Assembly (NCBI RefSeq): GCF_003018235.1
Contig: NZ_CP027437.1
Source: Escherichia coli
GTDB taxonomy: Bacteria > Pseudomonadota > Gammaproteobacteria > Enterobacterales > Enterobacteriaceae
Strand: one strand, 5' to 3'
DNA: 64,000 bases
The notes under the pieces are model-generated. The model did not search any database. It was not told where the DNA came from and worked only from the letters and a program-made list of their open reading frames with translations. Numbering within the stretch: the stretch's first letter is position 1; each line of letters opens with the position of its first letter. Positions 1 through 64,000 of the stretch are shown here, one piece after another. The position numbers and the translations under genes are program-made.

Positions 1-316
1 GAATGAACATCGCCGCCGAGAACAGCGCCAGGCTGTGGCTGAACATCAAACCGGCAACCGCCAGCACCATCAGGAGAAAGCCAAAACGTAACTGCGTTTT
101 CAACGGGACGATTTCCATCAGCCAGGCGTTGAGGAAGATAGAGATTAAAATGCCGGCGTTGAGGAAGGTGAAGGTATTACTCATACTGGAAACAGGCAGA
201 TTGAAATAATCGGCGATATTTCCCATCACCATCCCGGTGACAATAACCAACGCACCGGTCAGTGCGTAGGAGAGAAAGCTAATCCATGTGAGCTTGATGC
301 GATTGCTGTTAGTCAT
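1..316 (-). CDS. tsgA: TsgA-like MFS transporter, N-terminal part; gene runs off the window start
   Basis: Minus-strand ATG at 314-316 followed by MTNSNRIKL..., open to window edge; absent from ORF track because it has no stop in the window. Confidence 0.7.
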
Positions 317-438
317 GATTGGCCTGCGTTCAAAAATAAAATGGCATAGCGGGTTATGCCGAGAGCGGGCGATTTTAGGCGATTTTGTGATCTGATTAAA
401 TGTTTTATTGCAATCGGTTGCTAAATTGCATTTTAAGA

Positions 439-454
439 GGTGATTTTGATCACA
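439..454. promoter_or_regulatory. Candidate CRP binding site (GGTGA-N6-TCACA) in the tsgA/ppiA divergent region
   Basis: Sequence ggtgattttgatcaca matches TGTGA-N6-TCACA at 9 of 10 positions; CRP regulation of ppiA is from memory. Confidence 0.4.
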
Positions 455-577
455 GAATAAAAAGTGATCGTCAGGTTACATATATTTCAGATACGTAAAA
501 TTAGGTAAAGGGATGGCCTTGTTCTTGAAGGCTATTTAGAATCTCTTCACTTGCTTTTTTTCTGCTCTGTTTGTTAA

Positions 578-1159
<582 letters not shown>

Positions 1160-1165
1160 TGATTT

Positions 1166-1198
1166 CTCGCGCGGGCAATCTTGCCCGCGCTTCTGCTC
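1166..1198 (+). terminator. Possible ppiA terminator hairpin
   Basis: GC stem gcgcgggca/gcccgcgc just after ppiA stop; weak T tract. Confidence 0.35.
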
Positions 1199-1263
1199 TC
1201 CCGGCGTAACCCGGATTTGCCGCTTATACTTGTGGCAAATGGACACGTTCAGGGAGGCATCAA

Positions 1264-1431
1264 GTGAAGAAACTCACCGATAAGCAAAAGTCCCGTCTCT
1301 GGGAGCTTCAGCGTAATCGTAATTTCCAGGCCAGTCGCCGTCTTGAAGGCGTCGAGATGCCTTTAGTCACTCTTACTGCCGCAGAGGCTTTAGCGCGCCT
1401 TGAAGAGCTGAGGAGGCACTATGAGCGATAA
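1264..1431 (+). CDS. yhfG: YhfG, small protein encoded upstream of and overlapping fic
   Basis: GTG-initiated 55-codon frame ([20 protein letters not shown]...) ending TAA at 1429-1431, overlapping the fic start; too short for the ORF track. Confidence 0.7.
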
Positions 1432-2023
1432 ATTCGGCGAAGGGCGCGATCCGTATCTTTATCCTGGCCTTGATATCATGCGTAACCGGCTGAACATCCG
1501 CCAGCAACAGCGGCTGGAACAGGCCGCTTACGAAATGACGGCGCTGCGTGCTGCGACCATTGAGCTTGGTCCGCTGGTGCGCGGTTTACCGCATTTGCGC
1601 ACTATCCATCGCCAGCTGTATCAGGATATTTTCGACTGGGCGGGGCAATTGCGTGAAGTTGATATTTATCAGGGCGATACGCCGTTCTGCCACTTTGCCT
1701 ATATCGAAAAAGAGGGCAATGCCCTGATGCAGGATCTGGAGGAAGAAGGTTATCTGGTTGGCCTGGAGAAAGAGAAGTTCGTCGAGCGGCTGGCACATTA
1801 CTATTGTGAAATCAACGTGCTGCATCCCTTCCGTGTGGGAAGCGGACTGGCACAGCGGATCTTCTTCGAGCAGCTGGCGATTCATGCGGGCTACCAACTG
1901 AGCTGGCAGGGTATCGAAAAAGAGGCCTGGAATCAGGCAAATCAGAGTGGGGCAATGGGGGATCTCACCGCACTGCAGATGATATTTAGCAAAGTGGTAA
2001 GCGAAGCCGGGGAATCTGAGTAA
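1421..2023 (+). CDS. fic: Fic family protein
   Basis: 200-aa ORF with Fic-like motif [12 protein letters not shown] at residues 135-146. Confidence 0.9.
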
Positions 2024-2054
2024 AATAGCGCGGTTCTTTCGTACCGGAGCCGCC

Positions 2055-2618
2055 ATGATCCTGCTTATAGATAACTACGATTCTTTTACCTGGAACCTCT
2101 ACCAGTACTTTTGTGAACTGGGGGCGAATGTGCTGATTAAGCGCAACGATGCGTTGACGCTGGCGGATATCGACGCCCTTAAACCACAAAAAATTGTCAT
2201 CTCACCCGGACCCTGTACGCCAGATGAAGCCGGGATCTCGCTTGACGTTATTCGCCACTATGCCGGGCGCTTGCCGATTCTTGGCGTTTGCCTCGGTCAT
2301 CAGGCAATGGCACAGGCATTTGGCGGCAAAGTTGTGCGCGCAGCAAAGGTCATGCACGGCAAAACCTCGCCGATTACACATAGCGGTGAGGGCGTATTTC
2401 GGGGGCTGGCAAATCCACTTACCGTGACACGCTACCATTCGCTGGTGGTGGAACCTGACTCATTACCAGCGTGCTTTGAAGTGACGGCCTGGAGCGAAAC
2501 CCGCGAGATTATGGGGATTCGCCATCGCCAGTGGGATCTGGAAGGTGTGCAGTTCCACCCGGAAAGTATTCTCAGCGAACAAGGACATCAACTGCTGGCT
2601 AATTTCCTGCATCGCTGA
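2055..2618 (+). CDS. pabA: Aminodeoxychorismate synthase component II (glutamine amidotransferase)
   Basis: 187-aa ORF with class I GATase motifs (GVCLGHQ). Confidence 0.95.
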
Positions 2619-2688
2619 TTTCTGATTGCTATTAAGTGATTTTTTATGCATATTTTGTGATTATAATTTCACATTGGTTTATGCGTAA

Positions 2689-3924
<1,236 letters not shown>

Positions 3925-3928
3925 ATAC

Positions 3929-3978
3929 GACGCATCAGGCAAAAGATGTCGGATGCGGCGCGAACGCTGTATCCGATG
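3929..3978. repeat. REP-like palindromic elements between convergent argD and yhfK
   Basis: cgcatcaggc and tcggatgcggcgcgaacgctgtatccgatg resemble the E. coli REP consensus (GCCGGATGCGGCG...TTATCCGGCC). Confidence 0.45.
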
Positions 3979-3990
3979 GTTTAGCCTGCA

Positions 3991-6081
3991 TTACGCCTTC
4001 GAATCCCGCAACTTGCGACTCAGCCAAATCCCGTGATGCGGTCGCTGACGCCATGCCATCGACGAAATGGTGTGCATGGTGTTCAGATGACCAATAACCC
4101 GCTGTAAATGCTGCTCCAGCGTACCTGCCGCGCCTTCGTGCGGCTGCATCTCCGGCGCATCCATGATATTGGCATCGCCAGAACTACCCGGTTCGTCATA
4201 CTCCAGTCGCTGCTGACAACGCTGAATGGCGATTTCACAAGACTGTAAATACTCTTGTGCCAGTTCAGGTGGCAATGCCCGGTGTTCCCGCGCCAGCGTG
4301 GTCATGGCATTAATATGCTCAACAATAAACTGGCTGTGCGTTACCCACAGTTTCATATCTGCCAGATAATGGCTGTTAAACGCCGGTTCCTGCATCGCCT
4401 GATTCAATGAGTTATACAGAGTGTTATGCGCCTGATTTACCCGCATTCGCTGCCAGGCCAGTGGCGTAGGTTGCGGATCCTCGCTAAGAATCAAGCGAAT
4501 CGCTTCCTGATAGGCTTCTAAAGCGTCATGGGCGTTTTTACGCAATAACCCGCTCTGCCACTGCGGCCACAGCCAGACAGTACCGCCGAAAGCAATTAAA
4601 CAACCAATAATGGTATCGATAAGACGCGGAAGGATGTACTGCTCGCCGTTCAACCACAATAGTTGCAGGGTATACACTGCGGTAATAGTAAAACCGACCG
4701 TCGCCCAGCCGTAGTTTTTGCGCAATATCAGGTAGCTGGCGAGGGTGGTAATCAGCATCAAGGTCAGAGTGTAACCTTCGGGAATTTTAAAGTGCAGGGC
4801 AACGCCCGCAATGATTAACCCGACCACGGTTCCCACGGAGCGATTCACAATCCTCAGACGGGTTGCGCCATAGCCATTTTGCGTCACCAGCAATACCGTC
4901 ATCAGGATCCAGTACGACTTCGGCAGATGCAGCGCGGTGCCCATCAGGCTGGCAACGCTTAACATCACACTGAGTCGTCCGGCATTGCGTAGCGCCGGAG
5001 ACTTTAGTGACAGATAACTTTTCAGCGCCGGAAGTAATGGCATTCGCCGCTGTTTATCGGCCAGTAAGTCACGCGCATAGAGCGGTTTTTGGGTGCGCAG
5101 CACGCGGGCGATGCGGCTGAAATGCCAGTAGCAGAATTGCCCAACCGGATTATCCGGATGCTGGCGGGCGATTTTTTCCAGTGCGCCAATTTGCTTTTCC
5201 ATCGTAAAACGCGTCGGCAGGCGATGGTAAAGAATGTCATCAGCCAGCACGCGCAGGCGAGCGGCGACGGTTTGCGCATTCCAGCGAATAACTTCCTCCG
5301 CATGGCTACGCTCGACCAGCTTTTGCACCTCTTCCGGCTGATGCAAACTGACCGAAATATGTTCCTGCAAATCCAGCGCCTCCTGGAAAATACGCAGCAT
5401 CCGCTTGTAATCGGTATTATTTTGCGCGGAAAGCATATGCATTTGCTGATAGCACTGGGTAATTAGATCGACCGCTTTTTGCTGGCGCACCAGCAGCGGC
5501 GGCAGCGCTTTTTCAGGGTCGGTGTGCTGGGTAAGCAGGCTGTATTTGGCTTCACAATAATCTGCCAGTTCACGGTACAGCAGACTTAGTGACTCGCGCA
5601 GCGGTTGTTCGCGCCAGATCCAGAACCAAAACCAGTTAAACAATCCGTACCAGAGAGTGCCCAACGCATAGATGAGCAACGGTTCCCAGACCGGCATGTA
5701 TCCCGCCAGACTGAGGGTAAAAATGGCGGCGAGCAGCGATGCGGGAAGCAATTTTGCGTGCAATGGCCCCAGCTCAGCAGTGACGCCAAGTACCAGCGTT
5801 AATCCGGTCAGCAAAAAGGGCAGAGGAACATCTTTTGCCAGTAGTAGCTGTGTCAGCAAGCTACAGGTGGCAAACAGCGACGCACCAATGATTAAGCGTT
5901 TGAAAAAACGTTTATGAGGCGTATCAAGGCCCGCAATATTGCAACAAGCAGGAACGAGGGAGAAGAGCAGACCGAATCGTAATTCGCCAAGCATTAACCC
6001 AACGGCCACGGGCAAACATAGCACCAGCGTTTGTCGAAGTGCATAGTTGATATCGGGGTGATAAATCAGCCTGCGCCACAT
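3991..6081 (-). CDS. yhfK: Inner-membrane FUSC-family putative transporter YhfK
   Basis: Multi-TM ORF; track ORF extends to 6093 from a TTG, but the ATG at 6079-6081 (MWRRLIYHP...) lies clear of the crp terminator. Confidence 0.85.
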   Translation of the reverse strand: MWRRLIYHPDINYALRQTLVLCLPVAVGLMLGELRFGLLFSLVPACCNIAGLDTPHKRFFKRLIIGASLFATCSLLTQLLLAKDVPLPFLLTGLTLVLGVTAELGPLHAKLLPASLLAAIFTLSLAGYMPVWEPLLIYALGTLWYGLFNWFWFWIWREQPLRESLSLLYRELADYCEAKYSLLTQHTDPEKALPPLLVRQQKAVDLITQCYQQMHMLSAQNNTDYKRMLRIFQEALDLQEHISVSLHQPEEVQKLVERSHAEEVIRWNAQTVAARLRVLADDILYHRLPTRFTMEKQIGALEKIARQHPDNPVGQFCYWHFSRIARVLRTQKPLYARDLLADKQRRMPLLPALKSYLSLKSPALRNAGRLSVMLSVASLMGTALHLPKSYWILMTVLLVTQNGYGATRLRIVNRSVGTVVGLIIAGVALHFKIPEGYTLTLMLITTLASYLILRKNYGWATVGFTITAVYTLQLLWLNGEQYILPRLIDTIIGCLIAFGGTVWLWPQWQSGLLRKNAHDALEAYQEAIRLILSEDPQPTPLAWQRMRVNQAHNTLYNSLNQAMQEPAFNSHYLADMKLWVTHSQFIVEHINAMTTLAREHRALPPELAQEYLQSCEIAIQRCQQRLEYDEPGSSGDANIMDAPEMQPHEGAAGTLEQHLQRVIGHLNTMHTISSMAWRQRPHHGIWLSRKLRDSKA

Positions 6082-6087
6082 CGGGGG

Positions 6088-6120
6088 AAACAAAATGGCG
6101 CGCTACCAGGTAACGCGCCA
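6088..6120 (-). terminator. crp rho-independent terminator
   Basis: Minus-strand GC-rich hairpin tggcgcgttacc...ggtagcgcgcca followed by a T-rich tract, just after the crp stop. Confidence 0.55.
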
Positions 6121-6131
6121 CTCCGACGGGA

Positions 6132-6764
6132 TTAACGAGTGCCGTAAACGACGATGGTTTTACCGTGTGCGGAGATCAGGTTCTGATCTTCCAGCATCTT
6201 CAGAATGCGTCCCACGGTTTCACGAGAACAGCCGACAATCTGACCAATTTCCTGACGGGTAATTTTGATTTGCATACCGTCCGGGTGAGTCATAGCATCC
6301 GGTTGTTTTGCCAGGTTCAGCAGAGTCTGTGCAATGCGGCCCGTCACATCGAGGAACGCCAGGTTGCCCACTTTCTCTGAAGTGACTTGCAGACGACGCG
6401 CCATCTGTGCAGACAGACGCATCAGAATGTCCGGGTTTACCTGAATCAATTGGCGAAATTTTTTGTACGAAATTTCAGCCACTTCACAGGCGGTTTTCGC
6501 ACGTACCCATGCGCTACGTTCCTGGCCCTCTTCAAACAGGCCCAGTTCGCCAATAAAATCACCCTGATTCAGATAGGAGAGGATCATTTCTTTACCCTCT
6601 TCGTCTTTGATCAGCACTGCCACAGAGCCTTTAACGATGTAGTACAGCGTTTCCGCTTTTTCACCCTGGTGAATAAGCGTGCTCTTGGATGGGTACTTAT
6701 GAATGTGGCAATGAGACAAGAACCATTCGAGAGTCGGGTCTGTTTGCGGTTTGCCAAGCACCAT
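6132..6764 (-). CDS. crp: cAMP receptor protein, global transcription regulator
   Basis: 210-aa ORF with the CRP sequence ([48 protein letters not shown]...). Confidence 0.98.
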
Positions 6765-7065
6765 GCGCGGTTATCCTCTGTTATAAGCTTTCTCCAGAGC
6801 CAGATAACGCCGCTGTCTCTGGATTGCCGAAATATGCTTCCCGCTACCTGGGAAGGGGCTATCAACTGTACTGCACGGTAATGTGACGTCCTTTGCATAC
6901 ATGCAGTACATCAATGTATTACTGTAGCATCCTGACTGTTTTAGCATAGCTTTCGCTTTGTGTCTCCTGGTGTCTCGCTTCAGCATGACCCAGGTCGCCT
7001 TCCGTTGCGCGATTTGGTTAGTACGCGTACTCTGTCAGGAAAATTGACGCAGTGGAGTAGCAAAA
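6765..7065. promoter_or_regulatory. crp promoter and long leader region, with divergent yhfA promoter
   Basis: 300-bp non-coding gap between divergent crp and yhfA; individual sites not resolved. Confidence 0.35.
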
Positions 7066-7470
7066 ATGCAAGCGCGAGTGAAGTGGGTCGAAGGGTTAAC
7101 TTTTCTGGGCGAATCCGCCTCTGGTCACCAGATTTTAATGGACGGCAACTCAGGCGATAAAGCACCAAGTCCGATGGAAATGGTGTTGATGGCGGCGGGT
7201 GGTTGCAGTGCCATCGATGTGGTTTCTATTCTGCAAAAAGGGCGTCAGGATGTGGTCGATTGTGAAGTAAAATTGACCTCTGAACGCCGCGAAGAGGCAC
7301 CACGCCTGTTTACGCACATTAATCTGCATTTTATCGTCACCGGTCGCGACCTGAAAGACGCAGCGGTTGCGCGTGCGGTAGATCTCTCTGCCGAGAAATA
7401 TTGTTCAGTGGCGTTGATGCTGGAAAAAGCGGTGAATATTACTCACTCGTATGAAGTGGTTGCCGCGTGA
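7066..7470 (+). CDS. yhfA: OsmC-family protein YhfA
   Basis: 134-aa ORF. Confidence 0.85.
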   Translation: MQARVKWVEGLTFLGESASGHQILMDGNSGDKAPSPMEMVLMAAGGCSAIDVVSILQKGRQDVVDCEVKLTSERREEAPRLFTHINLHFIVTGRDLKDAAVARAVDLSAEKYCSVALMLEKAVNITHSYEVVAA

Positions 7471-7524
7471 TTTAACTATCCCGTTGTGAAGCCGGATAGT
7501 ATTTTATCCGGCGTAATAGCAGAG

Positions 7525-8394
7525 TTACTCGATTTTCTTCCCTTCCATCAATCGTTGCACCAGCGGCAGCATAATTAATTCCATTGCCAGACCCATTTTG
7601 CCGCCCGGTACCACTAACGTATTGACGTGGGAAATGAATGAGCCTTGCAACATCGCCAGCAGCCAGGGGAAATCGATCCCTTCCAGATTACGAAAATGGA
7701 TCACCACAAAGCTTTCATCCAGCGACGGGATACCTTTTGCCGCGAACGGGTTTGAGGTGTCGACGGTGGGAACGCGCTGGAAGTTAAGATGGGTGCGGGA
7801 AAACTGCGGTGTGATGTAGTTGATATAGTCTTCCATTGAACGCACTACCGAGTCCATCACTGCTTCTCGTGAGTGCCCGCGCTCGCTGGTGTCGCGGATC
7901 AGTTTTTGAATCCACTCAAGGTTAACGATAGGCACCACGCCAACCAGTAAATCCACATGCTGCGCAACGTTATGCTGTGGCGTGACTACGCCGCCGTGTA
8001 AACCTTCATAAAACAGTACATCCGTGGGTTCCGGTAAAGGTTGCCAGGGGGTGAATGTCCCCGGTACCTGATTCCACGGTACGGCTTCATCGTAGGTATG
8101 CAGATATTTGCGAGATTTCCCTTTGCCGCTCTGACCATATTCAATGAAGGTTTGTTCCAGCAGGCCAAAGTCGTTCGCTTCGGGGCCGAAGTAGCTGATA
8201 TGCCGCCCGGCGTCGCGCGCTTTGCGGATCGCCATGTCCATTTCCGGGCGGGTGTAACGGTGAAAACTGTCGCCTTCCACCTCAGCTGCATGCAGATTTA
8301 ACTGCGCGAATATTTTACGAAACGCGAGGCTGGTGGTGGTGGTCCCCGCGCCGCTGGATCCTGTTACCGCAATGACCGGATGTTTGGCAGACAT
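7525..8394 (-). CDS. prkB: Phosphoribulokinase-like protein
   Basis: 289-aa ORF with P-loop (AVTGSSGAGTTTT). Confidence 0.9.
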   Translation of the reverse strand: MSAKHPVIAVTGSSGAGTTTTSLAFRKIFAQLNLHAAEVEGDSFHRYTRPEMDMAIRKARDAGRHISYFGPEANDFGLLEQTFIEYGQSGKGKSRKYLHTYDEAVPWNQVPGTFTPWQPLPEPTDVLFYEGLHGGVVTPQHNVAQHVDLLVGVVPIVNLEWIQKLIRDTSERGHSREAVMDSVVRSMEDYINYITPQFSRTHLNFQRVPTVDTSNPFAAKGIPSLDESFVVIHFRNLEGIDFPWLLAMLQGSFISHVNTLVVPGGKMGLAMELIMLPLVQRLMEGKKIE

Positions 8395-8447
8395 AGTAAC
8401 TCCATGACTTAGCTATCATTATTATCTCGTCCGCCGACGGTTGCAGG

Positions 8448-8666
8448 TTATTCGCGAAACTGACTGCGCGGCATGATATTGACCGTTTCGTGCAGCTCCG
8501 ACCATACCAGCACCGCTTCTCCGCACTGTAGCTGGCGTTTGACGTCGGCGACTTTCTGTTCAAGTGTACGCTCATGTTCACCATAATCGGTGCCTTCACG
8601 TAACACAAAGCTTTCAATTAAATTTTCCAGCGTTTCGGGGGAGAGGTCTTGCCACGGAATCAACAT
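8448..8666 (-). CDS. yheU: UPF0270 protein YheU
   Basis: 72-aa ORF. Confidence 0.8.
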
Positions 8667-9682
8667 GATTTCGCCTCCAGATACGTTGTTAACCAGTCAG
8701 GAATGCGTGACTCCAGCCACATTTGTGGATGAAGTAATGTACCGCCAATAAAGCCAACATGACCGCCATGTTCAGTCAGCTGATACTCCACCTGCGGGGG
8801 GAGACTTTCCGGTTTCGGGATCACCTGATGATCCATAAACGGATCGTCTTTGGCGTGAATAATCAGCGTCGGTTTGGCTATCCGATTGAGCATCGGCATG
8901 GCGCTACACTGACGATAATAGTCGATAGCGTCAGCGTAGCCGTGAATTCTGGCGGTGATGAGATCGTCAAATTCACGGATGCGACGTACCGATTTTAACT
9001 GCGCGAGATTAATCGGCAGCGTTCCGGGGTAGGCAGCCAGCTTGCGTGCGGCATTGGCTTTTAACAGGTTCAGCAAGTAACGCTGATAGACGCGGGAAAA
9101 GCCCTTTTCCATATGATAGCTACAGGCTTCCAGCATAAACGGCGCAGAGACAATCACCGCCGCATCAATCGGGAGATCATTGCCTTCTTTTGCCAGCAAA
9201 CAGGCCAGCATATTACCGCCGAGCGAATAGCCGACGGCAGCCGTTGGCGCATGACCAGACTCGCGTTGCAGCCAGCGTAAAAACCAACTGGCGTCTTCGG
9301 TTTCGCCCGAATGGTAAATGCGGTGCATACGGTTTGGTTCACCGCTGCATCCGCGAAAATGCATCACCACGCCCAGCCAGCCGCGCTTTTGCGCCGCCTC
9401 AACCAGACCGTGGGCGTAAGGGCTATTGAGACTGCCTTCCAGCCCGTGAAATACCACTAAACGCGGTTTATGACGCGCCTGTGCAGGGTCTTCACTCCAC
9501 GCGAGATCGACAAAATCGCCGTCGGGCAACTCCAGTCGCTGCCAGTGCGGGGTGAATTTCACCTTGCGACGAAACAGACGCGGCAGCATGGTTTGTAGAT
9601 GACAATTGCTAAAGCCGCGCATAGGGGTGAATTCAGCACTGCTGCTGAATTCATTGGCATCGGTCGTCGTTATCTTCGCCAT
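8660..9682 (-). CDS. yheT: Alpha/beta hydrolase YheT
   Basis: 340-aa ORF with GYSLGG nucleophile-elbow motif. Confidence 0.85.
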
Positions 9683-11601
9683 CAGTTGCTTTGGCCTTCC
9701 AGCAGCATCTGCTCAAGCTGCTCCTGGGCTTCCAGCCACGCCATTTCGCACTCTTCCAGGCCGGATTTGGCGCTGGCTTGCTGTTGCAGGCAGGCGGTCA
9801 ACTCCGCTTTACGGCTTTGATCGTACAGTTCGCTGTCGCCGAGTTTCTCTTCCGCCTGCGCCAGCTGTGCGTTCAGCTTCTCCATCTCTTTTTCCAGACG
9901 GGCAATCTCTTTACGCAGTGGCTGGGTTTGCGCACGCAGCTCCGCTTCCCGACGTTTCTGATCTTTACGTGCCTGGGCGCTGTTCGCGTTCTCTTTCTCT
10001 TTTGGCGCTTCGTCGGTCTGGTTTTCCTGCTTTTGTACGTCGCTCAACCACTGTTGATAATCTTCCAGATCGCCGTCGAACGGTTCGACTTTATGATCGT
10101 GAACCAGGTAGAGATCGTCAGTGGTGGAACGCAGCAAATGACGGTCGTGCGAGACGACAACCAGCGCGCCTTCGAACTCGATTAATGCTTCAGTCAGTGC
10201 CTGACGCATGTCGAGGTCAAGGTGGTTAGTCGGTTCGTCGAGCAGCAGCAGATTCGGACGCTGCCAGACAATTAATGCCAGCACCAGGCGGGCTTTTTCC
10301 CCACCGGAGAAGCGGCGCGTTTCTTCCGTCACTTTATCGCCCTGGAAACCAAAGCCGCCGAGGTAGTCACGCAGTTTTTGCTCCAGTTCCTGCGGCGCTA
10401 AACGTGCCAGATGTTGAATAGGCGATTCGTCGGCGCGCAGGTATTCAAGTTGATGCTGGGCGAAGTAGCCGAGCTTGATCCCTTTCGCCAGACCAATTTC
10501 ACCGCTGACTGGCGCAAGTTCACCGGCTAACAGTTTGATTAATGTCGATTTACCCGCGCCGTTGCGGCCTAGCAGACCAATGCGCGAGCCGGGGACCAGA
10601 TTCAGTTTAATCGAGTCGAGAATAATGCGATCACCATAGCCTGCGCTGACCTTTTCCATCTTCAGTAACGGATTTGGCAGGCTTTCCGGCGCGCGGAAGC
10701 TAAAGCGGAACGGGTTGTCGACGTGCGCGGGGGCAATCAGCTCCATACGCTCAAGCATCTTAATGCGGCTCTGGGCCTGCTTCGCTTTGGTGGCTTTGGC
10801 ACGGAAACGGTCGATATAACTTTGCAGATGCGCCACGCGTTCCTGCTGGCTTTCGTACATCGCTTGTTGCTGCGCCAGACGGGTGGCGCGCTGAACTTCA
10901 AACGAACTGTAGTTGCCGGTGTACTCGAACATGCTTTGTTGTTCGATATGAATAATTTTATCAACGATCGGATCGAGGAAGTCGCGGTCATGAGAGATCA
11001 GGATCAGCGTGCCCTGATAGCTCTTCAGCCATTTTTCCAGCCAGATAACGGCATCGAGATCGAGGTGGTTAGTCGGTTCGTCGAGCAGCAGCAAGTCTGA
11101 ACGGCAAATCAGCGCCTGGGCAAGGTTAAGACGCATACGCCAGCCACCAGAGAAATCACTTACCGGGCGCTCCAGTTGTTCATTGCTGAAACCGAGGCCG
11201 TGCAGCAGGCTGGCGGCACGGGAGCGAATACTCCATGCGTCAATAGCATCCAGCTTGCCATGAATGGTCGCAATGGCGTGCCCGTCGTTACGTTCGTTGG
11301 CGTCGTGTAGCTGCGCTTCCAGTTGACGATATTCACGGTCGCCGTCAATGACATATTCCAGCGCCGCTTGCGGTAACGCCGGCGTTTCCTGATTCACCCA
11401 CGCCAGTTGCCAGCTTCCCGGAAAGGTGTAGCTGCCGCCGTCGGCGCTGATTTCATTTTTCAGCAATGCCAGCAGGGTAGATTTACCACAGCCGTTTTTA
11501 CCCACCAGGCCGACTTTCTGCCCGGGGTTGATGGTGGCGGTGGCATTATCCAGCAGGACGCGCACGCCGCGACGAATTTGTAACGAGGAGAAAACAATCA
11601 T
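9682..11601 (-). CDS. yheS: ABC-F family ATPase (two ABC domains) YheS
   Basis: 639-aa ORF with two Walker A motifs (GKNGCGKST, GRNGAGKST) and two signature regions. Confidence 0.9.
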   Translation of the reverse strand: MIVFSSLQIRRGVRVLLDNATATINPGQKVGLVGKNGCGKSTLLALLKNEISADGGSYTFPGSWQLAWVNQETPALPQAALEYVIDGDREYRQLEAQLHDANERNDGHAIATIHGKLDAIDAWSIRSRAASLLHGLGFSNEQLERPVSDFSGGWRMRLNLAQALICRSDLLLLDEPTNHLDLDAVIWLEKWLKSYQGTLILISHDRDFLDPIVDKIIHIEQQSMFEYTGNYSSFEVQRATRLAQQQAMYESQQERVAHLQSYIDRFRAKATKAKQAQSRIKMLERMELIAPAHVDNPFRFSFRAPESLPNPLLKMEKVSAGYGDRIILDSIKLNLVPGSRIGLLGRNGAGKSTLIKLLAGELAPVSGEIGLAKGIKLGYFAQHQLEYLRADESPIQHLARLAPQELEQKLRDYLGGFGFQGDKVTEETRRFSGGEKARLVLALIVWQRPNLLLLDEPTNHLDLDMRQALTEALIEFEGALVVVSHDRHLLRSTTDDLYLVHDHKVEPFDGDLEDYQQWLSDVQKQENQTDEAPKEKENANSAQARKDQKRREAELRAQTQPLRKEIARLEKEMEKLNAQLAQAEEKLGDSELYDQSRKAELTACLQQQASAKSGLEECEMAWLEAQEQLEQMLLEGQSN

Positions 11602-11728
11602 AAGGCGCCGTATGTTCAGACTATGTTAACTTATCATTATGATAATGTAGTGTATGGGCGAGCTGCCGCACCGGGCGCAATGGTAGCCCAAAACAGCGAC
11701 TATACACAAAAACCATACCGGGAGGGGG

Positions 11729-12283
11729 ATGATGTCTCAGCCAGCGAAAGTTTTGCTGCTGTATGCCCATCCGGAATCTCAGGACTCGGTGGCAAACCGG
11801 GTACTGCTTAAACCGGCCACGCAGCTCAGCAATGTTACCGTGCACGACCTTTACGCGCACTATCCCGATTTTTTTATTGATATCCCCCGTGAGCAGGCAT
11901 TACTGCGCGAGCACGAGGTGATTGTCTTTCAGCATCCTCTTTATACCTATAGCTGCCCGGCGCTACTGAAAGAGTGGCTGGACCGGGTATTAAGCCGTGG
12001 TTTTGCCAGCGGGCCGGGAGGAAACCAACTGGCGGGAAAGTACTGGCGTAGCGTGATTACCACCGGCGAGCCGGAAAGTGCTTACCGTTATGACGCCTTG
12101 AATCGCTACCCGATGAGCGATGTTCTGCGCCCCTTTGAACTGGCGGCGGGCATGTGCCGGATGCATTGGTTGAGTCCCATCATTATTTACTGGGCGAGAC
12201 GGCAAAGCGCACAGGAGCTGGCGAGTCACGCCAGAGCCTACGGTGACTGGCTGGCAAATCCGCTGTCTCCAGGAGGCCGCTGA
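11729..12283 (+). CDS. kefG: Glutathione-regulated K+ efflux system ancillary protein KefG
   Basis: 184-aa ORF; stop overlaps the kefB start. Confidence 0.9.
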
Positions 12284-14088
12284 TGGAAGGTTCCGATTTT
12301 TTACTCGCAGGAGTGTTGTTTCTCTTCGCGGCGGTGGCTGCGGTGCCGCTGGCATCGCGGCTGGGTATTGGCGCTGTGTTGGGATATTTGCTGGCAGGGA
12401 TTGCAATTGGCCCGTGGGGGCTGGGTTTTATTAGCGACGTCGATGAGATCCTCCACTTTTCGGAACTCGGCGTGGTGTTCCTGATGTTTATCATCGGCCT
12501 GGAGTTGAATCCCTCCAAGCTTTGGCAATTGCGGCGTTCGATTTTTGGCGTAGGTGCGGCACAGGTGCTGTTAAGCGCGGCGTTGCTGGCGGGATTATTG
12601 ATGCTGACGGATTTCGCCTGGCAGGCGGCGGTGGTCGGTGGTATTGGCCTTGCGATGTCCTCAACCGCAATGGCGTTGCAACTGATGCGTGAGAAAGGGA
12701 TGAATCGCAGCGAATCCGGCCAGTTAGGTTTCTCGGTACTGCTGTTTCAGGATCTGGCGGTGATCCCGGCACTGGCGTTAGTGCCGTTGTTGGCGGGGGC
12801 GGCAGACGAACATTTCGACTGGATGAAAATCGGCATGAAGGTGCTGGCGTTTGTCGGCATGCTGATTGGCGGGCGTTATTTACTGCGTCCGGTATTCCGT
12901 TTTATTGCAGCTTCTGGTGTGCGGGAAGTGTTCACCGCCGCGACGCTGCTGCTGGTGTTGGGTTCCGCATTGTTTATGGATGCGCTGGGGCTGTCGATGG
13001 CGCTCGGTACGTTTATTGCGGGCGTGTTGCTGGCAGAAAGCGAATATCGCCACGAACTGGAAACAGCTATCGACCCGTTTAAGGGGTTGCTGCTCGGGCT
13101 ATTTTTTATCTCGGTCGGAATGTCGCTCAACCTCGGTGTGCTTTATACCCATCTGTTGTGGGTGGTGTTAAGCGTTATTGTGTTGGTGGCGGTGAAAATT
13201 CTCGTGCTGTATCTGCTGGCGCGACTGTATGGCGTGCGTAGCTCAGAGCGGATGCAGTTTGCTGGCGTGTTGAGTCAGGGCGGTGAGTTTGCCTTTGTGC
13301 TCTTTTCTACCGCTTCTTCACAACGCTTATTCCAGGGTGACCAGATGGCGCTGTTGCTGGTGACGGTGACGCTTTCCATGATGACCACGCCGCTGCTGAT
13401 GAAGCTGGTGGATAAATGGCTATCCCGCCAGTTTAACGGACCGGAAGAAGAAGACGAAAAACCGTGGGTCAACGATGATAAACCCCAGGTCATTGTCGTG
13501 GGCTTTGGGCGTTTTGGTCAGGTGATTGGTCGTTTGCTGATGGCAAATAAAATGCGCATTACTGTGCTGGAGCGGGATATCAGTGCCGTTAACCTGATGC
13601 GTAAATATGGCTACAAAGTTTATTACGGCGACGCCACGCAGGTCGATCTTTTACGTTCTGCGGGAGCAGAGGCCGCTGAGTCTATCGTCATTACCTGTAA
13701 CGAGCCGGAAGACACCATGAAGCTGGTGGAAATATGCCAGCAGCACTTTCCGCATTTGCATATTCTTGCGCGAGCGCGCGGACGTGTGGAAGCGCATGAG
13801 TTATTACAGGCAGGGGTGACGCAGTTTTCCCGTGAAACATTCTCCAGTGCGTTAGAGCTGGGGCGCAAGACGCTGGTCACGCTTGGCATGCATCCGCATC
13901 AGGCACAGCGGGCGCAACTGCATTTTCGTCGCCTGGATATGCGGATGCTGCGAGAGCTCATCCCAATGCATGCCGATACCGTACAAATTTCTCGCGCCAG
14001 GGAAGCCCGACGCGAACTGGAAGAGATTTTCCAGCGTGAAATGCAACAAGAACGACGCCAGCTGGACGGCTGGGATGAATTTGAGTAG
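12283..14088 (+). CDS. kefB: Glutathione-regulated K+/H+ antiporter KefB
   Basis: 601-aa ORF with multi-TM antiporter region and C-terminal KTN/NAD-binding domain ([11 protein letters not shown]). Confidence 0.95.
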
Positions 14089-14097
14089 AGGGTAAAG

Positions 14098-14298
14098 ATG
14101 GCAATCCGAAAACGTTTTATTGCGGGCGCAAAATGCCCGGCCTGTCAGGCGCAGGATTCAATGGCGATGTGGCGCGAAAATAATATTGATATTGTTGAAT
14201 GTGTTAAGTGCGGACATCAGATGCGAGAAGCGGACAAAGAAGCCCGCGATCACGTTCGCAAAGATGAGCAAGTGATCGGGATTTTTCATCCGGACTAG
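14098..14298 (+). CDS. yheV: Zinc-ribbon small protein YheV
   Basis: 66-aa ORF with CPAC...CVKCGH. Confidence 0.8.
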   Translation: MAIRKRFIAGAKCPACQAQDSMAMWRENNIDIVECVKCGHQMREADKEARDHVRKDEQVIGIFHPD

Positions 14299-14392
14299 CG
14301 ATATGCGCCGAGTTTTTTTAAGCTAGTGAGTACACGGCTGCAGAATTCCGCTACAATCTGCGCCACTATTCTTCCCATGCTCAGGAGATATC

Positions 14393-14983
14393 ATGAAAGT
14401 AGCAAAAGACCTGGTGGTCAGCCTGGCCTATCAGGTACGTACAGAAGACGGTGTGTTGGTTGATGAGTCTCCGGTGAGTGCGCCGCTGGACTACCTGCAT
14501 GGTCACGGTTCCCTGATCTCTGGCCTGGAAACGGCGCTGGAAGGTCACGAAGTTGGCGACAAATTTGATGTCGCTGTTGGCGCGAACGACGCTTACGGTC
14601 AGTACGACGAAAACCTGGTGCAACGCGTTCCTAAAGACGTATTTATGGGCGTTGATGAACTGCAGGTAGGTATGCGTTTCCTGGCTGAAACTGACCAGGG
14701 TCCGGTACCGGTTGAAATCACTGCGGTTGAAGACGATCACGTCGTGGTTGATGGTAACCACATGCTGGCCGGTCAGAATCTGAAATTCAACGTTGAAGTT
14801 GTGGCGATTCGCGAAGCGACTGAAGAAGAACTGGCTCATGGCCACGTTCACGGTGCGCACGATCATCACCACGATCACGACCACGACGGTTGCTGCGGTG
14901 GTCATGGCCACGATCACGGTCATGAACACGGTGGCGAAGGCTGCTGCGGCGGTAAAGGTAACGGCGGTTGCGGTTGCCACTAA
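14393..14983 (+). CDS. slyD: FKBP-type peptidyl-prolyl isomerase / metallochaperone SlyD
   Basis: 196-aa ORF with His/Cys/Gly-rich C-terminal tail. Confidence 0.95.
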   Translation: MKVAKDLVVSLAYQVRTEDGVLVDESPVSAPLDYLHGHGSLISGLETALEGHEVGDKFDVAVGANDAYGQYDENLVQRVPKDVFMGVDELQVGMRFLAETDQGPVPVEITAVEDDHVVVDGNHMLAGQNLKFNVEVVAIREATEEELAHGHVHGAHDHHHDHDHDGCCGGHGHDHGHEHGGEGCCGGKGNGGCGCH

Positions 14984-14998
14984 TACCGAAAAAGTGAC

Positions 14999-15027
14999 AA
15001 AAAAGCGGGGGAATCCCCGCTTTTTTT
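14999..15027. terminator. Bidirectional rho-independent terminator between convergent slyD and slyX
   Basis: Hairpin agcgggg-gaat-ccccgct flanked by A tract upstream and T tract downstream. Confidence 0.7.
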
Positions 15028-15032
15028 ACGCC

Positions 15033-15251
15033 TCAATAATGTGGCGGTGGCGTTTCTTCAGCCTGCGACGCGATGTTCGACGGCTGGCTGGCTTTTAGCT
15101 TCTCGGTCAGCAGACGCAGATGATCGCGCAGTTTCGCCATCTCCATTTCATGAGCGGTCACCGTGACGTTCAGTTCTTCAATGGTGATTTCCTGAAAAGC
15201 CAGTCGGCTCTCCAGCTCTGCCAGGCGTGCTTCCAATGATAAATCCTGCAT
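15033..15251 (-). CDS. slyX: SlyX protein
   Basis: 72-aa coiled-coil ORF. Confidence 0.85.
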
Positions 15252-15331
15252 GATTCACCTCTTTTGTCGAATGGTCGCCGCGGATTCTACTTAACTTTGC
15301 TGCCCGAGACAGCACTCATTTCGCGGTCATC

Positions 15332-15359
15332 GAAACTAATTTAAACAAAAAGAGTCTGA
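15332..15359 (+). promoter_or_regulatory. Candidate sigma-E promoter upstream of fkpA
   Basis: GAAACTA, 16-bp spacer, TCTGA resembles the sigma-E consensus GGAACTT-N16-TCTGA; sigma-E control of fkpA is from memory. Confidence 0.4.
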
Positions 15360-15471
15360 AAATAGATGATAATAGGGCGTGTCTGTATGTAGATTTGTTC
15401 GACAACGCTTTATAGTACCCTTCTGATAATAGTTAACCCTGGGGTGAGATGCCCCGATCCTGGAGATATGG

Positions 15472-16284
15472 ATGAAATCACTGTTTAAAGTAACGCTGCT
15501 GGCGACCACAATGGCCGTTGCCCTGCATGCACCGATCACTTTTGCTGCTGAAGCTGCAAAACCTGCTACAACTGCTGACAGCAAAGCAGCGTTCAAAAAT
15601 GACGATCAGAAATCAGCTTATGCACTGGGTGCTTCGCTGGGTCGTTACATGGAAAACTCTCTTAAAGAACAAGAAAAACTGGGCATCAAACTGGATAAAG
15701 ATCAGCTGATCGCTGGTGTTCAGGATGCATTTGCTGATAAGAGCAAACTCTCCGACCAAGAGATCGAACAGACACTGCAAGCATTCGAAGCTCGCGTGAA
15801 GTCTTCTGCTCAGGCGAAGATGGAAAAAGACGCGGCAGATAACGAAGCGAAAGGTAAAGAGTACCGCGAGAAATTTGCCAAAGAGAAAGGTGTGAAAACC
15901 TCTTCAACTGGTCTGGTTTATCAGGTAGTCGAAGCCGGTAAAGGCGAAGCACCGAAAGACAGCGATACTGTTGTCGTGAACTACAAAGGTACGCTGATCG
16001 ACGGTAAAGAGTTCGACAACTCTTACACCCGTGGTGAACCGCTCTCTTTCCGTCTGGACGGTGTTATTCCGGGGTGGACAGAAGGTCTGAAGAACATCAA
16101 GAAAGGCGGTAAGATCAAACTGGTTATTCCACCAGAACTGGCTTACGGCAAAGCGGGTGTTCCGGGGATCCCACCGAATTCTACCCTGGTGTTTGACGTA
16201 GAGCTGCTGGATGTGAAACCAGCGCCGAAGGCTGATGCAAAGCCGGAAGCTGATGCGAAAGCCGCAGATTCTGCTAAAAAATAA
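15472..16284 (+). CDS. fkpA: Periplasmic FKBP-type peptidyl-prolyl isomerase FkpA
   Basis: 270-aa ORF with signal peptide and FKBP domain. Confidence 0.95.
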   Translation: MKSLFKVTLLATTMAVALHAPITFAAEAAKPATTADSKAAFKNDDQKSAYALGASLGRYMENSLKEQEKLGIKLDKDQLIAGVQDAFADKSKLSDQEIEQTLQAFEARVKSSAQAKMEKDAADNEAKGKEYREKFAKEKGVKTSSTGLVYQVVEAGKGEAPKDSDTVVVNYKGTLIDGKEFDNSYTRGEPLSFRLDGVIPGWTEGLKNIKKGGKIKLVIPPELAYGKAGVPGIPPNSTLVFDVELLDVKPAPKADAKPEADAKAADSAKK

Positions 16285-16293
16285 GCATTAAGA

Positions 16294-16326
16294 ACCGCCG
16301 CCTGACCAGGCGGCGGTTTTTTTATT
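16294..16326 (+). terminator. fkpA rho-independent terminator
   Basis: Hairpin aaccgccgcc...ggcggcggtt followed by a T run. Confidence 0.75.
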
Positions 16327-16450
16327 ACAGGCCGGATATAATTAGTGCTGGAAAGCGGAACCTCCGCTGTATTAATTTAGTTACCCGCATCATTAATGAG
16401 CCTGCCCTGAAAAGTTAACGACAGGCTCCTGAAAAGGAGTGTTTTTTTTC

Positions 16451-17558
<1,108 letters not shown>

Positions 17559-17559
<1 letters not shown>

Positions 17560-17918
17560 TGAAACGAATTGCGTTTGTTTTTTCTACTGCACCTCATGGT
17601 ACAGCTGCTGGTCGGGAAGGTTTAGATGCTTTACTGGCAACTTCCGCATTAACTGACGATCTGGCCGTCTTCTTTATTGCTGATGGCGTTTTTCAGCTGC
17701 TGCCAGGACAAAAGCCCGATGCAGTGCTGGCGCGTGATTACATTGCCACTTTTAAATTGTTGGGTCTGTACGACATTGAACAGTGCTGGGTTTGTGCGGC
17801 TTCACTGCGCGAACGCGGGTTAGATCCGCAGACACCCTTTGTTGTCGAAGCCACGCCGCTCGAAGCAGACGCCTTACGCCGCGAACTCGCCAACTACGAT
17901 GTTATTTTGAGGTTTTGA
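17559..17918 (+). CDS. tusC: Sulfur relay protein TusC
   Basis: 119-aa ORF; start overlaps the tusD stop. Confidence 0.9.
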
Positions 17919-17925
17919 GGCGTTT

Positions 17926-18213
17926 ATGCTGCACACATTACATCGTTCACCCTGGCTGACGGATTTTGCTGCGCTGTTGCGTCTACTCAGTGAAGGCGAC
18001 GAACTGCTATTATTGCAAGATGGTGTAACTGCCGCAGTTGACGGTAACCGCTACCTTGAAAGTCTGCGTAATGCCCCCATTAAGGTCTATGCCCTGAACG
18101 AAGACCTTATTGCCCGCGGTTTGACTGGTCAAATTTCGAACGACATCATTCCCATTGACTATACTGATTTCGTCAGACTTACGGTTAAGCACTCCAGCCA
18201 GATGGCCTGGTGA
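17926..18213 (+). CDS. tusB: Sulfur relay protein TusB
   Basis: 95-aa ORF. Confidence 0.9.
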
Positions 18214-18235
18214 TGGCGGGATCGTTGTATATTTC

Positions 18236-18713
<478 letters not shown>

Positions 18714-18794
18714 TGGTTCTCCGTTAAGTAAGGCCAAACGTTTTAACTTAAATGTCAAACTAAACTCGTAGAGTTTTGGACAATCCTGAATTAA

Positions 18795-19280
<486 letters not shown>

Positions 19281-19364
19281 TCCCTTCGGAGTTTTAGTCA
19301 CCAGGCGGGCGCTTCCAGTAAGCAGCCCGCTTTGGGCTACTTAAATTGAACGCCTAAAAGATAA

Positions 19365-21491
<2,127 letters not shown>

Positions 21492-21504
21492 GCCTAAGGG
21501 TTAA

Positions 21505-22746
<1,242 letters not shown>

Positions 22747-22770
22747 TTACACGTTAATTAGTTTCGAATT

Positions 22771-22797
22771 AAAAAGGGCGCTTCGGCGCCCTTTTTG
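22771..22797 (+). terminator. tufA rho-independent terminator
   Basis: Hairpin gggcgc-ttcg-gcgccc followed by TTTTT. Confidence 0.85.
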
Positions 22798-23037
22798 CAT
22801 TTGTTGACTGCATATCTTATTCGTACTGTCAGAACGAATAAATTATTCATATTTAAAATATAAATTAAATTTAACATCTTAAATATGAATGTTTCTGTTT
22901 TTAAAAAGCTTCTTTTGTCAGGCTTTTTTCTTATTTTTAATGCCGTAATTTAATTCATATTGAAGGGTTCTCGTAAAACGTAAATAATTCCTGCGTAGGA
23001 CTTTTGTTTTGCAGTTTTTACGTCACAAGGGATTATA

Positions 23038-25740
23038 ATGAAATTAAATATATTTACTAAATCTATGATTGGTATGGGGCTGGTGTGTTCCGCTCTGCCA
23101 GCATTGGCAATGGAAGCATGGAATAACCAACAAGGTGGTAATAAATATCAGGTTATTTTCGATGGCAAAATTTATGAAAATGCCTGGTGGGTTTCTTCTA
23201 CAAATTGCCCGGGAAAAGCAAAAGCAAATGATGCAACTAACCCATGGCGTTTAAAGCGTACCGCGACAGCTGCTGAAATTAGTCAGTTTGGCAATACACT
23301 TTCCTGCGAAAAGAGCGGCAGCTCATCTTCTTCAAATTCAAATACGCCTGCATCCAATACGCCGGCTAATGGCGGTTCGGCTACACCAGCACAAGGCACT
23401 GTTCCGTCTAATTCTTCTGTAGTTGCCTGGAATAAACAGCAGGGCGGTCAGACCTGGTATGTTGTCTTTAATGGTGCGGTATATAAAAATGCCTGGTGGG
23501 TAGCCTCTTCTAACTGCCCGGGTGATGCGAAAGGCAATGATGCCAGCAACCCATGGCGTTATGTTCGTGCCGCTACGGCAACGGAAATCTCAGAAACCAG
23601 TAATCCACAGTCCTGTACTTCAGCACCACAGCCTGCGCCGGATGTGAAACCGGCACCGGACGTTAAACCGGCTCCTGATGTTCAGCCAGCCCCAGCTGAT
23701 AAGTCAAACGACAACTATGCTGTCGTAGCCTGGAAAGGTCAGGAAGGTTCTTCTACATGGTACGTTATCTACAACGGCGGCATTTATAAGAACGCCTGGT
23801 GGGTAGGCGCGGCAAATTGCCCAGGCGATGCGAAAGAAAACGATGCCAGCAACCCATGGCGTTATGTTCGCGCGGCAACAGCAACAGAAATCAGCCAGTA
23901 TGGTAACCCAGGCTCCTGTTCCGTTAAGCCGGATAATAATGGCGATGCTGTGACTCCGGTTGATCCAACTCCGGAAACACCGGAAACTCCGGTGACCCCA
24001 ACCCCGGATAACAACGAGCCATCAACACCAGCGGATAGCGGTAACGATTACTCATTGCAAGCGTGGAGCGGCCAGGAAGGTAGCGAAATTTACCATGTCA
24101 TCTTCAATGGTAATATCTATCAGAATGCCTGGTGGGTTGGTTCTGAAGATTGCCCACGTGGCACTAGTGCAGAAAACTCCAATAACCCATGGCGTCTCGT
24201 GCGTACAGCTACCGCTGCGGAAATGAGTCAGTACGGTAACCCGACTACCTGTGAAATTGATAATGGCGGCGTCATTGTTGCGGATGGTTTCCAGGCCAGC
24301 AAAGCGTACAGCGCGGACAGCATCGTAGATTATAACGATGCACATTATAAAACTTCTGTCGATCAAGGCGCATGGGGCTTTGTCCCAGGCGGTGATAACC
24401 CGTGGAAGAAATACGAACCGGCGAAAGCATGGTCCGCATCCACTGTGTACGTGAAAGGTGATCGCGTTGTTGTTGATGGGCAGGCTTATGAAGCGCTGTT
24501 CTGGACGCAAAGTGACAACCCTGCTCTGGTTGCGAACCAAAACGCCACCGGTAGCAATAGCCGCCCGTGGAAGCCGTTAGGTAAGGCTCAGAGCTATAGC
24601 AACGAAGAGCTGAATAATGCGCCGCAGTTTAATCCAGAAACGCTTTATACCAGCGATACGCTGATTCGCTTTAACGGTGCGAACTACATTTCTCAGAGTA
24701 AAGTGCAGAAAGTTTCTCCTTCTGACAGCAACCCGTGGCGTGTTTTTGTTGACTGGACCGGAACCAAAGAACGTGTAGGTACGCCGAAGAAAGCGTGGCC
24801 GAAACACGTTTATGCACCGTATGTTGACTTTACGCTGAATACGATCCCGGATCTGGCTGCGCTGGCTAAGAATCATAACGTCAACCACTTCACGCTGGCG
24901 TTTGTGGTGAGTAAAGATGCGAACACCTGTCTGCCGACATGGGGTACCGCTTACGGTATGCAGAATTACGCTCAGTACAGCAAAATCAAAGCTCTGCGTG
25001 AGGCTGGCGGCGATGTGATGCTGTCTATCGGTGGTGCTAACAACGCTCCGCTGGCTGCTTCCTGTAAGAACGTAGACGATCTGATGCAGCATTATTATGA
25101 CATCGTTGATAACCTGAACCTCAGAGTCCTGGACTTCGATATCGAAGGCACCTGGGTTGCGGATCAGGCATCTATTGAACGCCGTAACCTTGCTGTGAAG
25201 AAAGTGCAGGATAAATGGAAGTCAGAAGGCAAAGATATTGCTATCTGGTACACCTTGCCAATTCTACCGACTGGCCTGACGCCGGAAGGGATGAATGTCC
25301 TGAGCGATGCCAAAGCGAAAGGTGTTGAGCTGGCGGGTGTGAACGTGATGACAATGGACTACGGTAACGCGATTTGTCAGTCTGCAAATACCGAAGGCCA
25401 GAACATTCACGGTAAGTGTGCAACGTCTGCGATTGCCAACCTGCATTCACAATTGAAAGGCCTCCATCCCAACAAGAGCGATGCAGAAATTGACGCTATG
25501 ATGGGTACCACGCCGATGGTTGGCGTGAACGACGTTCAGGGCGAGGTGTTCTATCTCTCTGATGCTCGTCTGGTCATGCAGGATGCGCAGAAGCGTAATC
25601 TCGGTATGGTTGGTATCTGGTCAATCGCGCGCGACCTGCCGGGCGGCACTAACCTGTCTCCGGAATTCCACGGCCTGACTAAAGAACAGGCACCGAAGTA
25701 CGCATTTAGCGAAATCTTCGCGCCGTTTACTAAGCAATAA
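23038..25740 (+). CDS. chiA: Periplasmic/secreted endochitinase ChiA (modular; GH18-like catalytic domain)
   Basis: 900-aa ORF with signal peptide, four ~65-aa repeated modules, Pro/Thr-rich linkers and C-terminal LDFDIEG motif. Confidence 0.9.
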   Translation: MKLNIFTKSMIGMGLVCSALPALAMEAWNNQQGGNKYQVIFDGKIYENAWWVSSTNCPGKAKANDATNPWRLKRTATAAEISQFGNTLSCEKSGSSSSSNSNTPASNTPANGGSATPAQGTVPSNSSVVAWNKQQGGQTWYVVFNGAVYKNAWWVASSNCPGDAKGNDASNPWRYVRAATATEISETSNPQSCTSAPQPAPDVKPAPDVKPAPDVQPAPADKSNDNYAVVAWKGQEGSSTWYVIYNGGIYKNAWWVGAANCPGDAKENDASNPWRYVRAATATEISQYGNPGSCSVKPDNNGDAVTPVDPTPETPETPVTPTPDNNEPSTPADSGNDYSLQAWSGQEGSEIYHVIFNGNIYQNAWWVGSEDCPRGTSAENSNNPWRLVRTATAAEMSQYGNPTTCEIDNGGVIVADGFQASKAYSADSIVDYNDAHYKTSVDQGAWGFVPGGDNPWKKYEPAKAWSASTVYVKGDRVVVDGQAYEALFWTQSDNPALVANQNATGSNSRPWKPLGKAQSYSNEELNNAPQFNPETLYTSDTLIRFNGANYISQSKVQKVSPSDSNPWRVFVDWTGTKERVGTPKKAWPKHVYAPYVDFTLNTIPDLAALAKNHNVNHFTLAFVVSKDANTCLPTWGTAYGMQNYAQYSKIKALREAGGDVMLSIGGANNAPLAASCKNVDDLMQHYYDIVDNLNLRVLDFDIEGTWVADQASIERRNLAVKKVQDKWKSEGKDIAIWYTLPILPTGLTPEGMNVLSDAKAKGVELAGVNVMTMDYGNAICQSANTEGQNIHGKCATSAIANLHSQLKGLHPNKSDAEIDAMMGTTPMVGVNDVQGEVFYLSDARLVMQDAQKRNLGMVGIWSIARDLPGGTNLSPEFHGLTKEQAPKYAFSEIFAPFTKQ

Positions 25741-25747
25741 ATGTGTT

Positions 25748-25779
25748 GGCGATACCTTCCGGTATCGCCGCATTTTTTG
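25748..25779 (+). terminator. chiA rho-independent terminator
   Basis: Hairpin ggcgatacc-ttcc-ggtatcgcc followed by a T run. Confidence 0.75.
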
Positions 25780-25908
25780 TCAATGGGCTACTTTTGGTAG
25801 CCCATTATTTTTATTCATATTTCTATTCTTTGCTTAAAAAAGAGTCTTTCCGTAATTGAAATAAGAACTATTTTCATTTATTTTTGAAGAAAGTATACGG
25901 GAGTCTCT

Positions 25909-26103
25909 ATGTACGTTTGTCTTTGTAATGGTATCAGCGATAAAAAAATTCGTCAGGCTGTGCGCCAGTTTTCCCCCCACTCGTTCCAGCAATTAAAAAA
26001 ATTTATTCCGGTCGGCAATCAGTGCGGTAAATGTGTCCGGGCCGCGCGTGAAGTGATGGAGGATGAATTAATGCAGTTGCCGGAGTTTAAGGAGTCCGCA
26101 TAA
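25909..26103 (+). CDS. bfd: Bacterioferritin-associated ferredoxin
   Basis: 64-aa ORF with 2Fe-2S cysteine pattern (CLC...C...C..C). Confidence 0.9.
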   Translation: MYVCLCNGISDKKIRQAVRQFSPHSFQQLKKFIPVGNQCGKCVRAAREVMEDELMQLPEFKESA

Positions 26104-26174
26104 ACGGAGTGTGTTTTTTGACTTACTCGTAAGCCGTTCTACGCTTCAAAGAGTGGAAGCGAAGGAGTCAAAAA

Positions 26175-26651
26175 ATGAAAGGTGATACTAAAGTTATAAA
26201 TTATCTCAACAAACTGTTGGGAAATGAGCTTGTCGCAATCAATCAGTACTTTCTCCATGCCCGGATGTTTAAAAACTGGGGTCTCAAACGTCTCAATGAT
26301 GTGGAGTATCATGAATCCATTGATGAGATGAAACACGCCGATCGTTATATTGAGCGCATTCTTTTTCTGGAAGGTCTTCCAAACTTACAGGACCTGGGCA
26401 AACTGAACATTGGTGAAGATGTTGAGGAAATGCTGCGTTCTGATCTGGCTCTTGAGCTGGATGGCGCGAAGAATTTGCGTGAGGCAATTGGTTATGCCGA
26501 TAGCGTTCATGATTACGTCAGCCGCGATATGATGATAGAAATTTTGCGTGATGAAGAAGGCCATATCGACTGGCTGGAAACGGAACTTGATCTGATTCAG
26601 AAGATGGGCCTGCAAAATTATCTGCAAGCACAGATCCGCGAAGAAGGTTGA
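26175..26651 (+). CDS. bfr: Bacterioferritin
   Basis: 158-aa ferritin-like ORF. Confidence 0.95.
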
Positions 26652-26679
26652 GCCGTGTCGGGAGGGAGAACCCTCCCGG

Positions 26680-27356
26680 TTAATACGAGATCCAGGCCAG
26701 ATACCCCAAGTTTATCATGCTGCCGAGCGCAAGCCACGGGCCGAATGCGATAGTGGTTATAGTCCGGCGTTGCAGAAGTTGTGAAACGATGGCGTAACCA
26801 ATGCCACCCAGCGAGGCAATCAGCAGTATCATTGGCAACGTTTGCCAGCCACACCATGCGCCTGCAGCGGCCAGTAGCTTGAAATCACCGTAGCCCAATC
26901 CCTCTTTGTGATAAACTAACCAGACGCCCCAGTAAACACACCACAGCACCCCATAGCCAGCTACCGCGCCGTAAACCGCATCATGTAAATCAATTAATCC
27001 AGACTGCGCATTAAATACCAAGCCAAGCCAGAGCAGCGGTAAGGTGAGTTTGTCGGGCAGGAGCTGAGTGCGAAAATCAATAACACTGAGCGTGAGTGCG
27101 AAACAGAAATAGAGAAAGAGTGCGCCAGTCACGATGGGCGTGAAAGGTGCCAGGGCGCAGGCGATAGCAGCAGCAACGCAAAGTATCAGGGGCACTGTAT
27201 CATGCCAGGCATATTTTTTTTGCCTGAAATGAATCAATACCTGGCGAAACGTTAACGCCGTTTTATCCTCCAAAGGCGAGAGGTGATAGGCCATAGCATT
27301 AACAAAATAACCTGCCATAAAACCAACCAGAATGAAGAGCGGCAGTAGCATTGTCA

Positions 27357-27357
<1 letters not shown>
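26680..27357 (-). CDS. gspO: Type IV prepilin peptidase / N-methyltransferase of the type II secretion system
   Basis: 225-aa polytopic membrane ORF; last gene of the gsp operon. Confidence 0.9.
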
Positions 27358-29773
<2,416 letters not shown>

Positions 29774-29777
<4 letters not shown>

Positions 29778-30940
29778 TTCCCTGAGCTCCTTACTGTCCA
29801 TACGCCACTGACCGGATCTTTTTCTGTTTTTTCCATCGGAAGCCAGGGCTGTGCTAATTCACAGAAACGATCGATATTGGCTTCACTCTTAGCACTCATT
29901 TTTAAGGTCAGCGACTTTTGCTTCTGGCTATAGTTCGCCTCCATTAACTGCAGTTCAGGGTGTTCCAGCAGAAGTGTTTGTAAATGATAGAGCAACGGCA
30001 CAGCTTCAGGATATTGCTGAGCGAGTTGCTGCTTAAAGTAAAAACGAAAGTTGTGGGTGCGTTTGATTTGCGGGAAATAACGTTGCCAGGTTTCTTGCTG
30101 TTGTTGCTGAAGTTGATCTTCAATCTTAAGCGTTTGCCAGAGCGCGATGCCCCGGCTGCCAACAAAAGAAAGAATGGCGAGAACGAGACAGCTTACTGCC
30201 AGGCGGGCGAGCCATTTTCCCGATTTGCTTACAGTTTTCTGTTTACGAAAAACACCATGCAGCATGTCATAGCGCTGGAATGCAATATCGGCAGAATACA
30301 AACTCAGTGATGGTATTTCAGGATGCTGGATAAGTGGATTGGTCGCTGCAACGCCGTGAGGTGCTACACCATAACAAAGCATATTCTCAGGCGGAAACTG
30401 GGCAGCAAGATGCTGTAACCAGTGTTCATCCAGTTCATTGAAGGCATGTGCGGCACTGCGAATAAGCCAGCTTGTTTGCTGGTTAACCAGAGTCCAGCTA
30501 TCTCCTTCCCAGGGAAGATAGCAGCCATCTGGCAAAACCCGCGTCACGTTGAGTCCGGCAGTATGTAAACGCTCAAGATAGCGACTGAGTTTCTCCGACT
30601 GAATGCCTATCACCTCGACACTTTCGTTTTGTTTATCGACAACCGTCCAGTGCCAGTCCTGGGTGTTATCGGGTAACGTCTCCTCTGCCAGCCATTGCAA
30701 TGTTTGTGCGGTGAGTTTGTATTTGACGTTGGGCAGCGTGAGGGAACGATATAAAAGGCCCTCTGGTGGGATCAAAAGATGAACATTTCCGGCACCGGGC
30801 TGATCGGCCAGCGACTCCAGCGGAAGATCGTCTGTGAGCGTATGTACCGAAGATACGCTATCTGCGGAGAACGTCATCCATTCCCAATGCTTACGCAGCG
30901 TCGAGGAAGAACGTATGACCATCAACGATTCAGGCATCAC
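29774..30940 (-). CDS. gspL: Type II secretion system protein L
   Basis: 388-aa ORF in conserved gsp order. Confidence 0.9.
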
Positions 30941-30951
30941 GATCCTTATGA

Positions 30952-31935
30952 TTAGTAGAGTTGCAGCGTACGCCGATAGATTTGGGCGCTCTGTTGTTTA
31001 CGGTTGAAAAAAATATGGCTTTGCCATCCCAGGGATTGTTCGTCGCTGATACTTTCCGTACTCAGCGTAAAATAGCGGCTATAGGGAAAGAGATGCCCTT
31101 TCACCTGAGCTACCAGAGGCTTCACGCCGGAGAAATCCTGCTGCGCCCAGTAAAGAAATGCATCCGTGGTTAGCCAGCCTTCCCTCGGCCTTTTTTGCAA
31201 TAAGACCCGAGCGTCAGCATCCGTGATGTTATTGAGGAATAACGCTCTGAAGAGCGGAATATCGTTCTCCGTTAGCATATTAAGATTGATGCTAAGTTCC
31301 GTGGTCGGGAGAACGCAGACATACGGGATAAGCCGCTGATAGATGTTTTCGGTTATGCCTTTTATCTGACGCAATTCGCCGGTCAGAAAAAGCATCTGAT
31401 TGGCACTATGCCGGGGCGGCGTCTGGCTTTGGTAAAAGTTATCTTCTGCGCCGTGAAAGCGTGGTGAGTCATCGACATCAATATAGTCAGCGATTGATTG
31501 CACGATCTCATCGGTGTTTCCGCGATCGATACCGGCGTTAATCAGCAGCGCACTGAATACCTGGGCGGGGAAATCAGGGGAAGCCAGCGGGTCGTCAGAG
31601 ATTTTTGCTAACGCATTGAGATTAAAACAGTGCTGGGCATCGCGTAACTGCCACTTCACTGTATTGCCATTTTCCAGCTGCAACTGTTGCGGTTGTGCCC
31701 AGTACTGCTGCAACGTGGTTTGTCTGTCGTTATCTTTAACGTCCTGGGCGAGGCTGGCAAGCGCAAGTTTCTCCGCCAGTTCAATATCATATTGCCGTTG
31801 CAAATGATGGTTTACCTGGCGGGTTCGCTGAAGCTGGCTGTGAAAACTGAGCGTCATGTCTGCTGCCAGAGCAGCCATGAGCGCCAGTAACATGAGTACA
31901 ATGAGCAGCGCGACGCCGCGTTGTTCATTATTCAT
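30952..31935 (-). CDS. gspK: Type II secretion system minor pseudopilin K
   Basis: 327-aa ORF in conserved gsp order. Confidence 0.9.
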   Translation of the reverse strand: MNNEQRGVALLIVLMLLALMAALAADMTLSFHSQLQRTRQVNHHLQRQYDIELAEKLALASLAQDVKDNDRQTTLQQYWAQPQQLQLENGNTVKWQLRDAQHCFNLNALAKISDDPLASPDFPAQVFSALLINAGIDRGNTDEIVQSIADYIDVDDSPRFHGAEDNFYQSQTPPRHSANQMLFLTGELRQIKGITENIYQRLIPYVCVLPTTELSINLNMLTENDIPLFRALFLNNITDADARVLLQKRPREGWLTTDAFLYWAQQDFSGVKPLVAQVKGHLFPYSRYFTLSTESISDEQSLGWQSHIFFNRKQQSAQIYRRTLQLY

Positions 31936-32515
31936 GGTTATTATTCCCGGCCTGCGTCTGAGCTGGCGACTCTTCTCTCGCTAACTGCTCAGGTAATGCA
32001 AAACGGCGCTGTAACACCCCATATTGCTGAGTCTGCAGATGTAACGTGACTGAGAGAGGAAGTTCCTGGCTTTCCCCGCTGTTACTTTCCAGAAGAAAGC
32101 TCTCGACATGTTCCAGCATCGCCTGGGCGGGTTGATCCTTCCTGCCATCCACAGAAGTACGAACAGCACGGTAGAGCGTATGATTTCGTAGATACCAGTG
32201 AACTGTGAGTAAGGTTTGTGCTTCACTGAGAGGAGCCAGCGGATCACGACTTTGCGTGGTAAAAATAGCTTCTTCACCCAACACCATGATCTTGTCCGTA
32301 CTCCGATTCCTCCGGGCGACCAATTGCAGGAGATCGTTATCAAGAATGGTGATGGTGCGCTGTAGCTGATTGAACTGCTGGATTTCTTTCTGTGAGCGTT
32401 GATGTAGCGTAGACGCTTGCGAAAAAACCATAAACGCCAGCACGCCAAGCATTGAGAAGATCGCCAGCGCCGCCATGACTTCCAGCAATGTGAAACCCTG
32501 TTGGCGATTAATCAT
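31928..32515 (-). CDS. gspJ: Type II secretion system minor pseudopilin J
   Basis: Prepilin-type N-terminus [13 protein letters not shown]; track ORF extends 8 codons upstream to 32539. Confidence 0.88.
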
Positions 32516-32885
32516 CTTGCGCCTGCCCGGATCTATCATGGATGCTCTGATAACGAGTCAGAGCAGTTTTCTGACCGTTGGGTAACATCACCGTTATGGT
32601 GCGTTCCAGAAGCGTGCCGTCTTTGCTTGAATGGACATCGCTGCGCCAGTTCCACTCTTCGCCATTAATTATCTCTTTGCCTGAACTGGACGTGTTTTCA
32701 TCGTTGAATGTATCTTGCGACTTAAGCTGGTTATCTGCGATCCACAGCGCCAGCGTCTCATTACGCATCCGCTCGATGGCATTTCGTTGCCCTTGCATGC
32801 TGCTCATTAAAGCCAGCGCAACAGTGGCGAAAATACTCATCGCCAGTAAGACTTCAAGCAGTGTCATCCCTGATTGTTTGTTCAT
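32508..32885 (-). CDS. gspI: Type II secretion system minor pseudopilin I
   Basis: Prepilin-type N-terminus [12 protein letters not shown]; track ORF extends upstream to 32924. Confidence 0.88.
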
Positions 32886-33391
32886 GGGCGGGTATCTCTG
32901 ACGAGCGTTTGATCCAGGGGCCATGATCCTGAACAGACTAACGTCAGGAGCGGCTCACCGGTCCCGGCGTTAGCCATCAACAAAGAGAAGGGCGTGATTT
33001 GTCCGTCGGCCAGAACCACCACCTGCGGTTGGTTGCTGTCATCAGGTTTAAATGGCTGAAGTTGAATTGAGAGTTCTTCACCCCAGTCATTTTTGCTCTC
33101 GTCTGCGGCATCTTCTTGTAATGGAACCCAGCGCCAGGCTGATGGTGTTTTGCCCGGTACCATAATGCGCCATGCTGAATCAGAGAAATGGATACCGACA
33201 GGCTGACCACTGAGCGTGGCGCGGTCGATGGCTAATTCAAGTGCAGCGGTAAACCGCGCCGCTGTTTCGCGCGCACGAGTGCTGGCGGTATCTTCCCGAC
33301 CATATGTGAAGAGCACCACACTTGCCGTGATAGCGACCAGCGCCAGCACCAGCATCATCTCCAGCAGGGTAAACCCGCGTTGCTGATTCAT
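32882..33391 (-). CDS. gspH: Type II secretion system minor pseudopilin H
   Basis: 169-aa ORF with [13 protein letters not shown] prepilin N-terminus. Confidence 0.9.
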
Positions 33392-33398
33392 CGCTGAC

Positions 33399-33836
33399 TT
33401 ACTTTTTCTTCTTGCTCAAACCCCAGTTGGTGATGTCATCCTCGGTTCCCATTTCACCATCGGGTCCTGCTGAAAGCAGATCGTATGCACCATGTTCACC
33501 AGGATTAACGAGGACATAATCATTGCCCCAGGGATCGGCAGGCAGACGCTTGATATAACCTTCCTTGTTATAGTTTGCGGCCAGCGGTGGCAGTGTCGGC
33601 GCTTCTACTAAGGATTCAAGCCCCTGATTTGTGGTTGGATAGCGATGATTGTCGAGCTTGTACATATCCAGGGCGTTTTCCAGCGCCACAATATCGCTGA
33701 CGGCTTTTTGTTTATCCGCCTTTTCTTTATTGCCCATCAGGTTGGGAACCACCAGGCTGGCGAGTACGCCAATGATGACAATTACCACCATAATTTCCAG
33801 TAATGTAAAACCGCGTTGCTTATCCGTTGCGCGCAT
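33399..33836 (-). CDS. gspG: Type II secretion system major pseudopilin G
   Basis: 145-aa ORF with [13 protein letters not shown] prepilin N-terminus. Confidence 0.93.
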   Translation of the reverse strand: MRATDKQRGFTLLEIMVVIVIIGVLASLVVPNLMGNKEKADKQKAVSDIVALENALDMYKLDNHRYPTTNQGLESLVEAPTLPPLAANYNKEGYIKRLPADPWGNDYVLVNPGEHGAYDLLSAGPDGEMGTEDDITNWGLSKKKK

Positions 33837-33845
33837 ATGATTTCC

Positions 33846-35042
33846 TTAATTAATCATTGAGTTAAGTTGAAGAAGAGGTTGGAGTACCGACACGACAATA
33901 AACAGGACGATCAGTGCCATCGTAATAATGAGTGCTGGCTCGAAGATGGAGAGCGTTAAGGCGATCCGATTTTGTTGGAGTGTCTCCTGGTTATCTGCGG
34001 CTCTGACCATTAACGTGCCGAGTTGCCCGCTTTTTTCGCCAGAGGCCACCATGTAGAGCATCATCGGCGGGAAAATTGCGGTTTGTTCCAGCGAAAGATG
34101 AATGCTGTTACCCTGCCGAACGTTTTCTGCCGCATTTGCCAGACGCTGGCGGATTTCGAGGTTGCTGAGACTTTCGGTGGACAAATTCATCCCATCCAGC
34201 AGAGGGACGCCGCTGGATTGCAAAATACTTAAAGTGCGGAGATAGCGTGCGCTGTTAATGGCGCAAATCAGCGGGCCGATGAGTGCAACGCGCAGCAACA
34301 TGGCATGAAAACGGTGGCGGTTATTGCCGCGTTTTAACCAGAGCCAGAAACCTACAGCGACAATAAACACTGTCGCTAGTAATGTCGGGCCGGTACGTTG
34401 CAACGTGTCGCTCAGACCTAAAAGAATGCGTGTACTCAGCGGCAGTTGCTGCTTCATATGCACGAACTGTTCGGTAATTTTGGGCACGACAGCAGTGAGG
34501 AGAATAATCACGACCACAATCGCCACCGCAGTCAGCATGCAGGGGTAGATCAGCGACTGAATGAGCTTGCTGCGGATTTTCTGCCGGTTTTCATTGTAAT
34601 CAGCCAGCTTTTCCAACACCGGGGCCAGCAGCCCGCTCTTTTCGCCCGCTTTAACCAGGGTACGATAGAGCGAATCGAAAAGCGTGGGAAAATGTTGTAA
34701 CGCATCGGAAAGGGGATGCCCTTCAAGGATGGCGCTGCGTACCTGATTTAACACATCAGCCAGTCGTTTATTACTGCTTTGTTGACCGATTACGGCAAGG
34801 CTCTCTTCCAGAGGTAATGCCGCTGCGCTTAAGGTTGCCAACTGCCGGGTGAAAAGCGTCAGTTCACTATGGCTGATCCTCGGGCGACGTGTTTTTACTC
34901 CCGAACTTTTTTGGGGGCGAATATCCAGCAGGAAAAGCCCTTCTTCACGCAGCCGCAGTCGTGCCTGACGTTCATCGTTAGCATCAATGATCCCTTGCAA
35001 TTTTTGACCATCCTGGGTCATGGCGCGATAGCGATAATTCAT
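33846..35042 (-). CDS. gspF: Type II secretion system inner-membrane platform protein F
   Basis: 398-aa polytopic ORF. Confidence 0.93.
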
Positions 35043-36520
35043 GCTTCGCTCTCCAGCGTGGCACTGGCGACGCGCATAACCTCATCCCAGGAGGTGTCAC
35101 CGCTTATCACTTTTTGCAGGCCATTTTTGATTAAGGCATTGTGTTGTTGCCGGACTAGTCGCTCCAGTGTTTGTTCATCCACATTTTCATGAATAGCGGC
35201 CCGCAATTCCGGCGTCACCACCATCATTTCGTGGATCGCCATGCGCCCCTGATAGCCGGATTGATGGCAATGAGGGCAGCCTACGGGAGTGCCAATTGCT
35301 GTCACCGCGAGCTGATGATATTTAAACATCTGCGCTTGTTGGGGTGATACGGGCGTGAATTGTCGGCATTGCGGACACAGGCGACGAACCAGACGTTGCG
35401 CGATAATCCCTGCCAGTGAAGACGAAAGCAGGAATGATTCGACGCCCATGTCGCGTAGCCGGGTGACTGCGCCTGATGCACTGTTGGTGTGGAGTGTTGA
35501 GAGCACCAGATGGCCGGTGAGCGAGGCCTGAACCGCAATTTGCGCGGTTTCTGTATCACGAATCTCCCCCACCATGACGACATCCGGGTCCTGGCGAAGT
35601 ATGGCGCGCAGGCCGCGAGCGAAAGACATATCGACGCGGGTATTCACCTGCGTTTGTCCTATGCCTTCCAGTTCATATTCCACGGGATCTTCTATCGTCA
35701 GAATATTACGGCCAGGGGTATTAAGCGCCGAAAGAATGGCGTAGAGCGTGGTGCTTTTACCGGAGCCTGTCGGCCCTGTCACCAGGATAATACCGTGCGG
35801 AAGCTGAATGAGATTTTCTAAATCCTGCTTATCCGCTGCCGTCATCCCCAGGTTGTTCAATGAAAGCTGGAGGCTGTTTTTATCCAGCAGGCGGAGCACG
35901 GCACGTTCACCATAGATGAACGGCAGTGTGGATACGCGGACATCTATGTTACGTCGCCCGATACGCAAACTAATTCTTCCATCCTGTGGAATACGTTTTT
36001 CGGCGATATCAAGACGAGCCATGACCTTAATTCGGGAGATAAGCAGTGCCGCCAGTTTTTTGTTTGGCTGTAAAATTGTCCGCAAAACGCCGTCGATGCG
36101 AAAACGGATCGACATTGTTTTTTCATAGGTTTCAATGTGGATATCGGAGGCGGTTTCTTTGATGGCCTCACTCAAAATCGCATTGATCAAGCGGATAACG
36201 GGTGCCGCTGAATCTTCATTCAGCAGATCTTCATTTGCGGGCATCTCTTCCGAAAGCGAGAGAAGATCGACGGATTGATCGATATCCTGCGCAATCTGTT
36301 GTGACTCACCGGTATTCTGATGGAATACCGCTTCCAGTCGGGCTTCAAAATCAGCCTGTGACAAGCTGGTCATGGTCTGGCACTGGCCAACCTGACGTTG
36401 AATATCGAGTAACCGTTCGAATGGCGTATCGGCGAGATAAATAATCTCGCCCTCTGAATAGAGATAGCCAATTCGCTGTGCCAGCGCCCAACTGGCGGGG
36501 TACGGTGAGTGAATTCTCAT
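35039..36520 (-). CDS. gspE: Type II secretion system ATPase E
   Basis: 493-aa ORF with Walker [10 protein letters not shown] and CxxC...CxxC zinc motif. Confidence 0.95.
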
Positions 36521-36529
36521 AAGAATGCC

Positions 36530-38482
36530 TTACCGTGCCGATGGCGCAGGGGGATGGCTGTTGAACGTGTTCTCATCCAGCACCGGCAAATCTTCCGAGC
36601 CTACCAGCGCTTTTGATTTCCCGTCGATCCGCTGTTGTTGCTCCTGGCGGTAGCGGGTGTATTTCTCTTTTGACAACGAGCGATAAACATCATCGTCACG
36701 GATAATCGTCGGACGGATAAATACCATCAGGTTGCGTTTAGCGCGCTCGGTCGAGGTATAGCGGAAGAGTTGCCCCACTAAAGGAATATCGCCAAGCAGA
36801 GGAACCTTTGACACTTGCTCTTTAGAAAAATCATCCAGCAATCCGCCCAGGACCACCGTTTCACCGGTTTTAACCAGCACGGCGTTTTGAATAGTACGGG
36901 TATTAAACGTCGGGCCGAGCGTCGAATTAGACGAAGAGTCAACGCTGGAGACTTCCTGCTCTATTTCGAGCAACACCGCGTCGCCTTCATTGACCTGCGG
37001 AGTGACTTTGAGTTTTGTGCCCACCGTTTTGCGTTCGACGGTATTAAAGACGTTATCGCCTGAAGTGGTCTGTGACCCGGATAGCACCGGCACATCCTGG
37101 CCAACGTTGAAGGACGCGAGTTTATTATCCAGCGTTACGATGCTTGGGGTGGCGAGGATGTCATTTTTATTGTTACTGGCCAGCGCAGTCAACAATACGC
37201 CCCAGTCGCCATTGAAGAAGCCTGCGGCCATGCCATTGTAGGCGCTAAACATATCCCAGGCAGGATTCGCGCTGGTGATCCCACCATTCTTTTTATAATC
37301 AGCCACACCTTGCGCAGCGTTAAAAATCGGTAATCCGGTATTGGTAAATTGCTGTGCGCCAACGTTTTTATTCGCCCATTGCACGCCGAGGTTAAGTCCA
37401 TTTCCATCCTGAACTTCAACGATAATTGCCTCAACCAGCACCTGTGCACGGCGAATGTCCAGACGCGCAATTACCGTGGCGAGTTTTTCCTGGACGGACT
37501 GGTCAGCGGTAATGACCAGAGAGTTAGTCTGTTCATCGGCGGTAATGGCGACGTTATCCATCGCGCCAGAAGAGGAGGGCTTACGCTCATTCCCTTTTTC
37601 ATCTTTCAGCTTTTCGGAAACACCGGTTAGCACTTCCACCAGATTCGTGGCTTTAGCATATTTCAGGTAATAGACCCGGGTATTTCCTTCCTCGCTCTCT
37701 TCTACATCAAGGCTTTTCAGTAATGAAGCGATGCGCTGGCGTGCTTTTTCCGGCCCGCTGATGATAAGAGAGTTGGTTCGCTTATCCGCCACAATCTTCG
37801 CGGAGAGGAGGGCTGGCATCTGGCTTTTACCGTGGCTTTCGCTGATTAATTGATTAAGAATCTCGGCGAGATCTTCCGCTGACGCATATTCCAGATGAAT
37901 AATTTGCTGCTTCTCTGTGCCGATGACATCAACGCGCTTTATGACTTCAATCAGTTTATTAATGGTGGAGGCACGACCGGTCAGAATAAGAACGTTGGAG
38001 GGTTCATAATGCACAACATTACCGACGCTACCCGCATCCATCATCTGGCGCAGCAGGGGAGCCAGGTCACGAGCAGGAACGTTCTCAAGCGGTACGATTC
38101 GGGTGACCAATTCATCACCAGCGCCAGGACGAGAACTATCAGCAATCATCCCTGGCGATGTTTTTACATTAGCTGAGCGCACCACTTTCAGAAAACCATT
38201 GTCCAGCGTGATCACGGAATAACCGTAAAGATCAAGAATACTTAAAAAGAACTGGTAGTACTCCTGTTGGCTAAACGTATCATTACTGCGTACGGAAATG
38301 GTTCCCTGTACCGAAGGGTCGATCAGGATCGTTTTGCCAAGATGCTGACCCACTATTTCCACGAACTGGCGGATATCGGCGTTATTGAAGTTAGCGCCGT
38401 ATTGTTCGTTCTCAGCGTGCCCTGCACAAGGCATGAGTAGTGCTGCCAGCAAGCAGCAGGTGATTTTATTGAGTCCTTTCAT
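36530..38482 (-). CDS. gspD: Type II secretion system outer-membrane secretin D
   Basis: Secretin ORF with signal peptide; ATG at 38480-38482 (MKGLNK...) gives 650 aa, an alternative ATG at 38494 gives 654 aa. Confidence 0.93.
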
Positions 38483-39281
38483 GACGCTGTCCATTCATTC
38501 CTGTAAGTTCCGCGACGGAAACATTTATCAAGCGGGGTACGCCGTTGCGACGAATTGTAAACTGAGCACTTTGTTGAGTTAGCAGTAAACTTAATGCCTG
38601 TGAAACCTCATCAGGGTGGGTCAGCGAAAGATTATTGATCCTGAGGGCGATATCCCCTGGTTGTAGCAAGCTGGTGGTAAATGCATTGAGGCCCTTACGA
38701 GGGTTCAATCGAAGCCCGTATATCTGTTCTCCATCACGTATAGGCGTGGCGATAATATAATCAGCGAGTACATTTTGACTTTCCGAATCAGGCTGCTTGA
38801 TGATGTCAGGTAGCCCTGGATGGAGAGTTACTTTTTCGTAATGTCCGTGAGTTTCAAACACAACGCTGGTTTTATTTATTTTTCTAATAAACGTTCCTGG
38901 CGCTGACTCAAGGGCTTCGTTGAGGGAGTATCGCTTTTGTTCGCTCCCCTCATTAATTAAGACAAAAGAAGTCTCATCATTCGATGTGAGTACAATGCCA
39001 TTAAGCGCTATAGAGAGCTTCGGTGTTTCCTGATTAACTGCCACGGGATTTGCATCTTTTACCCCAGCATGATTTTCGTTACGCCATAAAGCGGCAAGGC
39101 TGAACTCAGACTGAAATGCGTTTGTTGGTTGATTAATGATCTGTCCATTTTTAACTATAGTTGTATGGAAATAATTCACATTAAAAATAATCAACCCTAT
39201 GCTTATAAATATAATCAATATATTGATGGCAGCATCTTTATTATGATTCGCCAGATGGAAGGGGAAACGTAGTGTGGGCAC
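38466..39281 (-). CDS. gspC: Type II secretion system protein C
   Basis: 271-aa ORF, first gene of the minus-strand gsp operon. Confidence 0.9.
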
Positions 39282-39460
39282 GATGTATGTTCTAATAAAA
39301 TAGATTGGGTGGGTTGTATATTGACGTTAGTATAAATAGTATTAATGCCGCTTGCATGAATCAAGCAAAATTTATTTATATTAGTAATATGTATTTAATT
39401 AATAAATGCATACATTATTTTTATGATTAAGGATAATCAATAATTAAAACAGGAAGTTCT

Positions 39461-40930
39461 ATGTCTACGAGAAGAGAAGTTATTCTTTCCTGGTTGCGTG
39501 AGAAACGTCAGACCTGGCGTCTGTGCTATTTGTTGGGTGAGGCTGGAAGTGGAAAAACCTGGTTGGCGCAGCAACTACAAAAAGATAAACATCGCCGTGT
39601 GATTACTTTAAGCCTCGTTGTTTCCTGGCAAGGTAAGGCCGCATGGATCGTTACCGACGATAACGCGGCTAAACAGGGCTGCCGTGACAGCGCCTGGACG
39701 CGAGATGAGATGGCGGGGCAATTACTGCATGCGCTTCATCGAACTGATAGTCGCTGCCCTCTTATTATTATTGAAAATGCTCACCTGAATCACCGCCGCA
39801 TACTTGATGATCTCCAACGCGCGATATCTCTTATTCCTGACGGTCAATTTTTGCTGATCGGCAGACCCGATCGAAAAGTCGAACGTGATTTTAAAAAACA
39901 GGGCATTGAACTTGTCTCGACAGGACGTCTGACGGAGCACGAACTTAAGGCAAGCATCCTTGAAGGTCAGAATATTGACCAACCCGATCTCCTTTTAACC
40001 GCCAGAGTTCTGAAACGGATAGCTTTATTATGTCGGGGCGATCGCAGAAAGCTGGCGCTTGCCGGCGAAACAATTCGCTTATTACAGCAAGCCGAGCAGA
40101 CCAGCGTTTTCACAGCAAAACAATGGCGAATGATTTACCGCATATTGGGTGATAACCGCCCCCGGAAAATGCAGCTTGCCGTGGTGATGAGTGGAACCAT
40201 TATCGCTCTTACCTGTGGTTGGCTACTGCTGTCCTCTTTTACAGCTCCGCTACCCGTTCCTGCGTGGCTGATACCCGTAACGCCAGTAGTTAAACAAGAT
40301 ATGACTAAGGATATTGCTCATGTGGTGATGCGCGATAGTGAGGCGCTAAGCGTGTTATACGGCGTATGGGGGTACGAGGTCCCAGCCGATTCGGCCTGGT
40401 GCGATCAGGCAGTAAGAGCGGGGCTGGCATGTAAAAGTGGGAATGCTTCTTTACAAACATTGGTAGATCAGAATTTGCCCTGGATCGCATCGCTTAAAGT
40501 CGGGGACAAAAAATTGCCTGTTGTGGTCGTTCGCGTCGGTGAGGCTACCGTTGATGTCCTCGTAGATCAGCAAACCTGGACTCTGACACATAAATGGTTT
40601 GAGTCGGTATGGACGGGTGATTATCTTCTGTTGTGGAAAATGTCGCCGGAAGGGGAGAGTACCATTACGCGTGATAGCAGCGAGGAAGAGATTCTCTGGC
40701 TGGAAACGATGTTAAACCGTGCATTGCATATTTCGACAGAACCTTCGGCGGAGTGGCGTCCCTTGTTGGTAGAAAAAATAAAGCAATTTCAAAAAAGCCA
40801 CCACTTGAAAACTGACGGTGTTGTTGGCTTTTCAACGTTAGTACATCTCTGGCAGGTGGCAGGGGAGAGTGCCTACTTATATCGGGATGAAGCAAATATT
40901 TCCCCGGAAACAACAGTGAAGGGGAAATGA
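39461..40930 (+). CDS. gspA: Type II secretion accessory ATPase-like protein GspA
   Basis: 489-aa ORF with Walker A GEAGSGKT, divergent from gspC. Confidence 0.88.
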   Translation: MSTRREVILSWLREKRQTWRLCYLLGEAGSGKTWLAQQLQKDKHRRVITLSLVVSWQGKAAWIVTDDNAAKQGCRDSAWTRDEMAGQLLHALHRTDSRCPLIIIENAHLNHRRILDDLQRAISLIPDGQFLLIGRPDRKVERDFKKQGIELVSTGRLTEHELKASILEGQNIDQPDLLLTARVLKRIALLCRGDRRKLALAGETIRLLQQAEQTSVFTAKQWRMIYRILGDNRPRKMQLAVVMSGTIIALTCGWLLLSSFTAPLPVPAWLIPVTPVVKQDMTKDIAHVVMRDSEALSVLYGVWGYEVPADSAWCDQAVRAGLACKSGNASLQTLVDQNLPWIASLKVGDKKLPVVVVRVGEATVDVLVDQQTWTLTHKWFESVWTGDYLLLWKMSPEGESTITRDSSEEEILWLETMLNRALHISTEPSAEWRPLLVEKIKQFQKSHHLKTDGVVGFSTLVHLWQVAGESAYLYRDEANISPETTVKGK

Positions 40931-40931
40931 C

Positions 40932-41351
40932 ATGTTTGAATTCTATATCGCCGCGCGTGAGCAGAAAGAAACAGGTCACCCTGGTATCTTCTCCCGACAA
41001 AAACACAGCACCATAATATATGTCATTTGTTTATTGCTGATTTGCCTGTGGTTTGCAGGAATGGTGTTGGTTGGTGGGTATGCCAGGCAGCTATGGGCGC
41101 TTTGGATAGTAAAAGCAGAAGTCACAGTAGATGCTGAAACGCCTGCTTTTAAACAATCAACACAACACTATTTCTTCAAAAAACAGCCACTCCCCGTCGT
41201 CGAATCCGTCGAGGAGGAAGATGACCCAGGCGTCGCGGTTGAGAATGCCACCTCTTCTTCTGAAGACGAAGAAAATACTGTAGAAGAAAGCGACGAGAAA
41301 GCCGGTTTAAGAGAGCGTGTCAAAAATGCGCTGAACGAACTTGAGAGATAA
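40932..41351 (+). CDS. gspB: Type II secretion accessory protein GspB
   Basis: 139-aa ORF with one TM segment and acidic C-terminus. Confidence 0.85.
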   Translation: MFEFYIAAREQKETGHPGIFSRQKHSTIIYVICLLLICLWFAGMVLVGGYARQLWALWIVKAEVTVDAETPAFKQSTQHYFFKKQPLPVVESVEEEDDPGVAVENATSSSEDEENTVEESDEKAGLRERVKNALNELER

Positions 41352-41383
41352 CCCGAAAGCTGTTTACTTTACTAGCAATACGC

Positions 41384-41411
41384 TTGCGTTCGGTGGTTAA
41401 GTATGTATAAT
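41384..41411 (+). promoter_or_regulatory. S10 operon sigma-70 promoter
   Basis: TTGCGT at 41384-41389, 16-bp spacer, TATAAT at 41406-41411. Confidence 0.6.
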
Positions 41412-41900
<489 letters not shown>

Positions 41901-41920
41901 TCAGGTCATTGAGCGATTGA

Positions 41921-44316
<2,396 letters not shown>

Positions 44317-44329
44317 TTTTAGAGGATAA

Positions 44330-44611
<282 letters not shown>

Positions 44612-44616
44612 GGTAG

Positions 44617-46545
<1,929 letters not shown>

Positions 46546-46570
46546 TACAGTACACTCTCTCGATACGAAT

Positions 46571-46601
46571 AAACGGCTCAGAAATGAGCCGTTTATTTTT
46601 T
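46571..46601 (+). terminator. S10 operon rho-independent terminator
   Basis: Hairpin aaacggctca-gaaa-tgagccgttt followed by a T run. Confidence 0.8.
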
Positions 46602-46632
46602 CTACCCATATCCTTGAAGCGGTGTTATAATG
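46600..46632 (+). promoter_or_regulatory. spc operon promoter (extended -10)
   Basis: TGtTATAAT at 46623-46631 with a weak -35 about 17 bp upstream. Confidence 0.5.
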
Positions 46633-46697
46633 CCGCGCCCTCGATATGGGGATTTTTAACGACCTAATTTTCGGGTCTCAGTAGTAGTTGACATTAG

Positions 46698-47960
<1,263 letters not shown>

Positions 47961-47971
47961 GGTAGGGTTAC

Positions 47972-48280
<309 letters not shown>

Positions 48281-48307
48281 TTGTCACCAATTGAATCACG
48301 GGAGTAA

Positions 48308-49615
<1,308 letters not shown>

Positions 49616-49620
49616 GGTAG

Positions 49621-50754
<1,134 letters not shown>

Positions 50755-50761
50755 GTAGCAG

Positions 50762-52241
<1,480 letters not shown>

Positions 52242-52259
52242 TTTTTTCGCATATTTTTC

Positions 52260-52288
52260 TTGCAAAGTTGGGTTGAGCTGGCTAGATT
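52260..52288 (+). promoter_or_regulatory. alpha operon (rpsM) sigma-70 promoter
   Basis: TTGCAA at 52260-52265, 17-bp spacer, TAGATT at 52283-52288. Confidence 0.55.
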
Positions 52289-52378
52289 AGCCAGCCAATC
52301 TTTTGTATGTCTGTGCGTTTCCATTTGAGTATCCTGAAAACGGGCTTTTCAGCATGGAACGTACATATTAAATAGTAG

Positions 52379-52744
<366 letters not shown>

Positions 52745-52757
52745 TCGGGGTGATTGA

Positions 52758-53804
<1,047 letters not shown>

Positions 53805-53829
53805 AGCTTAGTACCAAAGAGAGGACACA

Positions 53830-54819
53830 ATGCAGGGTTCTGTGACAGAGTTTCTAAAACCGCGCCTGGTTGATATCGAGCAAGTGAGTTCGACGCACGC
53901 CAAGGTGACCCTTGAGCCTTTAGAGCGTGGCTTTGGCCATACTCTGGGTAACGCACTGCGCCGTATTCTGCTCTCATCGATGCCGGGTTGCGCGGTGACC
54001 GAGGTTGAGATTGATGGTGTACTACATGAGTACAGCACCAAAGAAGGCGTTCAGGAAGATATCCTGGAAATCCTGCTCAACCTGAAAGGGCTGGCGGTGA
54101 GAGTTCAGGGCAAAGATGAAGTTATTCTTACCTTGAATAAATCTGGCATTGGCCCTGTGACTGCAGCCGATATCACCCACGACGGTGATGTCGAAATCGT
54201 CAAGCCGCAGCACGTGATCTGCCACCTGACCGATGAGAACGCGTCTATTAGCATGCGTATCAAAGTTCAGCGCGGTCGTGGTTATGTGCCGGCTTCTACC
54301 CGAATTCATTCGGAAGAAGATGAGCGCCCAATCGGCCGTCTGCTGGTCGACGCATGCTACAGCCCTGTGGAGCGTATTGCCTACAATGTTGAAGCAGCGC
54401 GTGTAGAACAGCGTACCGACCTGGACAAGCTGGTCATCGAAATGGAAACCAACGGCACAATCGATCCTGAAGAGGCGATTCGTCGTGCGGCAACCATTCT
54501 GGCTGAACAACTGGAAGCTTTCGTTGACTTACGTGATGTACGTCAGCCTGAAGTGAAAGAAGAGAAACCAGAGTTCGATCCGATCCTGCTGCGCCCTGTT
54601 GACGATCTGGAATTGACTGTCCGCTCTGCTAACTGCCTTAAAGCAGAAGCTATCCACTATATCGGTGATCTGGTACAGCGTACCGAGGTTGAGCTCCTTA
54701 AAACGCCTAACCTTGGTAAAAAATCTCTTACTGAGATTAAAGACGTGCTGGCTTCCCGTGGACTGTCTCTGGGTATGCGCCTGGAAAACTGGCCACCGGC
54801 AAGCATCGCTGACGAGTAA
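53830..54819 (+). CDS. rpoA: DNA-directed RNA polymerase subunit alpha
   Basis: 329-aa ORF. Confidence 0.98.
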
Positions 54820-54835
54820 CCGGATCACAGGTTAA

Positions 54836-55243
<408 letters not shown>

Positions 55244-55256
55244 TCTGAAGCAACGT

Positions 55257-55285
55257 AAAAAAACCCGCCCCGGCGGGTTTTTTTA
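55257..55285 (+). terminator. alpha operon rho-independent terminator
   Basis: A tract, hairpin acccgcc/ggcgggt, then T7 run. Confidence 0.85.
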
Positions 55286-55349
55286 TACCCGTAGCATCCC
55301 CACTTATCTACAATAGCTGTACTCTTTTTGTTCATCCCCTGGAGTATAT

Positions 55350-55718
55350 ATGTGGTTACTTGACCAGTGGGCAGAGCGTCATATAGCAGAAGCGCAAGCG
55401 AAAGGTGAGTTTGATAACCTGGCAGGTAGTGGCGAACCATTGATACTGGATGATGATTCTCATGTGCCACCGGAATTACGTGCGGGGTATCGCTTGCTGA
55501 AGAATGCCGGTTGCTTACCGCCAGAACTTGAGCAGCGGAGGGAAGCAATTCAGCTTATGGATATCCTGAGAGGTATCCGTCACGATGATCCGCAATATCA
55601 AGAGGTTAGCCGTCGATTGTCATTACTGGAATTGAAGCTGCGACAAGCTGGACTGAGTACCGATTTTTTACGCGGCGATTATGCTGACAAGTTGTTGAAT
55701 AAAATCAACGATAACTAG
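55350..55718 (+). CDS. yhdN: DUF1992-family protein YhdN
   Basis: 122-aa ORF. Confidence 0.85.
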   Translation: MWLLDQWAERHIAEAQAKGEFDNLAGSGEPLILDDDSHVPPELRAGYRLLKNAGCLPPELEQRREAIQLMDILRGIRHDDPQYQEVSRRLSLLELKLRQAGLSTDFLRGDYADKLLNKINDN

Positions 55719-55728
55719 TGGAGTATGT

Positions 55729-56154
55729 ATGTATCGCATTGGTGAGCTGGCAAAAATGGCGGAAGTAACACCCGACACGATTCGTTATTACGAAAAGCAG
55801 CAGATGATGGAGCATGAAGTACGCACCGAAGGTGGGTTTCGCCTGTATACCGAAAGCGATCTCCAGCGATTGAAATTTATCCGCCATGCCAGACAACTTG
55901 GTTTCAGTCTGGAGTCGATCCGCGAGTTGCTGTCGATCCGTATCGATCCTGAACACCATACCTGTCAGGAGTCAAAAGGCATTGTGCAGGAAAGATTGCA
56001 GGAAGTCGAAGCACGGATAGCCGAGTTGCAGAGTATGCAGCGTTCCCTCCAACGCCTTAACGATGCCTGTTGTGGGACCGCCCATAGCAGTGTTTATTGC
56101 TCGATTCTTGAAGCTCTTGAACAAGGGGCGAGTGGCGTTAAGAGTGGCTGTTGA
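55729..56154 (+). CDS. zntR: MerR-family Zn(II)-responsive transcriptional regulator
   Basis: 141-aa ORF with N-terminal MerR HTH and C-terminal Cys cluster (CCGTAHSSVYC). Confidence 0.93.
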   Translation: MYRIGELAKMAEVTPDTIRYYEKQQMMEHEVRTEGGFRLYTESDLQRLKFIRHARQLGFSLESIRELLSIRIDPEHHTCQESKGIVQERLQEVEARIAELQSMQRSLQRLNDACCGTAHSSVYCSILEALEQGASGVKSGC

Positions 56155-56209
56155 TTTTTTACACTGGCAGGATTACACTCGCGCCGTTAAATAACCAATT
56201 GGAGTTTTT

Positions 56210-56428
56210 ATGAGCCGATATCAGCATACTAAAGGGCAGATAAAGGATAATGCGATAGAAGCATTACTACATGATCCCTTATTCCGACAGCGCGTAGAGA
56301 GAAATAAGAAAGGGAAAGGCAGTTACATGCGAAAAGGAAAACATGGCAATCGGGGGAACTGGGAGGCCAGTGGCAAGAAAGTAAATCACTTTTTTACCAC
56401 TGGCCTTCTGCTTTCAGGCGCTTGTTAA
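56210..56428 (+). CDS. arfA: Alternative ribosome-rescue factor A
   Basis: 72-aa [33 protein letters not shown]...; its 3-prime end overlaps the convergent mscL stop. Confidence 0.85.
56364..56405 (+). promoter_or_regulatory. arfA intragenic mRNA hairpin (presumed RNase III processing site)
   Basis: Inverted repeat ggccagtgg ... ccacttggcc inside the arfA 3-prime coding region; the RNase III role is from memory. Confidence 0.45.
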
Positions 56429-56835
56429 GAGCGGTTATTCTGCTCTTTCAGCAAATCACGAATTTCTGTCAGTAATACTTCTTCTTTAGTTGGTGCAGGC
56501 GCGGCTGCTGGTTCTTCTTTTTTCCGATTCAGTTTGTTGATTAGCTTAATCGCCATAAAGATGGCAAAGGCTACAATCAGAAAATCAAAGACGTTTTGAA
56601 TGAAGACACCGTAATGCATCACAACAGCAGGGATATCCCCCTGCGCATCGCGTAGCGTGACAGCAAACTGTTTGAAATCGATCCCGCCAATTAATAAGCC
56701 CAGAGGTGGCATAATGATATCGGCAACCAGTGAAGATACAATCTTCCCGAATGCCGCACCGATAATGACACCCACCGCCAAATCCACCACGTTCCCGCGC
56801 ATCGCAAATTCGCGAAATTCTTTAATAATGCTCAT
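56425..56835 (-). CDS. mscL: Large-conductance mechanosensitive channel
   Basis: 136-aa ORF. Confidence 0.97.
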
Positions 56836-56964
56836 GTTATTCTCCCTATGAAGCCGACAATCATAAGTCTAACAAATGTTAAGCTATTTTCCTGCCAGGA
56901 ATGGATTTAATTAATCCTTGATAATCAAAGGGAAATAATAAGGCGTCATTAGACGCCTTATTAA

Positions 56965-58341
56965 TTACAAGAAGAAAGGACTTGGCTGGAAGAGTCTTTC
57001 GACGTCGGTAATAAACTTTTTATCTGTGAGGAACATAATTACGTGATCGCCTTGCTCAATGCGCAGATTGTCATTGGCAATCATCACGTCGTTTCCACGT
57101 ACCACCGCTCCAATAATCGTTCCTGGCGGTAGCTTGATTTCATCAATGACTCTGCCGACAACGCGCGAGGTGCTTTCATCACCGTGAGCAACGGCTTCAA
57201 TAGCTTCTGCTACGCCGCGGCGCAATGAGGAAACACCAACAATATCTGCTTTTCGCACATGGCTAAGCAACGCGGAAATCGTTGCTTGTTGCGGTGAAAT
57301 CGCAATATCGATCACGCTCCCCTGAACCAGATCCACATAAGCGCGACGCTGGATCAATACCATCACCTTTTTCGCACCCATACGTTTGGCGAGCATGGCT
57401 GACATGATATTGGCCTCGTCATCGTTGGTGACGGCAATAAACAGATCAACTTGATCGATATGTTCTTCGGCCAGCAGTTCTTGATCCGACGCATCACCAA
57501 AAAAGACGATCGTATTCTGCAACTTTTCCGCCAGTTCGGCAGCGCGTTGCTGATTACGTTCGATGAGTTTAACGCTGTAATCTTTTTCCAGACGACGCGC
57601 CAGCCCTGCACCGATATTACCGCCACCAACCAGCATGATCCGCTTATACGGTTTTTCCAGTCGCTGTAATTCACTCATCACCGCGCGGATATGCTGTGAA
57701 GCGGCAATAAAGAACACTTCATCACCAGCTTCAACAATGGTCGAACCTTGTGGACGAATGGGGCGATCGTGGCGGAAAATTGCTGCCACACGAGTATCGA
57801 TATGTGGCATATGTTCGCGCATGGTCGAAAGTGCATTACCAATCAGCGGGCCGCCATAATAGGCTTTAACCACAGCGAGGCTGACTTTACCCTCAGCGAA
57901 GTTCACCACCTGCAATGCGCCTGGATACTCAATCAGTCGGTAAATATTATCGATAACCAACTGCTCTGGTGCGATCAGATGATCAATCGGTACAGCATCT
58001 GAATGAAATAGCTTATCGGCATCGCGCACGTAGTCTGGTGAGCGGATGCGAGCGATGCGATTAGGGGTGTTGAAAAGTGAGTAGGCTACCTGGCAGGCAA
58101 CCATATTGGTTTCATCTGAACTGGTTACAGCAACCAGCATATCGGCGTCGTCGGCACCTGCCTCCCGCAATACACGTGGATGAGAGCCATGCCCCTGCAC
58201 GACTCGCAGGTCAAATTTATCCTGTAAGGTCCGCAGACGCTCACCGTTGGTATCGACAACAGTAATATCGTTGTTCTCGCCAACCAGGTTTTCCGCCAGT
58301 GTGCCGCCAACCTGGCCGGCACCCAGAATGATAATTTTCAT
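56965..58341 (-). CDS. trkA: Trk potassium uptake system NAD-binding protein TrkA
   Basis: 458-aa ORF with two Rossmann GxGxxG motifs. Confidence 0.95.
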
Positions 58342-58362
58342 CAGTCGCGACCCGTTATCTCA

Positions 58363-59652
58363 TCACTTTTTGATTAGCTTAGCGTAAAAGAAGCCGTCGC
58401 CCTCTTCGGCACCAGGCAGATTTTGTTTACCCGGTTGCTCTGGTGTTCCTGTTTCGCAAAGTTCGGCATCAGCGGTACGTTGCAAAAAGGCTTTAATCTG
58501 CAGGCTATTCTCTTCCGGTAACACCGAACAGGTGGCATAGACCAGGGTTCCACCGGATTTTAAATGCGGCCAAATGGCGTCGAGAATTTCAGACTGCAAT
58601 TGCGCGAGTTCCGGGATATCGCGATCGCGACGTAACCATTTAATATCCGGATGGCGACGAATCACCCCCGTTGCTGAACAAGGCGCATCTAATAAAATGC
58701 GATCAAACTGTTGCTCGCCACACCATTGGGAAGGGTAGCGGCCATCACCTTGTTTCACGGTCGCTTTCATACCAAGGCGTTTTAAATTGTCGTAAACGCG
58801 AGAGAGGCGCTGTTCGTCAATATCAACCGCAACAACCTGCGCTTCTGGTGCCACCTCAAGGATATGCGTTGTTTTACCGCCGGGGGCGGCACAAAGATCC
58901 AAAATGTGTTCACCGTTTTGTGGCGCAAGCCAGGTCATGCAACCTTGTGCTGAGGCATCCTGAACGGTAACCCATCCGTCTTCAAAACCAGGTAGCGCAT
59001 GAACAGGTGCAGGTGTTTCCAGACGTACAGCATCAGGGTAATCCGCATGCGGGAAACCTTTCATTCCTGCTTCATCCAGCAATGCAAGCCAGCTGTCGCG
59101 GGAATGATGCGTACGATTAACGCGCAGCCACATTGGCGGACGCTGGTTATTGGCTTCGACGATGGATTGCCACTGCTCTGGATACGCTTTTTGCAGACGC
59201 TTCAGCAACCAGGAAGGATGCAGATAACGTGCATCACTGGCATTAAACTCGGCTAATAACTCTTCTTGCTGACGCTGGAACTGGCGTAATACACCGTTTA
59301 TCAACCCTTTAAGTTGCGGGCGCTTAATTGCGATAGCGCCTTCAACCGTTTCAGCCAGCGCAGCATGAGGTGGTATGCGGGTATAAAGCAGTTGATACAA
59401 ACCAACCATAATCAGGTAATGCACAGTGCGCTGTTTGCCGGTCATCGGACGGGCCATTAACTTATTAATCAGCCAGTCTAACTGTGAAAGCGTACGCAGT
59501 ACGCCAAAGCACAACTCTTGAAGAAGTGCTTTGTCTTTATCGGAAACTTTTTGCTGGAGCGGTGGCAGAATGTTGCTTAATGATTGCCCTTGCTCGACGA
59601 CTTGTTCAACGGCCTGTGCCGCCATGCTACGTAAATTACGTTGTTTTTTCAT
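58363..59652 (-). CDS. rsmB: 16S rRNA m5C967 methyltransferase RsmB (Sun)
   Basis: ATG at 59650-59652 ([13 protein letters not shown]...) gives 429 aa; track ORF extends to 59673 from a TTG. Confidence 0.9.
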
Positions 59653-59697
59653 AAGTATAAAAATGCCCGGCAAGACCGGGCTTAGAAGAGTGGACTA

Positions 59698-60645
59698 TCA
59701 GACCAGACGGTTGCCCGGAACAAACCATTCCCGACGAGAATTCAGGAGGTCTTGCGCGCTCATCGCTTTCTTACCCGCAGGTTGTAACGAGAGCAGGTTC
59801 AGGATGCCATCACCAGTCGCAACCTGAATGCCTTGTTTATTGGCTTCAAGGATCGTTCCTGGTGCAGCGTTGGTTGCCGTATCAATGACCGACGCTTTCC
59901 AGACTTTAACCGGCTGTCCTTCAATTTCCAGCCAGCTCATTGGCCATGGATTGAAAGCGCGAATGCAGCGTTCAAGCTGCGCTGCCGAAAGCGACCAGTC
60001 AATACGCGCTTCTTCTTTACTCAACTTTTCGGCGTAAGTGACAAGAGTTTCGTCCTGAACTTCTGGTTTCGCCGTGCCGTCTGCCAGTTGTTTCAATGTG
60101 GTGATAAGCCCTTGTGGGCCAAGCTCTGCCAGCTTGTCGTACAGAGTACCACTGGTATCTTCTGCAGTAATCGGGCAGGAGAGCTTATAGAGCATGTCAC
60201 CGGTGTCTAAACCAACATCCATTTGCATAATGGTCACACCAGTTTCTGCATCACCCGCCCATAGTGAGCGTTGGATTGGTGCAGCACCGCGCCAGCGTGG
60301 CAGCAGTGAACCATGAACGTTGATACAGCCAAGACGCGGCATCTCCAGCACTGCTTTAGGCAGAATTAAGCCATAGGCGACGACAACCATAACATCAGCC
60401 TGTAGATCGGCGACCAGTTGCTGGTTTTCTTGTGGACGCAGGGAAACCGGTTGAAAAACGGGCAGAGCTTTTTCCTCAGCCAGAACTTTAACCGGGCTGG
60501 GCATCAGTTTTTTACCGCGTCCTGCCGGTCGGTCTGGCTGGGTGAACACGCCAACGACGTTATGACCAGAAGACAACAGCGCGTCGAGATGACGCGCTGC
60601 AAAGTCAGGTGTACCCGCAAAAATAATACGTAGTGATTCTGACAC
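59698..60645 (-). CDS. fmt: Methionyl-tRNA formyltransferase
   Basis: 315-aa ORF. Confidence 0.95.
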
Positions 60646-60659
60646 GTTAGTTCTTATCC

Positions 60660-61169
60660 TTAAGCCCGGGCTTTCAGACGATCCAGTTTTTCAACTTTCT
60701 GACGAATACGTTGTTGTTTCAGCGGTGACAGATAATCCATAAACAGTTTGCCGACCAGGTGATCCATCTCATGCTGAATACAGATGGCTAACAGACCGTC
60801 TGCTTCCAGTTCAAATGGTTTACCGTCGCGGTCCAGGGCGCGAATTTTAACTTTCTCTGCGCGTGGCACTAAAGCACGTTGTTCAGGGATCGACAGGCAA
60901 CCTTCTTCAATGCCTGTTTCGCCGCTTTTTTCTAAAAGCTCCGGATTGATTAACACCAGCCGTTCGTCACGGTTTTCCGAAACATCAATAACAATGATAC
61001 GTTGATGGATATCAACCTGGGTTGCCGCCAGGCCAATACCTTCTTCTGCGTACATCGTCTCGAACATATCATCGACGATACGCTGAATTTCTGCATTCAC
61101 TTCTTCTACCGGTTTAGCAACTTTGCGAAGCCGCTCGTCCGGAATATGTAACACTTGCAAAACTGACAT
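60660..61169 (-). CDS. def: Peptide deformylase
   Basis: 169-aa ORF with EGCLS and HEMDH metal-binding motifs. Confidence 0.97.
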
Positions 61170-61298
61170 AAATCTCCAGAGATGTGTTCAGGAGTTAGAA
61201 AGATTATTTCTTCTATTCTAGACAAATCCCCCTCTGATTGACAGCATCACTGACCAATCGCAAAGATTGCTAAGGCTGCTTATGGCAGGGAGATAAGG

Positions 61299-62423
61299 AT
61301 GGTCGATACAGAAATTTGGCTGCGTTTAATGAGCATCAGCAGCTTGTACGGCGATGATATGGTCCGTATAGCTCACTGGCTGGCAAAACAGTCGTATATT
61401 GATGCGGTTGTATTGCAGCAAACAGGGCTTACATTGCGGCAGGCACAACGCTTTCTTTCATTTCCGCGAAAGAGTATCGAAAGCTCACTTTCTTGGTTGG
61501 AGCAACCCAACCATCATTTAATCCCTGCGGACAGCGAATTTTATCCTCCTCAACTTCTTGCGACGACAGATTACCCCGGCGCACTGTTTGTTGAAGGAGA
61601 ACTGCACGCGCTGCATTCATTTCAGCTTGCCGTAGTGGGGAGTCGGGCGCATTCATGGTATGGCGAGCGATGGGGACGATTATTTTGCGAAACTCTGGCG
61701 ACGCGTGGAGTGACAATTACGAGTGGACTGGCGCGTGGAATCGATGGTGTGGCGCATAAAGCGGCCTTACAGGTAAATGGCGTCAGCATTGCTGTATTAG
61801 GGAATGGACTTAATACCATTCATCCGCGTCGCCATGCCCGACTGGCTACCAGTTTGCTTGAACATGGTGGGGCTCTTGTCTCGGAATTTCCCCTCGATGT
61901 TCCTCCCCTTGCTTACAATTTCCCACGAAGAAATCGCATTATCAGTGGTCTAAGTAAAGGTGTACTGGTGGTGGAAGCGGCTTTGCGCAGTGGTTCGCTG
62001 GTGACAGCACGTTGTGCGCTTGAGCAGGGACGTGAAGTTTTTGCCTTGCCGGGTCCATTAGGGAATCCGGGAAGCGAAGGGCCTCACTGGTTAATAAAAC
62101 AAGGTGCGATTCTTGTGACGGAACCGGAAGAAATTCTGGAAAACTTGCAATTTGGATTGCACTGGTTGCCAGACGCCCCTGAAAATTCATTTTATTCACC
62201 AGATCAGGAAGACGTGGCATTGCCATTTCCTGAGCTCCTGGCTAACGTAGGAGATGAGGTAACACCTGTTGACGTCGTCGCTGAACGTGCCGGCCAACCT
62301 GTGCCAGAGGTAGTAACTCAACTACTCGAACTGGAGTTAGCAGGATGGATCGCAGCTGTACCCGGCGGCTATGTCCGATTGAGGAGGGCATGCCATGTTC
62401 GACGTACTAATGTATTTGTTTGA
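61299..62423 (+). CDS. dprA: DNA processing protein DprA (Smf)
   Basis: 374-aa ORF, divergent from def. Confidence 0.9.
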
Positions 62424-62868
62424 AACCTATATTCACACAGAAGCTGAGTTGCGTGTGGATCAAGACAAACTTGAACAGGATCTTACCGACGCAGGATTTG
62501 ATCGAGAAGATATCTACAATGCCCTGCTTTGGCTGGAAAAGCTTGCGGATTATCAGGAAGGACTGGCAGAACCGATGCAACTGGCCTCTGATCCACTCTC
62601 CATGCGTATTTATACCCCTGAAGAGTGTGAAAGGCTGGATGCCAGCTGTCGTGGTTTTCTGCTTTTCCTTGAGCAAATTCAGGTGCTTAACCTTGAAACC
62701 CGTGAAATGGTGATAGAGCGAGTGCTCGCGCTGGATACCGCAGAGTTCGACCTGGAAGACCTGAAATGGGTAATCCTGATGGTGTTGTTCAATATTCCGG
62801 GCTGCGAAAATGCGTACCAGCAAATGGAAGAATTACTCTTTGAAGTGAATGAAGGTATGCTGCATTAA
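62395..62868 (+). CDS. smg: Smg protein (DUF494)
   Basis: 157-aa ORF overlapping the dprA 3-prime end. Confidence 0.88.
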
Positions 62869-62896
62869 TCATTTCTTTAATTCAGCATAAGTTGTT

Positions 62897-63439
62897 ATGG
62901 CAAAATCAGCACTGTTCACGGTGCGTAATAATGAGTCCTGCCCAAAGTGCGGGGCTGAACTGGTTATTCGATCCGGGAAACACGGTCCGTTTCTTGGATG
63001 CTCACAGTATCCGGCGTGTGACTACGTCCGTCCTCTGAAATCTTCAGCGGATGGACATATCGTCAAAGTTCTGGAGGGGCAGGTTTGCCCTGCATGTGGC
63101 GCAAATCTGGTATTACGCCAGGGACGCTTTGGTATGTTTATTGGTTGCAGTAACTACCCTGAATGCGAACATACCGAACTTATCGATAAACCGGACGAAA
63201 CAGCAATTACATGCCCCCAATGCCGGACGGGCCATCTGGTCCAGCGCCGCTCCCGTTATGGCAAAACGTTTCACTCCTGTGATCGCTACCCGGAGTGTCA
63301 ATTTGCCATTAACTTCAAACCCATAGCTGGAGAATGCCCTGAGTGTCATTATCCGCTACTCATCGAAAAGAAAACCGCGCAGGGTGTAAAACACTTTTGT
63401 GCCAGTAAACAATGTGGAAAGCCGGTTTCGGCGGAATAA
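62897..63439 (+). CDS. yrdD: Topoisomerase-type zinc-ribbon protein YrdD
   Basis: 180-aa ORF with four repeated CxxC...CxxC zinc-ribbon units. Confidence 0.85.
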
Positions 63440-63443
63440 TAAC

Positions 63444-64000
63444 GTGAATAATAACCTGCAAGGAGACGCTATCGCAGCTGCGATAGATGTTCTCAATGAA
63501 GAACGTGTCATCGCCTATCCAACGGAAGCCGTTTTCGGTGTTGGGTGTGATCCTGATAGCGAAATAGCAGTGATGAGACTGTTGGAGTTAAAACAGCGTC
63601 CGGTTGATAAGGGGCTGATTTTAATCGCAGCAAATTACGAGCAGCTTAAACCCTATATTGATGACACCATGCTGACTGATGCGCAGCGTGAAACCATTTT
63701 TTCCCACTGGCCAGGTCCTGTCACCTTTGTCTTTCCCGCGCCTGCGACAACACCGCGCTGGTTGACGGGCCGCTTTGATTCGCTTGCTGTACGAGTCACC
63801 GACCATCCGTTGGTGGTTGCTTTGTGCCAGGCTTATGGTAAACCGCTGGTTTCTACCAGTGCCAACTTGAGTGGATTGCCACCTTGTCGAACAGTAGACG
63901 AAGTTCGCGCACAATTTGGCGCGGCGTTCCCGGTTGTGCCTGGTGAAACGGGGGGGCGTTTAAATCCTTCAGAAATCCGCGATGCCCTGACGGGTGAACT
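63444..64000 (+). CDS. tsaC: tRNA threonylcarbamoyladenosine biosynthesis protein TsaC (YrdC), C-terminus beyond window end
   Basis: GTG at 63444 followed by [39 protein letters not shown]..., open to window end. Confidence 0.8.

Follow-up and report, generated by a model that had tools for sequence, protein, structure and literature searches.

Escherichia coli Fic (EcFicT) is the founding and name-giving member of the Fic family, and its discovery dates back to the early 1980s. The degenerate motif of the fic product has already been described, together with crystal structures, in 2016 (PMC5033356). The complex of EcFicT with its small partner EcFicA was solved by Stanger, Harms, Dehio and Schirmer (PLoS One 2016; PDB 5JFF and 5JFZ; PMC5033356), who termed the motif of EcFicT a “somewhat degenerated signature motif”. 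The most relevant change is the replacement of the first arginine (R1) by Leu; in addition, the Mg-binding acid has given way to a hydrophobic residue, and about half of the close homologues have Ser for Asn (Stanger et al., 2016; PMC5033356). Neither auto- nor target-adenylylation could be observed for EcFicT, also after mutation of the inhibitory Glu (EcFicA E28G), and the lost adenylylation was ascribed chiefly to Leu at R1 and the hydrophobic residue at the D/E position. The structure is consistent with an absence of ATP binding, with the adenine pocket and the anion nest sterically intact, and an Arg at R1 would collide with Y67 (PMC5033356). Furthermore, the crystal contains a salt bridge between EcFicA E28 and EcFicT R146, as in VbhTA, and a conserved hydrophobic groove formed by A36, T40, Y67, F71 and V139. 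Surface patches remote from the active site are conserved; flap and surface patches are subgroup-specific, which was read as a new target range, and the fold was proposed to be reshaped for “a yet unidentified substrate” (PMC5033356). The same study described vertical inheritance of EcFicTA between ppiA and pabA in Enterobacteriaceae, and its introduction states that a fic knock-out is viable and behaves like the wild type, whereas fic-1 acts like a gain-of-function allele (PMC5033356). A 2024 review mentions that ectopic EcFicT strongly inhibits the growth of E. coli (PMC10886550), which fits poorly with the lack of activity and the wild-type knock-out given in the structural report (PMC5033356). 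In a paper of June 2026, the mechanism of EcFicT is still called “elusive” (PMC13327609).

This 2026 paper deals with a canonical relative, the Fic-1/AntF pair, whose Fic-1 matches 5JFF in overall fold with an RMSD of 0.9 A (PMC13327609). AMPylation by Fic-1 was abolished by E139A and by R143A. The Fic-1-AntF complex deAMPylates AMP-GyrB, and this reverse reaction needs a divalent metal, Fic His135 and antitoxin Glu28; AntF E28G abolished deAMPylation (PMC13327609). That altered Fic signatures can redirect the chemistry is known from Doc (phosphorylation) and AnkX (phosphocholination; introduction of PMC5033356).

We analyzed one contiguous stretch of 64,000 nucleotides, in the following called the window, whose beginning carries the yhfG-fic pair in the following arrangement:

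587-1159, plus strand: ppiA, an open reading frame at the start of the window
1252-1257, plus strand: GGGAGG, preceding the GTG start of yhfG
1264-1431, plus strand: yhfG (ecficA), encoding a class I Fic antitoxin homologue (alpha-inh protein) of 55 amino acids, with a GTG start
1333-1350, plus strand: codons of S24-R-R-L-E28-G29, the antitoxin inhibitory motif [S/T]xxxE[G/N]
1412-1416, plus strand: GGAGG, the Shine-Dalgarno sequence for fic, inside the yhfG coding sequence and 4 nt upstream of the fic ATG
1420-1431, plus strand: the junction TATGAGCGATAA, with the fic ATG at 1421 and the yhfG stop codon TAA at 1429-1431, an overlap of 11 nt
1421-2023, plus strand: fic (ecficT), encoding a class I FIC-domain protein of 200 amino acids
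1583-1585, plus strand: the G55 codon, site of the fic-1 mutation, wild type in the window allele
1823-1858, plus strand: the degenerate Fic signature, residues 135-146, with the nucleotide sequence CATCCCTTCCGTGTGGGAAGCGGACTGGCACAGCGG
2055-2618, plus strand: pabA, for aminodeoxychorismate synthase component 2, located downstream of fic at a distance of 31 nt, from open reading frame and annotation
2704-3924, plus strand: argD, an open reading frame on the same strand as ppiA, yhfG, fic and pabA
opposite strand to fic: yhfK, from the list of open reading frames

The identity of both proteins is clear from profile and structure searches. The Fic protein of the window matches Pfam Fic (PF02661) over residues 58-152 with E=5.9e-14 and 53.1 bits (cutoff 24), and YhfG matches Pfam YhfG (PF10832) with E=1.6e-24. 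The best PDB match of the Fic protein is 5JFZ_A (E=2e-133), and 5JFF_A also reaches E about 1e-133; both chains carry the PDB name “Probable adenosine monophosphate-protein transferase fic”. YhfG matches 5JFF_B and 5JFZ_B over all 55 residues with E about 1e-30. The crystal constructs of 5JFF and 5JFZ contain tags, S2G and the engineered changes G55R or E28G; the window allele is wild type at Fic G55 and at YhfG E28. Natural differences from K-12 are limited to H27R and A118E in Fic (the window carries R27 and E118) and to S51R in YhfG (R51 in the window). Judged by its sequence, the locus is the core-genome pair ecficA(yhfG)-ecficT(fic) of E. coli with a wild-type fic allele at the fic-1 site. 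The altered motif is consequently a rediscovery of a feature already on record for a core E. coli gene, and the RefSeq name of EcFicT, “putative adenosine monophosphate-protein transferase Fic”, is probably wrong for the EcFicT subgroup.

The closest genome match is E. coli N3 with 99.9% DNA identity, in which yhfG, fic and pabA are annotated. The locus is present in 5425 of the 5426 complete E. coli genomes, chromosomally and with a median of one copy, and only 1/5426 is without any match; fic is intact in 5423/5426. Positions 1200-2060 of the window are matched at >=99% identity by 202 of the 5425 genomes, most of the others being 95-99% identical, and as so few genomes reach >=99% the window stems from a minority lineage of E. 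coli. In the genome of E. coli MS 21-1 (NZ_CP146670.1), a single piece covers only 53% of the yhfG-fic query, and there is a second place in the same record, which suggests that fic is interrupted there, possibly by an insertion element. We rejected the matches to “plasmids” in PLSDB (H13-H16) as evidence for mobility: three of them are E. coli records of 4.8-4.9 Mb and presumably chromosomes, and these PLSDB records are probably mislabelled or contaminants. The fourth, an 11.3-kb “plasmid” of Klebsiella oxytoca (NZ_CP069919.1), carries a yhfG-fic that resembles the E. coli sequence, with 99.5% protein identity to the Fic protein of the window.

The gene order tsgA-ppiA-yhfG-fic-pabA-argD-yhfK is common to the three genera compared, Salmonella, Klebsiella and Leclercia. 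In their loci the 11-nt overlap of yhfG and fic is kept, as is the antitoxin motif in the form SR[RL]LEG, and the junction AGGAG[GT]CACTATGAGCGATAA is found in four genera, with the internal Shine-Dalgarno sequence included. The preliminary description of this DNA had stated that yhfG overlaps the start of fic and that both form a two-gene module. The overlap is confirmed by the position of the ATG at 1421 within yhfG, and the module by the identity of YhfG with the class I antitoxin EcFicA, which was co-crystallised with Fic, and by the persistence of the overlap across genera. From this geometry we infer that yhfG and fic would be expressed together via the 11-nt overlap and the internal Shine-Dalgarno sequence, in the manner of translational coupling.

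A terminator scan of positions 1100-2800 found no terminator-like site on the plus strand in the interval between fic and pabA. The scan of the same region revealed no sigma-70-like promoter, and its two minus-strand terminator-like matches are at chance level. The conserved neighbour pabA is probably co-transcribed with fic. A GC-rich inverted repeat, GCGCGGGCAA-tc-TTGCCCGCGC, is located at 1169-1190, 10 nt past the ppiA stop codon, and is followed by TTCTGCTCT; because its T-run is weak, the repeat was not flagged by the terminator scan. It is probably the ppiA terminator, and in this case yhfG-fic(-pabA) would be a separate transcription unit. An older claim that fic affects PABA/folate synthesis carries no weight as evidence here, and a search of the literature yielded no relevant paper on a functional link between fic and pabA or folate.

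An Rfam scan gave no match near the yhfG-fic locus; the sole gathering-level match in the 64 kb is Alpha_RBS (RF00140) at 52309-52420 on the plus strand with 102.7 bits. The window, which does not contain tRNA genes, presumably runs from ppiA into a ribosomal-protein operon region, as we assume from the gene order of E. coli. Its G+C minimum lies at 38001-40000 (0.441 vs about 0.50-0.55 elsewhere). We take this segment to be the end of a minus-strand block of open reading frames at 29774-39281, which by size and gene order are probably the gsp type II secretion genes.

The central point of the preliminary description was a non-canonical Fic motif at 1823-1858 (residues 135-146), in which the acidic residue, the Asn and the first Arg of the canonical HxFx[D/E]GNGR1xxR2 are replaced by V, S and L. 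Both the translation and an HMMER alignment bear this out. H135, F137, G140, G142 and R146 (R2) are kept and R138 occupies the R0 position, whereas the Mg2+ ligand is changed from E to V139, N to S141 and R1 to L143. In the alignment with Fic proteins of solved structure, the motifs HPFREGNGRAQR of Fic-1 (8WT0) and HPFREGNGRTLR of VbhT (3ZCB) fall exactly on the columns of residues 135-146. The three changes are therefore true substitutions, and the comparison with characterised Fic proteins which the preliminary description had called for leaves them standing. A canonical motif elsewhere in the protein would have spoken against the claim, and we looked for one: the pattern H.F.[DE]GNGR..R matches nothing in the 200 amino acids, and the sole H-x-F is at residue 135. 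Thus, the window protein does not carry the canonical signature of an adenylylation-competent Fic protein. The three replaced residues are those that handle the ATP beta-phosphate and Mg2+ in AMP-transferases; His135, Phe137, the anion-binding nest of Gly140 and Gly142, Arg146 and the Fic fold are retained.

To place this motif in the family, we used a close and a distant set of homologues. The close set consists of 120 cluster representatives with at least 80% identity, of which 114 are full-length (80-99% identity). Throughout the 120 representatives the motif reads HPFR[LIVF]G[SN]G[LMI]AQR, with the exception of four single-cluster variants. Across genera, 90 of the 200 positions are invariant in the 114 full-length sequences, among them D10, Y12, T40, G55, Y67, F71, E79 and Y83 as well as H135, P136, F137, G140, G142, Q145 and R146 of the motif region. 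Variation at the altered positions is restricted to L/I/V/F at 139, S/N at 141 and L/M/I at 143. For the distant set, 1.84 billion cluster representatives were searched exhaustively, with 5263 matches at E<=0.001. Here the canonical motif occurs in 113 of the 126 best matches with a readable motif, which are relatives at <=50% identity. Canonical relatives have E36, F67 and Y71, whereas the EcFicT group has A36, Y67 and F71, which reproduces the published co-variation with R1. A canonical relative with 40% identity has a YhfG-family partner too, but in an unrelated context beside a HigB-like toxin.

Two deviating homologues were set aside. The first (P0129, motif YFFCFGNGLIQC) is located at the ppiA-pabA site and lacks the catalytic His, which could be taken as a sign of dispensable catalysis. 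It is encoded on a contig of the Logan assembly SRR18107612 with almost no C, a bisulfite-converted read assembly in which nearly every C is read as T; for this reason the relative was rejected as an artefact. This contig yields a spurious “Fic” of 212 amino acids with H to Y and R to C changes in the motif, and such artefacts sit in protein collections as cluster representatives. The other homologue (P0122) has an “intermediate” motif, HPFFVGSGRAQR. We do not rely on it, as its source is a single 2.7-kb Logan contig, the called product of which combines Pfam matches to YhfG and Fic, and a frameshift or an assembly error is possible.

Selection on the pair was estimated against the orthologues from Salmonella, Klebsiella and Leclercia. 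The dN/dS values are 0.05-0.09 for fic and 0.045-0.09 for yhfG, compared with 0.06-0.08 for pabA and 0.02-0.03 for ppiA in the same genera; these values are approximate because synonymous sites are saturated (pS 0.6-0.7). Even with this approximation, purifying selection on fic and yhfG is unmistakable. The ecficA-ecficT pair descends by vertical inheritance from a class I FicTA toxin-antitoxin pair and has become fixed at the site between ppiA and pabA.

Taken together, the data support the view that EcFicT is a selected, repurposed enzyme or scaffold within a domesticated and functionally constrained module. In the reading that we consider probable, EcFicT is not an AMP-transferase, yet it would be catalytically alive and act on a phosphate-bearing ligand that is not ATP, with YhfG as its regulator or partner. 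EcFicT would be held in a tight complex with YhfG and would perform His135-dependent chemistry on this phosphate-containing ligand, which may be seated in the subgroup-specific hydrophobic groove of A36, T40, Y67, F71 and V139. The ligand could be a different donor substrate, in line with the proposal of Stanger et al., or an already-modified protein. As the knock-out is viable and wild-type (PMC5033356), any such activity is dispensable in the laboratory. The preliminary description had considered canonical AMPylation unlikely and had left the choice between another activity and an inactive protein. The first part agrees with what has been published for the 99%-identical K-12 protein (PMC5033356); with respect to the choice, a catalytically inactive relic is less likely, because all 114 sequences keep the His, the Gly-x-Gly nest and R2 unchanged and fic shows a dN/dS of 0.05-0.09. 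A residual AMP-transferase, which would use ATP or another NTP under conditions or on targets so far untried, is already largely refuted and very improbable. The RefSeq name still points in this direction, as do the sterically intact adenine pocket and anion nest (PMC5033356) and the growth inhibition by ectopic EcFicT stated in the review (PMC10886550). However, Fic-1 loses AMPylation when either R1 or the Mg-binding acid is replaced (PMC13327609), the structural report gives no auto- or target-adenylylation of EcFicT, and the structure itself argues against ATP binding (PMC5033356). As an Arg in this place would run into Y67, the loss of R1 is structurally entrenched. A reading of the degenerate motif as the sign of a toxin that decays into a pseudogene is refuted by the selection data. 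Canonical residues are indeed lost, a disrupted yhfG was reported for E. albertii TW07627 (PMC5033356), and fic of E. coli MS 21-1 appears to be interrupted. Against this, fic is intact in nearly all complete E. coli genomes, its dN/dS equals that of pabA, 90 positions are invariant across genera, and the seemingly His-less relative is a product of bisulfite sequencing; motif conservation, invariant positions, dN/dS and synteny together rule the pseudogene out.

Two further explanations deserve more attention, although we regard both as unlikely. EcFicT-EcFicA might be a catalytically dead binding or regulatory module, in which the Fic fold and a target dock are kept for a partner. This would agree with the lack of detected activity also after mutation of the inhibitory Glu, with the loss of three ATP and Mg ligands, with the knock-out without phenotype next to fic-1 as a gain of function, and with the conservation of surface patches remote from the active site (PMC5033356). 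The conservation of His135 and Arg146 could reflect structural or antitoxin-binding roles and not catalysis. A pseudoenzyme has, however, to account for the invariance of His135, the Gly-x-Gly nest, R2, antitoxin Glu28 and T40/Y67/F71 despite saturated synonymous divergence, and a strict retention of the general base and the anion nest is unexpected for a mere scaffold. The other explanation, to which we give a rather low probability, is derived by analogy from Fic-1/AntF: the EcFicT-EcFicA complex might be an eraser-only deAMPylase of GyrB, ParE or similar targets that other enzymes, for instance incoming canonical FicT toxins, have AMPylated, acting via His135 and Glu28 after loss of the ATP-dependent forward reaction. 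EcFicT keeps H135 and R146, YhfG keeps S24 and E28, and the changed positions include exactly 139 and 143, the AMPylation residues of Fic-1. The match between the kept and lost residues of EcFicT and the 2026 split of AMPylation and deAMPylation in a close relative is the new point of our analysis. AMP-Tyr as a substrate lacks the beta- and the gamma-phosphate, so that an enzyme acting on it would do without R1 and the Mg ligand, and the adenine pocket was reported to be present (PMC5033356). With such an eraser, it would also be understandable that strong purifying selection preserves a tightly bound antitoxin Glu on a Fic that is not toxic. Mobile DNA often carries potential writers, as Fic homologues were found on 915 plasmid records, of which 663 are conjugative or mobilizable. 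If this were true, EcFicTA could shield Enterobacteriaceae from canonical FicT toxins of plasmids or secretion systems, and vertical inheritance, non-toxicity and purifying selection on an “antitoxin” without a toxin to inhibit would be explained at once. On the other hand, an eraser role of EcFicT was not proposed in the 2026 paper, and the literature searched contained neither a link between EcFicT and deAMPylation nor data on AMP removal by EcFicTA. Besides E139, EcFicT also lacks E29 (Q) and E36 (A) of an acidic patch that is important according to PMC13327609, and the acidic ligand of the motif is absent while deAMPylation by Fic-1-AntF needs a divalent metal. Furthermore, the subgroup-specific flap and surface patches were read by Stanger et al. 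as a new target range (PMC5033356), and the invariant hydrophobic groove is left unexplained by an eraser.

Among the described Fic systems, Doc has Lys at the position of the second Gly (HxFxDANKR), and R1 is retained in AnkX. With Gly142 and Leu143, the motif of the window protein fits neither variant; Gly142 is invariant among the close homologues, which speaks against a Doc-type kinase, and neither Doc/Phd of phage P1 nor AnkX of Legionella is among the PDB matches of the window Fic protein at E<=1e-3. The pair also lacks the mobility of a mobile type II toxin-antitoxin system, since it occupies a fixed chromosomal site in 5425/5426 E. coli genomes that is syntenic in three genera. Its class I FicTA character is evident from the small upstream protein with the [S/T]xxxE[G/N] motif (S24-R-R-L-E28-G29 in YhfG), and the Glu-R2 salt bridge of class I complexes is assigned because the window proteins are about 99% identical to the chains crystallised together in 5JFF_A/B and 5JFZ_A/B.

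Within class I, VbhT/VbhA of Bartonella schoenbuchensis (3SHG, 3ZC7, 3ZCB; E=3.6e-33) shares the DPY N-terminal segment and the salt bridge between the antitoxin Glu and R2, but VbhT is a canonical, plasmid-borne AMP-transferase of GyrB/ParE and VbhA has three helices, compared with two in EcFicA. Fic-1/AntF of Pseudomonas bijieensis 2P24 (8WT0) is, like the window pair, a class I Fic with a small upstream antitoxin, and Fic-1 is the closest canonical solved relative, with E=1.2e-48 and a gap-free alignment over residues 1-196. Because the alignment is gap-free, the numbering of H135, R146, S24 and E28 is shared between both systems. The residues requisite in Fic-1-AntF and a stable complex are found here as well, with H135 invariant, E28 kept in four genera and the complex crystallised. 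However, Fic-1 carries the canonical HPFREGNGRAQR, AMPylates Y111 of GyrB, acts as a toxin and forms a complex with deAMPylating activity, whereas the window protein has V139, S141, L143, Q29 and A36. The closest system is EcFicT/EcFicA of K-12 (UniProt P20605), which is about 99% identical and shares the Fic motif, SRRLEG, the ppiA-yhfG-fic-pabA context and the 11-nt overlap. With hydrophobic residues at R1 and D/E (L143 and V139), with the specificity positions A36, T40, Y67, F71, E79, Y83, A178 and M179, which are invariant or nearly so in the 114 sequences, and with its location between ppiA and pabA, the window protein belongs to the published EcFicT-like subgroup 3 of Stanger et al. (2016).

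Follow-up and report, generated by a model that had tools for sequence, protein, structure and literature searches.

The perfect palindrome between yheS and kefG of Escherichia coli is reasonably likely to be the -10 and start region of one or both of the divergent promoters, a region covered by phosphorylated ArcA (ArcA-P) on flanking repeats, with the symmetry arising as a by-product. Read directly from the window (the whole stretch of DNA that was analyzed, 64 kb), TTATCATTATGATAA is an inverted repeat of the 7-1-7 form, TTATCAT-T-ATGATAA, just as the original prediction had it, and the predicted distances of 30 bp to the yheS ATG and 84 bp to kefG agree with the two open reading frames (Table 1). 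The claimed divergent promoter setting also holds, in that the palindrome lies inside a control region common to two divergent operons, which are annotated in K-12 as yheT-yheS and kefG-kefB-yheV. In NC_000913.3, the palindrome occupies 3481245-3481259, between kefG (3480607-3481161, minus strand) and yheS (3481289-3483202, plus strand). The kefG reading frame opens with ATGATG (11729-11734), of which the first ATG (184 aa) is the start in the MG1655 reference annotation and the second (11732) is the start chosen by RefSeq PGAP in another K-12 record.

Table 1. Features of the yheS/kefG intergenic region, in window coordinates; identities are means over pairs of the 15 Enterobacteriaceae genera aligned
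Feature	Position	Strand	Mean pairwise identity	Remarks
yheS ORF	9682-11601	minus		639 aa counting the start
Conserved block, probable yheS 5' leader	11602-11630	minus		overlaps ArcA box
ArcA box	11613-11629	plus	0.95	direct repeats TGTTCA (11613-11618) and TGTTAA (11624-11629), 11 bp centre to centre
Palindrome	11631-11645		94%	
Candidate yheS -10, CATAAT	11636-11641	minus		putative
Second candidate yheS -10, TATCAT	11644-11639	minus		overlaps CATAAT; with TATGAT forms symmetric TAnnnTA
Candidate kefG -10, TATGAT	11638-11643	plus		-35 TTCAGA at 11615-11620, 17-bp spacer
Alternative kefG extended -10, TG-n-TAATGT	11640-11648	plus		putative
Possible third ArcA repeat	11646-11651	plus	0.75	putative; TGTAGT (TGTAAT in K-12), 22 bp from second repeat
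GC-rich variable segment, probable 5' end of kefG leader	11652-11672	plus	0.55	21 bp adjoining; hairpin in many genera
kefG ORF	start 11729	plus		followed by kefB at 12283

The standing of the 15-mer rests on its sequence conservation and not on its symmetry. The region upstream of yheS was collected from 80 species, and the divergent kefG-yheS order was found to be kept throughout the Enterobacterales and in the Vibrionaceae. In a family-level alignment of 15 Enterobacteriaceae genera, a 50-bp block (11599-11648) is near-invariant, and 11 of the 15 palindrome columns within it do not vary at all. The contrast between 94% identity at the palindrome and 55% in the adjoining 21 bp implies that the sequence of the 15-mer is under constraint, and the conservation in other enterobacteria for which the original prediction had called as a check is thus present. 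Comparison within E. coli adds little at such low divergence: a 211-bp query over the intergenic region found matches in 5424 of 5426 complete genomes, which places the window on the E. coli chromosome, and the 32 bp containing the palindrome were unchanged in 5414 of the 5426. MG1655 differs from the window at 2 of the 211 bases (11606 and 11650), neither of them within the palindrome.

The dyad symmetry tells another story. Position 11633 is A in only 4 of the 15 genera, all of them belonging to Escherichia, Citrobacter, or Phytobacter, and is G in the other 11, which makes the left arm TTGTCAT, while every one of the 15 has T at its pairing partner, 11643. Among metagenomes, a scan that used the conserved flank as its anchor yielded 112 loci and 32 variants, the commonest of which, TTGTCATTATGATAA, carries one arm mismatch (about 67 loci); the perfect form accounted for 21 loci, and the compensating right arm ATGACAA was seen in 0 of 112. 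Outside the Enterobacteriaceae, the right arm is lost while the yheS-side flank, the genes, and the ArcA box remain. Preservation of both half-sites and of their symmetry in relatives, the mark of a palindromic operator, was therefore not what we found. Judging from these alignments, the dyad symmetry is not under constraint; the perfect-palindrome state is specific to Escherichia, Citrobacter, and Phytobacter and is probably not a selected operator. The proposal that the palindrome could be an operator for one or both genes thus stands as regards its location in a divergent control region and lacks support as regards the symmetry. That the symmetry is perfect is probably incidental, the by-product of -10-like sequences that face both ways.

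As to what constrains the 15-mer, we propose that it forms the AT-rich core of a promoter region common to kefGB-yheV on the plus strand and to yheS and its downstream genes on the minus strand. Its arms would supply -10-like hexamers, TATGAT or TG-n-TAATGT for kefG and CATAAT or TATCAT for yheS, and RNA polymerase would most likely melt the palindrome DNA and start within about 10 bp on either side. TTCAGA-17-TATGAT is the only sigma-70-like site called in 11450-11850 and has the top plus-strand matrix score. The alternative extended -10 retains its TG and its hexamer A2 and T6 in all 15 genera, and it survives where TATGAT or GATAAT is damaged (TGGTAATGT, TGATACTGT). In the other direction, the -35 elements are poor by matrix scoring. 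The aligned yheS-facing hexamer reads CATAAT, CACAAT, TACAAT, or TATAAT in the Enterobacteriaceae, Cedecea, Mangrovibacter, and Yersinia nurmii, and Serratia has TAGAAT 3 bp further out, at the place of the E. coli TATCAT. This persistence of a yheS-facing -10-like hexamer in families that have otherwise altered the 15-mer supports the promoter reading; against it, the family-level conservation of the 15-mer would also fit a protein that tolerates one imperfect half-site.

Further -10-like hexamers lie within the ArcA box (TGTTAAATT; on the plus strand TG-T-TAAATT, on the minus strand TAACAT) and are conserved order-wide. Because offset profiling across species gives so many overlapping -10-like hexamers, sequence alone cannot assign the promoters, and no start site for kefG or yheS was found in the supplements of Kim 2012, the SMRT-Cappable-seq study, Warman 2026 NAR, or the Shigella M90T start-site paper. 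We only infer which hexamers are the true -10 elements, where the start positions lie, that there is a third ArcA repeat, and that yheS is affected at all.

The second part of the proposal concerns ArcA. The box adjoining the palindrome, TGTTCAGACTATGTTAA, departs from TGTTAA-N5-TGTTAA at 1 of the 12 specified bases and is the sole match in the 64-kb window with at most one mismatch; two TGTTAA-like repeats 11 bp apart are found here and not in the palindrome. It corresponds to 3481261-3481277 in NC_000913.3, spans the bases 12-28 bp from the yheS start codon, and is maintained throughout the Enterobacterales, with the second repeat present in essentially all of 50 sequences from the order and the first present at 5/6 or better in about half. 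The text of Park et al. 2013 (PMC3798270) places kefGB-yheV among the operons directly repressed by ArcA, where direct means a ChIP binding region together with an expression change in an arcA deletion (for kefGB-yheV, de-repression). In the same text, an ArcA box consists of a pair of direct repeats spaced 11 bp apart, to which most sites add further ones at 11 or 22 bp; the footprints cover 30-60 bp or more and reach across to a distal repeat. Most of the sites that repress lie over the footprint of RNA polymerase, and promoter occlusion was the mechanism concluded. By its sequence, the box at 11613-11629 is probably the ArcA operator of kefGB-yheV, and given its position ArcA-P could block yheS too, a gene that the main text of Park et al. 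2013 (PMC3798270) does not mention as an ArcA target.

The palindrome is flanked by these two strong repeats and by what may be a weaker third one, and because it lies between them, ArcA-P would be expected to cover it under anaerobic conditions. Such occlusion would shut off kefGB-yheV and possibly yheS as well. It has been reported that KefGB is essentially constitutive and is not induced by methylglyoxal (PMC3739934), which agrees with a simple promoter under a single anaerobic repressor. More distant relatives do not help to apportion the box between the two operons: no ArcA box was found upstream of yheS in the Vibrionaceae, which have kefG, or in the Pasteurellaceae or Aeromonas, which lack it, and since the box is missing with and without kefG, the comparison is uninformative on which gene it serves.

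It could be argued that the conservation of the 15-mer comes mainly from ArcA-P protomers that contact it between the repeats in one extended site, the promoter role being secondary. The geometry invites this idea, since the palindrome fills the 15 bp that separate the second repeat from the distal weaker element, and the repeats at 11624 and 11646 would stand two helical turns apart around it; the multi-repeat sites and long bridging footprints in the text of Park et al. 2013 (PMC3798270) point the same way. The TGT of the possible third repeat is invariant in 15 of 15 genera, Phytobacter having TGTTAG there, and a GTTAA- or GGTAAC-like element persists at 21-22 bp across families: Serratia and Cedecea carry GTTAAC, while Mangrovibacter and Yersinia nurmii carry GGTAAC. 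However, CATTAT (core ATTA), which stands at 11 bp from the second repeat, is a poor repeat, and other families vary freely in the intervening 15 bp while the flanking repeats stay, from which it follows that ArcA does not demand the sequence of the 15-mer. We regard this extended site as an unlikely source of the conservation, although the idea overlaps the promoter reading and does not exclude it.

An operator for some other dimeric factor, one that reads TT(A/G)TCAT-N-ATGATAA and co-regulates both operons, would account for a conserved 15-mer over the likely -10 and start region. That region is the classic position for a repressor, and many operators tolerate one imperfect half-site. A weak further point in favor is that the kefG/yheS spacer is absent from the RNA-polymerase-only "constitutive promoters" of Shimada et al. 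2014, as given in its main text; the same absence counts against the promoter reading. Yet there is no co-variation between the arms and the perfect form is in the minority, the right arm disappears beyond the Enterobacteriaceae although both genes and the ArcA box persist, and sites resembling the 15-mer elsewhere in the window (3 with at most 3 mismatches, versus 2.2 expected) do not exceed chance. Nor is a regulator gene adjacent, the flanks being yheS and kefG-kefB, and the literature searched names no such factor for kefG or yheS. We consider an operator of this kind distinctly unlikely.

That the palindrome arose by chance, has no function, and is conserved by hitch-hiking on neighboring elements is improbable. 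The window holds 4 perfect 7-1-7 palindromes versus 3.9 expected (64000/4^7), and 26 perfect palindromes with 7-bp arms when spacers of 0-3 are allowed, so that as a palindrome 11631-11645 is not beyond chance. As an RNA element it was rejected: it folds at just -2.9 and -2.4 kcal/mol (as RNA/single-stranded DNA), a marginal hairpin, and Rfam has no family near threshold for the region. Its 11 invariant columns, however, are not neutral, given how far the adjoining 21 bp have diverged. Another of the 7-1-7 palindromes in the window, CTCCTGATTCAGGAG at 27819-27833, lies 6 bp before an open reading frame that starts at 27839, and its right arm also provides a Shine-Dalgarno-like GGAG.

The original prediction had seen GATAAT-like hexamers reminiscent of Fur-box half-sites, and the corresponding hypothesis is that iron-loaded Fur bound to these hexamers represses yheS, kefG, or both. 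To our knowledge, neither yheS nor kefG takes part in iron metabolism. The resemblance is real as far as it goes, in that the palindrome is AT-rich and contains GATAAT and TGATAAT, and its best match to the Fur consensus GATAATGATAATCATTATC, 12/19, is in the top 0.15% of window positions, with adjacent frames at 6-bp steps giving 10, 12, 10, and 10. In all, 93 window positions reach at least 12/19. For a symmetrized Fur matrix, we used the best sites of 12 MG1655 promoters whose regulation by Fur is established (fepA-fes, fepD-entS, fepB-entC, fhuA, fiu, fhuE, tonB, cirA, exbB, ryhB, fhuF, and fecI), the leave-one-out scores of which ranged from 7.9 to 21.2 bits with a median of 15.5. The best site at yheS/kefG scored 8.3 bits, which overlaps the weakest real sites (fhuE, 7.9; exbB, 8.6) and is also reached or exceeded at 25 window positions, which lie mostly in coding DNA. 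The cutoff for Fur in Chen et al. 2007 was 10 bits, within an information-theory model of their own that differs from the matrix used here. The top matrix score in the window, 11.9 bits, falls at 12074-12092 within the kefG coding sequence. The next is 11.2 bits at 25857-25875 (TGAAATAAGAACTATTTTC), which from its map position may be the promoter region of bfd-bfr, known to be a target of Fur.

The arrangement of the heptamers also fails to fit Fur. They are everted with a 3-bp gap (cTTATCA-TTA-TGATAAT), whereas a Fur box is the inverted TGATAAT-N-ATTATCA, and in place of three or more phased GATAAT hexamers there is one exact copy (11641-11646) whose neighbors match at 4/6 and 3/6. The names yheS, kefG, kefB, b3351, and b3352 do not occur in 605,126 characters of the supplements to the nine-strain Fur ChIP-exo study (PMC10164565), a text that may exclude the binding-site dataset. 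Of the two observations that had been named as counting jointly against the prediction, a poor matrix score and a lack of conservation, the first was made and the second was not. The Fur assignment is not supported; the site is at most a very weak one, and Fur control of either gene through it seems very improbable. We know of no fit to the motifs of FNR, CRP, Zur, NikR, IclR, GntR, LexA, CpxR, PhoP, or LysR-type (T-N11-A) regulators beyond AT-richness.

The promoter reading also bears on the two leaders. If yheS starts near 11627-11632, its entire leader would be the order-wide conserved block next to the palindrome, and if kefG starts near 11650-11656, the variable GC-rich hairpin would stand at the 5' end of its leader. 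The yheS-side block is 92-95% identical within the family, and genera as far from Escherichia as Serratia, Pectobacterium, and Photorhabdus still have CAT-AAGGCGCCGTATGTTCAGAcTATGTTAAaTT. No Shine-Dalgarno sequence is recognizable before the yheS ATG (ACGGCGCCTT-ATG). Read in the yheS orientation, the block carries the motif AACATA(G/C)-N4-AACATAC, which is partly the ArcA box, and a GCGCC(T) adjoining the start codon.

On the kefG side, Pectobacterium, Serratia, Dickeya, Brenneria, Acerihabitans, and Photorhabdus cinerea have a T-rich run after the hairpin, which gives it the look of an intrinsic terminator or an attenuator within the leader of kefG; the E. coli segment has no T-run. RNAalifold did not recover the hairpin from the alignment used and returned only an invariant 5-pair stem, GGGC...GCCC, without co-variation, and the kefG leader of E. 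coli shows no greater folding stability than shuffled sequences (z = -0.33). Between the hairpin and the kefG ribosome-binding site, a further stretch at 11676-11695, GCAATGGTAGCCCAAAAC (in other families GCATGGTA(G/A)C(C/G)GAAAA), is conserved order-wide, and for it too RNAalifold gives nothing beyond the invariant stem.

YheS is a ribosome-rescue ABC-F factor, and KefGB is a potassium-efflux system. If the 15-mer were a genuine operator of an uncharacterized dimeric regulator, or one -10 common to both promoters at which polymerase must commit to a direction, expression of the one would be coupled to that of the other, layered on ArcA control; we hold this stronger claim to be a long shot. 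A shared -10, if real, would make the locus a clean natural example of a bidirectional promoter controlled by a direct-repeat repressor, one that could show whether ArcA silences one or both directions. Otherwise, the importance of these results lies mostly in annotation: a tempting but unsupported Fur assignment is removed, and the 50-bp block is singled out as the core from which the two divergent operons would be controlled. That ArcA regulates kefGB-yheV has been published before (PMC3798270). Full-text searches of the literature found no account of the palindrome sequence, which is an uncharacterized instance of a well-known type of element.

Set beside known systems, the palindrome shares with a Fur box its base composition and hexamers, and it differs in that its heptamers face outward and its score falls at the low end of what known sites give. 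It also resembles the bidirectional promoters of Warman et al. (10.1101/2020.01.31.928960; PMC12825309), which have a symmetric TAnnnTA -10 and starts 18 bp apart. TATGATA at 11638-11644 supplies the plus strand with TATGAT and the minus strand with TATCAT, both of which match TATAAT at 5/6, A2 and T6 being base-paired, and starts predicted near 11650 and 11632 would also be about 18 bp apart and would yield two divergent mRNAs. That class, however, is defined by mapped divergent starts (7-25 bp apart), whereas this locus is known from its sequence, in which other hexamers could be the real -10. ArcA reads direct repeats and the palindrome is inverted, so that it is not itself the box. As in ArcA-repressed sigma-70 promoters, the box here overlaps the predicted kefG -35 element and spacer, in agreement with the promoter occlusion concluded for ArcA (PMC3798270).

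Follow-up and report, generated by a model that had tools for sequence, protein, structure and literature searches.

Positions 14393-14983 of the window, by which we mean the whole 64,000-nucleotide stretch of Escherichia coli DNA that was analysed, are an ordinary and well-studied E. coli slyD, and the gene represents biology that is already known. Two long open reading frames that overlap it, one on the opposite strand and one in the +1 frame, are almost certainly non-genic shadow ORFs that owe their openness to the composition of the SlyD tail and to codon bias. They are judged to be non-genic because they have no family match and no Shine-Dalgarno or promoter-like site, because changes in the antisense frame are non-synonymous and because the 3′ end of the +1 ORF is variable.

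The slyD gene and its nickel-binding tail

The gene and its neighbours are arranged in the window as follows.

12283-14088, plus strand: kefB
14098-14298, plus strand: yheV
14383-14387, plus strand: Shine-Dalgarno-like AGGAG, 5 bases upstream of the slyD ATG, read from the sequence
14393-14983, plus strand: slyD coding sequence, 196 codons plus TAA
14393-14836, plus strand: folded part of SlyD, residues 1-148 (FKBP prolyl-isomerase domain and inserted chaperone domain), from alignment to solved chains
14837-14980, plus strand: C-terminal metal-binding tail, residues 149-196, from composition and conserved motifs
14999-15026, both strands: bidirectional intrinsic terminator between slyD and slyX, from a terminator scan
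15033-15251, minus strand: slyX, convergent to slyD (Pfam SlyX, 5.2e-23; annotated as slyX in E. coli records)
15472-16284, plus strand: fkpA

The product is identical at 196 of 196 residues to the solved E. coli SlyD (PDB 2KFW, chain 2KFW_A) and scores 426.8 bits against the NCBIfam equivalog PRK10737 (cut-off 174), with residues 1-196 lying on model positions 1-196, which bears out the naming of the gene as slyD in the preliminary description of this DNA. Two more solved chains align to residues 1-166 (2K8I, chain 2K8I_A) and 1-154 (8G01). Pfam FKBP_C (PF00254) is found at 35.6 bits (cut-off 21.1), and this match is limited to residues 4-78 because an inserted domain splits the FKBP fold. 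The codon-model score of the folded part is 0.67 bits/codon and that of the gene is 0.56 bits/codon (0.54 in a second scoring), which places slyD with the highly expressed set.

The slyD DNA is single-copy and annotated as slyD in 5425 of the 5426 complete E. coli genomes, with a best identity of 99.8%. Identity to K-12 is 98.3%; relative to that locus the window carries 10 synonymous substitutions, which leave the protein unchanged, and one extra G in the stem of the downstream terminator. The identical protein (WP_000861334.1) occurs in five E. coli lineages that differ at 9-15 of the 591 slyD sites (1.5-2.5%). The order kefB-yheV-slyD-slyX-fkpA is shared by the window, the E. coli records, Salmonella, Citrobacter, Klebsiella, Serratia, Yersinia and Photorhabdus. 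Thus the window matches E. coli SlyD (UniProt SLYD_ECOLI; PDB 2KFW, 2K8I) in protein, genomic context, tail composition and motifs.

Bases 14843-14980 correspond to slyD codons 151-196 and encode the peptide HVHGAHDHHHDHDHDGCCGGHGHDHGHEHGGEGCCGGKGNGGCGCH; the version of this peptide quoted earlier was exact save for its first two residues, HV, which had been omitted. The 46-residue stretch contains 15 Gly, 14 His, 6 Cys, 5 Asp and 2 Glu, and the full tail of 48 residues (149-196), which begins with HGHXH, contains 15 His, 6 Cys, 16 Gly, 5 Asp and 2 Glu. Only 12 distinct codons are used in 14843-14980, the commonest being CAC (11), GGT (10), TGC (6) and GGC (5), and the amino-acid entropy of 2.46 bits is below that of all 12,322 other 46-residue segments of the genes here, whose minimum is 2.99. 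This composition, together with the known nickel-binding tail of the protein, confirms that the stretch is the metal-binding tail of slyD. The motifs HGHVHG, GCCGG (one or more copies) and, at the end, GGCGCH are conserved across Enterobacterales.

SlyD, an FKBP prolyl isomerase and chaperone built of two domains, has an unstructured C-terminal tail that can bind as many as seven Ni(II) ions at sub-micromolar affinity, and this tail, which stimulates nickel release from HypB, is needed for maturation of [NiFe]-hydrogenase (PMC7055735). A protein cut at residue 155 binds one nickel through His149, His151 and His153 and does not activate hydrogenase (PMC7055735). Judging from this literature on the identical protein, the His/Cys/Asp/Gly-rich tail encoded in the window would be intrinsically disordered and would deliver nickel to [NiFe]-hydrogenases through HypB. 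SlyD is also regarded as a host contaminant in nickel-affinity purification of His-tagged proteins by IMAC (e.g. PMC13397214). Low-complexity, disordered, metal-binding regions rich in His, and sometimes in Cys, are likewise found in Helicobacter pylori SlyD, in Hpn, in the His-stretches of HypB and in the UreE tail of Klebsiella aerogenes, and these too are carried by nickel-enzyme maturation factors (PMC7055735). The enterobacterial SlyD tail is not homologous to those tails, however, and has a conserved frame of its own, HGHVHG...GCCGG...GGCGCH.

Downstream of the gene, the terminator hairpin at 14999-15026 has a predicted folding energy of -21.0 kcal/mol on the plus strand (z = -4.75) and -20.2 kcal/mol on the minus strand (z = -3.58), and since it is preceded by an A run and followed by a T run it would be usable on both strands. 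A full-length match to the Salmonella sRNA STnc40 (Rfam RF02057) at 14963-15027, which spans the last 18 bases of slyD plus the terminator, scored 34.5 bits, below the gathering score of 45. No STnc40 match with E <= 0.1 was found in the slyD loci of Salmonella, Citrobacter, Klebsiella, Serratia or K-12; the candidate was rejected for lack of a counterpart at the orthologous loci of Salmonella and K-12, and the match is best read as a generic similarity between terminator hairpins.

Frames open opposite and alongside slyD

Both overlapping ORFs exist at the positions and lengths originally given for them.

14381-14980, minus strand: antisense shadow ORF of 600 bases and 199 aa, in phase with the slyD codons and spanning the whole gene
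14793-15098, plus strand: +1 shadow ORF of 101 aa, extending past the slyD stop and across the terminator into the 3′ end of slyX

Within the tail (14843-14980), three of the five alternative frames lack stop codons. As only 46 of 1244 control segments of 46 codons from the other genes of the window (3.7%) have at least three open alternative frames, this is more than expected by chance. The second base is a purine in 44 of the 46 tail codons. A stop in the +1 frame requires T at the second position of a sense codon, which explains why there is none in the tail; a stop in one further antisense frame requires T or C at that position, and an in-phase antisense stop requires a sense TTA, CTA or TCA codon. 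Codons with a purine in second position (His CAY, Asp GAY, Gly GGN, Cys TGY and Glu GAR) would thus keep the +1 frame and two antisense frames free of stops. When the tail was recoded synonymously, 5000 times under each of three codon usages, the +1, -0 and -2 frames were stop-free in 100% of recodings and the remaining two alternative frames almost never were. Therefore it is the peptide sequence that forces these frames open, and not the particular DNA or its repetitiveness. The preliminary description had held that the repetitive cac/gat/ggt DNA yields the stop-free frames; the frames are indeed open in the tail, but the cause is amino-acid composition rather than repetition.

The tail can explain the openness of just 138 bases out of the 600 in the antisense ORF, and to this extent the original attribution of the ORF to the tail is correct; the rest follows from the absence of TTA, CTA and TCA codons and from codon bias. 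The antisense frame is open across all 196 slyD codons because slyD contains none of these three codons, its 14 Leu codons comprising 13 CTG and one TTG and its five Ser codons including no TCA. The gene is also poor in Leu and Ser residues, and its codon usage is biased like that of highly expressed genes. We computed the probability that the antisense frame is fully open, given the SlyD protein sequence, under four codon usages.

Usage of the window's ribosomal-protein and elongation-factor genes: 0.45
Usage of all other genes of the window: 0.09
Usage of the window's remaining genes outside the ribosomal-protein/elongation-factor block: 0.05
Uniform synonymous usage: 0.001

The in-phase antisense frame is fully open in 13 of the 56 genes of the window, all of which have high codon scores and which include tufA, rpsJ, rplW, rplB and rpsC, among others. 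The open antisense ORF is a general codon-bias effect; that genes with biased codon usage have shadow ORFs opposite them is textbook knowledge. Those lying antisense to other highly expressed, codon-biased bacterial genes are likewise in phase, with TTA, CTA and TCA avoided and high codon scores; the slyD example differs in that its last quarter is also kept open by amino-acid composition, whatever codons are used.

Codon-usage scoring had been put forward as a check on the overlapping frames. Over the whole gene it tells the frames apart, but in the tail it is weak and puts the wrong frames ahead, as the following scores (bits/codon) illustrate.

Whole gene: sense 0.54, in-phase antisense 0.20, +1 frame -0.47
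Tail only: sense 0.10, in-phase antisense 0.47, +1 frame 0.21

The order inverts in the tail, where CAC, GGT, GGC and GAT have the common codons GTG, ACC, GCC and ATC as their reverse complements. At 0.20 the antisense frame outscores every other in-phase antisense frame in the window's genes, and this value falls in the top 2% of SlyD recodings under high-expression usage. Since the score of an in-phase antisense frame is set wholly by the sense codon counts, it provides no independent evidence.

Comparison of slyD alleles gave the following numbers of changed codons, as synonymous/non-synonymous, in the two frames.

Window against K-12: slyD 10/0, antisense 0/10
Window against E. coli TA8571: slyD 15/0, antisense 0/15
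Window against Salmonella: slyD 47/6, antisense 1/52

This pattern, the decisive test of the overlapping frame, indicates that selection acts on the slyD frame only. Identity between the window and Salmonella is 96.9% for SlyD and 73.5% for the antisense product; in Yersinia the antisense frame is interrupted by a single stop, in Photorhabdus by four.

These observations bear on whether the ORF at 14381-14980 might be a real gene that overlaps slyD and is translated via an antisense transcript, a possibility we regard as extremely unlikely. The positive codon-model score, both overall and in the tail, is in its favour, as are the deposition of relatives of its product as hypothetical proteins in 76 clusters and the full-length openness of the frame in five enterobacterial genera (E. 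coli, Salmonella, Citrobacter, Klebsiella and Serratia). Long antisense ORFs on highly expressed genes have moreover been claimed before, such as pop in E. coli O157:H7, a 603-bp ORF antisense to ompA (PMC7103648) that is similar in length to the 600 bp here and likewise fully embedded opposite the gene for an abundant protein. The O157:H7 claims rest on RNA-seq, ribosome profiling and phenotypes, whereas the evidence on the slyD antisense ORF comes from sequence, and the substitution pattern points to no constraint on its frame. Against a genuine gene stand the almost exclusively non-synonymous changes in this frame, the low identity to Salmonella relative to SlyD, an identity of only 89% even between two Salmonella alleles of the product and the stops in Yersinia and Photorhabdus, together with an openness that codon bias makes probable (P = 0.45) and that is common to 13 of the 56 genes.

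Expression signals point the same way. The ORF begins with GTG directly after the slyX terminator, the upstream sequence being CTTTTTCGGTATTA; neither overlapping ORF is preceded by a Shine-Dalgarno sequence comparable to the AGGAG of slyD, and a consensus scan of the minus strand from 15033 to 14381 found no promoter-like site. Neither the antisense nor the +1 product has a Pfam or NCBIfam match above cut-off, and neither ORF is annotated in the RefSeq E. coli records inspected. No report of translation of either was found in the literature searched, nor was a paper found that pairs 'slyD' with 'retapamulin'. A preprint on antisense genes across the E. coli genome does not list the antisense ORF among the candidates in its supplements, where the terms 'slyD' and 'b3349' are both absent. 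A peptidyl-prolyl isomerase entry in those supplements was considered and set aside, as it is a 621-base gene beside cysQ, probably fklB and not slyD.

Openness of the antisense frame in five genera, taken alone, could pass for conservation.

A variant of the overlapping-gene reading is that transcripts reading through from slyX allow low-level translation of the ORF, or part of it, yielding a hydrophobic product rich in Val, Thr, Phe and Ala that has a lineage-specific role in Escherichia, Salmonella and Klebsiella. We give this combined proposal hardly any credence; if it were true, it would describe a young overlapping gene made possible by slyD codon bias and tail composition.

The +1 frame is stop-free over 312 bases in the window and 252 bases in most E. 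coli, a difference due to a one-base indel in the terminator stem, where the window has its extra G. The end of the +1 ORF consequently shifts by 60 bases between E. coli strains. Its start codon is TTG, and its codon score is 0.005 bits/codon for the ORF itself. Weak matches of its product to the TAF1C beta-propeller (Pfam) and to Ceg9 (NCBIfam) were discarded, being far below the cut-offs and reflecting low-complexity composition.

It has virtually no chance, in our estimation, of being a separate small protein or of supplying an alternative SlyD C-terminus through programmed frameshifting in the tail. Such a role could be argued from the stop-free run of 252-312 bases in E. coli and from database proteins that join a SlyD N-terminus to a C-terminus in the +1 frame (P0024, P0026, P0028, P0060, P0086 and P0120). 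However, nearly all of these fusion proteins come from a single contig each, and the only one examined at the DNA level (P0026, locus L010) results from a single-base deletion, CATGGCC to CATGCC, in an assembly that also has a truncated kefB. The frameshift points vary between entries and therefore do not indicate a fixed slippery site. The 3′ third of the ORF is not conserved among E. coli strains, the codon scores are low both for the ORF and across the slyD coding sequence, the TTG start is not preceded by a Shine-Dalgarno motif, and the exact product is absent from a collection of 15 billion proteins. The earlier description of the overlapping ORFs as spurious holds, given the substitution pattern and the stops in the antisense frame, the variable end of the +1 ORF and the lack of signals or family matches.

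Length variation of the tail

The DNA encoding the tail contains short, dispersed direct repeats and is weakly tandem-repetitive. The repeats relevant to length variation are listed below.

14858-14886, plus strand: weak tandem array with a 12-base period (TRF), ACCACGA recurring at 14868 and 14880
14869-14879, plus strand: copy 1 of the direct repeat CCACGATCACG
14908-14918, plus strand: copy 2 of the same repeat, 39 bases from copy 1
14966-14977, plus strand: tandem GGTTGC GGTTGC (Gly-Cys-Gly-Cys), from the sequence

TRF found no long perfect tandem tract in the tail, its best result being the 12-base period at 14858-14886 with 2.4 copies and 88% matches. Targeted searches over 5425 complete E. 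coli genomes, on which the counts of length variants are based, gave the following alleles.

15-base duplication at the array 14858-14886: 201 aa, one complete genome
12-base deletion at the array 14858-14886: 192 aa (WP_000861330.1), 11 records, five of them from one isolate
39-base deletion between the CCACGATCACG copies: 183 aa, one genome (LR536431)
6-base deletion at 14966-14977: 194 aa, no complete genome, present in draft assemblies

The 192-aa allele of NCTC9038 lacks HDHD at 14858-14886, the 39 bases deleted in LR536431 equal the spacing of the two CCACGATCACG copies, and the 6-base deletion allele, represented by database entry P0004, has one GC unit fewer. Each length variant preserves the reading frame and has short direct repeats at its borders, a pattern that would be expected for slippage at such repeats, which may occasionally produce in-frame deletions and duplications in the tail DNA.

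In-frame length variants account for about 13 of the 5425 complete E. coli genomes (0.24%), and 59 of 60 evenly sampled E. coli genomes share the same length, leaving aside the one-base terminator indel. Across genera the intact tail varies from 25 to 69 aa (median 48). The suggestion in the preliminary description that tail length is likely to be strain-variable thus applies between genera but hardly within E. coli. Tail length would appear to drift between genera, with length alleles rare within the species. Since the tail protein is identical in lineages that differ at 9-15 of the 591 sites, the tail is under purifying selection.

Could the repeat nevertheless be a contingency (hypermutable) locus that varies the nickel capacity of SlyD between strains? 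Four in-frame E. coli length variants (-39, -12, -6 and +15 bases), each at short direct repeats, and the range of 25-69 aa between genera are in keeping with this, and a review describes the tail as 'variable among SlyDs' (PMC7055735). The scarcity of carriers, five of which come from one isolate, the single length shared by 59 of 60 sampled genomes and the invariance of the tail protein across diverged lineages all argue against it, and the repeats, at 2.4 imperfect copies, are short and unlike true contingency tracts. A contingency locus is accordingly very unlikely, and slippage that only rarely leaves length alleles within E. coli is the reading we prefer.

Shadow ORFs in sequence databases

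An exact look-up of the antisense and +1 products in a collection of 15 billion proteins found neither, a search that is insensitive to start-codon choice: a homology search with the antisense product later gave 76 clusters. Nearly all of these are single-contig, and a precomputed Pfam domain is present in one only (P0193). Deposited copies of the antisense product include 'hypothetical protein SARI_04171' (Salmonella arizonae), ESA_04392 (Cronobacter sakazakii), DR74_1620 (Enterobacter cloacae) and a 'conserved exported hypothetical protein' (Klebsiella). When a Salmonella enterica slyD is translated in its in-phase antisense frame, the product is only 89% identical to SARI_04171.

The +1 product is present in the databases only where frameshifted slyD calls continue into this frame. 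Several proteins of 214-256 aa listed as 'SlyD' go on after the SlyD core with ...TITVMNTVAKAAVAVKATAVAVATNTEKVTKKRG..., the translation of the +1 ORF. In E. coli OY856303, deletion of a single G changes CATGGCC to CATGCC, and reading overshoots the normal stop by 52 bases, entering slyX; because kefB is shortened as well in this assembly, the frameshift suggests a sequencing error.

Research on SlyD and its nickel-binding tail goes back decades, and the analysis adds little new biology. Its significance lies in annotation hygiene. The antisense ORF has been deposited sporadically as a 'hypothetical' or 'conserved exported' protein, and single-base errors in the tail lead not to an early stop but to plausible 'SlyD' proteins of 214-256 aa. 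For low-complexity tails of this kind, comparative substitution patterns, and not codon statistics, are the right test.

Database products of the slyD shadow frames

The translation of the slyD tail in the +1 frame is found as the C-terminus of public proteins of 197-256 aa annotated as SlyD (P0024, P0026, P0028, P0060, P0086, P0088, P0120 and P0124). These entries are frameshifted calls, which read past the slyD stop codon and continue through the terminator because the +1 frame lacks stops. In the E. coli locus OY856303 (L010), the frameshifted slyD has lost one G, and in P0088 and P0124 the slyD frame is left and then re-entered.

Regions concerned
14793-15098 (+), window
601-1245, locus L010

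Public entries for the antisense shadow ORF of slyD also exist: it was deposited as a hypothetical protein in 76 clusters (P0135-P0210) from several enterobacterial genomes and metagenomes, with SARI_04171, ESA_04392, DR73_4149 and DR74_1620 as examples. Some of these entries are even labelled as a "conserved exported hypothetical protein" or "FliL".

The interval between slyD and slyX

The left arm of the bidirectional terminator stem (15007-15011) contains five G residues in the window compared with four in most E. coli, and the longer form (a span of 258 bases rather than 257) was present in 5 of 60 sampled genomes. As a result of this single-base indel, the stop-free stretch of the +1 shadow ORF grows from 252 to 312 bases. 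The end of slyD together with the terminator (14963-15027, plus strand) also gives a full-length, sub-threshold match to the Salmonella sRNA STnc40 in Rfam (34.5 bits against 45, E = 7e-4). Since this match was not reproduced at the orthologous Salmonella and K-12 loci, it probably reflects resemblance to a terminator only, and we rejected an sRNA at this position. Separately, Salmonella and Citrobacter carry an additional element of ~125 bases between slyD and slyX, which E. coli lacks. Its match to Rfam V_AS5 is full-length but weak (29-37 bits against 96), and its sequence presumably resembles the enterobacterial ERIC repeat.

Additional slyD-slyX element (~125 bases)
1794-1918 (-), Salmonella locus L003
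1800-1924 (-), Citrobacter locus L007

Unusual SlyD homologues and occurrence of slyD

In P0053 (272 aa, 7 members) and P0075 (288 aa, Pfam PF00254 and PF07683), the SlyD core is followed by a long His/Asp/Glu run and a CobW C-terminal domain. The ENA metagenome contigs that encode them are 8359 and 1311 bases long, and the two proteins may either result from chimeric assemblies joined via common CAC/GAT low-complexity DNA or represent a genuine fusion of two metallochaperone parts. In P0021 (196 aa), from a Logan assembly, Tyr replaces each of 11 His residues in the initial portion of the tail (CAC to TAC), a pattern more suggestive of converted reads or systematic C-to-T damage than of a natural allele. 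Of 5426 complete E. coli genomes, one lacked any match to slyD, while another had its match on a record labelled as a plasmid.

Antisense frames opposite other genes of the window

Very long antisense shadow ORFs, of up to 528 aa, also lie opposite ribosomal protein genes and ORFs 19377-21491 and 21517-22746, by position the putative fusA and tufA.

Long antisense shadow ORFs, among others
19341-20927 (-)
21331-22656 (-)
43423-44478 (-)
41942-42643 (-)
42579-43214 (-)
44970-45623 (-)

The in-phase antisense frame is completely open in 13 of the 56 genes in the window, all of which have high codon bias.

Follow-up and report, generated by a model that had tools for sequence, protein, structure and literature searches.

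The ribosomal protein S7 differs between strains K and B of Escherichia coli, as has been known since the protein sequencing of the late 1970s. The consequences of the K-12 S7 tail, tagging and weak termination, were reportedly described by Schaub and Hayes in 2011. According to Browning et al. (2023, PMC9997739), the strains EMG2, MG1655 and W3110 have in common an rpsG mutation which gives S7 a C-terminal extension; citing Schaub & Hayes 2011, these authors add that RF2 of K-12 has Thr246, resulting in poor UGA termination and, together with the rpsG extension, in SsrA-tagged S7. The MG1655 gene (b3341, NC_000913.3 3473542-3474081) is annotated with 540 nt and 179 amino acids (NP_417800.1), the full long form being given in the curated record, whereas REL606, an E. 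coli B strain, has a 471-nt rpsG for the 156-aa WP_001138043.1, the extension frame being present but latent behind it. The closest described RNA system lies at the other end of the gene, in the rpsL-rpsG region, which holds the S7 translational operator and couples the translation of S12 and S7. Translation of fusA is coupled to rpsG (PMC10931766). We compare these systems with the rpsG end in a 64-kb stretch of E. coli DNA (64,000 nucleotides, hereafter the window).

The rpsG stop codon in the window and in reference strains

The str operon lies on the plus strand of the window in the order rpsL-rpsG-fusA-tufA, collinear with the annotation of MG1655. A sigma-70 promoter-like site (TTGACA-17-TAAAAT, plus strand, 18236-18264; 11/12 matches in a consensus scan) is located upstream of rpsL, at what we take to be the position of the str operon promoter. 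The first gene, rpsL (18339-18713), encodes an S12 identical to that of MG1655 and is followed by rpsG (18810-19280), by fusA (19377-21491), whose 704-aa product EF-G differs from that of MG1655 in one amino acid (A246E), and by tufA (21562-22746). The rpsL-rpsG spacer (18714-18809, the known S7 operator region) and the intercistronic rpsG-fusA spacer (19281-19376, plus strand) are each exactly 96 nt long; the latter includes the fusA Shine-Dalgarno sequence GAGG (19367-19370, plus strand), which lies 6 nt upstream of the ATG and is conserved in the alignment.

By the open reading frame listing, its translation and the Pfam match, rpsG encodes a 156-aa S7. The protein scores 212.8 bits with PF00177 (Ribosomal_S7; cut-off 24), residues 2-149 corresponding to profile positions 1-148 of 148, and this full-length match together with the location of the gene between rpsL and fusA identifies it as a bacterial uS7. 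The translation ends with ...AFAHYRW, followed by a TAA at 19278-19280 (plus strand), and the base 3' of the stop codon is T, giving the stop signal TAAT. The stop after Trp156 and a translation identical to WP_001138043.1 assign the gene to the B-type, wild-type allele and not to the 179-aa MG1655-type allele, codon 157 being TAA. Downstream, 22 stop-free codons (19281-19346, plus strand) continue in frame to a TGA (19347-19349); the preliminary description of this DNA gave the HYRW-TAA end, the open codons and the TGA with exact coordinates and the exact peptide. By our own arithmetic an open frame of 22 codons is in itself unremarkable ((61/64)^22 is about 0.35), and it is meaningful because it is identical to the K-12 sequence, not because of its length.

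When the window was aligned at the stop site with MG1655, W3110-P and two other strains, the 171 nt from 19230 to 19400 differed from MG1655 and W3110-P solely at 19279, the middle base of the stop codon, which is A here and T in MG1655-type K-12. TAA is thereby replaced with TTA (Leu) at codon 157 in MG1655 and W3110, and the MG1655 gene translates to 179 amino acids, just as the preliminary description had stated for the K-12 protein; its counter-case, a K-12 reference rpsG with TAA at this position, does not apply to MG1655, which reads TTA. The whole gene differs from that of MG1655 in two bases, a synonymous one at position 117 and the one at position 470 that replaces Leu157 with the stop. 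Residues 1-156 are the same as in the S7 of MG1655/W3110/EMG2 (NP_417800.1), and the 69 nt of tail plus TGA are identical in the window, but the tail of 23 residues (Leu + 22) is not made in it, codon 157 being TAA instead of TTA. MG1655-type K-12 alone translates the stretch 19281-19349, which there follows Leu157 as residues 158-179; in the window this stretch is untranslated spacer. The attribution of the 156-aa form to E. coli B was likewise borne out, REL606 having the TAA and a translation identical to that of the window. TUM10008 and NCM3722 have the same 156-aa S7, terminated after Trp156 and followed by the same spacer; NCM3722 is a K-12 strain whose stop codon and spacer are exactly as in the window. 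In the 156-aa and the 179-aa forms alike, residue 149 is the last of the Pfam S7 domain, which places the K-12 tail outside the fold. Among the E. coli S7 chains in the PDB, the 179-aa form occurs in 319 entries and the 156-aa form in 44, many deposited chains having only 150-152 residues.

Lineage of the window and direction of the change

The window is 98.60% identical to MG1655 (869 mismatches in 62,048 aligned nt) and 98.46% and 98.01% identical to REL606 in two aligned blocks, and it is collinear with K-12 and B apart from an IS100 insertion. True K-12 strains differ among themselves by 0-2 bases in 24-34 kb; neither the identity of about 99.99% over tens of kb that marks the K-12 lineage nor the near-identity to REL606 that marks the B lineage is seen in the window, and the shared 156-aa S7 does not make it a member of the latter. 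Over window positions 1-25000, the closest of 5,426 complete E. coli genomes reaches 99.2%, which implies that the lineage, or mosaic, of the window is not closely represented among them; only 305 records reach 99% in this part. As judged from these identities, the window belongs to an ordinary E. coli chromosome whose lineage is distinct from both K-12 and B. The preliminary description had deduced a non-K-12 origin from the TAA codon and had proposed whole-window identity to candidate genomes as a check. The origin stands on that identity; the deduction does not, since NCM3722 is a K-12 strain with TAA and the stop codon alone cannot exclude K-12. The rpsG stop marks a strain as not MG1655-type K-12, which is not the same as not K-12.

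The existence of NCM3722 raises the alternative of a K-12 origin on the NCM3722/WG1 branch, where the TAA was kept; the identity at the stop codon and across the spacer would agree with such an origin. The chromosome, however, is only 98.4-98.7% identical to that of NCM3722 (425 and 269 mismatches in two aligned blocks), as against two differences in 34,339 bases between NCM3722 and MG1655, namely the rpsG stop codon and one base in tufA (NC_000913.3 3470733). The window moreover has an IS100 in gspM that K-12 does not have and the A246E change in EF-G, and we regard this origin as extremely unlikely. A misread or misassembled base at 19279 in what is really a K-12-type gene has a probability of practically zero: the difference is indeed of one base, but 5,071 independent complete genomes share this A and the window differs from K-12 at 869 other positions.

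The insertion element (IS21 family; istA, istB) occupies 27753-29706 (1,954 bp), has TGTCA... ends and is flanked by a 5-bp target duplication, GAGAG. It interrupts gspM, a gene of the cryptic type II secretion operon, about 22 codons in; it is not found there in MG1655, REL606 or NCM3722, and other E. coli genomes have IS100 near gspL/gspM. Codon 246 of EF-G (20112-20114) encodes Glu in the window and Ala in the same three strains, and it is flanked by two nearby synonymous changes. A 41-mer covering the codon and both synonymous changes is present in 386 of the 5,426 complete genomes, which argues that A246E is a natural lineage polymorphism.

The rpsG alleles were counted with 41-mers centred on the polymorphic site, every 28-base seed word of which includes the polymorphic base. 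Among the 5,426 complete genomes 5,071 matched the TAA 41-mer and 348 the TTA 41-mer; 5,425 genomes hold the region and six match neither. That most strains carry the 156-aa form, as had been proposed from the sequence of the window, is thus confirmed. Of the 348 TTA genomes a sample was checked for K-12 identity: the 60 listed range in size from 4.46 to 4.74 Mb and most are explicitly named as K-12 laboratory strains or derivatives, the named strains including MG1655, W3110, BW25113, DH5alpha, DH1, HB101, MC4100, TG1, AB1157 and J53 transconjugants. Three TTA genomes are labelled as coming from a coffee plant, a chicken and a lake; over 24 kb their identity to MG1655 is 99.99-100%. In RefSeq, PGAP labels rpsG of K-12 derivatives, e.g. 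W3110-P, as a pseudogene ([quoted passage not shown]), and this label appears to be due to the C-terminal extension.

The direction of the change was read from other species. The end of the S7 gene (GCNTTCGCNCACTACCGTTGG) was scanned in one genome per species, yielding 120 loci from many phyla; in about 110 species with an ...AFAHYRW end, counted at loci where the downstream DNA sufficed, Trp156 is without exception followed by TAA, TAG or TGA, a sense codon being seen in none. This implies that TAA is ancestral and the TTA of K-12 derived, and since NCM3722 has the TAA, the extension arose inside the K-12 pedigree. The K-12 tail is, on these sequence comparisons, a derived laboratory-lineage mutation.

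The opposite polarity, i.e. that a long S7 is ancestral, that the 22 codons are a decaying tail cut off by a nonsense mutation and that K-12 retains the original, could appeal to the intact, stop-free state of these codons and to a similar virtual translation in Citrobacter, Pluralibacter, Kluyvera and others. It is hardly credible in view of the stop after Trp156 in all of the approximately 110 species sampled, in 5,071 E. coli genomes and in the K-12 strain NCM3722 itself. Among 36 other Enterobacterales the frame is open for at least 20 codons in 16 and for fewer than 20 in the remaining 20, four of which have TAATAA, and this early closure argues that there is no coding constraint on the frame; the similarity of the tail is explained by nucleotide conservation of a hairpin with compensatory changes (see below). 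Regulated read-through of the TAA, which would provide wild-type strains with a minor long S7 and the tail with a function, is very improbable, albeit less so than an ancestral long form. While no stop interrupts the frame before the TGA and E. coli genomes share the spacer at 99% identity or more, the frame is not kept across genera, the pattern of conservation is that of RNA pairing and not of codons, and neither a read-through signal nor an Rfam match was found in the spacer. TAAT is invariant in 35 of 35 aligned Enterobacterales sequences, and UAA followed by U is, according to what Poole, Brown and Tate are said to have reported in 1995, the most efficient stop signal of E. coli. The 3' end of rpsG in the window is thus almost certainly ancestral and unmutated, the chromosome being that of an ordinary E. 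coli outside both K-12 and B, and the stop codon as an observation is ordinary, well explained and already known as a long-standing strain polymorphism.

Predicted RNA structure at the rpsG end and in the spacer

In 5,425 of the 5,426 E. coli genomes the segment 19150-19400 (251 bp) has an identity of 99% or more, and most of the genomes sampled are identical. Within the spacer, single-sequence folds and RNAalifold predict a GC-rich hairpin, CCAGGCGGGCGCUU-CCAGU-AAGCAGCCCGCUUUGG (19301-19335, plus strand), which is conserved in Enterobacterales. All free-living genera examined have it in the corresponding position, with a dG of about -12 to -26 kcal/mol, and distant genera have other stem sequences, e.g. 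CUGGGUGGC/GCCACCCAG and GGGUAGCC/GGCUACCC. In 31 aligned sequences, 96.4% of the cells are paired and six of the nine pairs change on both sides, slid controls giving 37-61% and none of 500 shuffles reaching the observed pairing; this alignment was fitted to a covariance model, which favours structure, and RNAalifold, which is unfitted, finds the same helix. The covariance model was used because MAFFT misaligned the short hairpins of Photorhabdus, Morganella, Moellerella and Xenorhabdus in the alignment of 35 spacers; it did not recover the last three genera, whose hairpins rest on single-sequence folds. The compensatory base-pair changes that distinguish a conserved structured intercistronic RNA are therefore present in the hairpin.

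A second, long-range helix is predicted between GGCGUUCG (19256-19263, plus strand), inside the S7 codons Lys-Ala-Phe-Ala, and UGAACGCC (19347-19354, plus strand), which contains the TGA that ends the K-12 tail. The fold of 19240-19395 has a z score of -3.27, with none of 200 shuffles as good, and the long-range helix is present in both the minimum free energy (MFE) and the centroid structures as well as in the RNAalifold consensus. The spacer folded alone is unremarkable (z = -1.25 and -1.63), the fold being significant only when the last rpsG codons are included. The codons AAG GCG in the 5' strand are invariant in 34 of 34 free-living Enterobacterales, as against 8 of 84 in other taxa, which mostly have AAA/GCA, and neighbouring synonymous sites of rpsG vary. 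GAACG is invariant in the spacers of the 34 free-living Enterobacterales and of the window. In two reduced endosymbionts GAACG is absent and GCG is changed to GCA, both being lost together. Both strands of the helix are thus invariant and lack covariation, a state consistent with pairing. On these predictions, the conserved Enterobacterales structure at the rpsG end and in the spacer (19255-19355) consists of the covarying hairpin and a probable 8-9-bp long-range helix.

An intrinsic (Rho-independent) terminator was considered for the spacer and rejected: a consensus scan of 19281-19376 was negative and no run of U comes after the hairpin stem, the next bases being GCUACUUAAAUUGAACG. Another rejected idea is that the UCCCUUC directly behind the stop codon sequesters the Shine-Dalgarno sequence of fusA. 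The UCCCUUC-GAGG pairing is seen in several MFE folds, but when the first 14 nt of 38 spacers were shuffled, typically 10-50 of 100 shuffles equalled the summed pairing probability, the pairing being no better than in shuffles.

At the gathering score Rfam has no family for the rpsG-fusA spacer. In the whole 64-kb window Rfam matches only at 52309-52420, with Alpha_RBS (RF00140, 102.7 bits), the alpha-operon element on which S4 acts as operator ligand; leaders of other ribosomal protein operons (S10, spc, str) had no match in the window. In the literature searched, no enterobacterial rpsG-fusA structure was found, such structures being mentioned only for streptococci and Pelagibacter. The further step, that the 22 "extension codons" may belong to a structured RNA which spans the rpsG stop throughout the Enterobacterales and has so far gone undescribed, is a tentative proposal from these folds and alignments that we consider doubtful. 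Like the S7 operator region, the rpsG-fusA spacer is 96 nt long, lies in the same operon, separates two genes whose translation is coupled and has conserved secondary structure; in contrast to it, the rpsG-fusA element is a predicted structure, and the described role in protein binding and coupling is that of the operator region.

Implications for K-12 and wild-type E. coli

In the strain of the window, S7 synthesis finishes at Trp156 on a UAA in the UAAU context, giving the 156-aa protein, and the 96 nt after the rpsG stop are the untranslated rpsG-fusA spacer. The long-range helix 19256-19263/19347-19354 would enclose both the rpsG stop codon and the hairpin at 19301-19335. Such an element would bring the site of rpsG termination near the fusA ribosome-binding site and so support coupling across 96 nt; alternatively, it would control the processing or stability of the str mRNA. 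We infer that the structured spacer may serve one of these functions, rpsG-fusA coupling or mRNA processing/stability.

On the MG1655/W3110/EMG2 branch, a single A-to-T transversion has changed the rpsG stop to TTA (Leu), and ribosomes continue into the spacer as far as a UGA 27 nt before the fusA start, adding Leu and 22 residues. What is new is that, in the K-12 tail, a conserved and structured spacer is read as protein; the spacer itself would be conserved for RNA-level reasons, the covarying hairpin and the probable long-range helix.

The S7 of MG1655-type K-12 is not wild-type, which is a reminder about the reference strain, and the extension misleads the automatic annotation of rpsG by PGAP. 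Base 19279 is a quick marker of the MG1655/W3110/EMG2 branch of K-12, not of all K-12, NCM3722 being wild-type. If the proposed element is real, MG1655-type ribosomes would translate through it and melt it, terminating on a UGA in the closing helix, and the EF-G:S7 expression or the decay of the str mRNA would consequently differ from that of wild-type E. coli. If the structure of the spacer governs EF-G expression, K-12 would be atypical there too.

Follow-up and report, generated by a model that had tools for sequence, protein, structure and literature searches.

The window, by which we mean the whole 64-kb stretch of Escherichia coli DNA analysed here, carries a 25-bp near-perfect palindrome in the spacer between tufA and chiA. 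Read directly at 22817-22841, the palindrome is ttattcgtactgTcagaacgaataa, that is, TTATTCGTACTG-T-CAGAACGAATAA; complementarity extends over 11 of the 12 arm positions and is perfect in the outer 8 bp, and the left arm TTATTCGTACTG differs from the reverse complement of the right arm, TTATTCGTTCTG, only at A22825/A22833. The last base of the tufA stop codon is 22746, and the tufA terminator forms a stem-loop at 22770-22797; the palindrome begins 20 nt past this stem, and its 3' edge lies 197 bp from the chiA ATG (23038). These values agree with an earlier note on this DNA, which had reported the same coordinates, a single mismatch and perfect 8-bp outer arms, and had placed the palindrome 20 bp after the tufA terminator and about 200 bp before chiA. 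The interval contains the following features:

22770-22797, + strand: tufA intrinsic terminator, a 12-pair stem with 6 G-C pairs and flanking A and T runs (terminator scan)
22817-22841, no strand: near-perfect palindrome, arms 22817-22828 and 22830-22841, centre T22829, A/A mismatch 22825/22833
22835-22847, no strand: overlapping perfect 13-bp palindrome GAATAAATTATTC, made up of the right arm and a third TTATTC(A) copy at 22843
22845-22890, no strand: AT-only inverted repeat adjoining the palindrome, 20-nt arms (22845-22864 and 22871-22890), 85% complementary, 6-nt loop
22960-22995, + strand: chiA core promoter, -35 TTGAAG at 22960-22965, -10 AATAAT at 22983-22988, transcription start at about 22995
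23038-25740, + strand: chiA, bifunctional chitinase/lysozyme, 900 aa in this strain

The chiA upstream spacer is 26% GC, and the palindrome, with G or C at 8 of its 25 positions, is the sole G+C-containing island within this tract. The hexamer ATTC[AG]T, a pattern picked post hoc, is present in five copies in the 239-bp spacer where 0.55 are expected. No regulator gene is adjacent to the palindrome, and a search of the 64-kb window at up to three mismatches found no second copy of it. In the RefSeq record of MG1655, the tufA-chiA spacer carries no annotation. The papers that we searched contain no description of the palindrome and give its sequence only as part of a primer with which a tufA replacement was verified by PCR (PMC5371648); the original report on the chiA promoter (Francetic et al. 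2000, Mol Microbiol 35:1506) was outside the scope of this search.

The K-12 chiA transcription start has been mapped to NC_000913.2 position 3467918 and was later confirmed with 5'-RACE (PMC3950696), and a SELEX peak for the RNA polymerase-RpoS holoenzyme at 3467930 agrees with it (PMC5493296). NC_000913.3 places the beginning of chiA at 3469853 and the end of tufA at 3470145, giving a 291-bp spacer equal to that of the window, with zero indels between K-12 and this strain. Given equal spacers without indels, the chiA start should therefore lie 43 nt before the ATG, at about 22995 in the window. TTGAAG/AATAAT at 22960/22983 is the only promoter-like site that we found in the spacer, and it agrees with the mapped start. 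Relative to this start the palindrome spans approximately -178 to -154, with its centre near -166, far upstream of the core promoter; in K-12 it corresponds to NC_000913.3 3470050-3470074.

The literature lists the chiA product among the substrates of the Gsp type II secretion system encoded next to it. The length of ChiA varies among E. coli strains from about 690 to 900 aa, 799 aa being a common length (proteins P0001-P0083; L007), and the upstream spacer is unchanged; it looks as if carbohydrate-binding repeats at the N-terminus had been gained and lost.

Chance expectation and hairpin potential

To gauge how unusual the palindrome is, dyads were defined by 12-nt arms with at most one mismatch and a loop of at most 5 nt. 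The window holds 11 of these, against 0.79 expected from dinucleotide shuffles and 0.58-0.68 from local-block shuffles. The other ten are G+C-richer (GC 0.36-0.71, versus 0.32 for the palindrome), and the four that were inspected (near 15000, 22771, 46570 and 55258) resemble hairpin terminators. For AT-rich dyads (GC of 0.4 or below) the expectation is 0.13-0.15 per window, with a probability of about 0.13-0.14 of meeting at least one; for the 239-bp spacer alone, P is approximately 0.02. The palindrome is somewhat above chance, a result that is suggestive, not compelling, and by chance alone a 5-Mb genome would be expected to contain a few tens of dyads like it. Further long dyads, with moderate or low GC, are found at 9627-9654, 46569-46596 and 56936-56963 of the window, for example GTGAATTCAGCA-CTGC-TGCTGAATTCAT.

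As a dyad directly downstream of a gene, the palindrome bears some likeness to an intrinsic terminator, but it is AT-rich and weak and lacks a T run, and the true tufA terminator precedes it by 20 nt. Its RNA hairpin amounts to -6.7 kcal/mol on the + strand and -6.8 kcal/mol on the - strand, with eight mostly A-U pairs and a two-pair tip, and the nucleotides that follow it, ATTATTCATATTT, contain no T run. The terminator scan called 22770-22797 and nothing else there. An intrinsic terminator, with a G+C-rich stem of at least five pairs and then a T run, is ruled out by the weak AT-rich hairpin and the missing T run, and the earlier note was right to discount termination on the latter ground. 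Matches in Rfam were all sub-threshold and driven by the tufA terminator.

The palindrome might instead act as a nucleic-acid hairpin of another kind, either as a weak back-up stem-loop affecting the stability of the 3' end of tufA read-through RNA, or as a DNA cruciform or single-strand hairpin. Complementarity runs unbroken along the arms, the fold is better than those of shuffled sequences (z = -2.6 for the + strand and -2.2 for the - strand), and one inner pair shows a seemingly compensatory change between E. coli and L017, one of the diverged loci described below. Against this, the hairpin is worth only -6.7 kcal/mol with no U run after it, it lies downstream of a strong terminator (the 86-nt fold containing that terminator reaches -29.9 kcal/mol), no Rfam match rises above threshold, and relatives that retain the tufA terminator have not kept it. 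We consider a hairpin function very unlikely.

Conservation and the dimorphic chiA segment

Over window positions 22700-23100, identity is 100% with an O169:H41 strain and 98% with K-12. We compared 11 E. coli haplotypes with spacer identities of 94-100%, among which the 25 bp of the palindrome contain one variable site and are invariant in eight. The variant, T22818A, is found in BL21, A23 and 042, where it breaks an outer pair, and chiA is intact in these strains. The flanking positions 22816 and 22842 vary, and the AT-only inverted repeat at 22845-22890 is the most variable part of the spacer within the species. As approximately 23 of 239 spacer positions are variable (about 10%), 2.4 variable sites would be expected in 25 bp where one is seen, so the palindrome is not significantly more conserved than the spacer around it.

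Outside E. coli, seven syntenic tufA-chiA-bfd loci were compared (L017, L019, Citrobacter rodentium L020, Enterobacteriaceae UBA5654 L005, L026, L027 and Enterobacter L028), with ChiA proteins 67-77% identical to that of the window. The earlier note had proposed conservation across Enterobacteriaceae chiA upstream regions as a check on function, and the outcome is negative: neither the palindrome nor a dyad of the same sequence with 10-nt arms is present in any of these seven diverged tufA-chiA spacers. Their spacers are mostly unalignable with that of the window, and, not being homologous, their lack of the palindrome says little against an operator. The exception is L017, the only spacer that can be aligned at the palindrome, from a locus with bfd-bfr 83% identical to those of E. 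coli. The homologous stretch there, TTATTAACAATG-T-CATTTAAGATAT, has the same centre, but complementarity is limited to 7 of 12 positions, and A..T stands in place of an inner C..G pair. This pattern, from a single comparison, would fit an older quasi-palindrome that was perfected in the E. coli lineage.

Two further observations concern this region. In strain KFu022 (L006 3001-3100) an IS1 element is inserted in the right arm of the palindrome, at the equivalent of 22838/22839 (…cagaacgaa / GGTGATGCTGCC…), and the sequence from the insertion into the N-terminus of chiA is deleted. C. rodentium carries a second GH18 gene after chiA (L020 5322-7424), at the place that bfd-bfr occupy in E. coli; it also has an AT-only palindrome with 10-nt arms, ATTAAAATAT-C-GTATTTTAAT, right after the tufA terminator, unrelated in sequence to that of E. 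coli.

The spacer and chiA are carried by 3150 of 5426 complete E. coli genomes (about 58%), and the tufA-rpsJ interval is dimorphic within the species, from 22798/22799 to about 41500 of the window (L001, L002). In chiA-negative genomes (for example, O157:H7 and AR_0015), identity to the window ends at 22798, the end of the tufA terminator, and an unrelated 182-bp spacer joins tufA directly to bfd. Between the haplotypes, as judged from two chiA-negative genomes, bfd is 76% and bfr 80% identical, whereas tufA is 100% identical up to its terminator; of gsp, these two genomes retain only a prepilin-peptidase gene of 155 aa, compared with the 225-aa gspO of K-12. Since identity stops at 22798, the palindrome belongs to a large dimorphic segment, 18 bp in from its left edge.

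This position raises the possibility that the palindrome is a relic of a junction, that is, the remnant of a recombination or insertion site at the left end of a horizontally exchanged chiA-bfd-bfr-gsp segment. The split between haplotypes 18 bp to its left, and the drop from full identity in tufA to 76% and 80% in bfd and bfr, are consistent with this, as is an exact 12-bp direct repeat, TTATTCATATTT, that flanks chiA at 22843-22854 and 25811-25822. However, the ORF list contains no integrase or transposase in the segment, no further copy of the arms occurs at the boundary next to rpsJ or at any other place in the window, no match for the palindrome was found in plasmid or phage collections, and L017 has the same junction sequence without a good dyad. 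A junction origin therefore appears distinctly unlikely. The copies of the direct repeat lie in the upstream and chiA-bfd spacers and are absent from the chiA-negative haplotype; in AT-rich DNA such a repeat could be due to chance.

Candidate regulators of chiA

From its position and symmetry, the earlier note had suggested that the palindrome is the operator of a dimeric regulator, and had added that it is no consensus LexA or CRP site. The latter statement stands. The LexA box has the consensus CTGT-N8-ACAG within TACTGTATATATATACAGTA, and the best overlap with the palindrome reaches 6 of 8 core positions (CTGT-N8-ATAA) and 12 of 20 over the full box. For CRP, with the consensus TGTGA-N6-TCACA, the best overlap is 6 of 10, which approximately 1.8% of window positions equal. 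H-NS reportedly has a high-affinity nucleation motif, tCG(t/a)T(a/t)AATT, said to have been described by Lang et al. in 2007; the best match to it is 6 of 10 on strict and 7 of 10 on degenerate scoring (ACGAATAAAT), values equalled at about 1-2% of window positions. Fur, GlpR and EvgA gave no good match across the palindrome.

A closer likeness is to the site of LeuO, whose high-affinity core is a 19-bp palindrome of 7-bp half-sites 5 bp apart (Fragel et al. 2019, PMC6698644); the text of that paper gives the core in words, and does not name chiA. Re-derived from K-12, the cas core is ATATTCATACTGTGAATAT, or ATATTCA-TACTG-TGAATAT (L022 2421-2439), and the leuO core is ATATTGATTTGGTGAATAT, or ATATTGA-TTTGG-TGAATAT (L021 516-534). 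Like these, the palindrome is an AT-rich dyad upstream of an H-NS-silenced gene; 11 of the first 13 nucleotides of the cas core are common to the palindrome (TTATTCGTACTGT), with half-sites TTATTCG in the palindrome and ATATTCA in cas. Its half-sites, however, are separated by 11 bp instead of 5 bp, that is, 6 bp too far, and there is no symmetric T-N11-A. Scored as a LeuO core (ATATTCA/TGAATAT, 5 bp apart, T-N11-A), the palindrome attains an unremarkable 8 of 14 in the 7-5-7 register, and this candidate was rejected. Allowing up to three mismatches, the only LeuO-like core in the spacer is at 22843-22861, and such matches are expected by chance.

NagC/Mlc bind 23-bp dyads, and a connection of chiA with chitin or GlcNAc metabolism would make biological sense. 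The nagB box, TTTAATTTGCGATACGAATTAAA, contains the half-site TACGAATTAAA, which the palindrome arm TACGAATAAGA matches at 9 of 11 positions, but the half-sites of the palindrome are shifted 3 bp outwards on each side and the TT/AA at +/-5,6 is half present. We built a crude NagC matrix from three sites (nagE box, nagB box and LEE1), the nagE and nagB boxes being recovered from K-12. As a NagC/Mlc operator (a 23-bp dyad with a T-tract and an A-tract and TT/AA at +/-5,6), the centred 23-mer scores -1.4 bits, against 14.9-16.7 bits for the training sites, and was rejected. Within chiA itself, about +157 from the start, this crude three-site matrix gives 12.5 bits to GTTATTTTCGATGGCAAAATTTA (23152-23174), where the training sites score 15-17; it is the second-best match in the 64-kb window, and with six matches of at least 10 bits there it may be due to chance.

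The regulator with established relevance to this gene is the BglJ-RcsB heteromer, which activates H-NS-silenced chiA; lacZ fused to the tufA-chiA spacer responds to this heteromer in a strain deleted for leuO, which places the cis element in the spacer, where it was reported as unmapped (PMC3950696). The authors found no BglJ-RcsB box at chiA, their final motif giving no significant match there, and mutation of a predicted motif about 150 bp upstream of chiA had no effect (Salscheider et al. 2014, PMC3950696). Using published coordinates we located the bgl box, ACTTTATAAATTCCTAAAA; its best chiA counterpart is 22840-22858, centred near -146. This is probably, from its placement, the motif that was mutated, and it adjoins the palindrome without covering it. 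The palindrome arm TATTCGTA matches the RcsB-side core wwTTCykA at 7 of 8 positions, upstream of a proven BglJ-RcsB target. The known boxes, in contrast, lie at -52 to -79, are asymmetric and carry AATTCYTAA (bgl, leuO), whereas the palindrome is symmetric and centred at -166. A search of 22747-23037 for the RcsB box TNRGA-N4-TCYNA found none at up to one mismatch. By these site criteria, with no RcsB box and a core match of 7 of 8 but at -166, the palindrome does not fit an RcsB or BglJ-RcsB box.

What, then, can be said of the operator reading more generally? In its present form it would make the palindrome a distal operator, bound by a dimeric protein with a modulating effect on the H-NS silencing of chiA. 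This could be the unmapped BglJ-RcsB element, a site for another H-NS antagonist of the LuxR or LysR type, or one recognised by an uncharacterised E. coli regulator, with BglJ-RcsB or a similar protein the most plausible. At about -166 such a protein would disrupt or nucleate an H-NS filament instead of contacting RNA polymerase. Long continuous palindromes can be real operators, as with repressors of the TetR family. The local improbability of the dyad (P about 0.02), the five ATTC[AG]T copies (a post hoc count), the resemblance of the arms to half-sites of LeuO (ATATTCA) and NagC at nagB (TACGAATTAAA, 9 of 11) and the 7 of 8 match of TATTCGTA to wwTTCykA all point towards an operator, as do the location of the palindrome within the spacer that gives BglJ-RcsB activation in a leuO-deleted background (PMC3950696) and the invariance of its 25 bp in 8 of 11 haplotypes while 22816 and 22842 vary.

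The evidence on the other side is of several kinds. An operator should be conserved in orthologous promoters, yet all seven syntenic spacers outside E. coli are without the dyad and within E. coli its conservation does not exceed that of the flanks. The window has no second copy, and no cognate regulator gene lies nearby. The half-sites are 6 bp too distant for LeuO or NagC geometry, with -1.4 bits on the crude NagC matrix against 15-17; no RcsB box occurs in the spacer at up to one mismatch; and the BglJ-RcsB final motif is not significant at chiA, where mutating the motif at about 150 bp was without effect (PMC3950696). Symmetry is continuous through the 12-nt arm, centre included, and does not resolve into two contact blocks one helical turn apart; with half-site centres 18 bp apart, the half-sites would face nearly opposite sides of the helix. 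On balance we regard an operator as a tentative possibility, and this part of the earlier note receives no support from the tests run. The narrower proposal that the palindrome and the adjacent third TTATTC copy together form the cis element for BglJ-RcsB relief of H-NS silencing, or a candidate site for another E. coli regulator, seems to us improbable.

Origin and significance of the palindrome

The reading that we prefer, with moderate confidence, is that the palindrome is a functionally neutral, lineage-specific dyad in the H-NS-silenced region upstream of chiA. It occupies the distal part (approximately -178 to -154) of this AT-rich silenced DNA, where it would have no dedicated function; it lies where the accessory chiA-bfd-bfr-gsp segment has its left edge, and takes no part in ending tufA transcription. 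Its near-perfect, continuous symmetry may be best explained by drift in AT-rich DNA, and an older quasi-palindrome may have been made more regular by intrastrand template switching. The existence, position and weak hairpin of the palindrome, its absence from the orthologous spacers and its poor fit to the sites examined are direct results, whereas we infer both neutrality and mutational origin from several observations. With 0.6-0.8 such dyads expected per 64 kb, the contribution of chance is not negligible; the palindrome is absent from all seven diverged syntenic spacers, and T22818A is tolerated in strains with intact chiA; and there is no other copy in the window, no match in the plasmid and phage collections and no Rfam family. 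Set against neutrality are the local P of about 0.02, the position of the palindrome as a G+C island in a 26% GC tract, the post hoc excess of ATTC[AG]T, the presence of a BglJ-RcsB element in the spacer (PMC3950696) and the 7 of 8 match of TATTCGTA to wwTTCykA.

The value of this analysis is negative, in that annotating the palindrome as regulatory would not be justified from sequence alone. Were it an operator after all, it would be symmetric, far upstream and unusual in having half-sites 18 bp apart from centre to centre, and would offer a handle on the activation of ChiA, a cryptic, H-NS-silenced chitinase. The sturdier local observation is that a segment present in about 58% of E. coli genomes starts 18 bp to the left of the palindrome, and that the alternative haplotype at this position is deeply diverged.

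Follow-up and report, generated by a model that had tools for sequence, protein, structure and literature searches.

The chiA locus of Escherichia coli raises the questions of whether the N-terminal half of the encoded chitinase is composed of copies of one module, what these modules may do, and whether modules or linkers differ in number between strains. The gene (also named yheB; 23038-25740) was analyzed in a stretch of 64,000 nucleotides from contig NZ_CP027437.1, referred to as the window. It is an open reading frame of 900 amino acids plus a stop codon, assigned by homology as a bifunctional chitinase/lysozyme, and it lies on the plus strand, as do all features within it described below. 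The sequence showed 100% nucleotide identity to chiA as annotated in strain MEW, while the chiA genes of other complete genomes were 95.8-98.6% identical to the window allele (3,107 genomes at a coverage of at least 80%). K-12-type alleles, with 2,694 nt and 897 amino acids, were approximately 98% identical to it at the DNA level.

The surroundings of the gene were found to be conserved, with tufA (21517-22746) upstream, and bfd/bfr (bfr at 26175-26651) and the type II secretion genes gspO-C/gspAB downstream. The gspO gene (26680-27357) was assigned by its position and by the identical arrangement in reference genomes, while GspM, GspL, GspD, and GspA were confirmed with Pfam. K-12 ChiA/YheB (WP_000773156.1) represents the same gene, with the same locus (tufA / bfd-bfr-gspO) and the same order of domains. 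The secretion of ChiA has been reported to require the gsp locus, and its role in adhesion to rely on the N-terminal domains (PMC11390585). In the window, an IS21-family element sits between gspM and gspL and breaks the gsp operon; hence, this strain may fail to secrete ChiA.

Outside of the modules, the protein included a putative signal peptide (aa 1-24, MKLNIFTKSMIGMGLVCSALPALA; 23038-23109), for which cleavage would occur after the residues ALA, three canonical CBM5/12 domains (approximately aa 422-459, 462-515, and 534-570; 24301-24747; Pfam PF02839, E 3e-14), and a GH18 catalytic domain (aa 587-898; 24796-25731). In a PDB sequence search, the canonical CBM5/12 region matched 2d49 and 6z40. 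The catalytic domain was recognized by Glyco_hydro_18 (PF00704) with 40.9 bits, above the gathering cut-off of 29.6, it carries the DxDxE motif as LDFDIEG (aa 698-704; 25129-25149), and its relatives in the PDB included 9buf_A (E 2e-46) and 2dsk_A (E 7e-38). An NCBIfam scan of the protein matched no model. Chitinase/lysozyme activity is known from published work on ChiA of K-12 and LF82 (PMC11486038, PMC11390585), and seven domains of ChiA have been counted as chitin-binding (Low et al. 2013, via PMC11486038, PMC6393329). The window modules 1-4 correspond to CBD1-4 of LF82 ChiA, and the three Pfam CBM5/12 domains correspond to CBD5-7. The seven-domain architecture is ordinary and already known from previous descriptions.

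A comparison of the gene with itself revealed one family of DNA repeats with four in-register copies of 180 nt (23101-23280, 23410-23589, 23713-23892, and 24046-24225), which share 60-74% mutual identity at spacings of 309, 303, and 333 nt. At the protein level, these correspond to four modules of 67 amino acids: module 1 (aa 25-91; 23110-23310; profile match E 3e-42), module 2 (aa 128-194; 23419-23619; E 3e-41), module 3 (aa 229-295; 23722-23922; E 6e-42), and module 4 (aa 340-406; 24055-24255; E 1e-41), the last being "chitin-binding domain 4" of the literature. The boundaries were set by a profile built from the four modules themselves. Pairwise identities were 48-75% (E 1e-23 to 1e-35 by per-module BLASTP), the highest of 75% being that of modules 2 and 3, and 26 columns were invariant across all four, including the NAWW motif. 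The four tandem modules given in a preliminary description of the sequence were thus recovered in both DNA and protein; its start of the modular region at 23110 was retained, while its end at 24244 stopped 11 nt ahead of the last conserved cysteine, and the region extends to 24255. Across orthologues with four modules, modules 1-4 grouped by position with 71-77% identity, while the linkers of these orthologues had no sequence relation to one another. Judging from these alignments, the four modules are old duplicates that have been kept by selection.

The three linkers were of low complexity, whereas the modules were not, and each linker contained its own repeated unit. Linker 1 (aa 92-127; 23311-23418) is rich in Ser, Asn, Thr, and Pro and carries two 15-nt units encoding SNTPA (23338-23367), a repeat that was absent from the preliminary description. 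Linker 2 (aa 195-228; 23620-23721) is rich in Pro, Ala, and Asp, with three 18-nt units encoding PAPDVK, PAPDVK, and PAPDVQ (23632-23685; TRF period 18 at 23638-23672). Linker 3 (aa 296-339; 23923-24054) is rich in Pro, Thr, and Asp, with the stretch TPVDPTPETPETPVTPTPD (23953-24009) and 9-nt units encoding TPE, TPE, and TPV (23967-23992; TRF period 9). The latter two repeats had been pointed out earlier as Pro-rich linker repeats, and both were recovered.

The expectation that linker copy number differs between strains was borne out by alignment with other E. coli chiA genes, where whole-unit changes were found in all three linkers. For example, a third unit was found in linker 1 of strain FP4 (as an added PASNA) and of P0099, and one PAPDVK unit was missing from linker 2 in FP4 and P0049. 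Approximately 25 of 3,019 complete genomes had an identity in the range that a 15-nt indel in linker 1 would produce, and approximately 46 of 3,121 in the range for an 18-nt indel in linker 2, corresponding to a gain or loss of units in about 1-1.5% of genomes. Linker 3 occurred in a short form in 1,908 (~62%) and a long form in 1,164 (~38%) of the 3,072 chiA-positive complete genomes. The length of 897 rather than 900 amino acids given earlier for K-12 ChiA proved accurate: K-12 has one TPE unit (9 nt) fewer in linker 3, which accounts exactly for the difference. These patterns suggest that the linkers evolve freely and would become longer or shorter when their 9-, 15-, and 18-nt units slip, with slippage or recombination as the probable mutational mechanism.

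The domain search proposed earlier for CBM5/12 and GH18 had a divided outcome. The GH18 domain was identified and CBM_5_12 matched aa 422-570, in three domains beyond those described, but none of the N-terminal modules was matched by this Pfam family, even with E-values up to 10 allowed. At this threshold, modules 1-3 matched no Pfam family, and module 4 had only a chance match to an unrelated family. The AlphaFold2 model of the module (pLDDT 95.2) predicted a small three-stranded, CBM5/12-like beta core followed by a C-terminal helix. In hhalign, the NAWWV of the module was aligned with the aromatic motif (ALFW) of ChiA's own CBM5/12 domains at E 2e-5 to 8e-5 and a probability of 61-76%, while the probability for the first CBM5/12 domain was only 2.9%, so that support for the relationship comes from the second and third of these domains and from the fold. 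The CBM5/12 relation of the four modules is visible solely through the predicted fold and profile-profile comparison. In contrast to the CBM5 and CBM12 domains (PF02839), such as the Streptomyces griseus ChiC ChBD (2d49) and the Serratia marcescens ChiB CBM5, whose HMM misses them, the ChiA modules end in an additional helix and carry a conserved pair of cysteines, and they constitute a narrow family of their own. Of 33 family members, 29 had both cysteines and three had neither, and a disulfide between Cys33 and Cys66 probably joins the C-terminal helix to the core. In nearly all homologues of full length, the first module begins near residue 25, directly behind the signal peptide of a GH18 chitinase.

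Taken overall, it is likely that the N-terminal half of chiA represents paralogous, CBM5/12-like modules joined by variable linkers, which would serve multivalent binding by a GH18 endochitinase/lysozyme. Each module would comprise a CBM5/12-like core, a putatively exposed NAWW aromatic motif, and the C-terminal helix. Seven binding modules on flexible tethers would then probably provide a multivalent, high-avidity attachment to GlcNAc polymers or glycans. Candidate ligands include chitin and peptidoglycan, as well as the CHI3L1 N-glycans and mucin considered in the AIEC literature. Chitin and CHI3L1 binding have been assigned to the N-terminal domains collectively (PMC11486038, PMC11390585). 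A compositional origin of the module similarity was ruled out by the DNA repeats, the per-module BLASTP, and the AlphaFold2 model. The low complexity of the linkers could have suggested such a chance effect, but it has next to no probability given the E-values of the module pairs, the 26 invariant columns, the confidently predicted fold, and the occurrence of module homologues in other genera.

An objection to sugar binding comes from the failure of CBM_5_12 on the modules and from the only homologue of solved structure, the N-terminal domain of the chitinase Chi2 in the Yersinia entomophaga ABC toxin YenTc (PDB 6ogd/9c4k chain C, residues ~25-89), which is a protein-protein docking element. 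This domain was the best Foldseek match of the module model (TM 0.81, with 43% identity across the full 67 columns), it was found by the module profile in hmmsearch at E 1.9e-17 over 64 of the 67 positions, and module 4 matched Chi2 residues 24-94 in a PDB sequence search. As in ChiA, it forms the N-terminal part of a GH18 chitinase, and its described role is to dock Chi2 onto the toxin subunit YenA1 through a beta-strand, not to bind sugar (PMC12705794). The modules could by analogy be docking domains that tether ChiA to a component of the cell surface or secretion system or to host CHI3L1, with their number setting reach or valency, and the small size of the specialized family (48 representatives among 1.84 billion proteins) fits such a role. 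However, Chi2 docking depends largely on an extra N-terminal beta-strand (PMC12705794), and Chi2-type members have lost both cysteines. Chi2 itself has VPG where the E. coli modules have CPG and lacks the terminal Cys, contains one copy of the domain, and has it fused to a different GH18 subtype. In addition, the E. coli modules retain the CBM5/12-type aromatic motif, the next nearest folds after Chi2 were all chitin-binding domains, and in most homologues a single module precedes additional CBM5/12 domains within a secreted chitinase. A role in docking instead of carbohydrate binding is therefore unlikely. We give a similarly low probability to the wider proposal that the modules are no ordinary CBM5/12 sugar binders but, as members of a narrow, uncurated family shared with the Chi2 docking domain, would act mainly in docking to proteins or glycoproteins, where the change from four to three modules and the linker length would tune host adhesion or surface retention. 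If it were true, module and linker changes would make ChiA an adhesin with slow variation of the contingency type.

Returning to the preferred reading of paralogous binding modules, the number of modules was also found to differ between strains, as had been anticipated. E. coli alleles of 796-804 aa carried a hybrid of modules 2 and 3, with crossover points that varied between alleles. In the allele L006/P0057, the sequence followed module 2 until a 13-nt tract (GCCTGGTGGGTAG; 23491-23503, identical to 23794-23806 in module 3) and module 3 thereafter, and the remainder was nearly identical to the window. The crossover of other alleles was in a 29-nt tract (GATGCCAGCAACCCATGGCGTTATGTTCG; 23539-23567, identical to 23842-23870 in module 3), occurring on a B2-like background in L009/P0078 and on a K-12-like background in ETEC1746 (L014). 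These alleles suggest an origin by rare in-register deletions that keep the reading frame and occur between short tracts in which modules 2 and 3 are identical. Queries spanning the junctions were judged by identity and by the number of places per record, as megablast extends through the mismatched half and coverage is uninformative. The identity band left no more than three candidates for the 29-nt junction among the 3,122 chiA-positive complete genomes, and for the 13-nt junction no full-length match of over 92.5% identity was found among complete genomes. The reciprocal five-module product of unequal crossing-over was found in none of the 3,122 complete genomes, and no protein longer than 900 aa occurred among the 120 matches listed in the protein search. 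The RefSeq name of a three-module allele is "carbohydrate-binding protein".

Should module number be invariant, the three-module alleles would have to be artefacts of a repeat collapsed by short-read assemblers. The 799-aa alleles indeed came mostly from draft or Logan assemblies, and with one verified case and up to three candidates in 3,122, they appear much rarer among complete genomes than in drafts. Nevertheless, modules 2 and 3 share only 74% DNA identity, and their longest common tract of 29 nt is too short for a collapse at the usual k-mer sizes. One three-module allele was verified in a complete genome, the closed chromosome of ETEC1746, a second was found on a 5.0-Mb contig, and the same allele recurred in at least 24 contigs from NCBI, ENA (k141 MEGAHIT), and Logan. 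The junctions kept the reading frame and lay inside identity tracts, and they occurred on three or more allele backgrounds. An assembly artefact is accordingly held to be quite improbable.

ChiA has been studied as a factor of adhesion and mucus degradation in Crohn's-associated and mastitis E. coli, and attention has been on five point polymorphisms in its binding domains. The differences between LF82 and K-12 are reported to fall in chitin-binding domains 4 and 7 (PMC11486038, PMC6393329). The published sites 362, 370, 378, and 388 mapped to module 4, and 548 mapped to the last CBM5/12 domain. At these five sites, the window allele has Q, E, A, V, and A, compared with K, K, A, E, and V in K-12 ChiA and Q, E, V, V, and E in the ST131 strain EC958, the latter being the residues reported for LF82 (PMC6393329). 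Since its residues are mixed, the window allele belongs to neither the "pathogenic" nor the "non-pathogenic" type.

The published basic picture of ChiA is unaltered by the findings on linkers, modules, and family. With respect to family placement, the four N-terminal modules go undetected by Pfam CBM_5_12, and the nearest relative of known structure is the Chi2 docking domain. Besides point polymorphisms, chiA shows length differences of entire linker units and, in rare cases, of an entire module. Like the family placement and the mixed type of the window allele, this is a minor point of practical use, as such length variation can confuse residue numbering (897 versus 900 aa), PCR sizing, and automated naming.

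The repeat region of chiA (yheB) was contained entirely in a single open reading frame of 900 aa (23038-25740, +), which a megablast search of 5,426 complete E. coli genomes identified as chiA, annotated "bifunctional chitinase/lysozyme". The gene was matched in 3,162 of these genomes, and at least 80% of it was covered in 3,107. The allele showed 100% identity to that of strain MEW and 95.8-98.6% identity to other alleles. As expected for the locus, tufA was found upstream, and bfr, gspO, gspM-C, and gspAB of the type II secretion system were found downstream. Several complete genomes carried IS1-mediated damage here: IS1 lay within chiA in H21 and truncated its 5' end in NCTC11023, and in H40 chiA was reduced to its first 61 nt. 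In MEW, IS1 replaced bfd-bfr-gspO through part of gspD. A UniProt entry, CHI11_METAN (P0136; "Endochitinase 11" of Metarhizium anisopliae, 522 aa), aligned with the C-terminal part of this reading frame (87% identity to E. coli ChiA, 57% of the query) and appears to be E. coli sequence that was entered under a fungal name.

The four tandem modules and repetitive linkers reported in the preliminary description were confirmed. A DNA repeat search recovered a single family whose four 180-nt copies are in register and start at 23101, 23410, 23713, and 24046, with 60-74% identity and a spacing of 309, 303, and 333 nt. By profile match, modules 1-4 occupied aa 25-91, 128-194, 229-295, and 340-406 (nt 23110-24255, +) and shared 48-75% protein identity (E 1e-23 to 1e-35), with 26 of 67 columns invariant, including W4, NAWWV24-28, C33-P34, NPWR44-47, and C66. 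Each linker contained a short DNA repeat: two 15-nt SNTPA units in linker 1 (36 aa, Ser/Asn-rich; 23338-23367), 18-nt units encoding PAPDVK/PAPDVK/PAPDVQ in linker 2 (34 aa, Pro/Ala/Asp-rich; 23632-23685), and 9-nt units encoding TPE/TPE/TPV in linker 3 (44 aa, Pro/Thr/Asp-rich; 23967-23992).

In the remainder of the protein, Pfam Glyco_hydro_18 and three CBM_5_12 stretches (~aa 422-570) were identified, but Pfam CBM_5_12 was not detected on modules 1-4 even at E<=10, and no NCBIfam model matched the protein. The catalytic part (aa 587-898) matched solved GH18 chitinases (E 2e-46) and included LDFDIEG (aa 698-704) as its DxDxE motif. ChiA thus consists of seven small binding-type domains followed by a catalytic barrel, the same domain count as in the AIEC literature (PMC11486038; PMC6393329).

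When the full set of 1.84 billion representative proteins was scanned by HMMER with the module profile, only 48 reached E<=1e-3, hence the family is small. In nearly all full-length members, the module occurred once, immediately behind the signal peptide, and the protein was a GH18 chitinase of either the ChiA/YheB type or the Chi2 type found in insecticidal toxin complexes. For the module fold, AlphaFold2 gave a confident model from 33 members (pLDDT 95.2), with three strands and a C-terminal helix. Both module cysteines were present in 29 of the 33 members and both absent in three, and this paired pattern suggests a disulfide holding the helix. [quoted passage not shown] This domain is a compact mixed alpha/beta unit described as docking Chi2 on the toxin subunit YenA1 (PMC12705794), which favors the main alternative, that the modules are protein-docking units; such a role is considered unlikely. 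Consistent with the fold comparison, profile-profile alignment related the modules to the second and third CBM5/12 domains of ChiA itself (E 8e-5 and 2e-5), with NAWWV aligned to their aromatic motif. Our reading is that the modules form a subfamily of the CBM5/12 type that has diverged and gained a helix as an extension. A metagenomic protein of 243 aa (P0002) contained three tandem modules without a catalytic domain and with an unusual NxxV motif instead of NAWWV; it may be either incomplete or a binding protein in its own right.

Four modules were also present in three orthologues of 71-77% identity (P0116, P0117, and P0129). In a neighbor-joining tree, the modules clustered by position, all firsts together and all lasts together, and the groups of second and third modules were sisters. 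The linkers of these orthologues were unrelated in sequence. Module number differed in other genera, being three in some (Superficieibacter P0001; P0133) and one in others (among them Enterobacter and Citrobacter rodentium). The duplications are therefore old, with modules conserved and linkers drifting.

The suggestion that module and linker copy numbers differ between strains was supported. Among the protein matches listed, approximately 65 clusters of E. coli/Shigella ChiA (796-804 aa) had three modules. The middle one joined the start of module 2 to the end of module 3, and the switch fell at different points, namely VVAW, KNAWWV, NCPGDAK, or NPWRYVR. Three such alleles, all at the normal chiA locus, were mapped at the DNA level. 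The crossover lay in a 13-nt identity (GCCTGGTGGGTAG) in L006/P0057, which differed from the window at four other positions, and in the same 29-nt tract (GATGCCAGCAACCCATGGCGTTATGTTCG) in L009/P0078 (B2-like background) and the closed chromosome of ETEC1746 (K-12-like background). Three-module alleles were rare in complete genomes, with one verified and at most three candidates among 3,122, where no reciprocal five-module junction was found. Further deletion types were suggested by single contigs: a putative hybrid of modules 1 and 2 (P0105), a putative deletion from linker 1 to linker 3 leaving two modules (P0127), and putative out-of-register deletions (P0113 and P0128). The ETEC1746 allele (NZ_CP122727.1 451444-453834) is named "carbohydrate-binding protein" in RefSeq without a gene symbol, unlike four-module alleles, which are named chiA; name-based gene-presence surveys would miss such alleles. 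In Shigella dysenteriae and S. boydii, proteins of 692-701 aa (P0118-P0126) combined a three-module N-terminus with a GH18 frameshift, ending in ...NAICRLQIPKARTFTVSVQRLRLPTCIHN, so that chiA is probably a pseudogene there.

The length of 897 aa given for K-12 ChiA was explained by the absence of exactly one TPE unit from linker 3. With a linker-3 probe, 1,908 of 3,072 complete genomes fell in the 80-90% identity band and 1,164 in bands of at least 90%; the form was read from the band, and every sampled row showed an 87-nt span (the short form, including MG1655) in the former and a 96-nt span in the latter. Strain FP4 had one extra PASNA in linker 1 and one PAPDVK fewer in linker 2, and changes of these kinds were also present in P0049 (894 aa) and P0099 (804 aa). 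About 46 of 3,121 genomes fell within the identity band expected for a linker-2 indel and ~25 of 3,019 within that for a linker-1 indel, and these genomes presumably carry such indels. Linker units would change through slippage, and module loss would reflect recombination or slippage where the modules share short tracts of identity.

Polymorphic sites 362, 370, 378, and 388 lie in "chitin-binding domain 4" and site 548 in "domain 7" (PMC11486038; PMC6393329). At these five sites, the window allele encodes Q, E, A, V, and A, K-12 encodes K, K, A, E, and V, and EC958 (ST131; the residues reported for LF82) encodes Q, E, V, V, and E. The window allele differs from both sets and is thus of a mixed type.

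ChiA is exported by the adjacent Gsp system, and in K-12 it is repressed by H-NS; adhesion through CHI3L1 is mediated by its N-terminal domains, and it binds and degrades mucin (PMC11486038; PMC11390585). Flexibly tethered, its seven small binding modules would provide multivalent attachment to GlcNAc-containing polymers and position the GH18 domain. In this strain, an IS21-family element (27839-29640, +), encoding an IstA-like transposase (340 aa; rve and HTH domains) and IstB (260 aa; PF01695, E 8e-112), interrupts the gspC-O operon between gspM (27357-27782, -) and gspL (29774-30940, -), and ChiA may consequently not be secreted. GspM (141 aa) matched the T2SSM profile from position 22 only, so the gspM 5' end may be cut.

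Both chiA and the multi-domain layout of its product were known before. [quoted passage not shown]

Follow-up and report, generated by a model that had tools for sequence, protein, structure and literature searches.

The type II secretion (gsp) genes and the chitinase gene chiA of Escherichia coli are preceded by stretches of DNA far richer in A and T than their surroundings, and this raises the question of what such DNA does at these two places and where it came from. The initial annotation of this locus took it to fit silencing by an H-NS-type nucleoid protein and a horizontally acquired origin. Here we examined both readings in a 64-kb window, that is, the whole stretch of DNA analysed, which spans the E. 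coli chromosome from tsgA to tsaC.

Gene map of the chiA-gsp locus

Gene names were taken from the RefSeq annotation of ETEC1738, a pig ETEC and the closest complete genome, and from K-12, and were mapped onto the window by BLAST. ETEC1738 is 99.9% identical to the window across the gspC-gspA junction. tufA (21562-22746) is followed by its intrinsic terminator hairpin (22770-22797, + strand), the last base of which borders a variable segment on the left. Next come chiA (23038-25740, + strand, ATG at 23038), annotated as a bifunctional chitinase/lysozyme, bfd (25909-26103), bfr (26175-26651) and gspO (26680-27357, - strand). gspM is split at 27752/29707 by a 1954-bp IS100 element of the IS21 family (istA/istB; 27753-29706, + strand) with a 5-bp target duplication, GAGAG, and is followed by gspL to gspD. 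gspC (38466-39281, - strand), the first gene of gspC-O, has a GTG start at 39281 and the lowest GC content among the genes of the window (42.4%; GC3 38.6%). On its other side lie gspA (39461-40930, + strand), which has its ATG at 39461, encodes 489 aa and is the first gene of gspAB, then gspB (40932-41351) and rpsJ (41589 onwards). The gspA start at 39461 is backed by 489-aa orthologues with a conserved start region; the closest RefSeq record has the start at 39521.

The gene set is that of the K-12 'alpha' type II secretion system, with gspC-M and gspO, the accessory gspAB and chiA nearby, gspM being interrupted. ChiA is exported via the gsp type II secretion system (PMC5797941, PMC3032704). 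The IS100 copy in gspM is not present in K-12 or ETEC1738, and since it disrupts gspM, regulation of the secretion system may have lost functional weight in this strain. An Rfam scan of the whole window gave a sole match, Alpha_RBS at 52309-52420, and none in the AT-rich intervals.

Two AT islands precede chiA and the gsp operons

The gspC/gspA divergent spacer (39282-39460; 179 bp) is the exact gap between the two start codons and has a GC content of 23.5% (42/179). The interval upstream of chiA (22798-23037; 240 bp) occupies all of the DNA between the tufA terminator hairpin and the chiA ATG and has a GC content of 26.7% (64/240). To set these values in context, we used the intergenic regions and the sliding windows of the 64-kb window as background. 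The two islands ranked first and second for lowest GC among 30 intergenic regions of at least 40 bp, the remaining 28 having a mean GC of 44.4% (sd 7.2; pooled 43.5%). Binomial P values at p=0.435 were 1.8e-8 for the gsp spacer and 5.0e-8 for the chiA upstream region. Only 33 of 63,822 sliding windows of 179 bp had a GC content of 23.5% or less, and every one lay at one of these two places. The adjoining ribosomal and metabolic genes have a GC content of 49-55%. The GC content of neither island thus falls within the window-wide intergenic average, and the contrast drawn by the initial annotation between AT-rich islands and GC-balanced neighbours was borne out. Both islands have an AT content far above the intergenic average of the window over at least 150 bp, as is looked for in H-NS-silenced promoters.

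The four strongest AT segments of the window (22837-23070, 25804-25897, 39147-39224 and 39286-39449) are all found around chiA and gsp. The segment at 22837-23070 is the AT core of the chiA island and continues into chiA. That at 39147-39224 (17.9% GC) lies in the 5' coding part of gspC and is a downstream extension of the gsp island, and that at 25804-25897 (19.1% GC) is a third AT island in the spacer that follows chiA and precedes bfd. AT-richness enters the coding sequence at every codon position: the first 330 nt of gspC have a GC3 of 0.345 and the first 150 nt of chiA one of 0.34, compared to 0.56 in core genes.

The long A/T runs described from the sequence were confirmed, A/T-only runs reaching 17 nt within the gsp spacer and 26 nt in the chiA upstream region, and the gsp spacer contains 29 TpA steps in its 179 bp. 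The repeated TTAAAT and TATAAA motifs described with them did not withstand comparison with composition-matched shuffles, against which their counts are at chance: TTAAAT is absent and TATAAA occurs once in the gsp spacer, and TTAAAT occurs twice and TATAAA once upstream of chiA. The sole word above such shuffles was TAAAT upstream of chiA (five copies; uncorrected P=0.005). Small ORFs in the islands were just short, chance-like ones, such as a 22-aa ORF at 22885-22953.

Predicted promoters and regulator sites lie within the islands

Divergent sigma-70 promoters are predicted in the gsp spacer. The promoter of gspC-O (39364-39336, - strand) consists of TTGATT (39364-39359), a 17-nt spacing and TACTAT (39341-39336). 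The promoter of gspAB (39399-39427, + strand), predicted by a consensus scan, consists of TTAATA, a 17-nt spacing and TATGAT. Both hexamer pairs are given for this spacer in the RpoD genomic SELEX study of Shimada et al., which also marks an HNS site there (PMC3946193). A SlyA site, TTATATTAGTAA (39376-39387, + strand), was proposed 79 bp upstream of gspA on the basis of consensus similarity (Curran et al., PMC5797941).

Upstream of chiA, the scan identified a promoter at 22960-22988 (+ strand; TTGAAG, 17 nt, AATAAT). The transcription start of chiA presumably corresponds to about position 22996 of the window, assuming a shift of +1977 between the K-12 versions, and would then lie 7-8 nt past the -10 hexamer. 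This start was confirmed at position 3467918 of NC_000913, in the older numbering, by Salscheider et al. (PMC3950696). The same region contains copies of ATTCATATTTAA at 22845-22856 (+ strand), at 22879-22890 (- strand) and, with one mismatch, at 22953-22964 (+ strand), where the third copy overlaps the -35 hexamer of chiA. The perfect 12-nt inverted repeat of ATTCATATTTAA has a P of ~0.003 relative to shuffles, and copies with at most one mismatch occur nowhere else in the 64 kb.

Probable H-NS silencing of gsp and chiA

The islands differ from those of K-12 MG1655 at 1/179 positions in the gsp spacer and 6/240 positions upstream of chiA, and because of this near-identity the experiments performed in K-12 apply to the islands of the window. 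The gspC-O operon is described as cryptic and under repression by H-NS, with chiA as a further gene silenced by this protein, and gspCDEF was H-NS-associated in the K-12 ChIP data sets of Kahramanoglou and Oshima (PMC5797941). SlyA bound a 179-bp gsp fragment in EMSA with an apparent Kd of ~50-100 nM, and its over-production raised gspCDEF expression 2.4-fold (PMC5797941). We mapped the EMSA primers of that study to 39282-39307 and 39438-39460, which makes the 179-bp SlyA probe identical to the interval 39282-39460; the spacer has therefore already been in use as a binding probe in the literature. An IPOD-HR preprint reports a prominent protein-occupancy peak in the gspA-gspC spacer, which is the sole prominent peak left in the ribosomal-operon region after subtraction of RNA polymerase (10.1101/2020.01.29.924811). 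Expression of chiA in a delta-hns stpA strain was high and equal to that in a strain with constitutive BglJ, and BglJ-RcsB activates chiA, possibly by relieving H-NS repression (PMC3950696).

To look for H-NS sites in the window, we used a matrix derived from eleven published sites (Lang et al., Table 1 of PMC2094087). The densest 300-bp stretch of matches in the window was at 39139-39438. It includes the palindrome TCAATATATTGA (39215-39226), each half of which is a predicted site matching 9/10 positions of the high-affinity H-NS site of proV, TCGATATATT. Matches to the matrix (tCGATAAATT-like) were above the window background and equal in number to those in composition-matched shuffles, so that the motif counts demonstrate nothing beyond AT content. 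Curvature, calculated with a wedge model, did not set the islands apart. The gsp spacer was at the 86th percentile and is not predicted to be curved, and the chiA upstream and chiA-bfd regions reached the 99.9th percentile but were matched by many equally high peaks in coding DNA.

Collectively, these results suggest that the two intervals are, with high probability, the regulatory regions of a co-regulated pair, gsp and chiA, and act as AT-rich H-NS loading sites that silence both. The silencing claimed by the initial annotation is supported by the K-12 papers together with the near-identity of the islands to K-12. That H-NS silences gsp and chiA is already known for E. coli and has been in the literature since 2000; the K-12 work, as cited in PMC5797941 and PMC3950696, comprises Francetic & Pugsley 1996 and two papers by Francetic et al. 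2000, in EMBO J and Mol Microbiol. The H-NS-silenced gsp (T2SS-alpha) and chiA genes of K-12 have the same locus, gene order, promoters and SlyA site as those of the window. The window strain differs from K-12 by the IS100 in gspM and by a ChiA of 900 aa rather than 897 aa.

A proposed mechanism of coordinated silencing

The gsp spacer contains the predicted divergent promoters of gspAB and gspC-O, which encode the K-12-type 'alpha' T2SS, and the chiA island contains the promoter of its substrate. At both places the extreme AT content may favour the loading of H-NS, together with StpA. H-NS would nucleate on AT-rich, TpA-rich DNA, for example at the palindrome TCAATATATTGA. At gsp, the AT-rich DNA measures ~300 bp and takes in the 5' ~330 nt of gspC; the AT-rich DNA at chiA extends from about -160 to +75 relative to the transcription start. 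Filaments spreading from there across the -35 and -10 elements would keep the genes silent in laboratory conditions. As at proU or bgl, the spacer may also be bridged to the AT segment inside gspC. Repression would be lifted by counter-silencers, with SlyA acting on the gsp spacer and BglJ-RcsB on chiA. A single protein that reads composition and acts on both the machine and its substrate could thereby provide coordinated control that needs no shared specific operator.

This arrangement resembles that of proU and bgl, which have upstream and downstream H-NS elements. gsp likewise combines an AT-rich promoter with an AT-rich stretch in the first gene (39147-39224), and a 9/10 match to the proV high-affinity site is found inside the gspC AT stretch. 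In comparison with proU and bgl, the downstream element of gsp is a candidate predicted from sequence, and the motif density at gsp is explained by composition alone. E. coli also has a second type II secretion operon. According to the title of a 2007 reference that is cited in the H-NS-silencing papers, it is transcriptionally regulated; it appears to be a paralogous cluster at another chromosomal site with another substrate (SslE/YghJ, LT).

The low-GC feature is maintained in other genera

We used Bfr to scan a single genome of each species and compared the interval from tufA to rpsJ in Enterobacterales. The interval was found in three states. In the first, it contains bfd-bfr only (Pantoea, Serratia, Proteus, Xenorhabdus and others). 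In the second, bfd-bfr is accompanied by an orphan prepilin peptidase (Kluyvera, Pluralibacter, some Citrobacter and others). In the third, bfd-bfr is followed by the full gsp cluster, sometimes with chiA in front, as in Yokenella, Chimaeribacter, Enterobacter sichuanensis, Citrobacter braakii and amalonaticus, Trabulsiella, Kosakonia oryziphila, Rahnella and the MAG UBA5654. The closest relative of the window locus is that of UBA5654, in which GspD is 84% and ChiA 72% identical; the UBA5654 contig matches a contig listed by NCBI under the name Superficieibacter.

In 4/4 chiA-bearing loci of other genera, the 150-bp window with the lowest GC in the whole locus was directly upstream of chiA (GC 0.21-0.25). 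We reached four orthologous gspA/gspC loci through GspC homologues (46-76% identical in GspC). Their spacers have a GC of 0.24-0.345, and in all four the lowest-GC window fell on the spacer or on the 5' end of gspC (GC 0.23-0.30). The core of the gspC promoter, TTGATT/TAnTAT, and the start regions of gspC and gspA are conserved in the four orthologous spacers. One of these loci, L087, is a divergent E. coli allele; it is 86% identical to the window in the spacer, compared to 73% in the 5' part of gspC, 78% in gspA and 74% in gspB. The recurrence of low GC at the same positions in orthologues indicates that the feature is maintained across lineages and is no local accident, and this conservation in other genera is one part of what the present analysis adds to the known silencing. 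The AT-richness may have been kept by selection for silencing.

Upstream of chiA, by contrast with its composition, the sequence itself is not conserved across genera: the alignment is essentially unalignable, with 58% column identity and many gaps, so no conserved operator can be defined. This bears on the proposal that the AT-rich DNA is kept mainly for specific regulators (SlyA, LeuO, BglJ-RcsB, Fur at bfd, or a dimer binding ATTCATATTTAA) and that H-NS is incidental. The binding of SlyA to the 179-bp fragment, the activation of chiA by BglJ-RcsB and the perfect inverted repeat of ATTCATATTTAA, with its third copy over the -35 hexamer, are in keeping with this proposal. However, the papers cast SlyA and BglJ-RcsB as antagonists of H-NS repression rather than as alternatives to it. 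A BglJ-RcsB box was not found at chiA, and mutation of a predicted motif ~150 bp upstream had no effect (PMC3950696). The conservation of composition only upstream of chiA fits a protein that reads composition better than one that is sequence-specific. We therefore consider it unlikely that specific regulators are the main reason for the AT-richness, but it is possible that they act in addition to H-NS.

A second proposal is that the AT-richness is the ordinary composition of promoters and intergenic DNA, with UP elements, -10 regions and easy melting, and that silencing is unneeded to explain it. Intergenic DNA in the window is indeed AT-richer than coding DNA (pooled GC 41.5% vs 50.5%), and the short pabA-argD spacer (85 bp) likewise goes down to 29.4% GC. 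Nevertheless, the islands are 2.5-2.9 sd below the 28 other spacers, among them those with the strong promoters of str, S10, spc and alpha, and 179-bp windows as poor in GC were found nowhere else in the 64 kb. The AT-richness also runs for hundreds of bases into coding DNA at synonymous positions, and the published data are of repression rather than of strong constitutive activity. Ordinary composition is on these grounds a very improbable explanation, and silencing by H-NS is the preferred reading of the islands.

The chiA-gsp haplotype and its origin

The variable segment that carries chiA-bfd-bfr-gspO..gspC and gspAB (haplotype A; 22799-41404) measures 16,647 bp without the IS and has a GC content of 48.8%. 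Its borders are sharp, at 22798/22799 and 41404/41405. Of 5426 complete E. coli genomes, 3144 have the tufA-chiA junction and 3152 the gspC-gspA junction (about 58%); in all other genomes the match ends at 22798, at the close of the tufA terminator. In O157:H7 and a urine isolate, the interval consists of tufA, bfd, bfr, a gene for a 155-aa peptidase and rpsJ, and homology to the window restarts within the S10 promoter, at 41405. The window is homologous to the bfd promoter region of this other haplotype from 25855 on. There is no AT island in the alternative E. coli haplotype, which has neither chiA nor gsp, and its spacers have a GC content of 39% and 45.5%.

The bfd-bfr genes of the alternative haplotype are 77.5% identical to those of the window, compared to 99-100% in the flanks. 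The 155-aa peptidase has ~41% protein identity to the GspO of haplotype A, as measured on locus L007, whose GspO is 98% identical to that of the window. These values argue against gsp-less strains being simple deletion derivatives, and the 'gspO-rpsJ deletion' to which the E. coli W genome paper ascribes the lack of these genes does not fit the haplotype data. The short arrangement was also found in genomes with proteins that NCBI names E. marmotae and Salmonella enterica, and the nucleotide identity of the short-haplotype bfd/bfr follows the species tree (92-94% for the E. marmotae type, 85-88% for the Salmonella type). The alternative E. coli, E. marmotae-type and Salmonella-type genes are 85-94% identical among themselves. 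In contrast, bfd/bfr of the window are 76-80% identical to all three and 81-82% to those of UBA5654, and in the same comparison the flanking tufA, rpsJ and rplC are 95-100% identical. The bfd-bfr genes of the window lie outside the Escherichia-Salmonella clade. These comparisons support the conclusion that the chiA-gsp haplotype, with its own bfd-bfr, came from outside this clade and probably replaced a native block.

Horizontal acquisition, as proposed in the initial annotation, thus gains support from a presence/absence polymorphism with sharp borders and from the phylogenetic incongruence of bfd/bfr, but not from the AT-richness on which it had been based. The coding GC of the segment is native-like (chiA 50.3%, gspD-O 49-55%; segment 48.8% vs 50-52% in the flanks), and just gspC (42.4%) and gspB (45.7%) are low-GC genes. 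The coding DNA of the segment therefore does not have an atypical base composition by which a horizontal origin would be shown, and the AT islands, taken alone, do not mark the segment as foreign. No tRNA gene was found in the window, no integrase in its annotation and no direct repeats flanking the segment. In the table of PMC5797941, as far as the entry for gspCDEF is concerned, no genomic-island flag is given.

Since the segment is of foreign origin and the chiA island starts exactly at its left border (22798/22799), the islands might be passive scars of transfer, that is, junctions or leftover foreign DNA with no regulatory role, but this is very improbable: the gsp island is 2 kb inside the segment and away from its borders, the right border (41404/41405) is not AT-rich (gspB-rpsJ spacer, 44.7% GC), promoters sit within the islands, low GC recurs at the same positions in orthologues from several genera, conservation extends to the core of the gspC promoter and is higher in the spacer than in the flanking genes, and an integrase, a tRNA gene and flanking direct repeats are all absent.

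Silencing by H-NS through the islands, combined with a foreign origin of the segment, recalls the xenogeneic silencing of AT-rich islands such as the Salmonella pathogenicity islands, since chiA-gsp is likewise foreign and H-NS-silenced. Unlike in the Salmonella pathogenicity islands, AT-richness in chiA-gsp is limited to the regulatory islands and gspC, and the bulk of the coding DNA has a host-like GC content (48.8% vs 50-52%). In further contrast to them, chiA-gsp has no mobility genes and replaced a homologous native block between two ribosomal-protein operons.

We tentatively propose that the chiA-gsp segment could be a foreign 16.6-kb cassette that entered by homologous recombination anchored in the ribosomal operons (str and S10), with its AT islands serving as a portable 'built-in silencer' between genera; we regard this as conceivable, though we would not yet favour it. 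As the composition upstream of chiA is kept while its sequence turns over, such a cassette would arrive pre-silenced in any H-NS-bearing host.

Raw sequence alone thus sufficed to recognize the DNA that controls both a silent secretion system and the protein it exports. In a mastitis pan-genome study, bfd and bfr are given as accessory genes with strain frequencies equal to those of gsp and chiA, and the replacement haplotype explains why the accessory status of these two genes is linked to gsp and chiA in pan-genome studies. If the proposed origin is true, chiA-bfd-bfr-gsp would be an import over the native bfd-bfr-peptidase block in E. coli, rather than an ancestral state that was lost by deletion.

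Haplotypes of the tufA-rpsJ interval

The tufA-rpsJ interval of E. coli occurs as two haplotypes, represented by positions 22799-41404 of the window and by positions 6200-7731 of L004, a locus without chiA and gsp. The chiA-bfd-bfr-gsp haplotype was found in ~58% of complete E. coli genomes; the other is composed of bfd-bfr and an orphan 155-aa peptidase. The short haplotype is termed a deletion in the literature. However, bfd-bfr, which is common to both haplotypes, is merely 77.5% identical between them, and the version in the window falls outside the Escherichia-Salmonella clade. These comparisons indicate that the two haplotypes are related by replacement rather than by deletion.

A third E. 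coli allele, the divergent gsp locus L087 (positions 1930-4816, GCA_012400105.1), was compared with window positions 38466-41351. The gspC, gspA and gspB genes of the two alleles are 74-79% identical in DNA and 61-76% in protein, gspD and gspE are 92-93% identical, and from window position 41400 onwards the identity is 100%. The AT-rich gspC/gspA spacer is 86% identical, which is above the value for the genes on both sides.

AT-rich spacers and upstream repeats

The extent of the gspC/gspA spacer depends on the start codon assigned to gspA. For ETEC1738, the closest complete genome, RefSeq (PGAP) places the start at the equivalent of 39521 (470 aa), whereas in K-12 and four orthologues it lies at 39461 (489 aa), where the start region is conserved. 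The purine-rich stretch AGGAAG is located immediately 5' of 39461. The apparent spacer is therefore 179 bp with the start at 39461 and 239 bp with the start at 39521.

Upstream of chiA, the 12-mer ATTCATATTTAA is present in three copies (22845-22856, 22879-22890 and 22953-22964) and nowhere else in the 64 kb. Two copies form a perfect inverted pair with 22 nt between them (P ~0.003 versus shuffles), and the third, with one mismatch, lies over the -35 hexamer of the chiA promoter. K-12 retains these copies; in other genera they are not conserved. The first copy is positioned ~150 bp 5' of the chiA start site; mutation of a predicted BglJ-RcsB motif at about 150 bp from this site was without effect (PMC3950696).

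A third AT island (25804-25897, 19% GC) lies in the chiA-bfd spacer, and curvature is predicted to peak there at 25836. Since the homology with the other haplotype's bfd promoter starts within this island, at 25855, part of it pertains to bfd control. The only further spacer below 30% GC in the window is the 85-bp pabA-argD spacer (2619-2703, 29.4%). An Rfam scan of the 64-kb window gave a sole match at the gathering threshold, Alpha_RBS upstream of rpsM (52309-52420, 102.7 bits), and no family at this threshold for the S10, spc and str leaders.

Variation in chiA and the gsp genes

The N-terminal half of ChiA contains several reiterated 'AWxxQQGG...NPWR' modules, and among these lies an internal 108-nt repeat of chiA with 83% identity (23482-23589 and 23785-23892). 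Relative to ETEC1738, gspJ and gspI (31928-32885) are 92.5% and 90.3% identical and the adjoining gsp genes 97-100%, suggesting a minor-pseudopilin patch that is recombined or fast-evolving. The gspG gene (33399-33836) is intact in the window as a 145-aa ORF; that of ETEC1738 carries a pseudogene annotation, with an internal stop.

The gspM gene is split at 27752/29707 by a 1954-bp IS100 element (27753-29706; IS21 family, istA/istB) flanked by a 5-bp target duplication, GAGAG. This insertion is absent from K-12 and ETEC1738, and a query spanning it was covered to at least 80% in 16 complete genomes. Because gspM is split, the type II secretion system of the window strain is probably inactive.

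Follow-up and report, generated by a model that had tools for sequence, protein, structure and literature searches.

The gene examined here is, with near certainty, the ordinary and previously characterised arfA of Escherichia coli, equipped with its known autoregulatory hairpin in the 3' part of the coding sequence (CDS). It lies in a stretch of 64,000 nucleotides of E. coli DNA (which we refer to as the window, and in which all positions are counted). The hairpin occupies nucleotides 146-206 of the 219 in arfA, upstream of the stop codon and in the 3' third of the gene, where an original prediction made from the sequence alone had placed it. By giving up its own stop codon at this element, arfA would restrict the synthesis of a backup ribosome-rescue factor to times at which the primary system fails. 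The corresponding stem-loop of E. coli K-12 arfA was reportedly described in 2011, by Chadani and by Garza-Sanchez. We find a real and functionally important RNA element to be recoverable from raw sequence.

Around arfA the chromosome segment has the order rplQ-yhdN-zntR-arfA-mscL-trkA, and the list of open reading frames (ORFs) confirms the predicted 72-codon frame on the + strand (Table 1). The arfA product matches the Pfam family PF03889 (ArfA) over residues 4-45 with 88.1 bits, against a cut-off of 25.5, and is identical at 71 of 72 residues to the ArfA chain of the ribosome complexes PDB 5H5U, 5U9F and 5U9G. The sole change relative to 5H5U is K31R; among the 81 sequences compared, this position is occupied by K in 74, by Q in 5 and by R in 2. 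Residue 18, at which the substitution A18T abolishes ArfA activity (literature, including Morra et al. 2023, Life Sci Alliance; hereafter Morra 2023), is Ala in the window translation. A 331-nt query over the arfA region matched 5425 of 5426 complete E. coli genomes, with 100% identity in many, and the annotation of the 100%-identical chromosomes reads zntR, arfA, mscL. The exact hairpin of the window is carried by 2753 of these 5425 genomes, and the remainder are at least 95% identical to it (a single-base difference among the matches listed). One of the 5426 genomes is without a match to the arfA region; a plasmid-borne copy of the hairpin region is found in one E. coli record, and two copies in at least one genome.

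Upstream of the gene, a weak sigma-70-like promoter candidate for arfA (TTGATT, 17 nt, TACACT; 56151-56179) overlaps the end of zntR; it has 8 of 12 consensus matches, under the threshold of the scan. A difference between the window and K-12, at 56161, falls in the spacer of this candidate.

Table 1. Features of the arfA-mscL locus, with positions and strands as in the window.
Feature	Position	Strand	Basis
zntR	55729-56154	+	ORF list
arfA CDS, 72 codons, stop TAA 56426-56428	56210-56428	+	ORF list, Pfam, PDB identity, annotation
Predicted segment for active truncated ArfA, codons 1-55	56210-56374	+	Literature and yrdG start
Complete arfA mRNA hairpin	56355-56415	+	Fold, published nt 146-206, 80/80 related species
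Hairpin basal stem, 4 pairs	56355-56358/56412-56415	+	RNA fold
Hairpin lower stem, 14 pairs, G+C-rich	56360-56373/56397-56410	+	RNA fold
Hairpin 1x1 internal loop	C56374/A56396	+	RNA fold
Hairpin upper stem, 8 pairs, A-U-rich	56375-56382/56388-56395	+	RNA fold
Hairpin terminal loop, 5 nt	56383-56387	+	RNA fold
Inverted repeat 5' arm, includes ggccagtgg (56365-56373)	56364-56382	+	Repeat search
Inverted repeat 3' arm, includes ccactggcc (56397-56405)	56388-56406	+	Repeat search
U-rich tract ttctgctttc after the G+C-rich core stem, candidate termination tail	56406-56415	+	Sequence; T fraction
Equivalent of K-12 ncRNA yrdG (b4846), 'arfA-derived small regulatory RNA', 54 nt	56375-56428	+	K-12 3438431-3438484 via alignment
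mscL 3' UTR (+1 to +64), antisense to the arfA hairpin; coordinates approximated from the publication	56361-56424	-	Morra 2023
TTAA palindrome with both stop codons	56425-56428	.	Sequence, ORF list; alike in K-12
mscL CDS, 136 codons	56425-56835	-	ORF list; Pfam MscL 160.8 bits; annotation in identical genomes
trkA	56965-58341	-	ORF list

The hairpin comprises about 26-27 pairs, of which the window sequence forms 4 + 14 + 8 in its three stems; a ninth upper-stem pair, present in most other species, is absent here. Folding of 56350-56420 gave a minimum free energy (MFE) of -34.0 kcal/mol, far from a free energy near zero, compared with a mean of -18.3 (standard deviation 2.7) for shuffled sequences (z = -5.77); none of 200 shuffles folded as well, and the same helix was recovered when longer sequence context was folded. 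The inverted repeat on which the prediction was founded is present, with ggccagtgg as quoted, but its 3' arm reads ccactggcc and not 'ccacttggcc', which has one t too many; it is also longer than quoted, with arms of 19 nt each that are 89% complementary and separated by 5 nt. The structure has the trait of an RNase III substrate, namely at least 20 bp of mostly continuous double-stranded RNA (14 + 8 pairs stacked over the 1x1 loop, plus the 4 basal pairs), and some mismatches in the stem are usual at RNase III sites (review from the discovering laboratory).

Rfam 15 holds no family for the arfA hairpin, giving only sub-threshold, miRNA-like matches at 56354-56417, and Alpha_RBS was the only family to reach its gathering threshold in the whole 64-kb window; the missing model is a gap in Rfam, not in knowledge. 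The Alpha_RBS match (RF00140, 102.7 bits, 52309-52420 on the + strand) is the S4-binding leader of the alpha ribosomal-protein operon and is expected there. Sub-threshold matches to gltS RNA and STnc130 in 56824-56984 are probably due to chance.

We evaluated the conservation of the hairpin in a comparative sample of 80 loci, one genome per species, all Enterobacteriaceae. The hairpin folds in 80 of 80 species, with a mean MFE for arfA nt 146-206 of -33.3 kcal/mol (range -42.0 to -25.3 kcal/mol). One member of the sample (L031), a 383-bp contig labelled Arthrobacter sp. 18067 (NZ_CACSJJ010000125.1), encodes an ArfA that is one residue off that of Raoultella terrigena (L030), and this contig is almost certainly an enterobacterial contamination of the Arthrobacter assembly.

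For RNase III cleavage, tagging, protein activity and an antisense effect at this locus we draw on the literature and on near-identity to the characterised locus. According to reviews from the discovering laboratories, RNase III cuts the arfA stem to yield a non-stop arfA mRNA, whose product is tagged by tmRNA and destroyed for as long as trans-translation has spare capacity. When the stem is broken by synonymous mutations, or when rnc is disrupted, arfA mRNA rises strongly; the RNase III cleavage site maps to the stem, and the C-termini of both tagged and untagged ArfA match it (review). Active ArfA lacks its last 17-18 residues (a later review and a biochemical paper), on which basis the 5' arm would be cut past codon 54-55 (about 56371-56374). 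The tail is dispensable for activity, the chain is disordered past about residue 46-48 in ribosome complexes, and the full-length protein is unstable through its hydrophobic tail (review).

The published coordinates agree with our fold: the arfA stem-loop of Morra 2023, nt 146-206, corresponds to 56355-56415 of the window, exactly the predicted helix. Morra 2023 also reported that a 54-nt arfA 3' product is cut further into 24 and 30 nt, and the K-12 RefSeq record (NC_000913.3, 3438431-3438484) annotates an ncRNA, yrdG, that covers the last 54 nt of arfA. Together with the 24- and 30-nt pieces, this annotation suggests RNase III cuts at about 56374/56375 and 56398/56399. A full-text literature search on yrdG returned no relevant paper; the annotation presumably originates from the 54-nt RNase III product of Morra 2023.

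Taken together, these data are consistent with the following model for the window. The arfA transcript would fold into a hairpin of about 26 bp at 56355-56415, and RNase III would cut the stem, in its 5' arm at about 56374/56375, after codon 55; by an alternative route, RNA polymerase would terminate just past the hairpin. An arfA mRNA deprived of its stop codon by either route would leave ribosomes stalled at its end, where tmRNA-SmpB would normally mark the nascent ArfA for degradation. Untagged, truncated ArfA (about 54-55 residues) would accumulate only once trans-translation is saturated or missing; it would then recruit RF2 and bring about rescue of the stalled ribosomes. Full-length ArfA of 72 residues would rarely be made and would be unstable through its hydrophobic tail, and the 3' fragment released by RNase III would lower the stability of mscL mRNA. 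The claim of the original prediction that arfA mRNA is cut at the hairpin to give a non-stop message thus appears sound, given that identity, position and fold all match the characterised E. coli stem-loop.

The relative weight of the two routes could be reversed, with the hairpin acting mainly as an intrinsic terminator inside arfA, polymerase stopping at 56406-56415 and RNase III cleavage being secondary; we consider this unlikely. The tract ttctgctttc directly follows the G+C-rich stem and has 5 T in its first 8 bases, and the sequence after the stem is rich in U on the arfA strand only (T fraction 0.51 on the + strand versus 0.20 on the - strand, over 81 sequences). In rnc mutants, moreover, truncated arfA mRNA persists, with 3' ends just downstream of the repeat that are ascribed to premature termination without RNase III (review), and the analogous brfA of Bacillus subtilis has a terminator before its stop codon (review). 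However, the U tract is interrupted and our consensus terminator scan did not flag the arfA hairpin, and the strong rise of arfA mRNA upon rnc loss or synonymous stem breaks, together with protein C-termini that match the RNase III site (review), argues for cleavage as the principal route. Non-stop arfA mRNA is also documented to arise by premature termination, a route that is complementary to RNase III cleavage and not exclusive of it.

Two further hairpins lie near the 3' ends of the neighbouring genes. The terminator scan flagged a 5-bp hairpin at 56419-56433 (cgctt-gttaa-gagcg) that has both stop codons in its loop and is followed on the + strand by gttattctgc; it could mark the end of the rare full-length arfA transcript. 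Its sequence is not conserved beyond Escherichia and Citrobacter, and other genera have ctgattaa. On the - strand, immediately after the trkA stop codon, a 12-pair hairpin followed by tttccctttg (56936-56963) probably serves as the terminator of trkA and precedes the mscL promoter region.

The hairpin also has to be considered from the side of mscL, which is convergent with arfA in 80 of 80 species. In the window the stop codons overlap as predicted, the arfA TAA occupying 56426-56428 and the mscL TAA 56425-56427 on the - strand. The prediction that the two genes share their 3' ends is correct as well, but it understated the sharing: with the published mscL 3' UTR the transcripts have about 64 nt in common instead of 4. 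Because mscL converges on arfA and its 3' UTR in E. coli spans +1 to +64 (Morra 2023), that 3' UTR is antisense to the entire arfA hairpin. According to Morra 2023, the mscL 3' UTR is targeted by the arfA 3' fragment as an antisense RNA, which shortens the half-life of mscL mRNA, arfA variants keeping nt 160-203 restore normal (lower) mscL mRNA levels, and RNase III also cuts the mscL 3' UTR in vitro; a 49-nt RNA from the mscL 3' UTR had been detected earlier (literature). In Fig. 1B of Morra 2023, E. coli is classed as 'proximal' (intergenic distance above 0) and not as 'overlap', whereas the CDSs of both K-12 and the window overlap by 4 nt with stop codons counted; the discrepancy probably reflects different counting of CDS ends.

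These observations raise the question of which strand is selected. It is very unlikely, in our estimate, that selection maintains the hairpin chiefly for the sake of the mscL message (to stabilise its 3' UTR, to terminate it or to provide an RNase III site) and that the effect of the hairpin on arfA is a by-product of convergence. The mirror hairpin on the minus strand does fold well (-30.6 kcal/mol, z = -4.48), the published mscL 3' UTR ends just beyond the hairpin and is cut by RNase III in vitro, the 49-nt RNA comes from the same 3' UTR, and in all 80 related species mscL is kept convergent within a few nucleotides of the hairpin. Against this, the + strand fold has the lower energy in 53 of 81 sequences, with a mean advantage of 2.9 kcal/mol (a moderate asymmetry that does not by itself decide the selected strand), and invariant G-U pairs on the arfA strand (for example, columns 14-58 of alignment A2, described below) become C-A mismatches on the mscL strand, after whose hairpin the U tract is absent. 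Genomes with arfA only, and others in which arfA is far from mscL, are reported by Morra 2023, and non-stop synthesis of ArfA extends to other proteobacteria, as far as reviews relay Schaub 2012. Hairpins in the 3' part of the CDS are also reported for arfA genes that lie apart from mscL, in Pseudomonas and Neisseria. Stability, the invariant G-U pairs and the strand-specific U tract suggest that selection acts chiefly on the arfA strand.

Selection on the RNA is visible in the substitution pattern of the hairpin. Alignment A2 is gap-free and contains 79 distinct sequences from the 80 species; standard pairs fill 90.9% of its paired cells, compared with 42-62% when the partners are slid by 1-3 columns (a shuffle control for this pairing is inflated by sequence relatedness). 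Double changes occur at six hairpin pairs. At upper-stem pair 33-39 we count C-G in 45 sequences, U-A in 29 and U-G in 5, the position being unpaired in none, and at pair 34-38 G-C in 45, A-U in 11 and C-G in 1. The lower stem is invariant and so carries no covariation information; support from covariation therefore comes from the upper stem only.

The arms are equally constrained at the level of synonymous sites. Third-position entropy in the arm codons 52-55 and 62-66 is 0-0.17 bits, compared with 0.5-1.8 bits for the invariant residues in the functional N-terminal domain; synonymous sites are frozen in the arms and free elsewhere, indicating selection on the RNA and not on the peptide. Part of the freeze arises because the arms are offset in frame, each wobble position pairing with the first codon position of the other arm. 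The idea that the inverted repeat is a chance by-product of coding constraint on the peptide motifs EASGK and FFTTGL can be practically dismissed: both arms do encode residues conserved in 81 of 81 sequences, but residues beyond 54-55 are absent from active ArfA and those beyond about 46-48 are disordered in the ribosome complexes (review), and we reject a coding-only origin on the basis of synonymous-site conservation at residues no more invariant than those with free third positions, the shuffled sequences and the compensatory changes in the upper stem.

The internal loop deserves separate mention. C56374 is the third position of the codon for Gly55, four-fold degenerate and unpaired in the model, yet all 79 distinct sequences share it. 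The proposed RNase III cut falls exactly there, and in two species (L075 and L076) the base opposite C56374 becomes G, which closes the internal loop. The extreme invariance of the lower stem and of C56374, with no compensatory change, exceeds what an ordinary RNase III hairpin would require. Perhaps the hairpin is under sequence-specific selection on both strands (as a processing module shared by the arfA mRNA and the mscL 3' UTR), or carries an undescribed recognition determinant, but we regard this with considerable doubt.

Downstream of the hairpin the constraint on arfA is relaxed. Codons 67-72 of ArfA have an amino-acid entropy of 1-3.2 bits, the C-terminal tail being hydrophobic and poorly conserved, and the length of the arfA ORF ranges from 68 to 93 codons across species. 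The overlap of arfA with mscL (stop codons counted) varies accordingly in the 81 sequences: 0 nt in 35, 4 nt in 21, 6 nt in 1, 26-27 nt in 8, 33 nt in 2, 47-48 nt in 7 and 65 nt in 7. The stop codon of arfA thus drifts while the hairpin upstream of it is frozen, as expected if ribosomes are not supposed to get as far as the stop codon. At the far end of this range are L020 and L027 (Salmonella enterica subsp. diarizonae and arizonae), L042, L050, L073, L074 and L077, with arfA ORFs of 89-93 codons, a 65-nt mscL overlap and an unchanged hairpin. Because the hairpin is unchanged despite these long ORFs, the annotated arfA lengths there are probably meaningless for the protein that is made.

The element, its mechanism and the antisense link to mscL are already known (published in 2011-2012 and 2023), and our analysis therefore adds no new biology. 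Its additions are modest (the frozen synonymous sites in the arms, the C-G/U-A covariation in the upper stem and the drift of the stop codon over 68-93 codons in 80 Enterobacteriaceae), and they fit the published model.

Comparison with K-12, which had been proposed as a check on the original prediction, revealed no divergence that would speak against it. Aligned with MG1655, the window has 6 differences in 331 nt, one of which alters the protein (K31R). The stem-loop of K-12 arfA (yhdL, b4550), nt 146-206, is the same in gene, position and predicted structure and is alike at 60 of 61 nt; the one difference, C instead of T at 56404, is synonymous (Gly65) and replaces a G-U with a G-C pair, making the window hairpin 2.7 kcal/mol more stable than the identically structured K-12 hairpin (-31.3 kcal/mol). 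The neighbours are also alike, with zntR upstream and mscL convergent, as is the TTAA overlap of 4 nt (mscL at 3438024-3438434 and arfA at 3438431-3438649 in K-12 coordinates).

Relative to the crosstalk between arfA antisense RNA and mscL described by Morra 2023, and to yrdG, we see no difference at the level of sequence: the convergence, the complementary region and the small RNA segment at 56375-56428 are all present. A more distant parallel is the brfA gene of B. subtilis, also a rescue-factor gene of 72 codons whose message is truncated before the stop codon and which is controlled by trans-translation (review). Unlike arfA, brfA encodes an unrelated protein, relies on a rho-independent terminator instead of RNase III, and is without an mscL partner.
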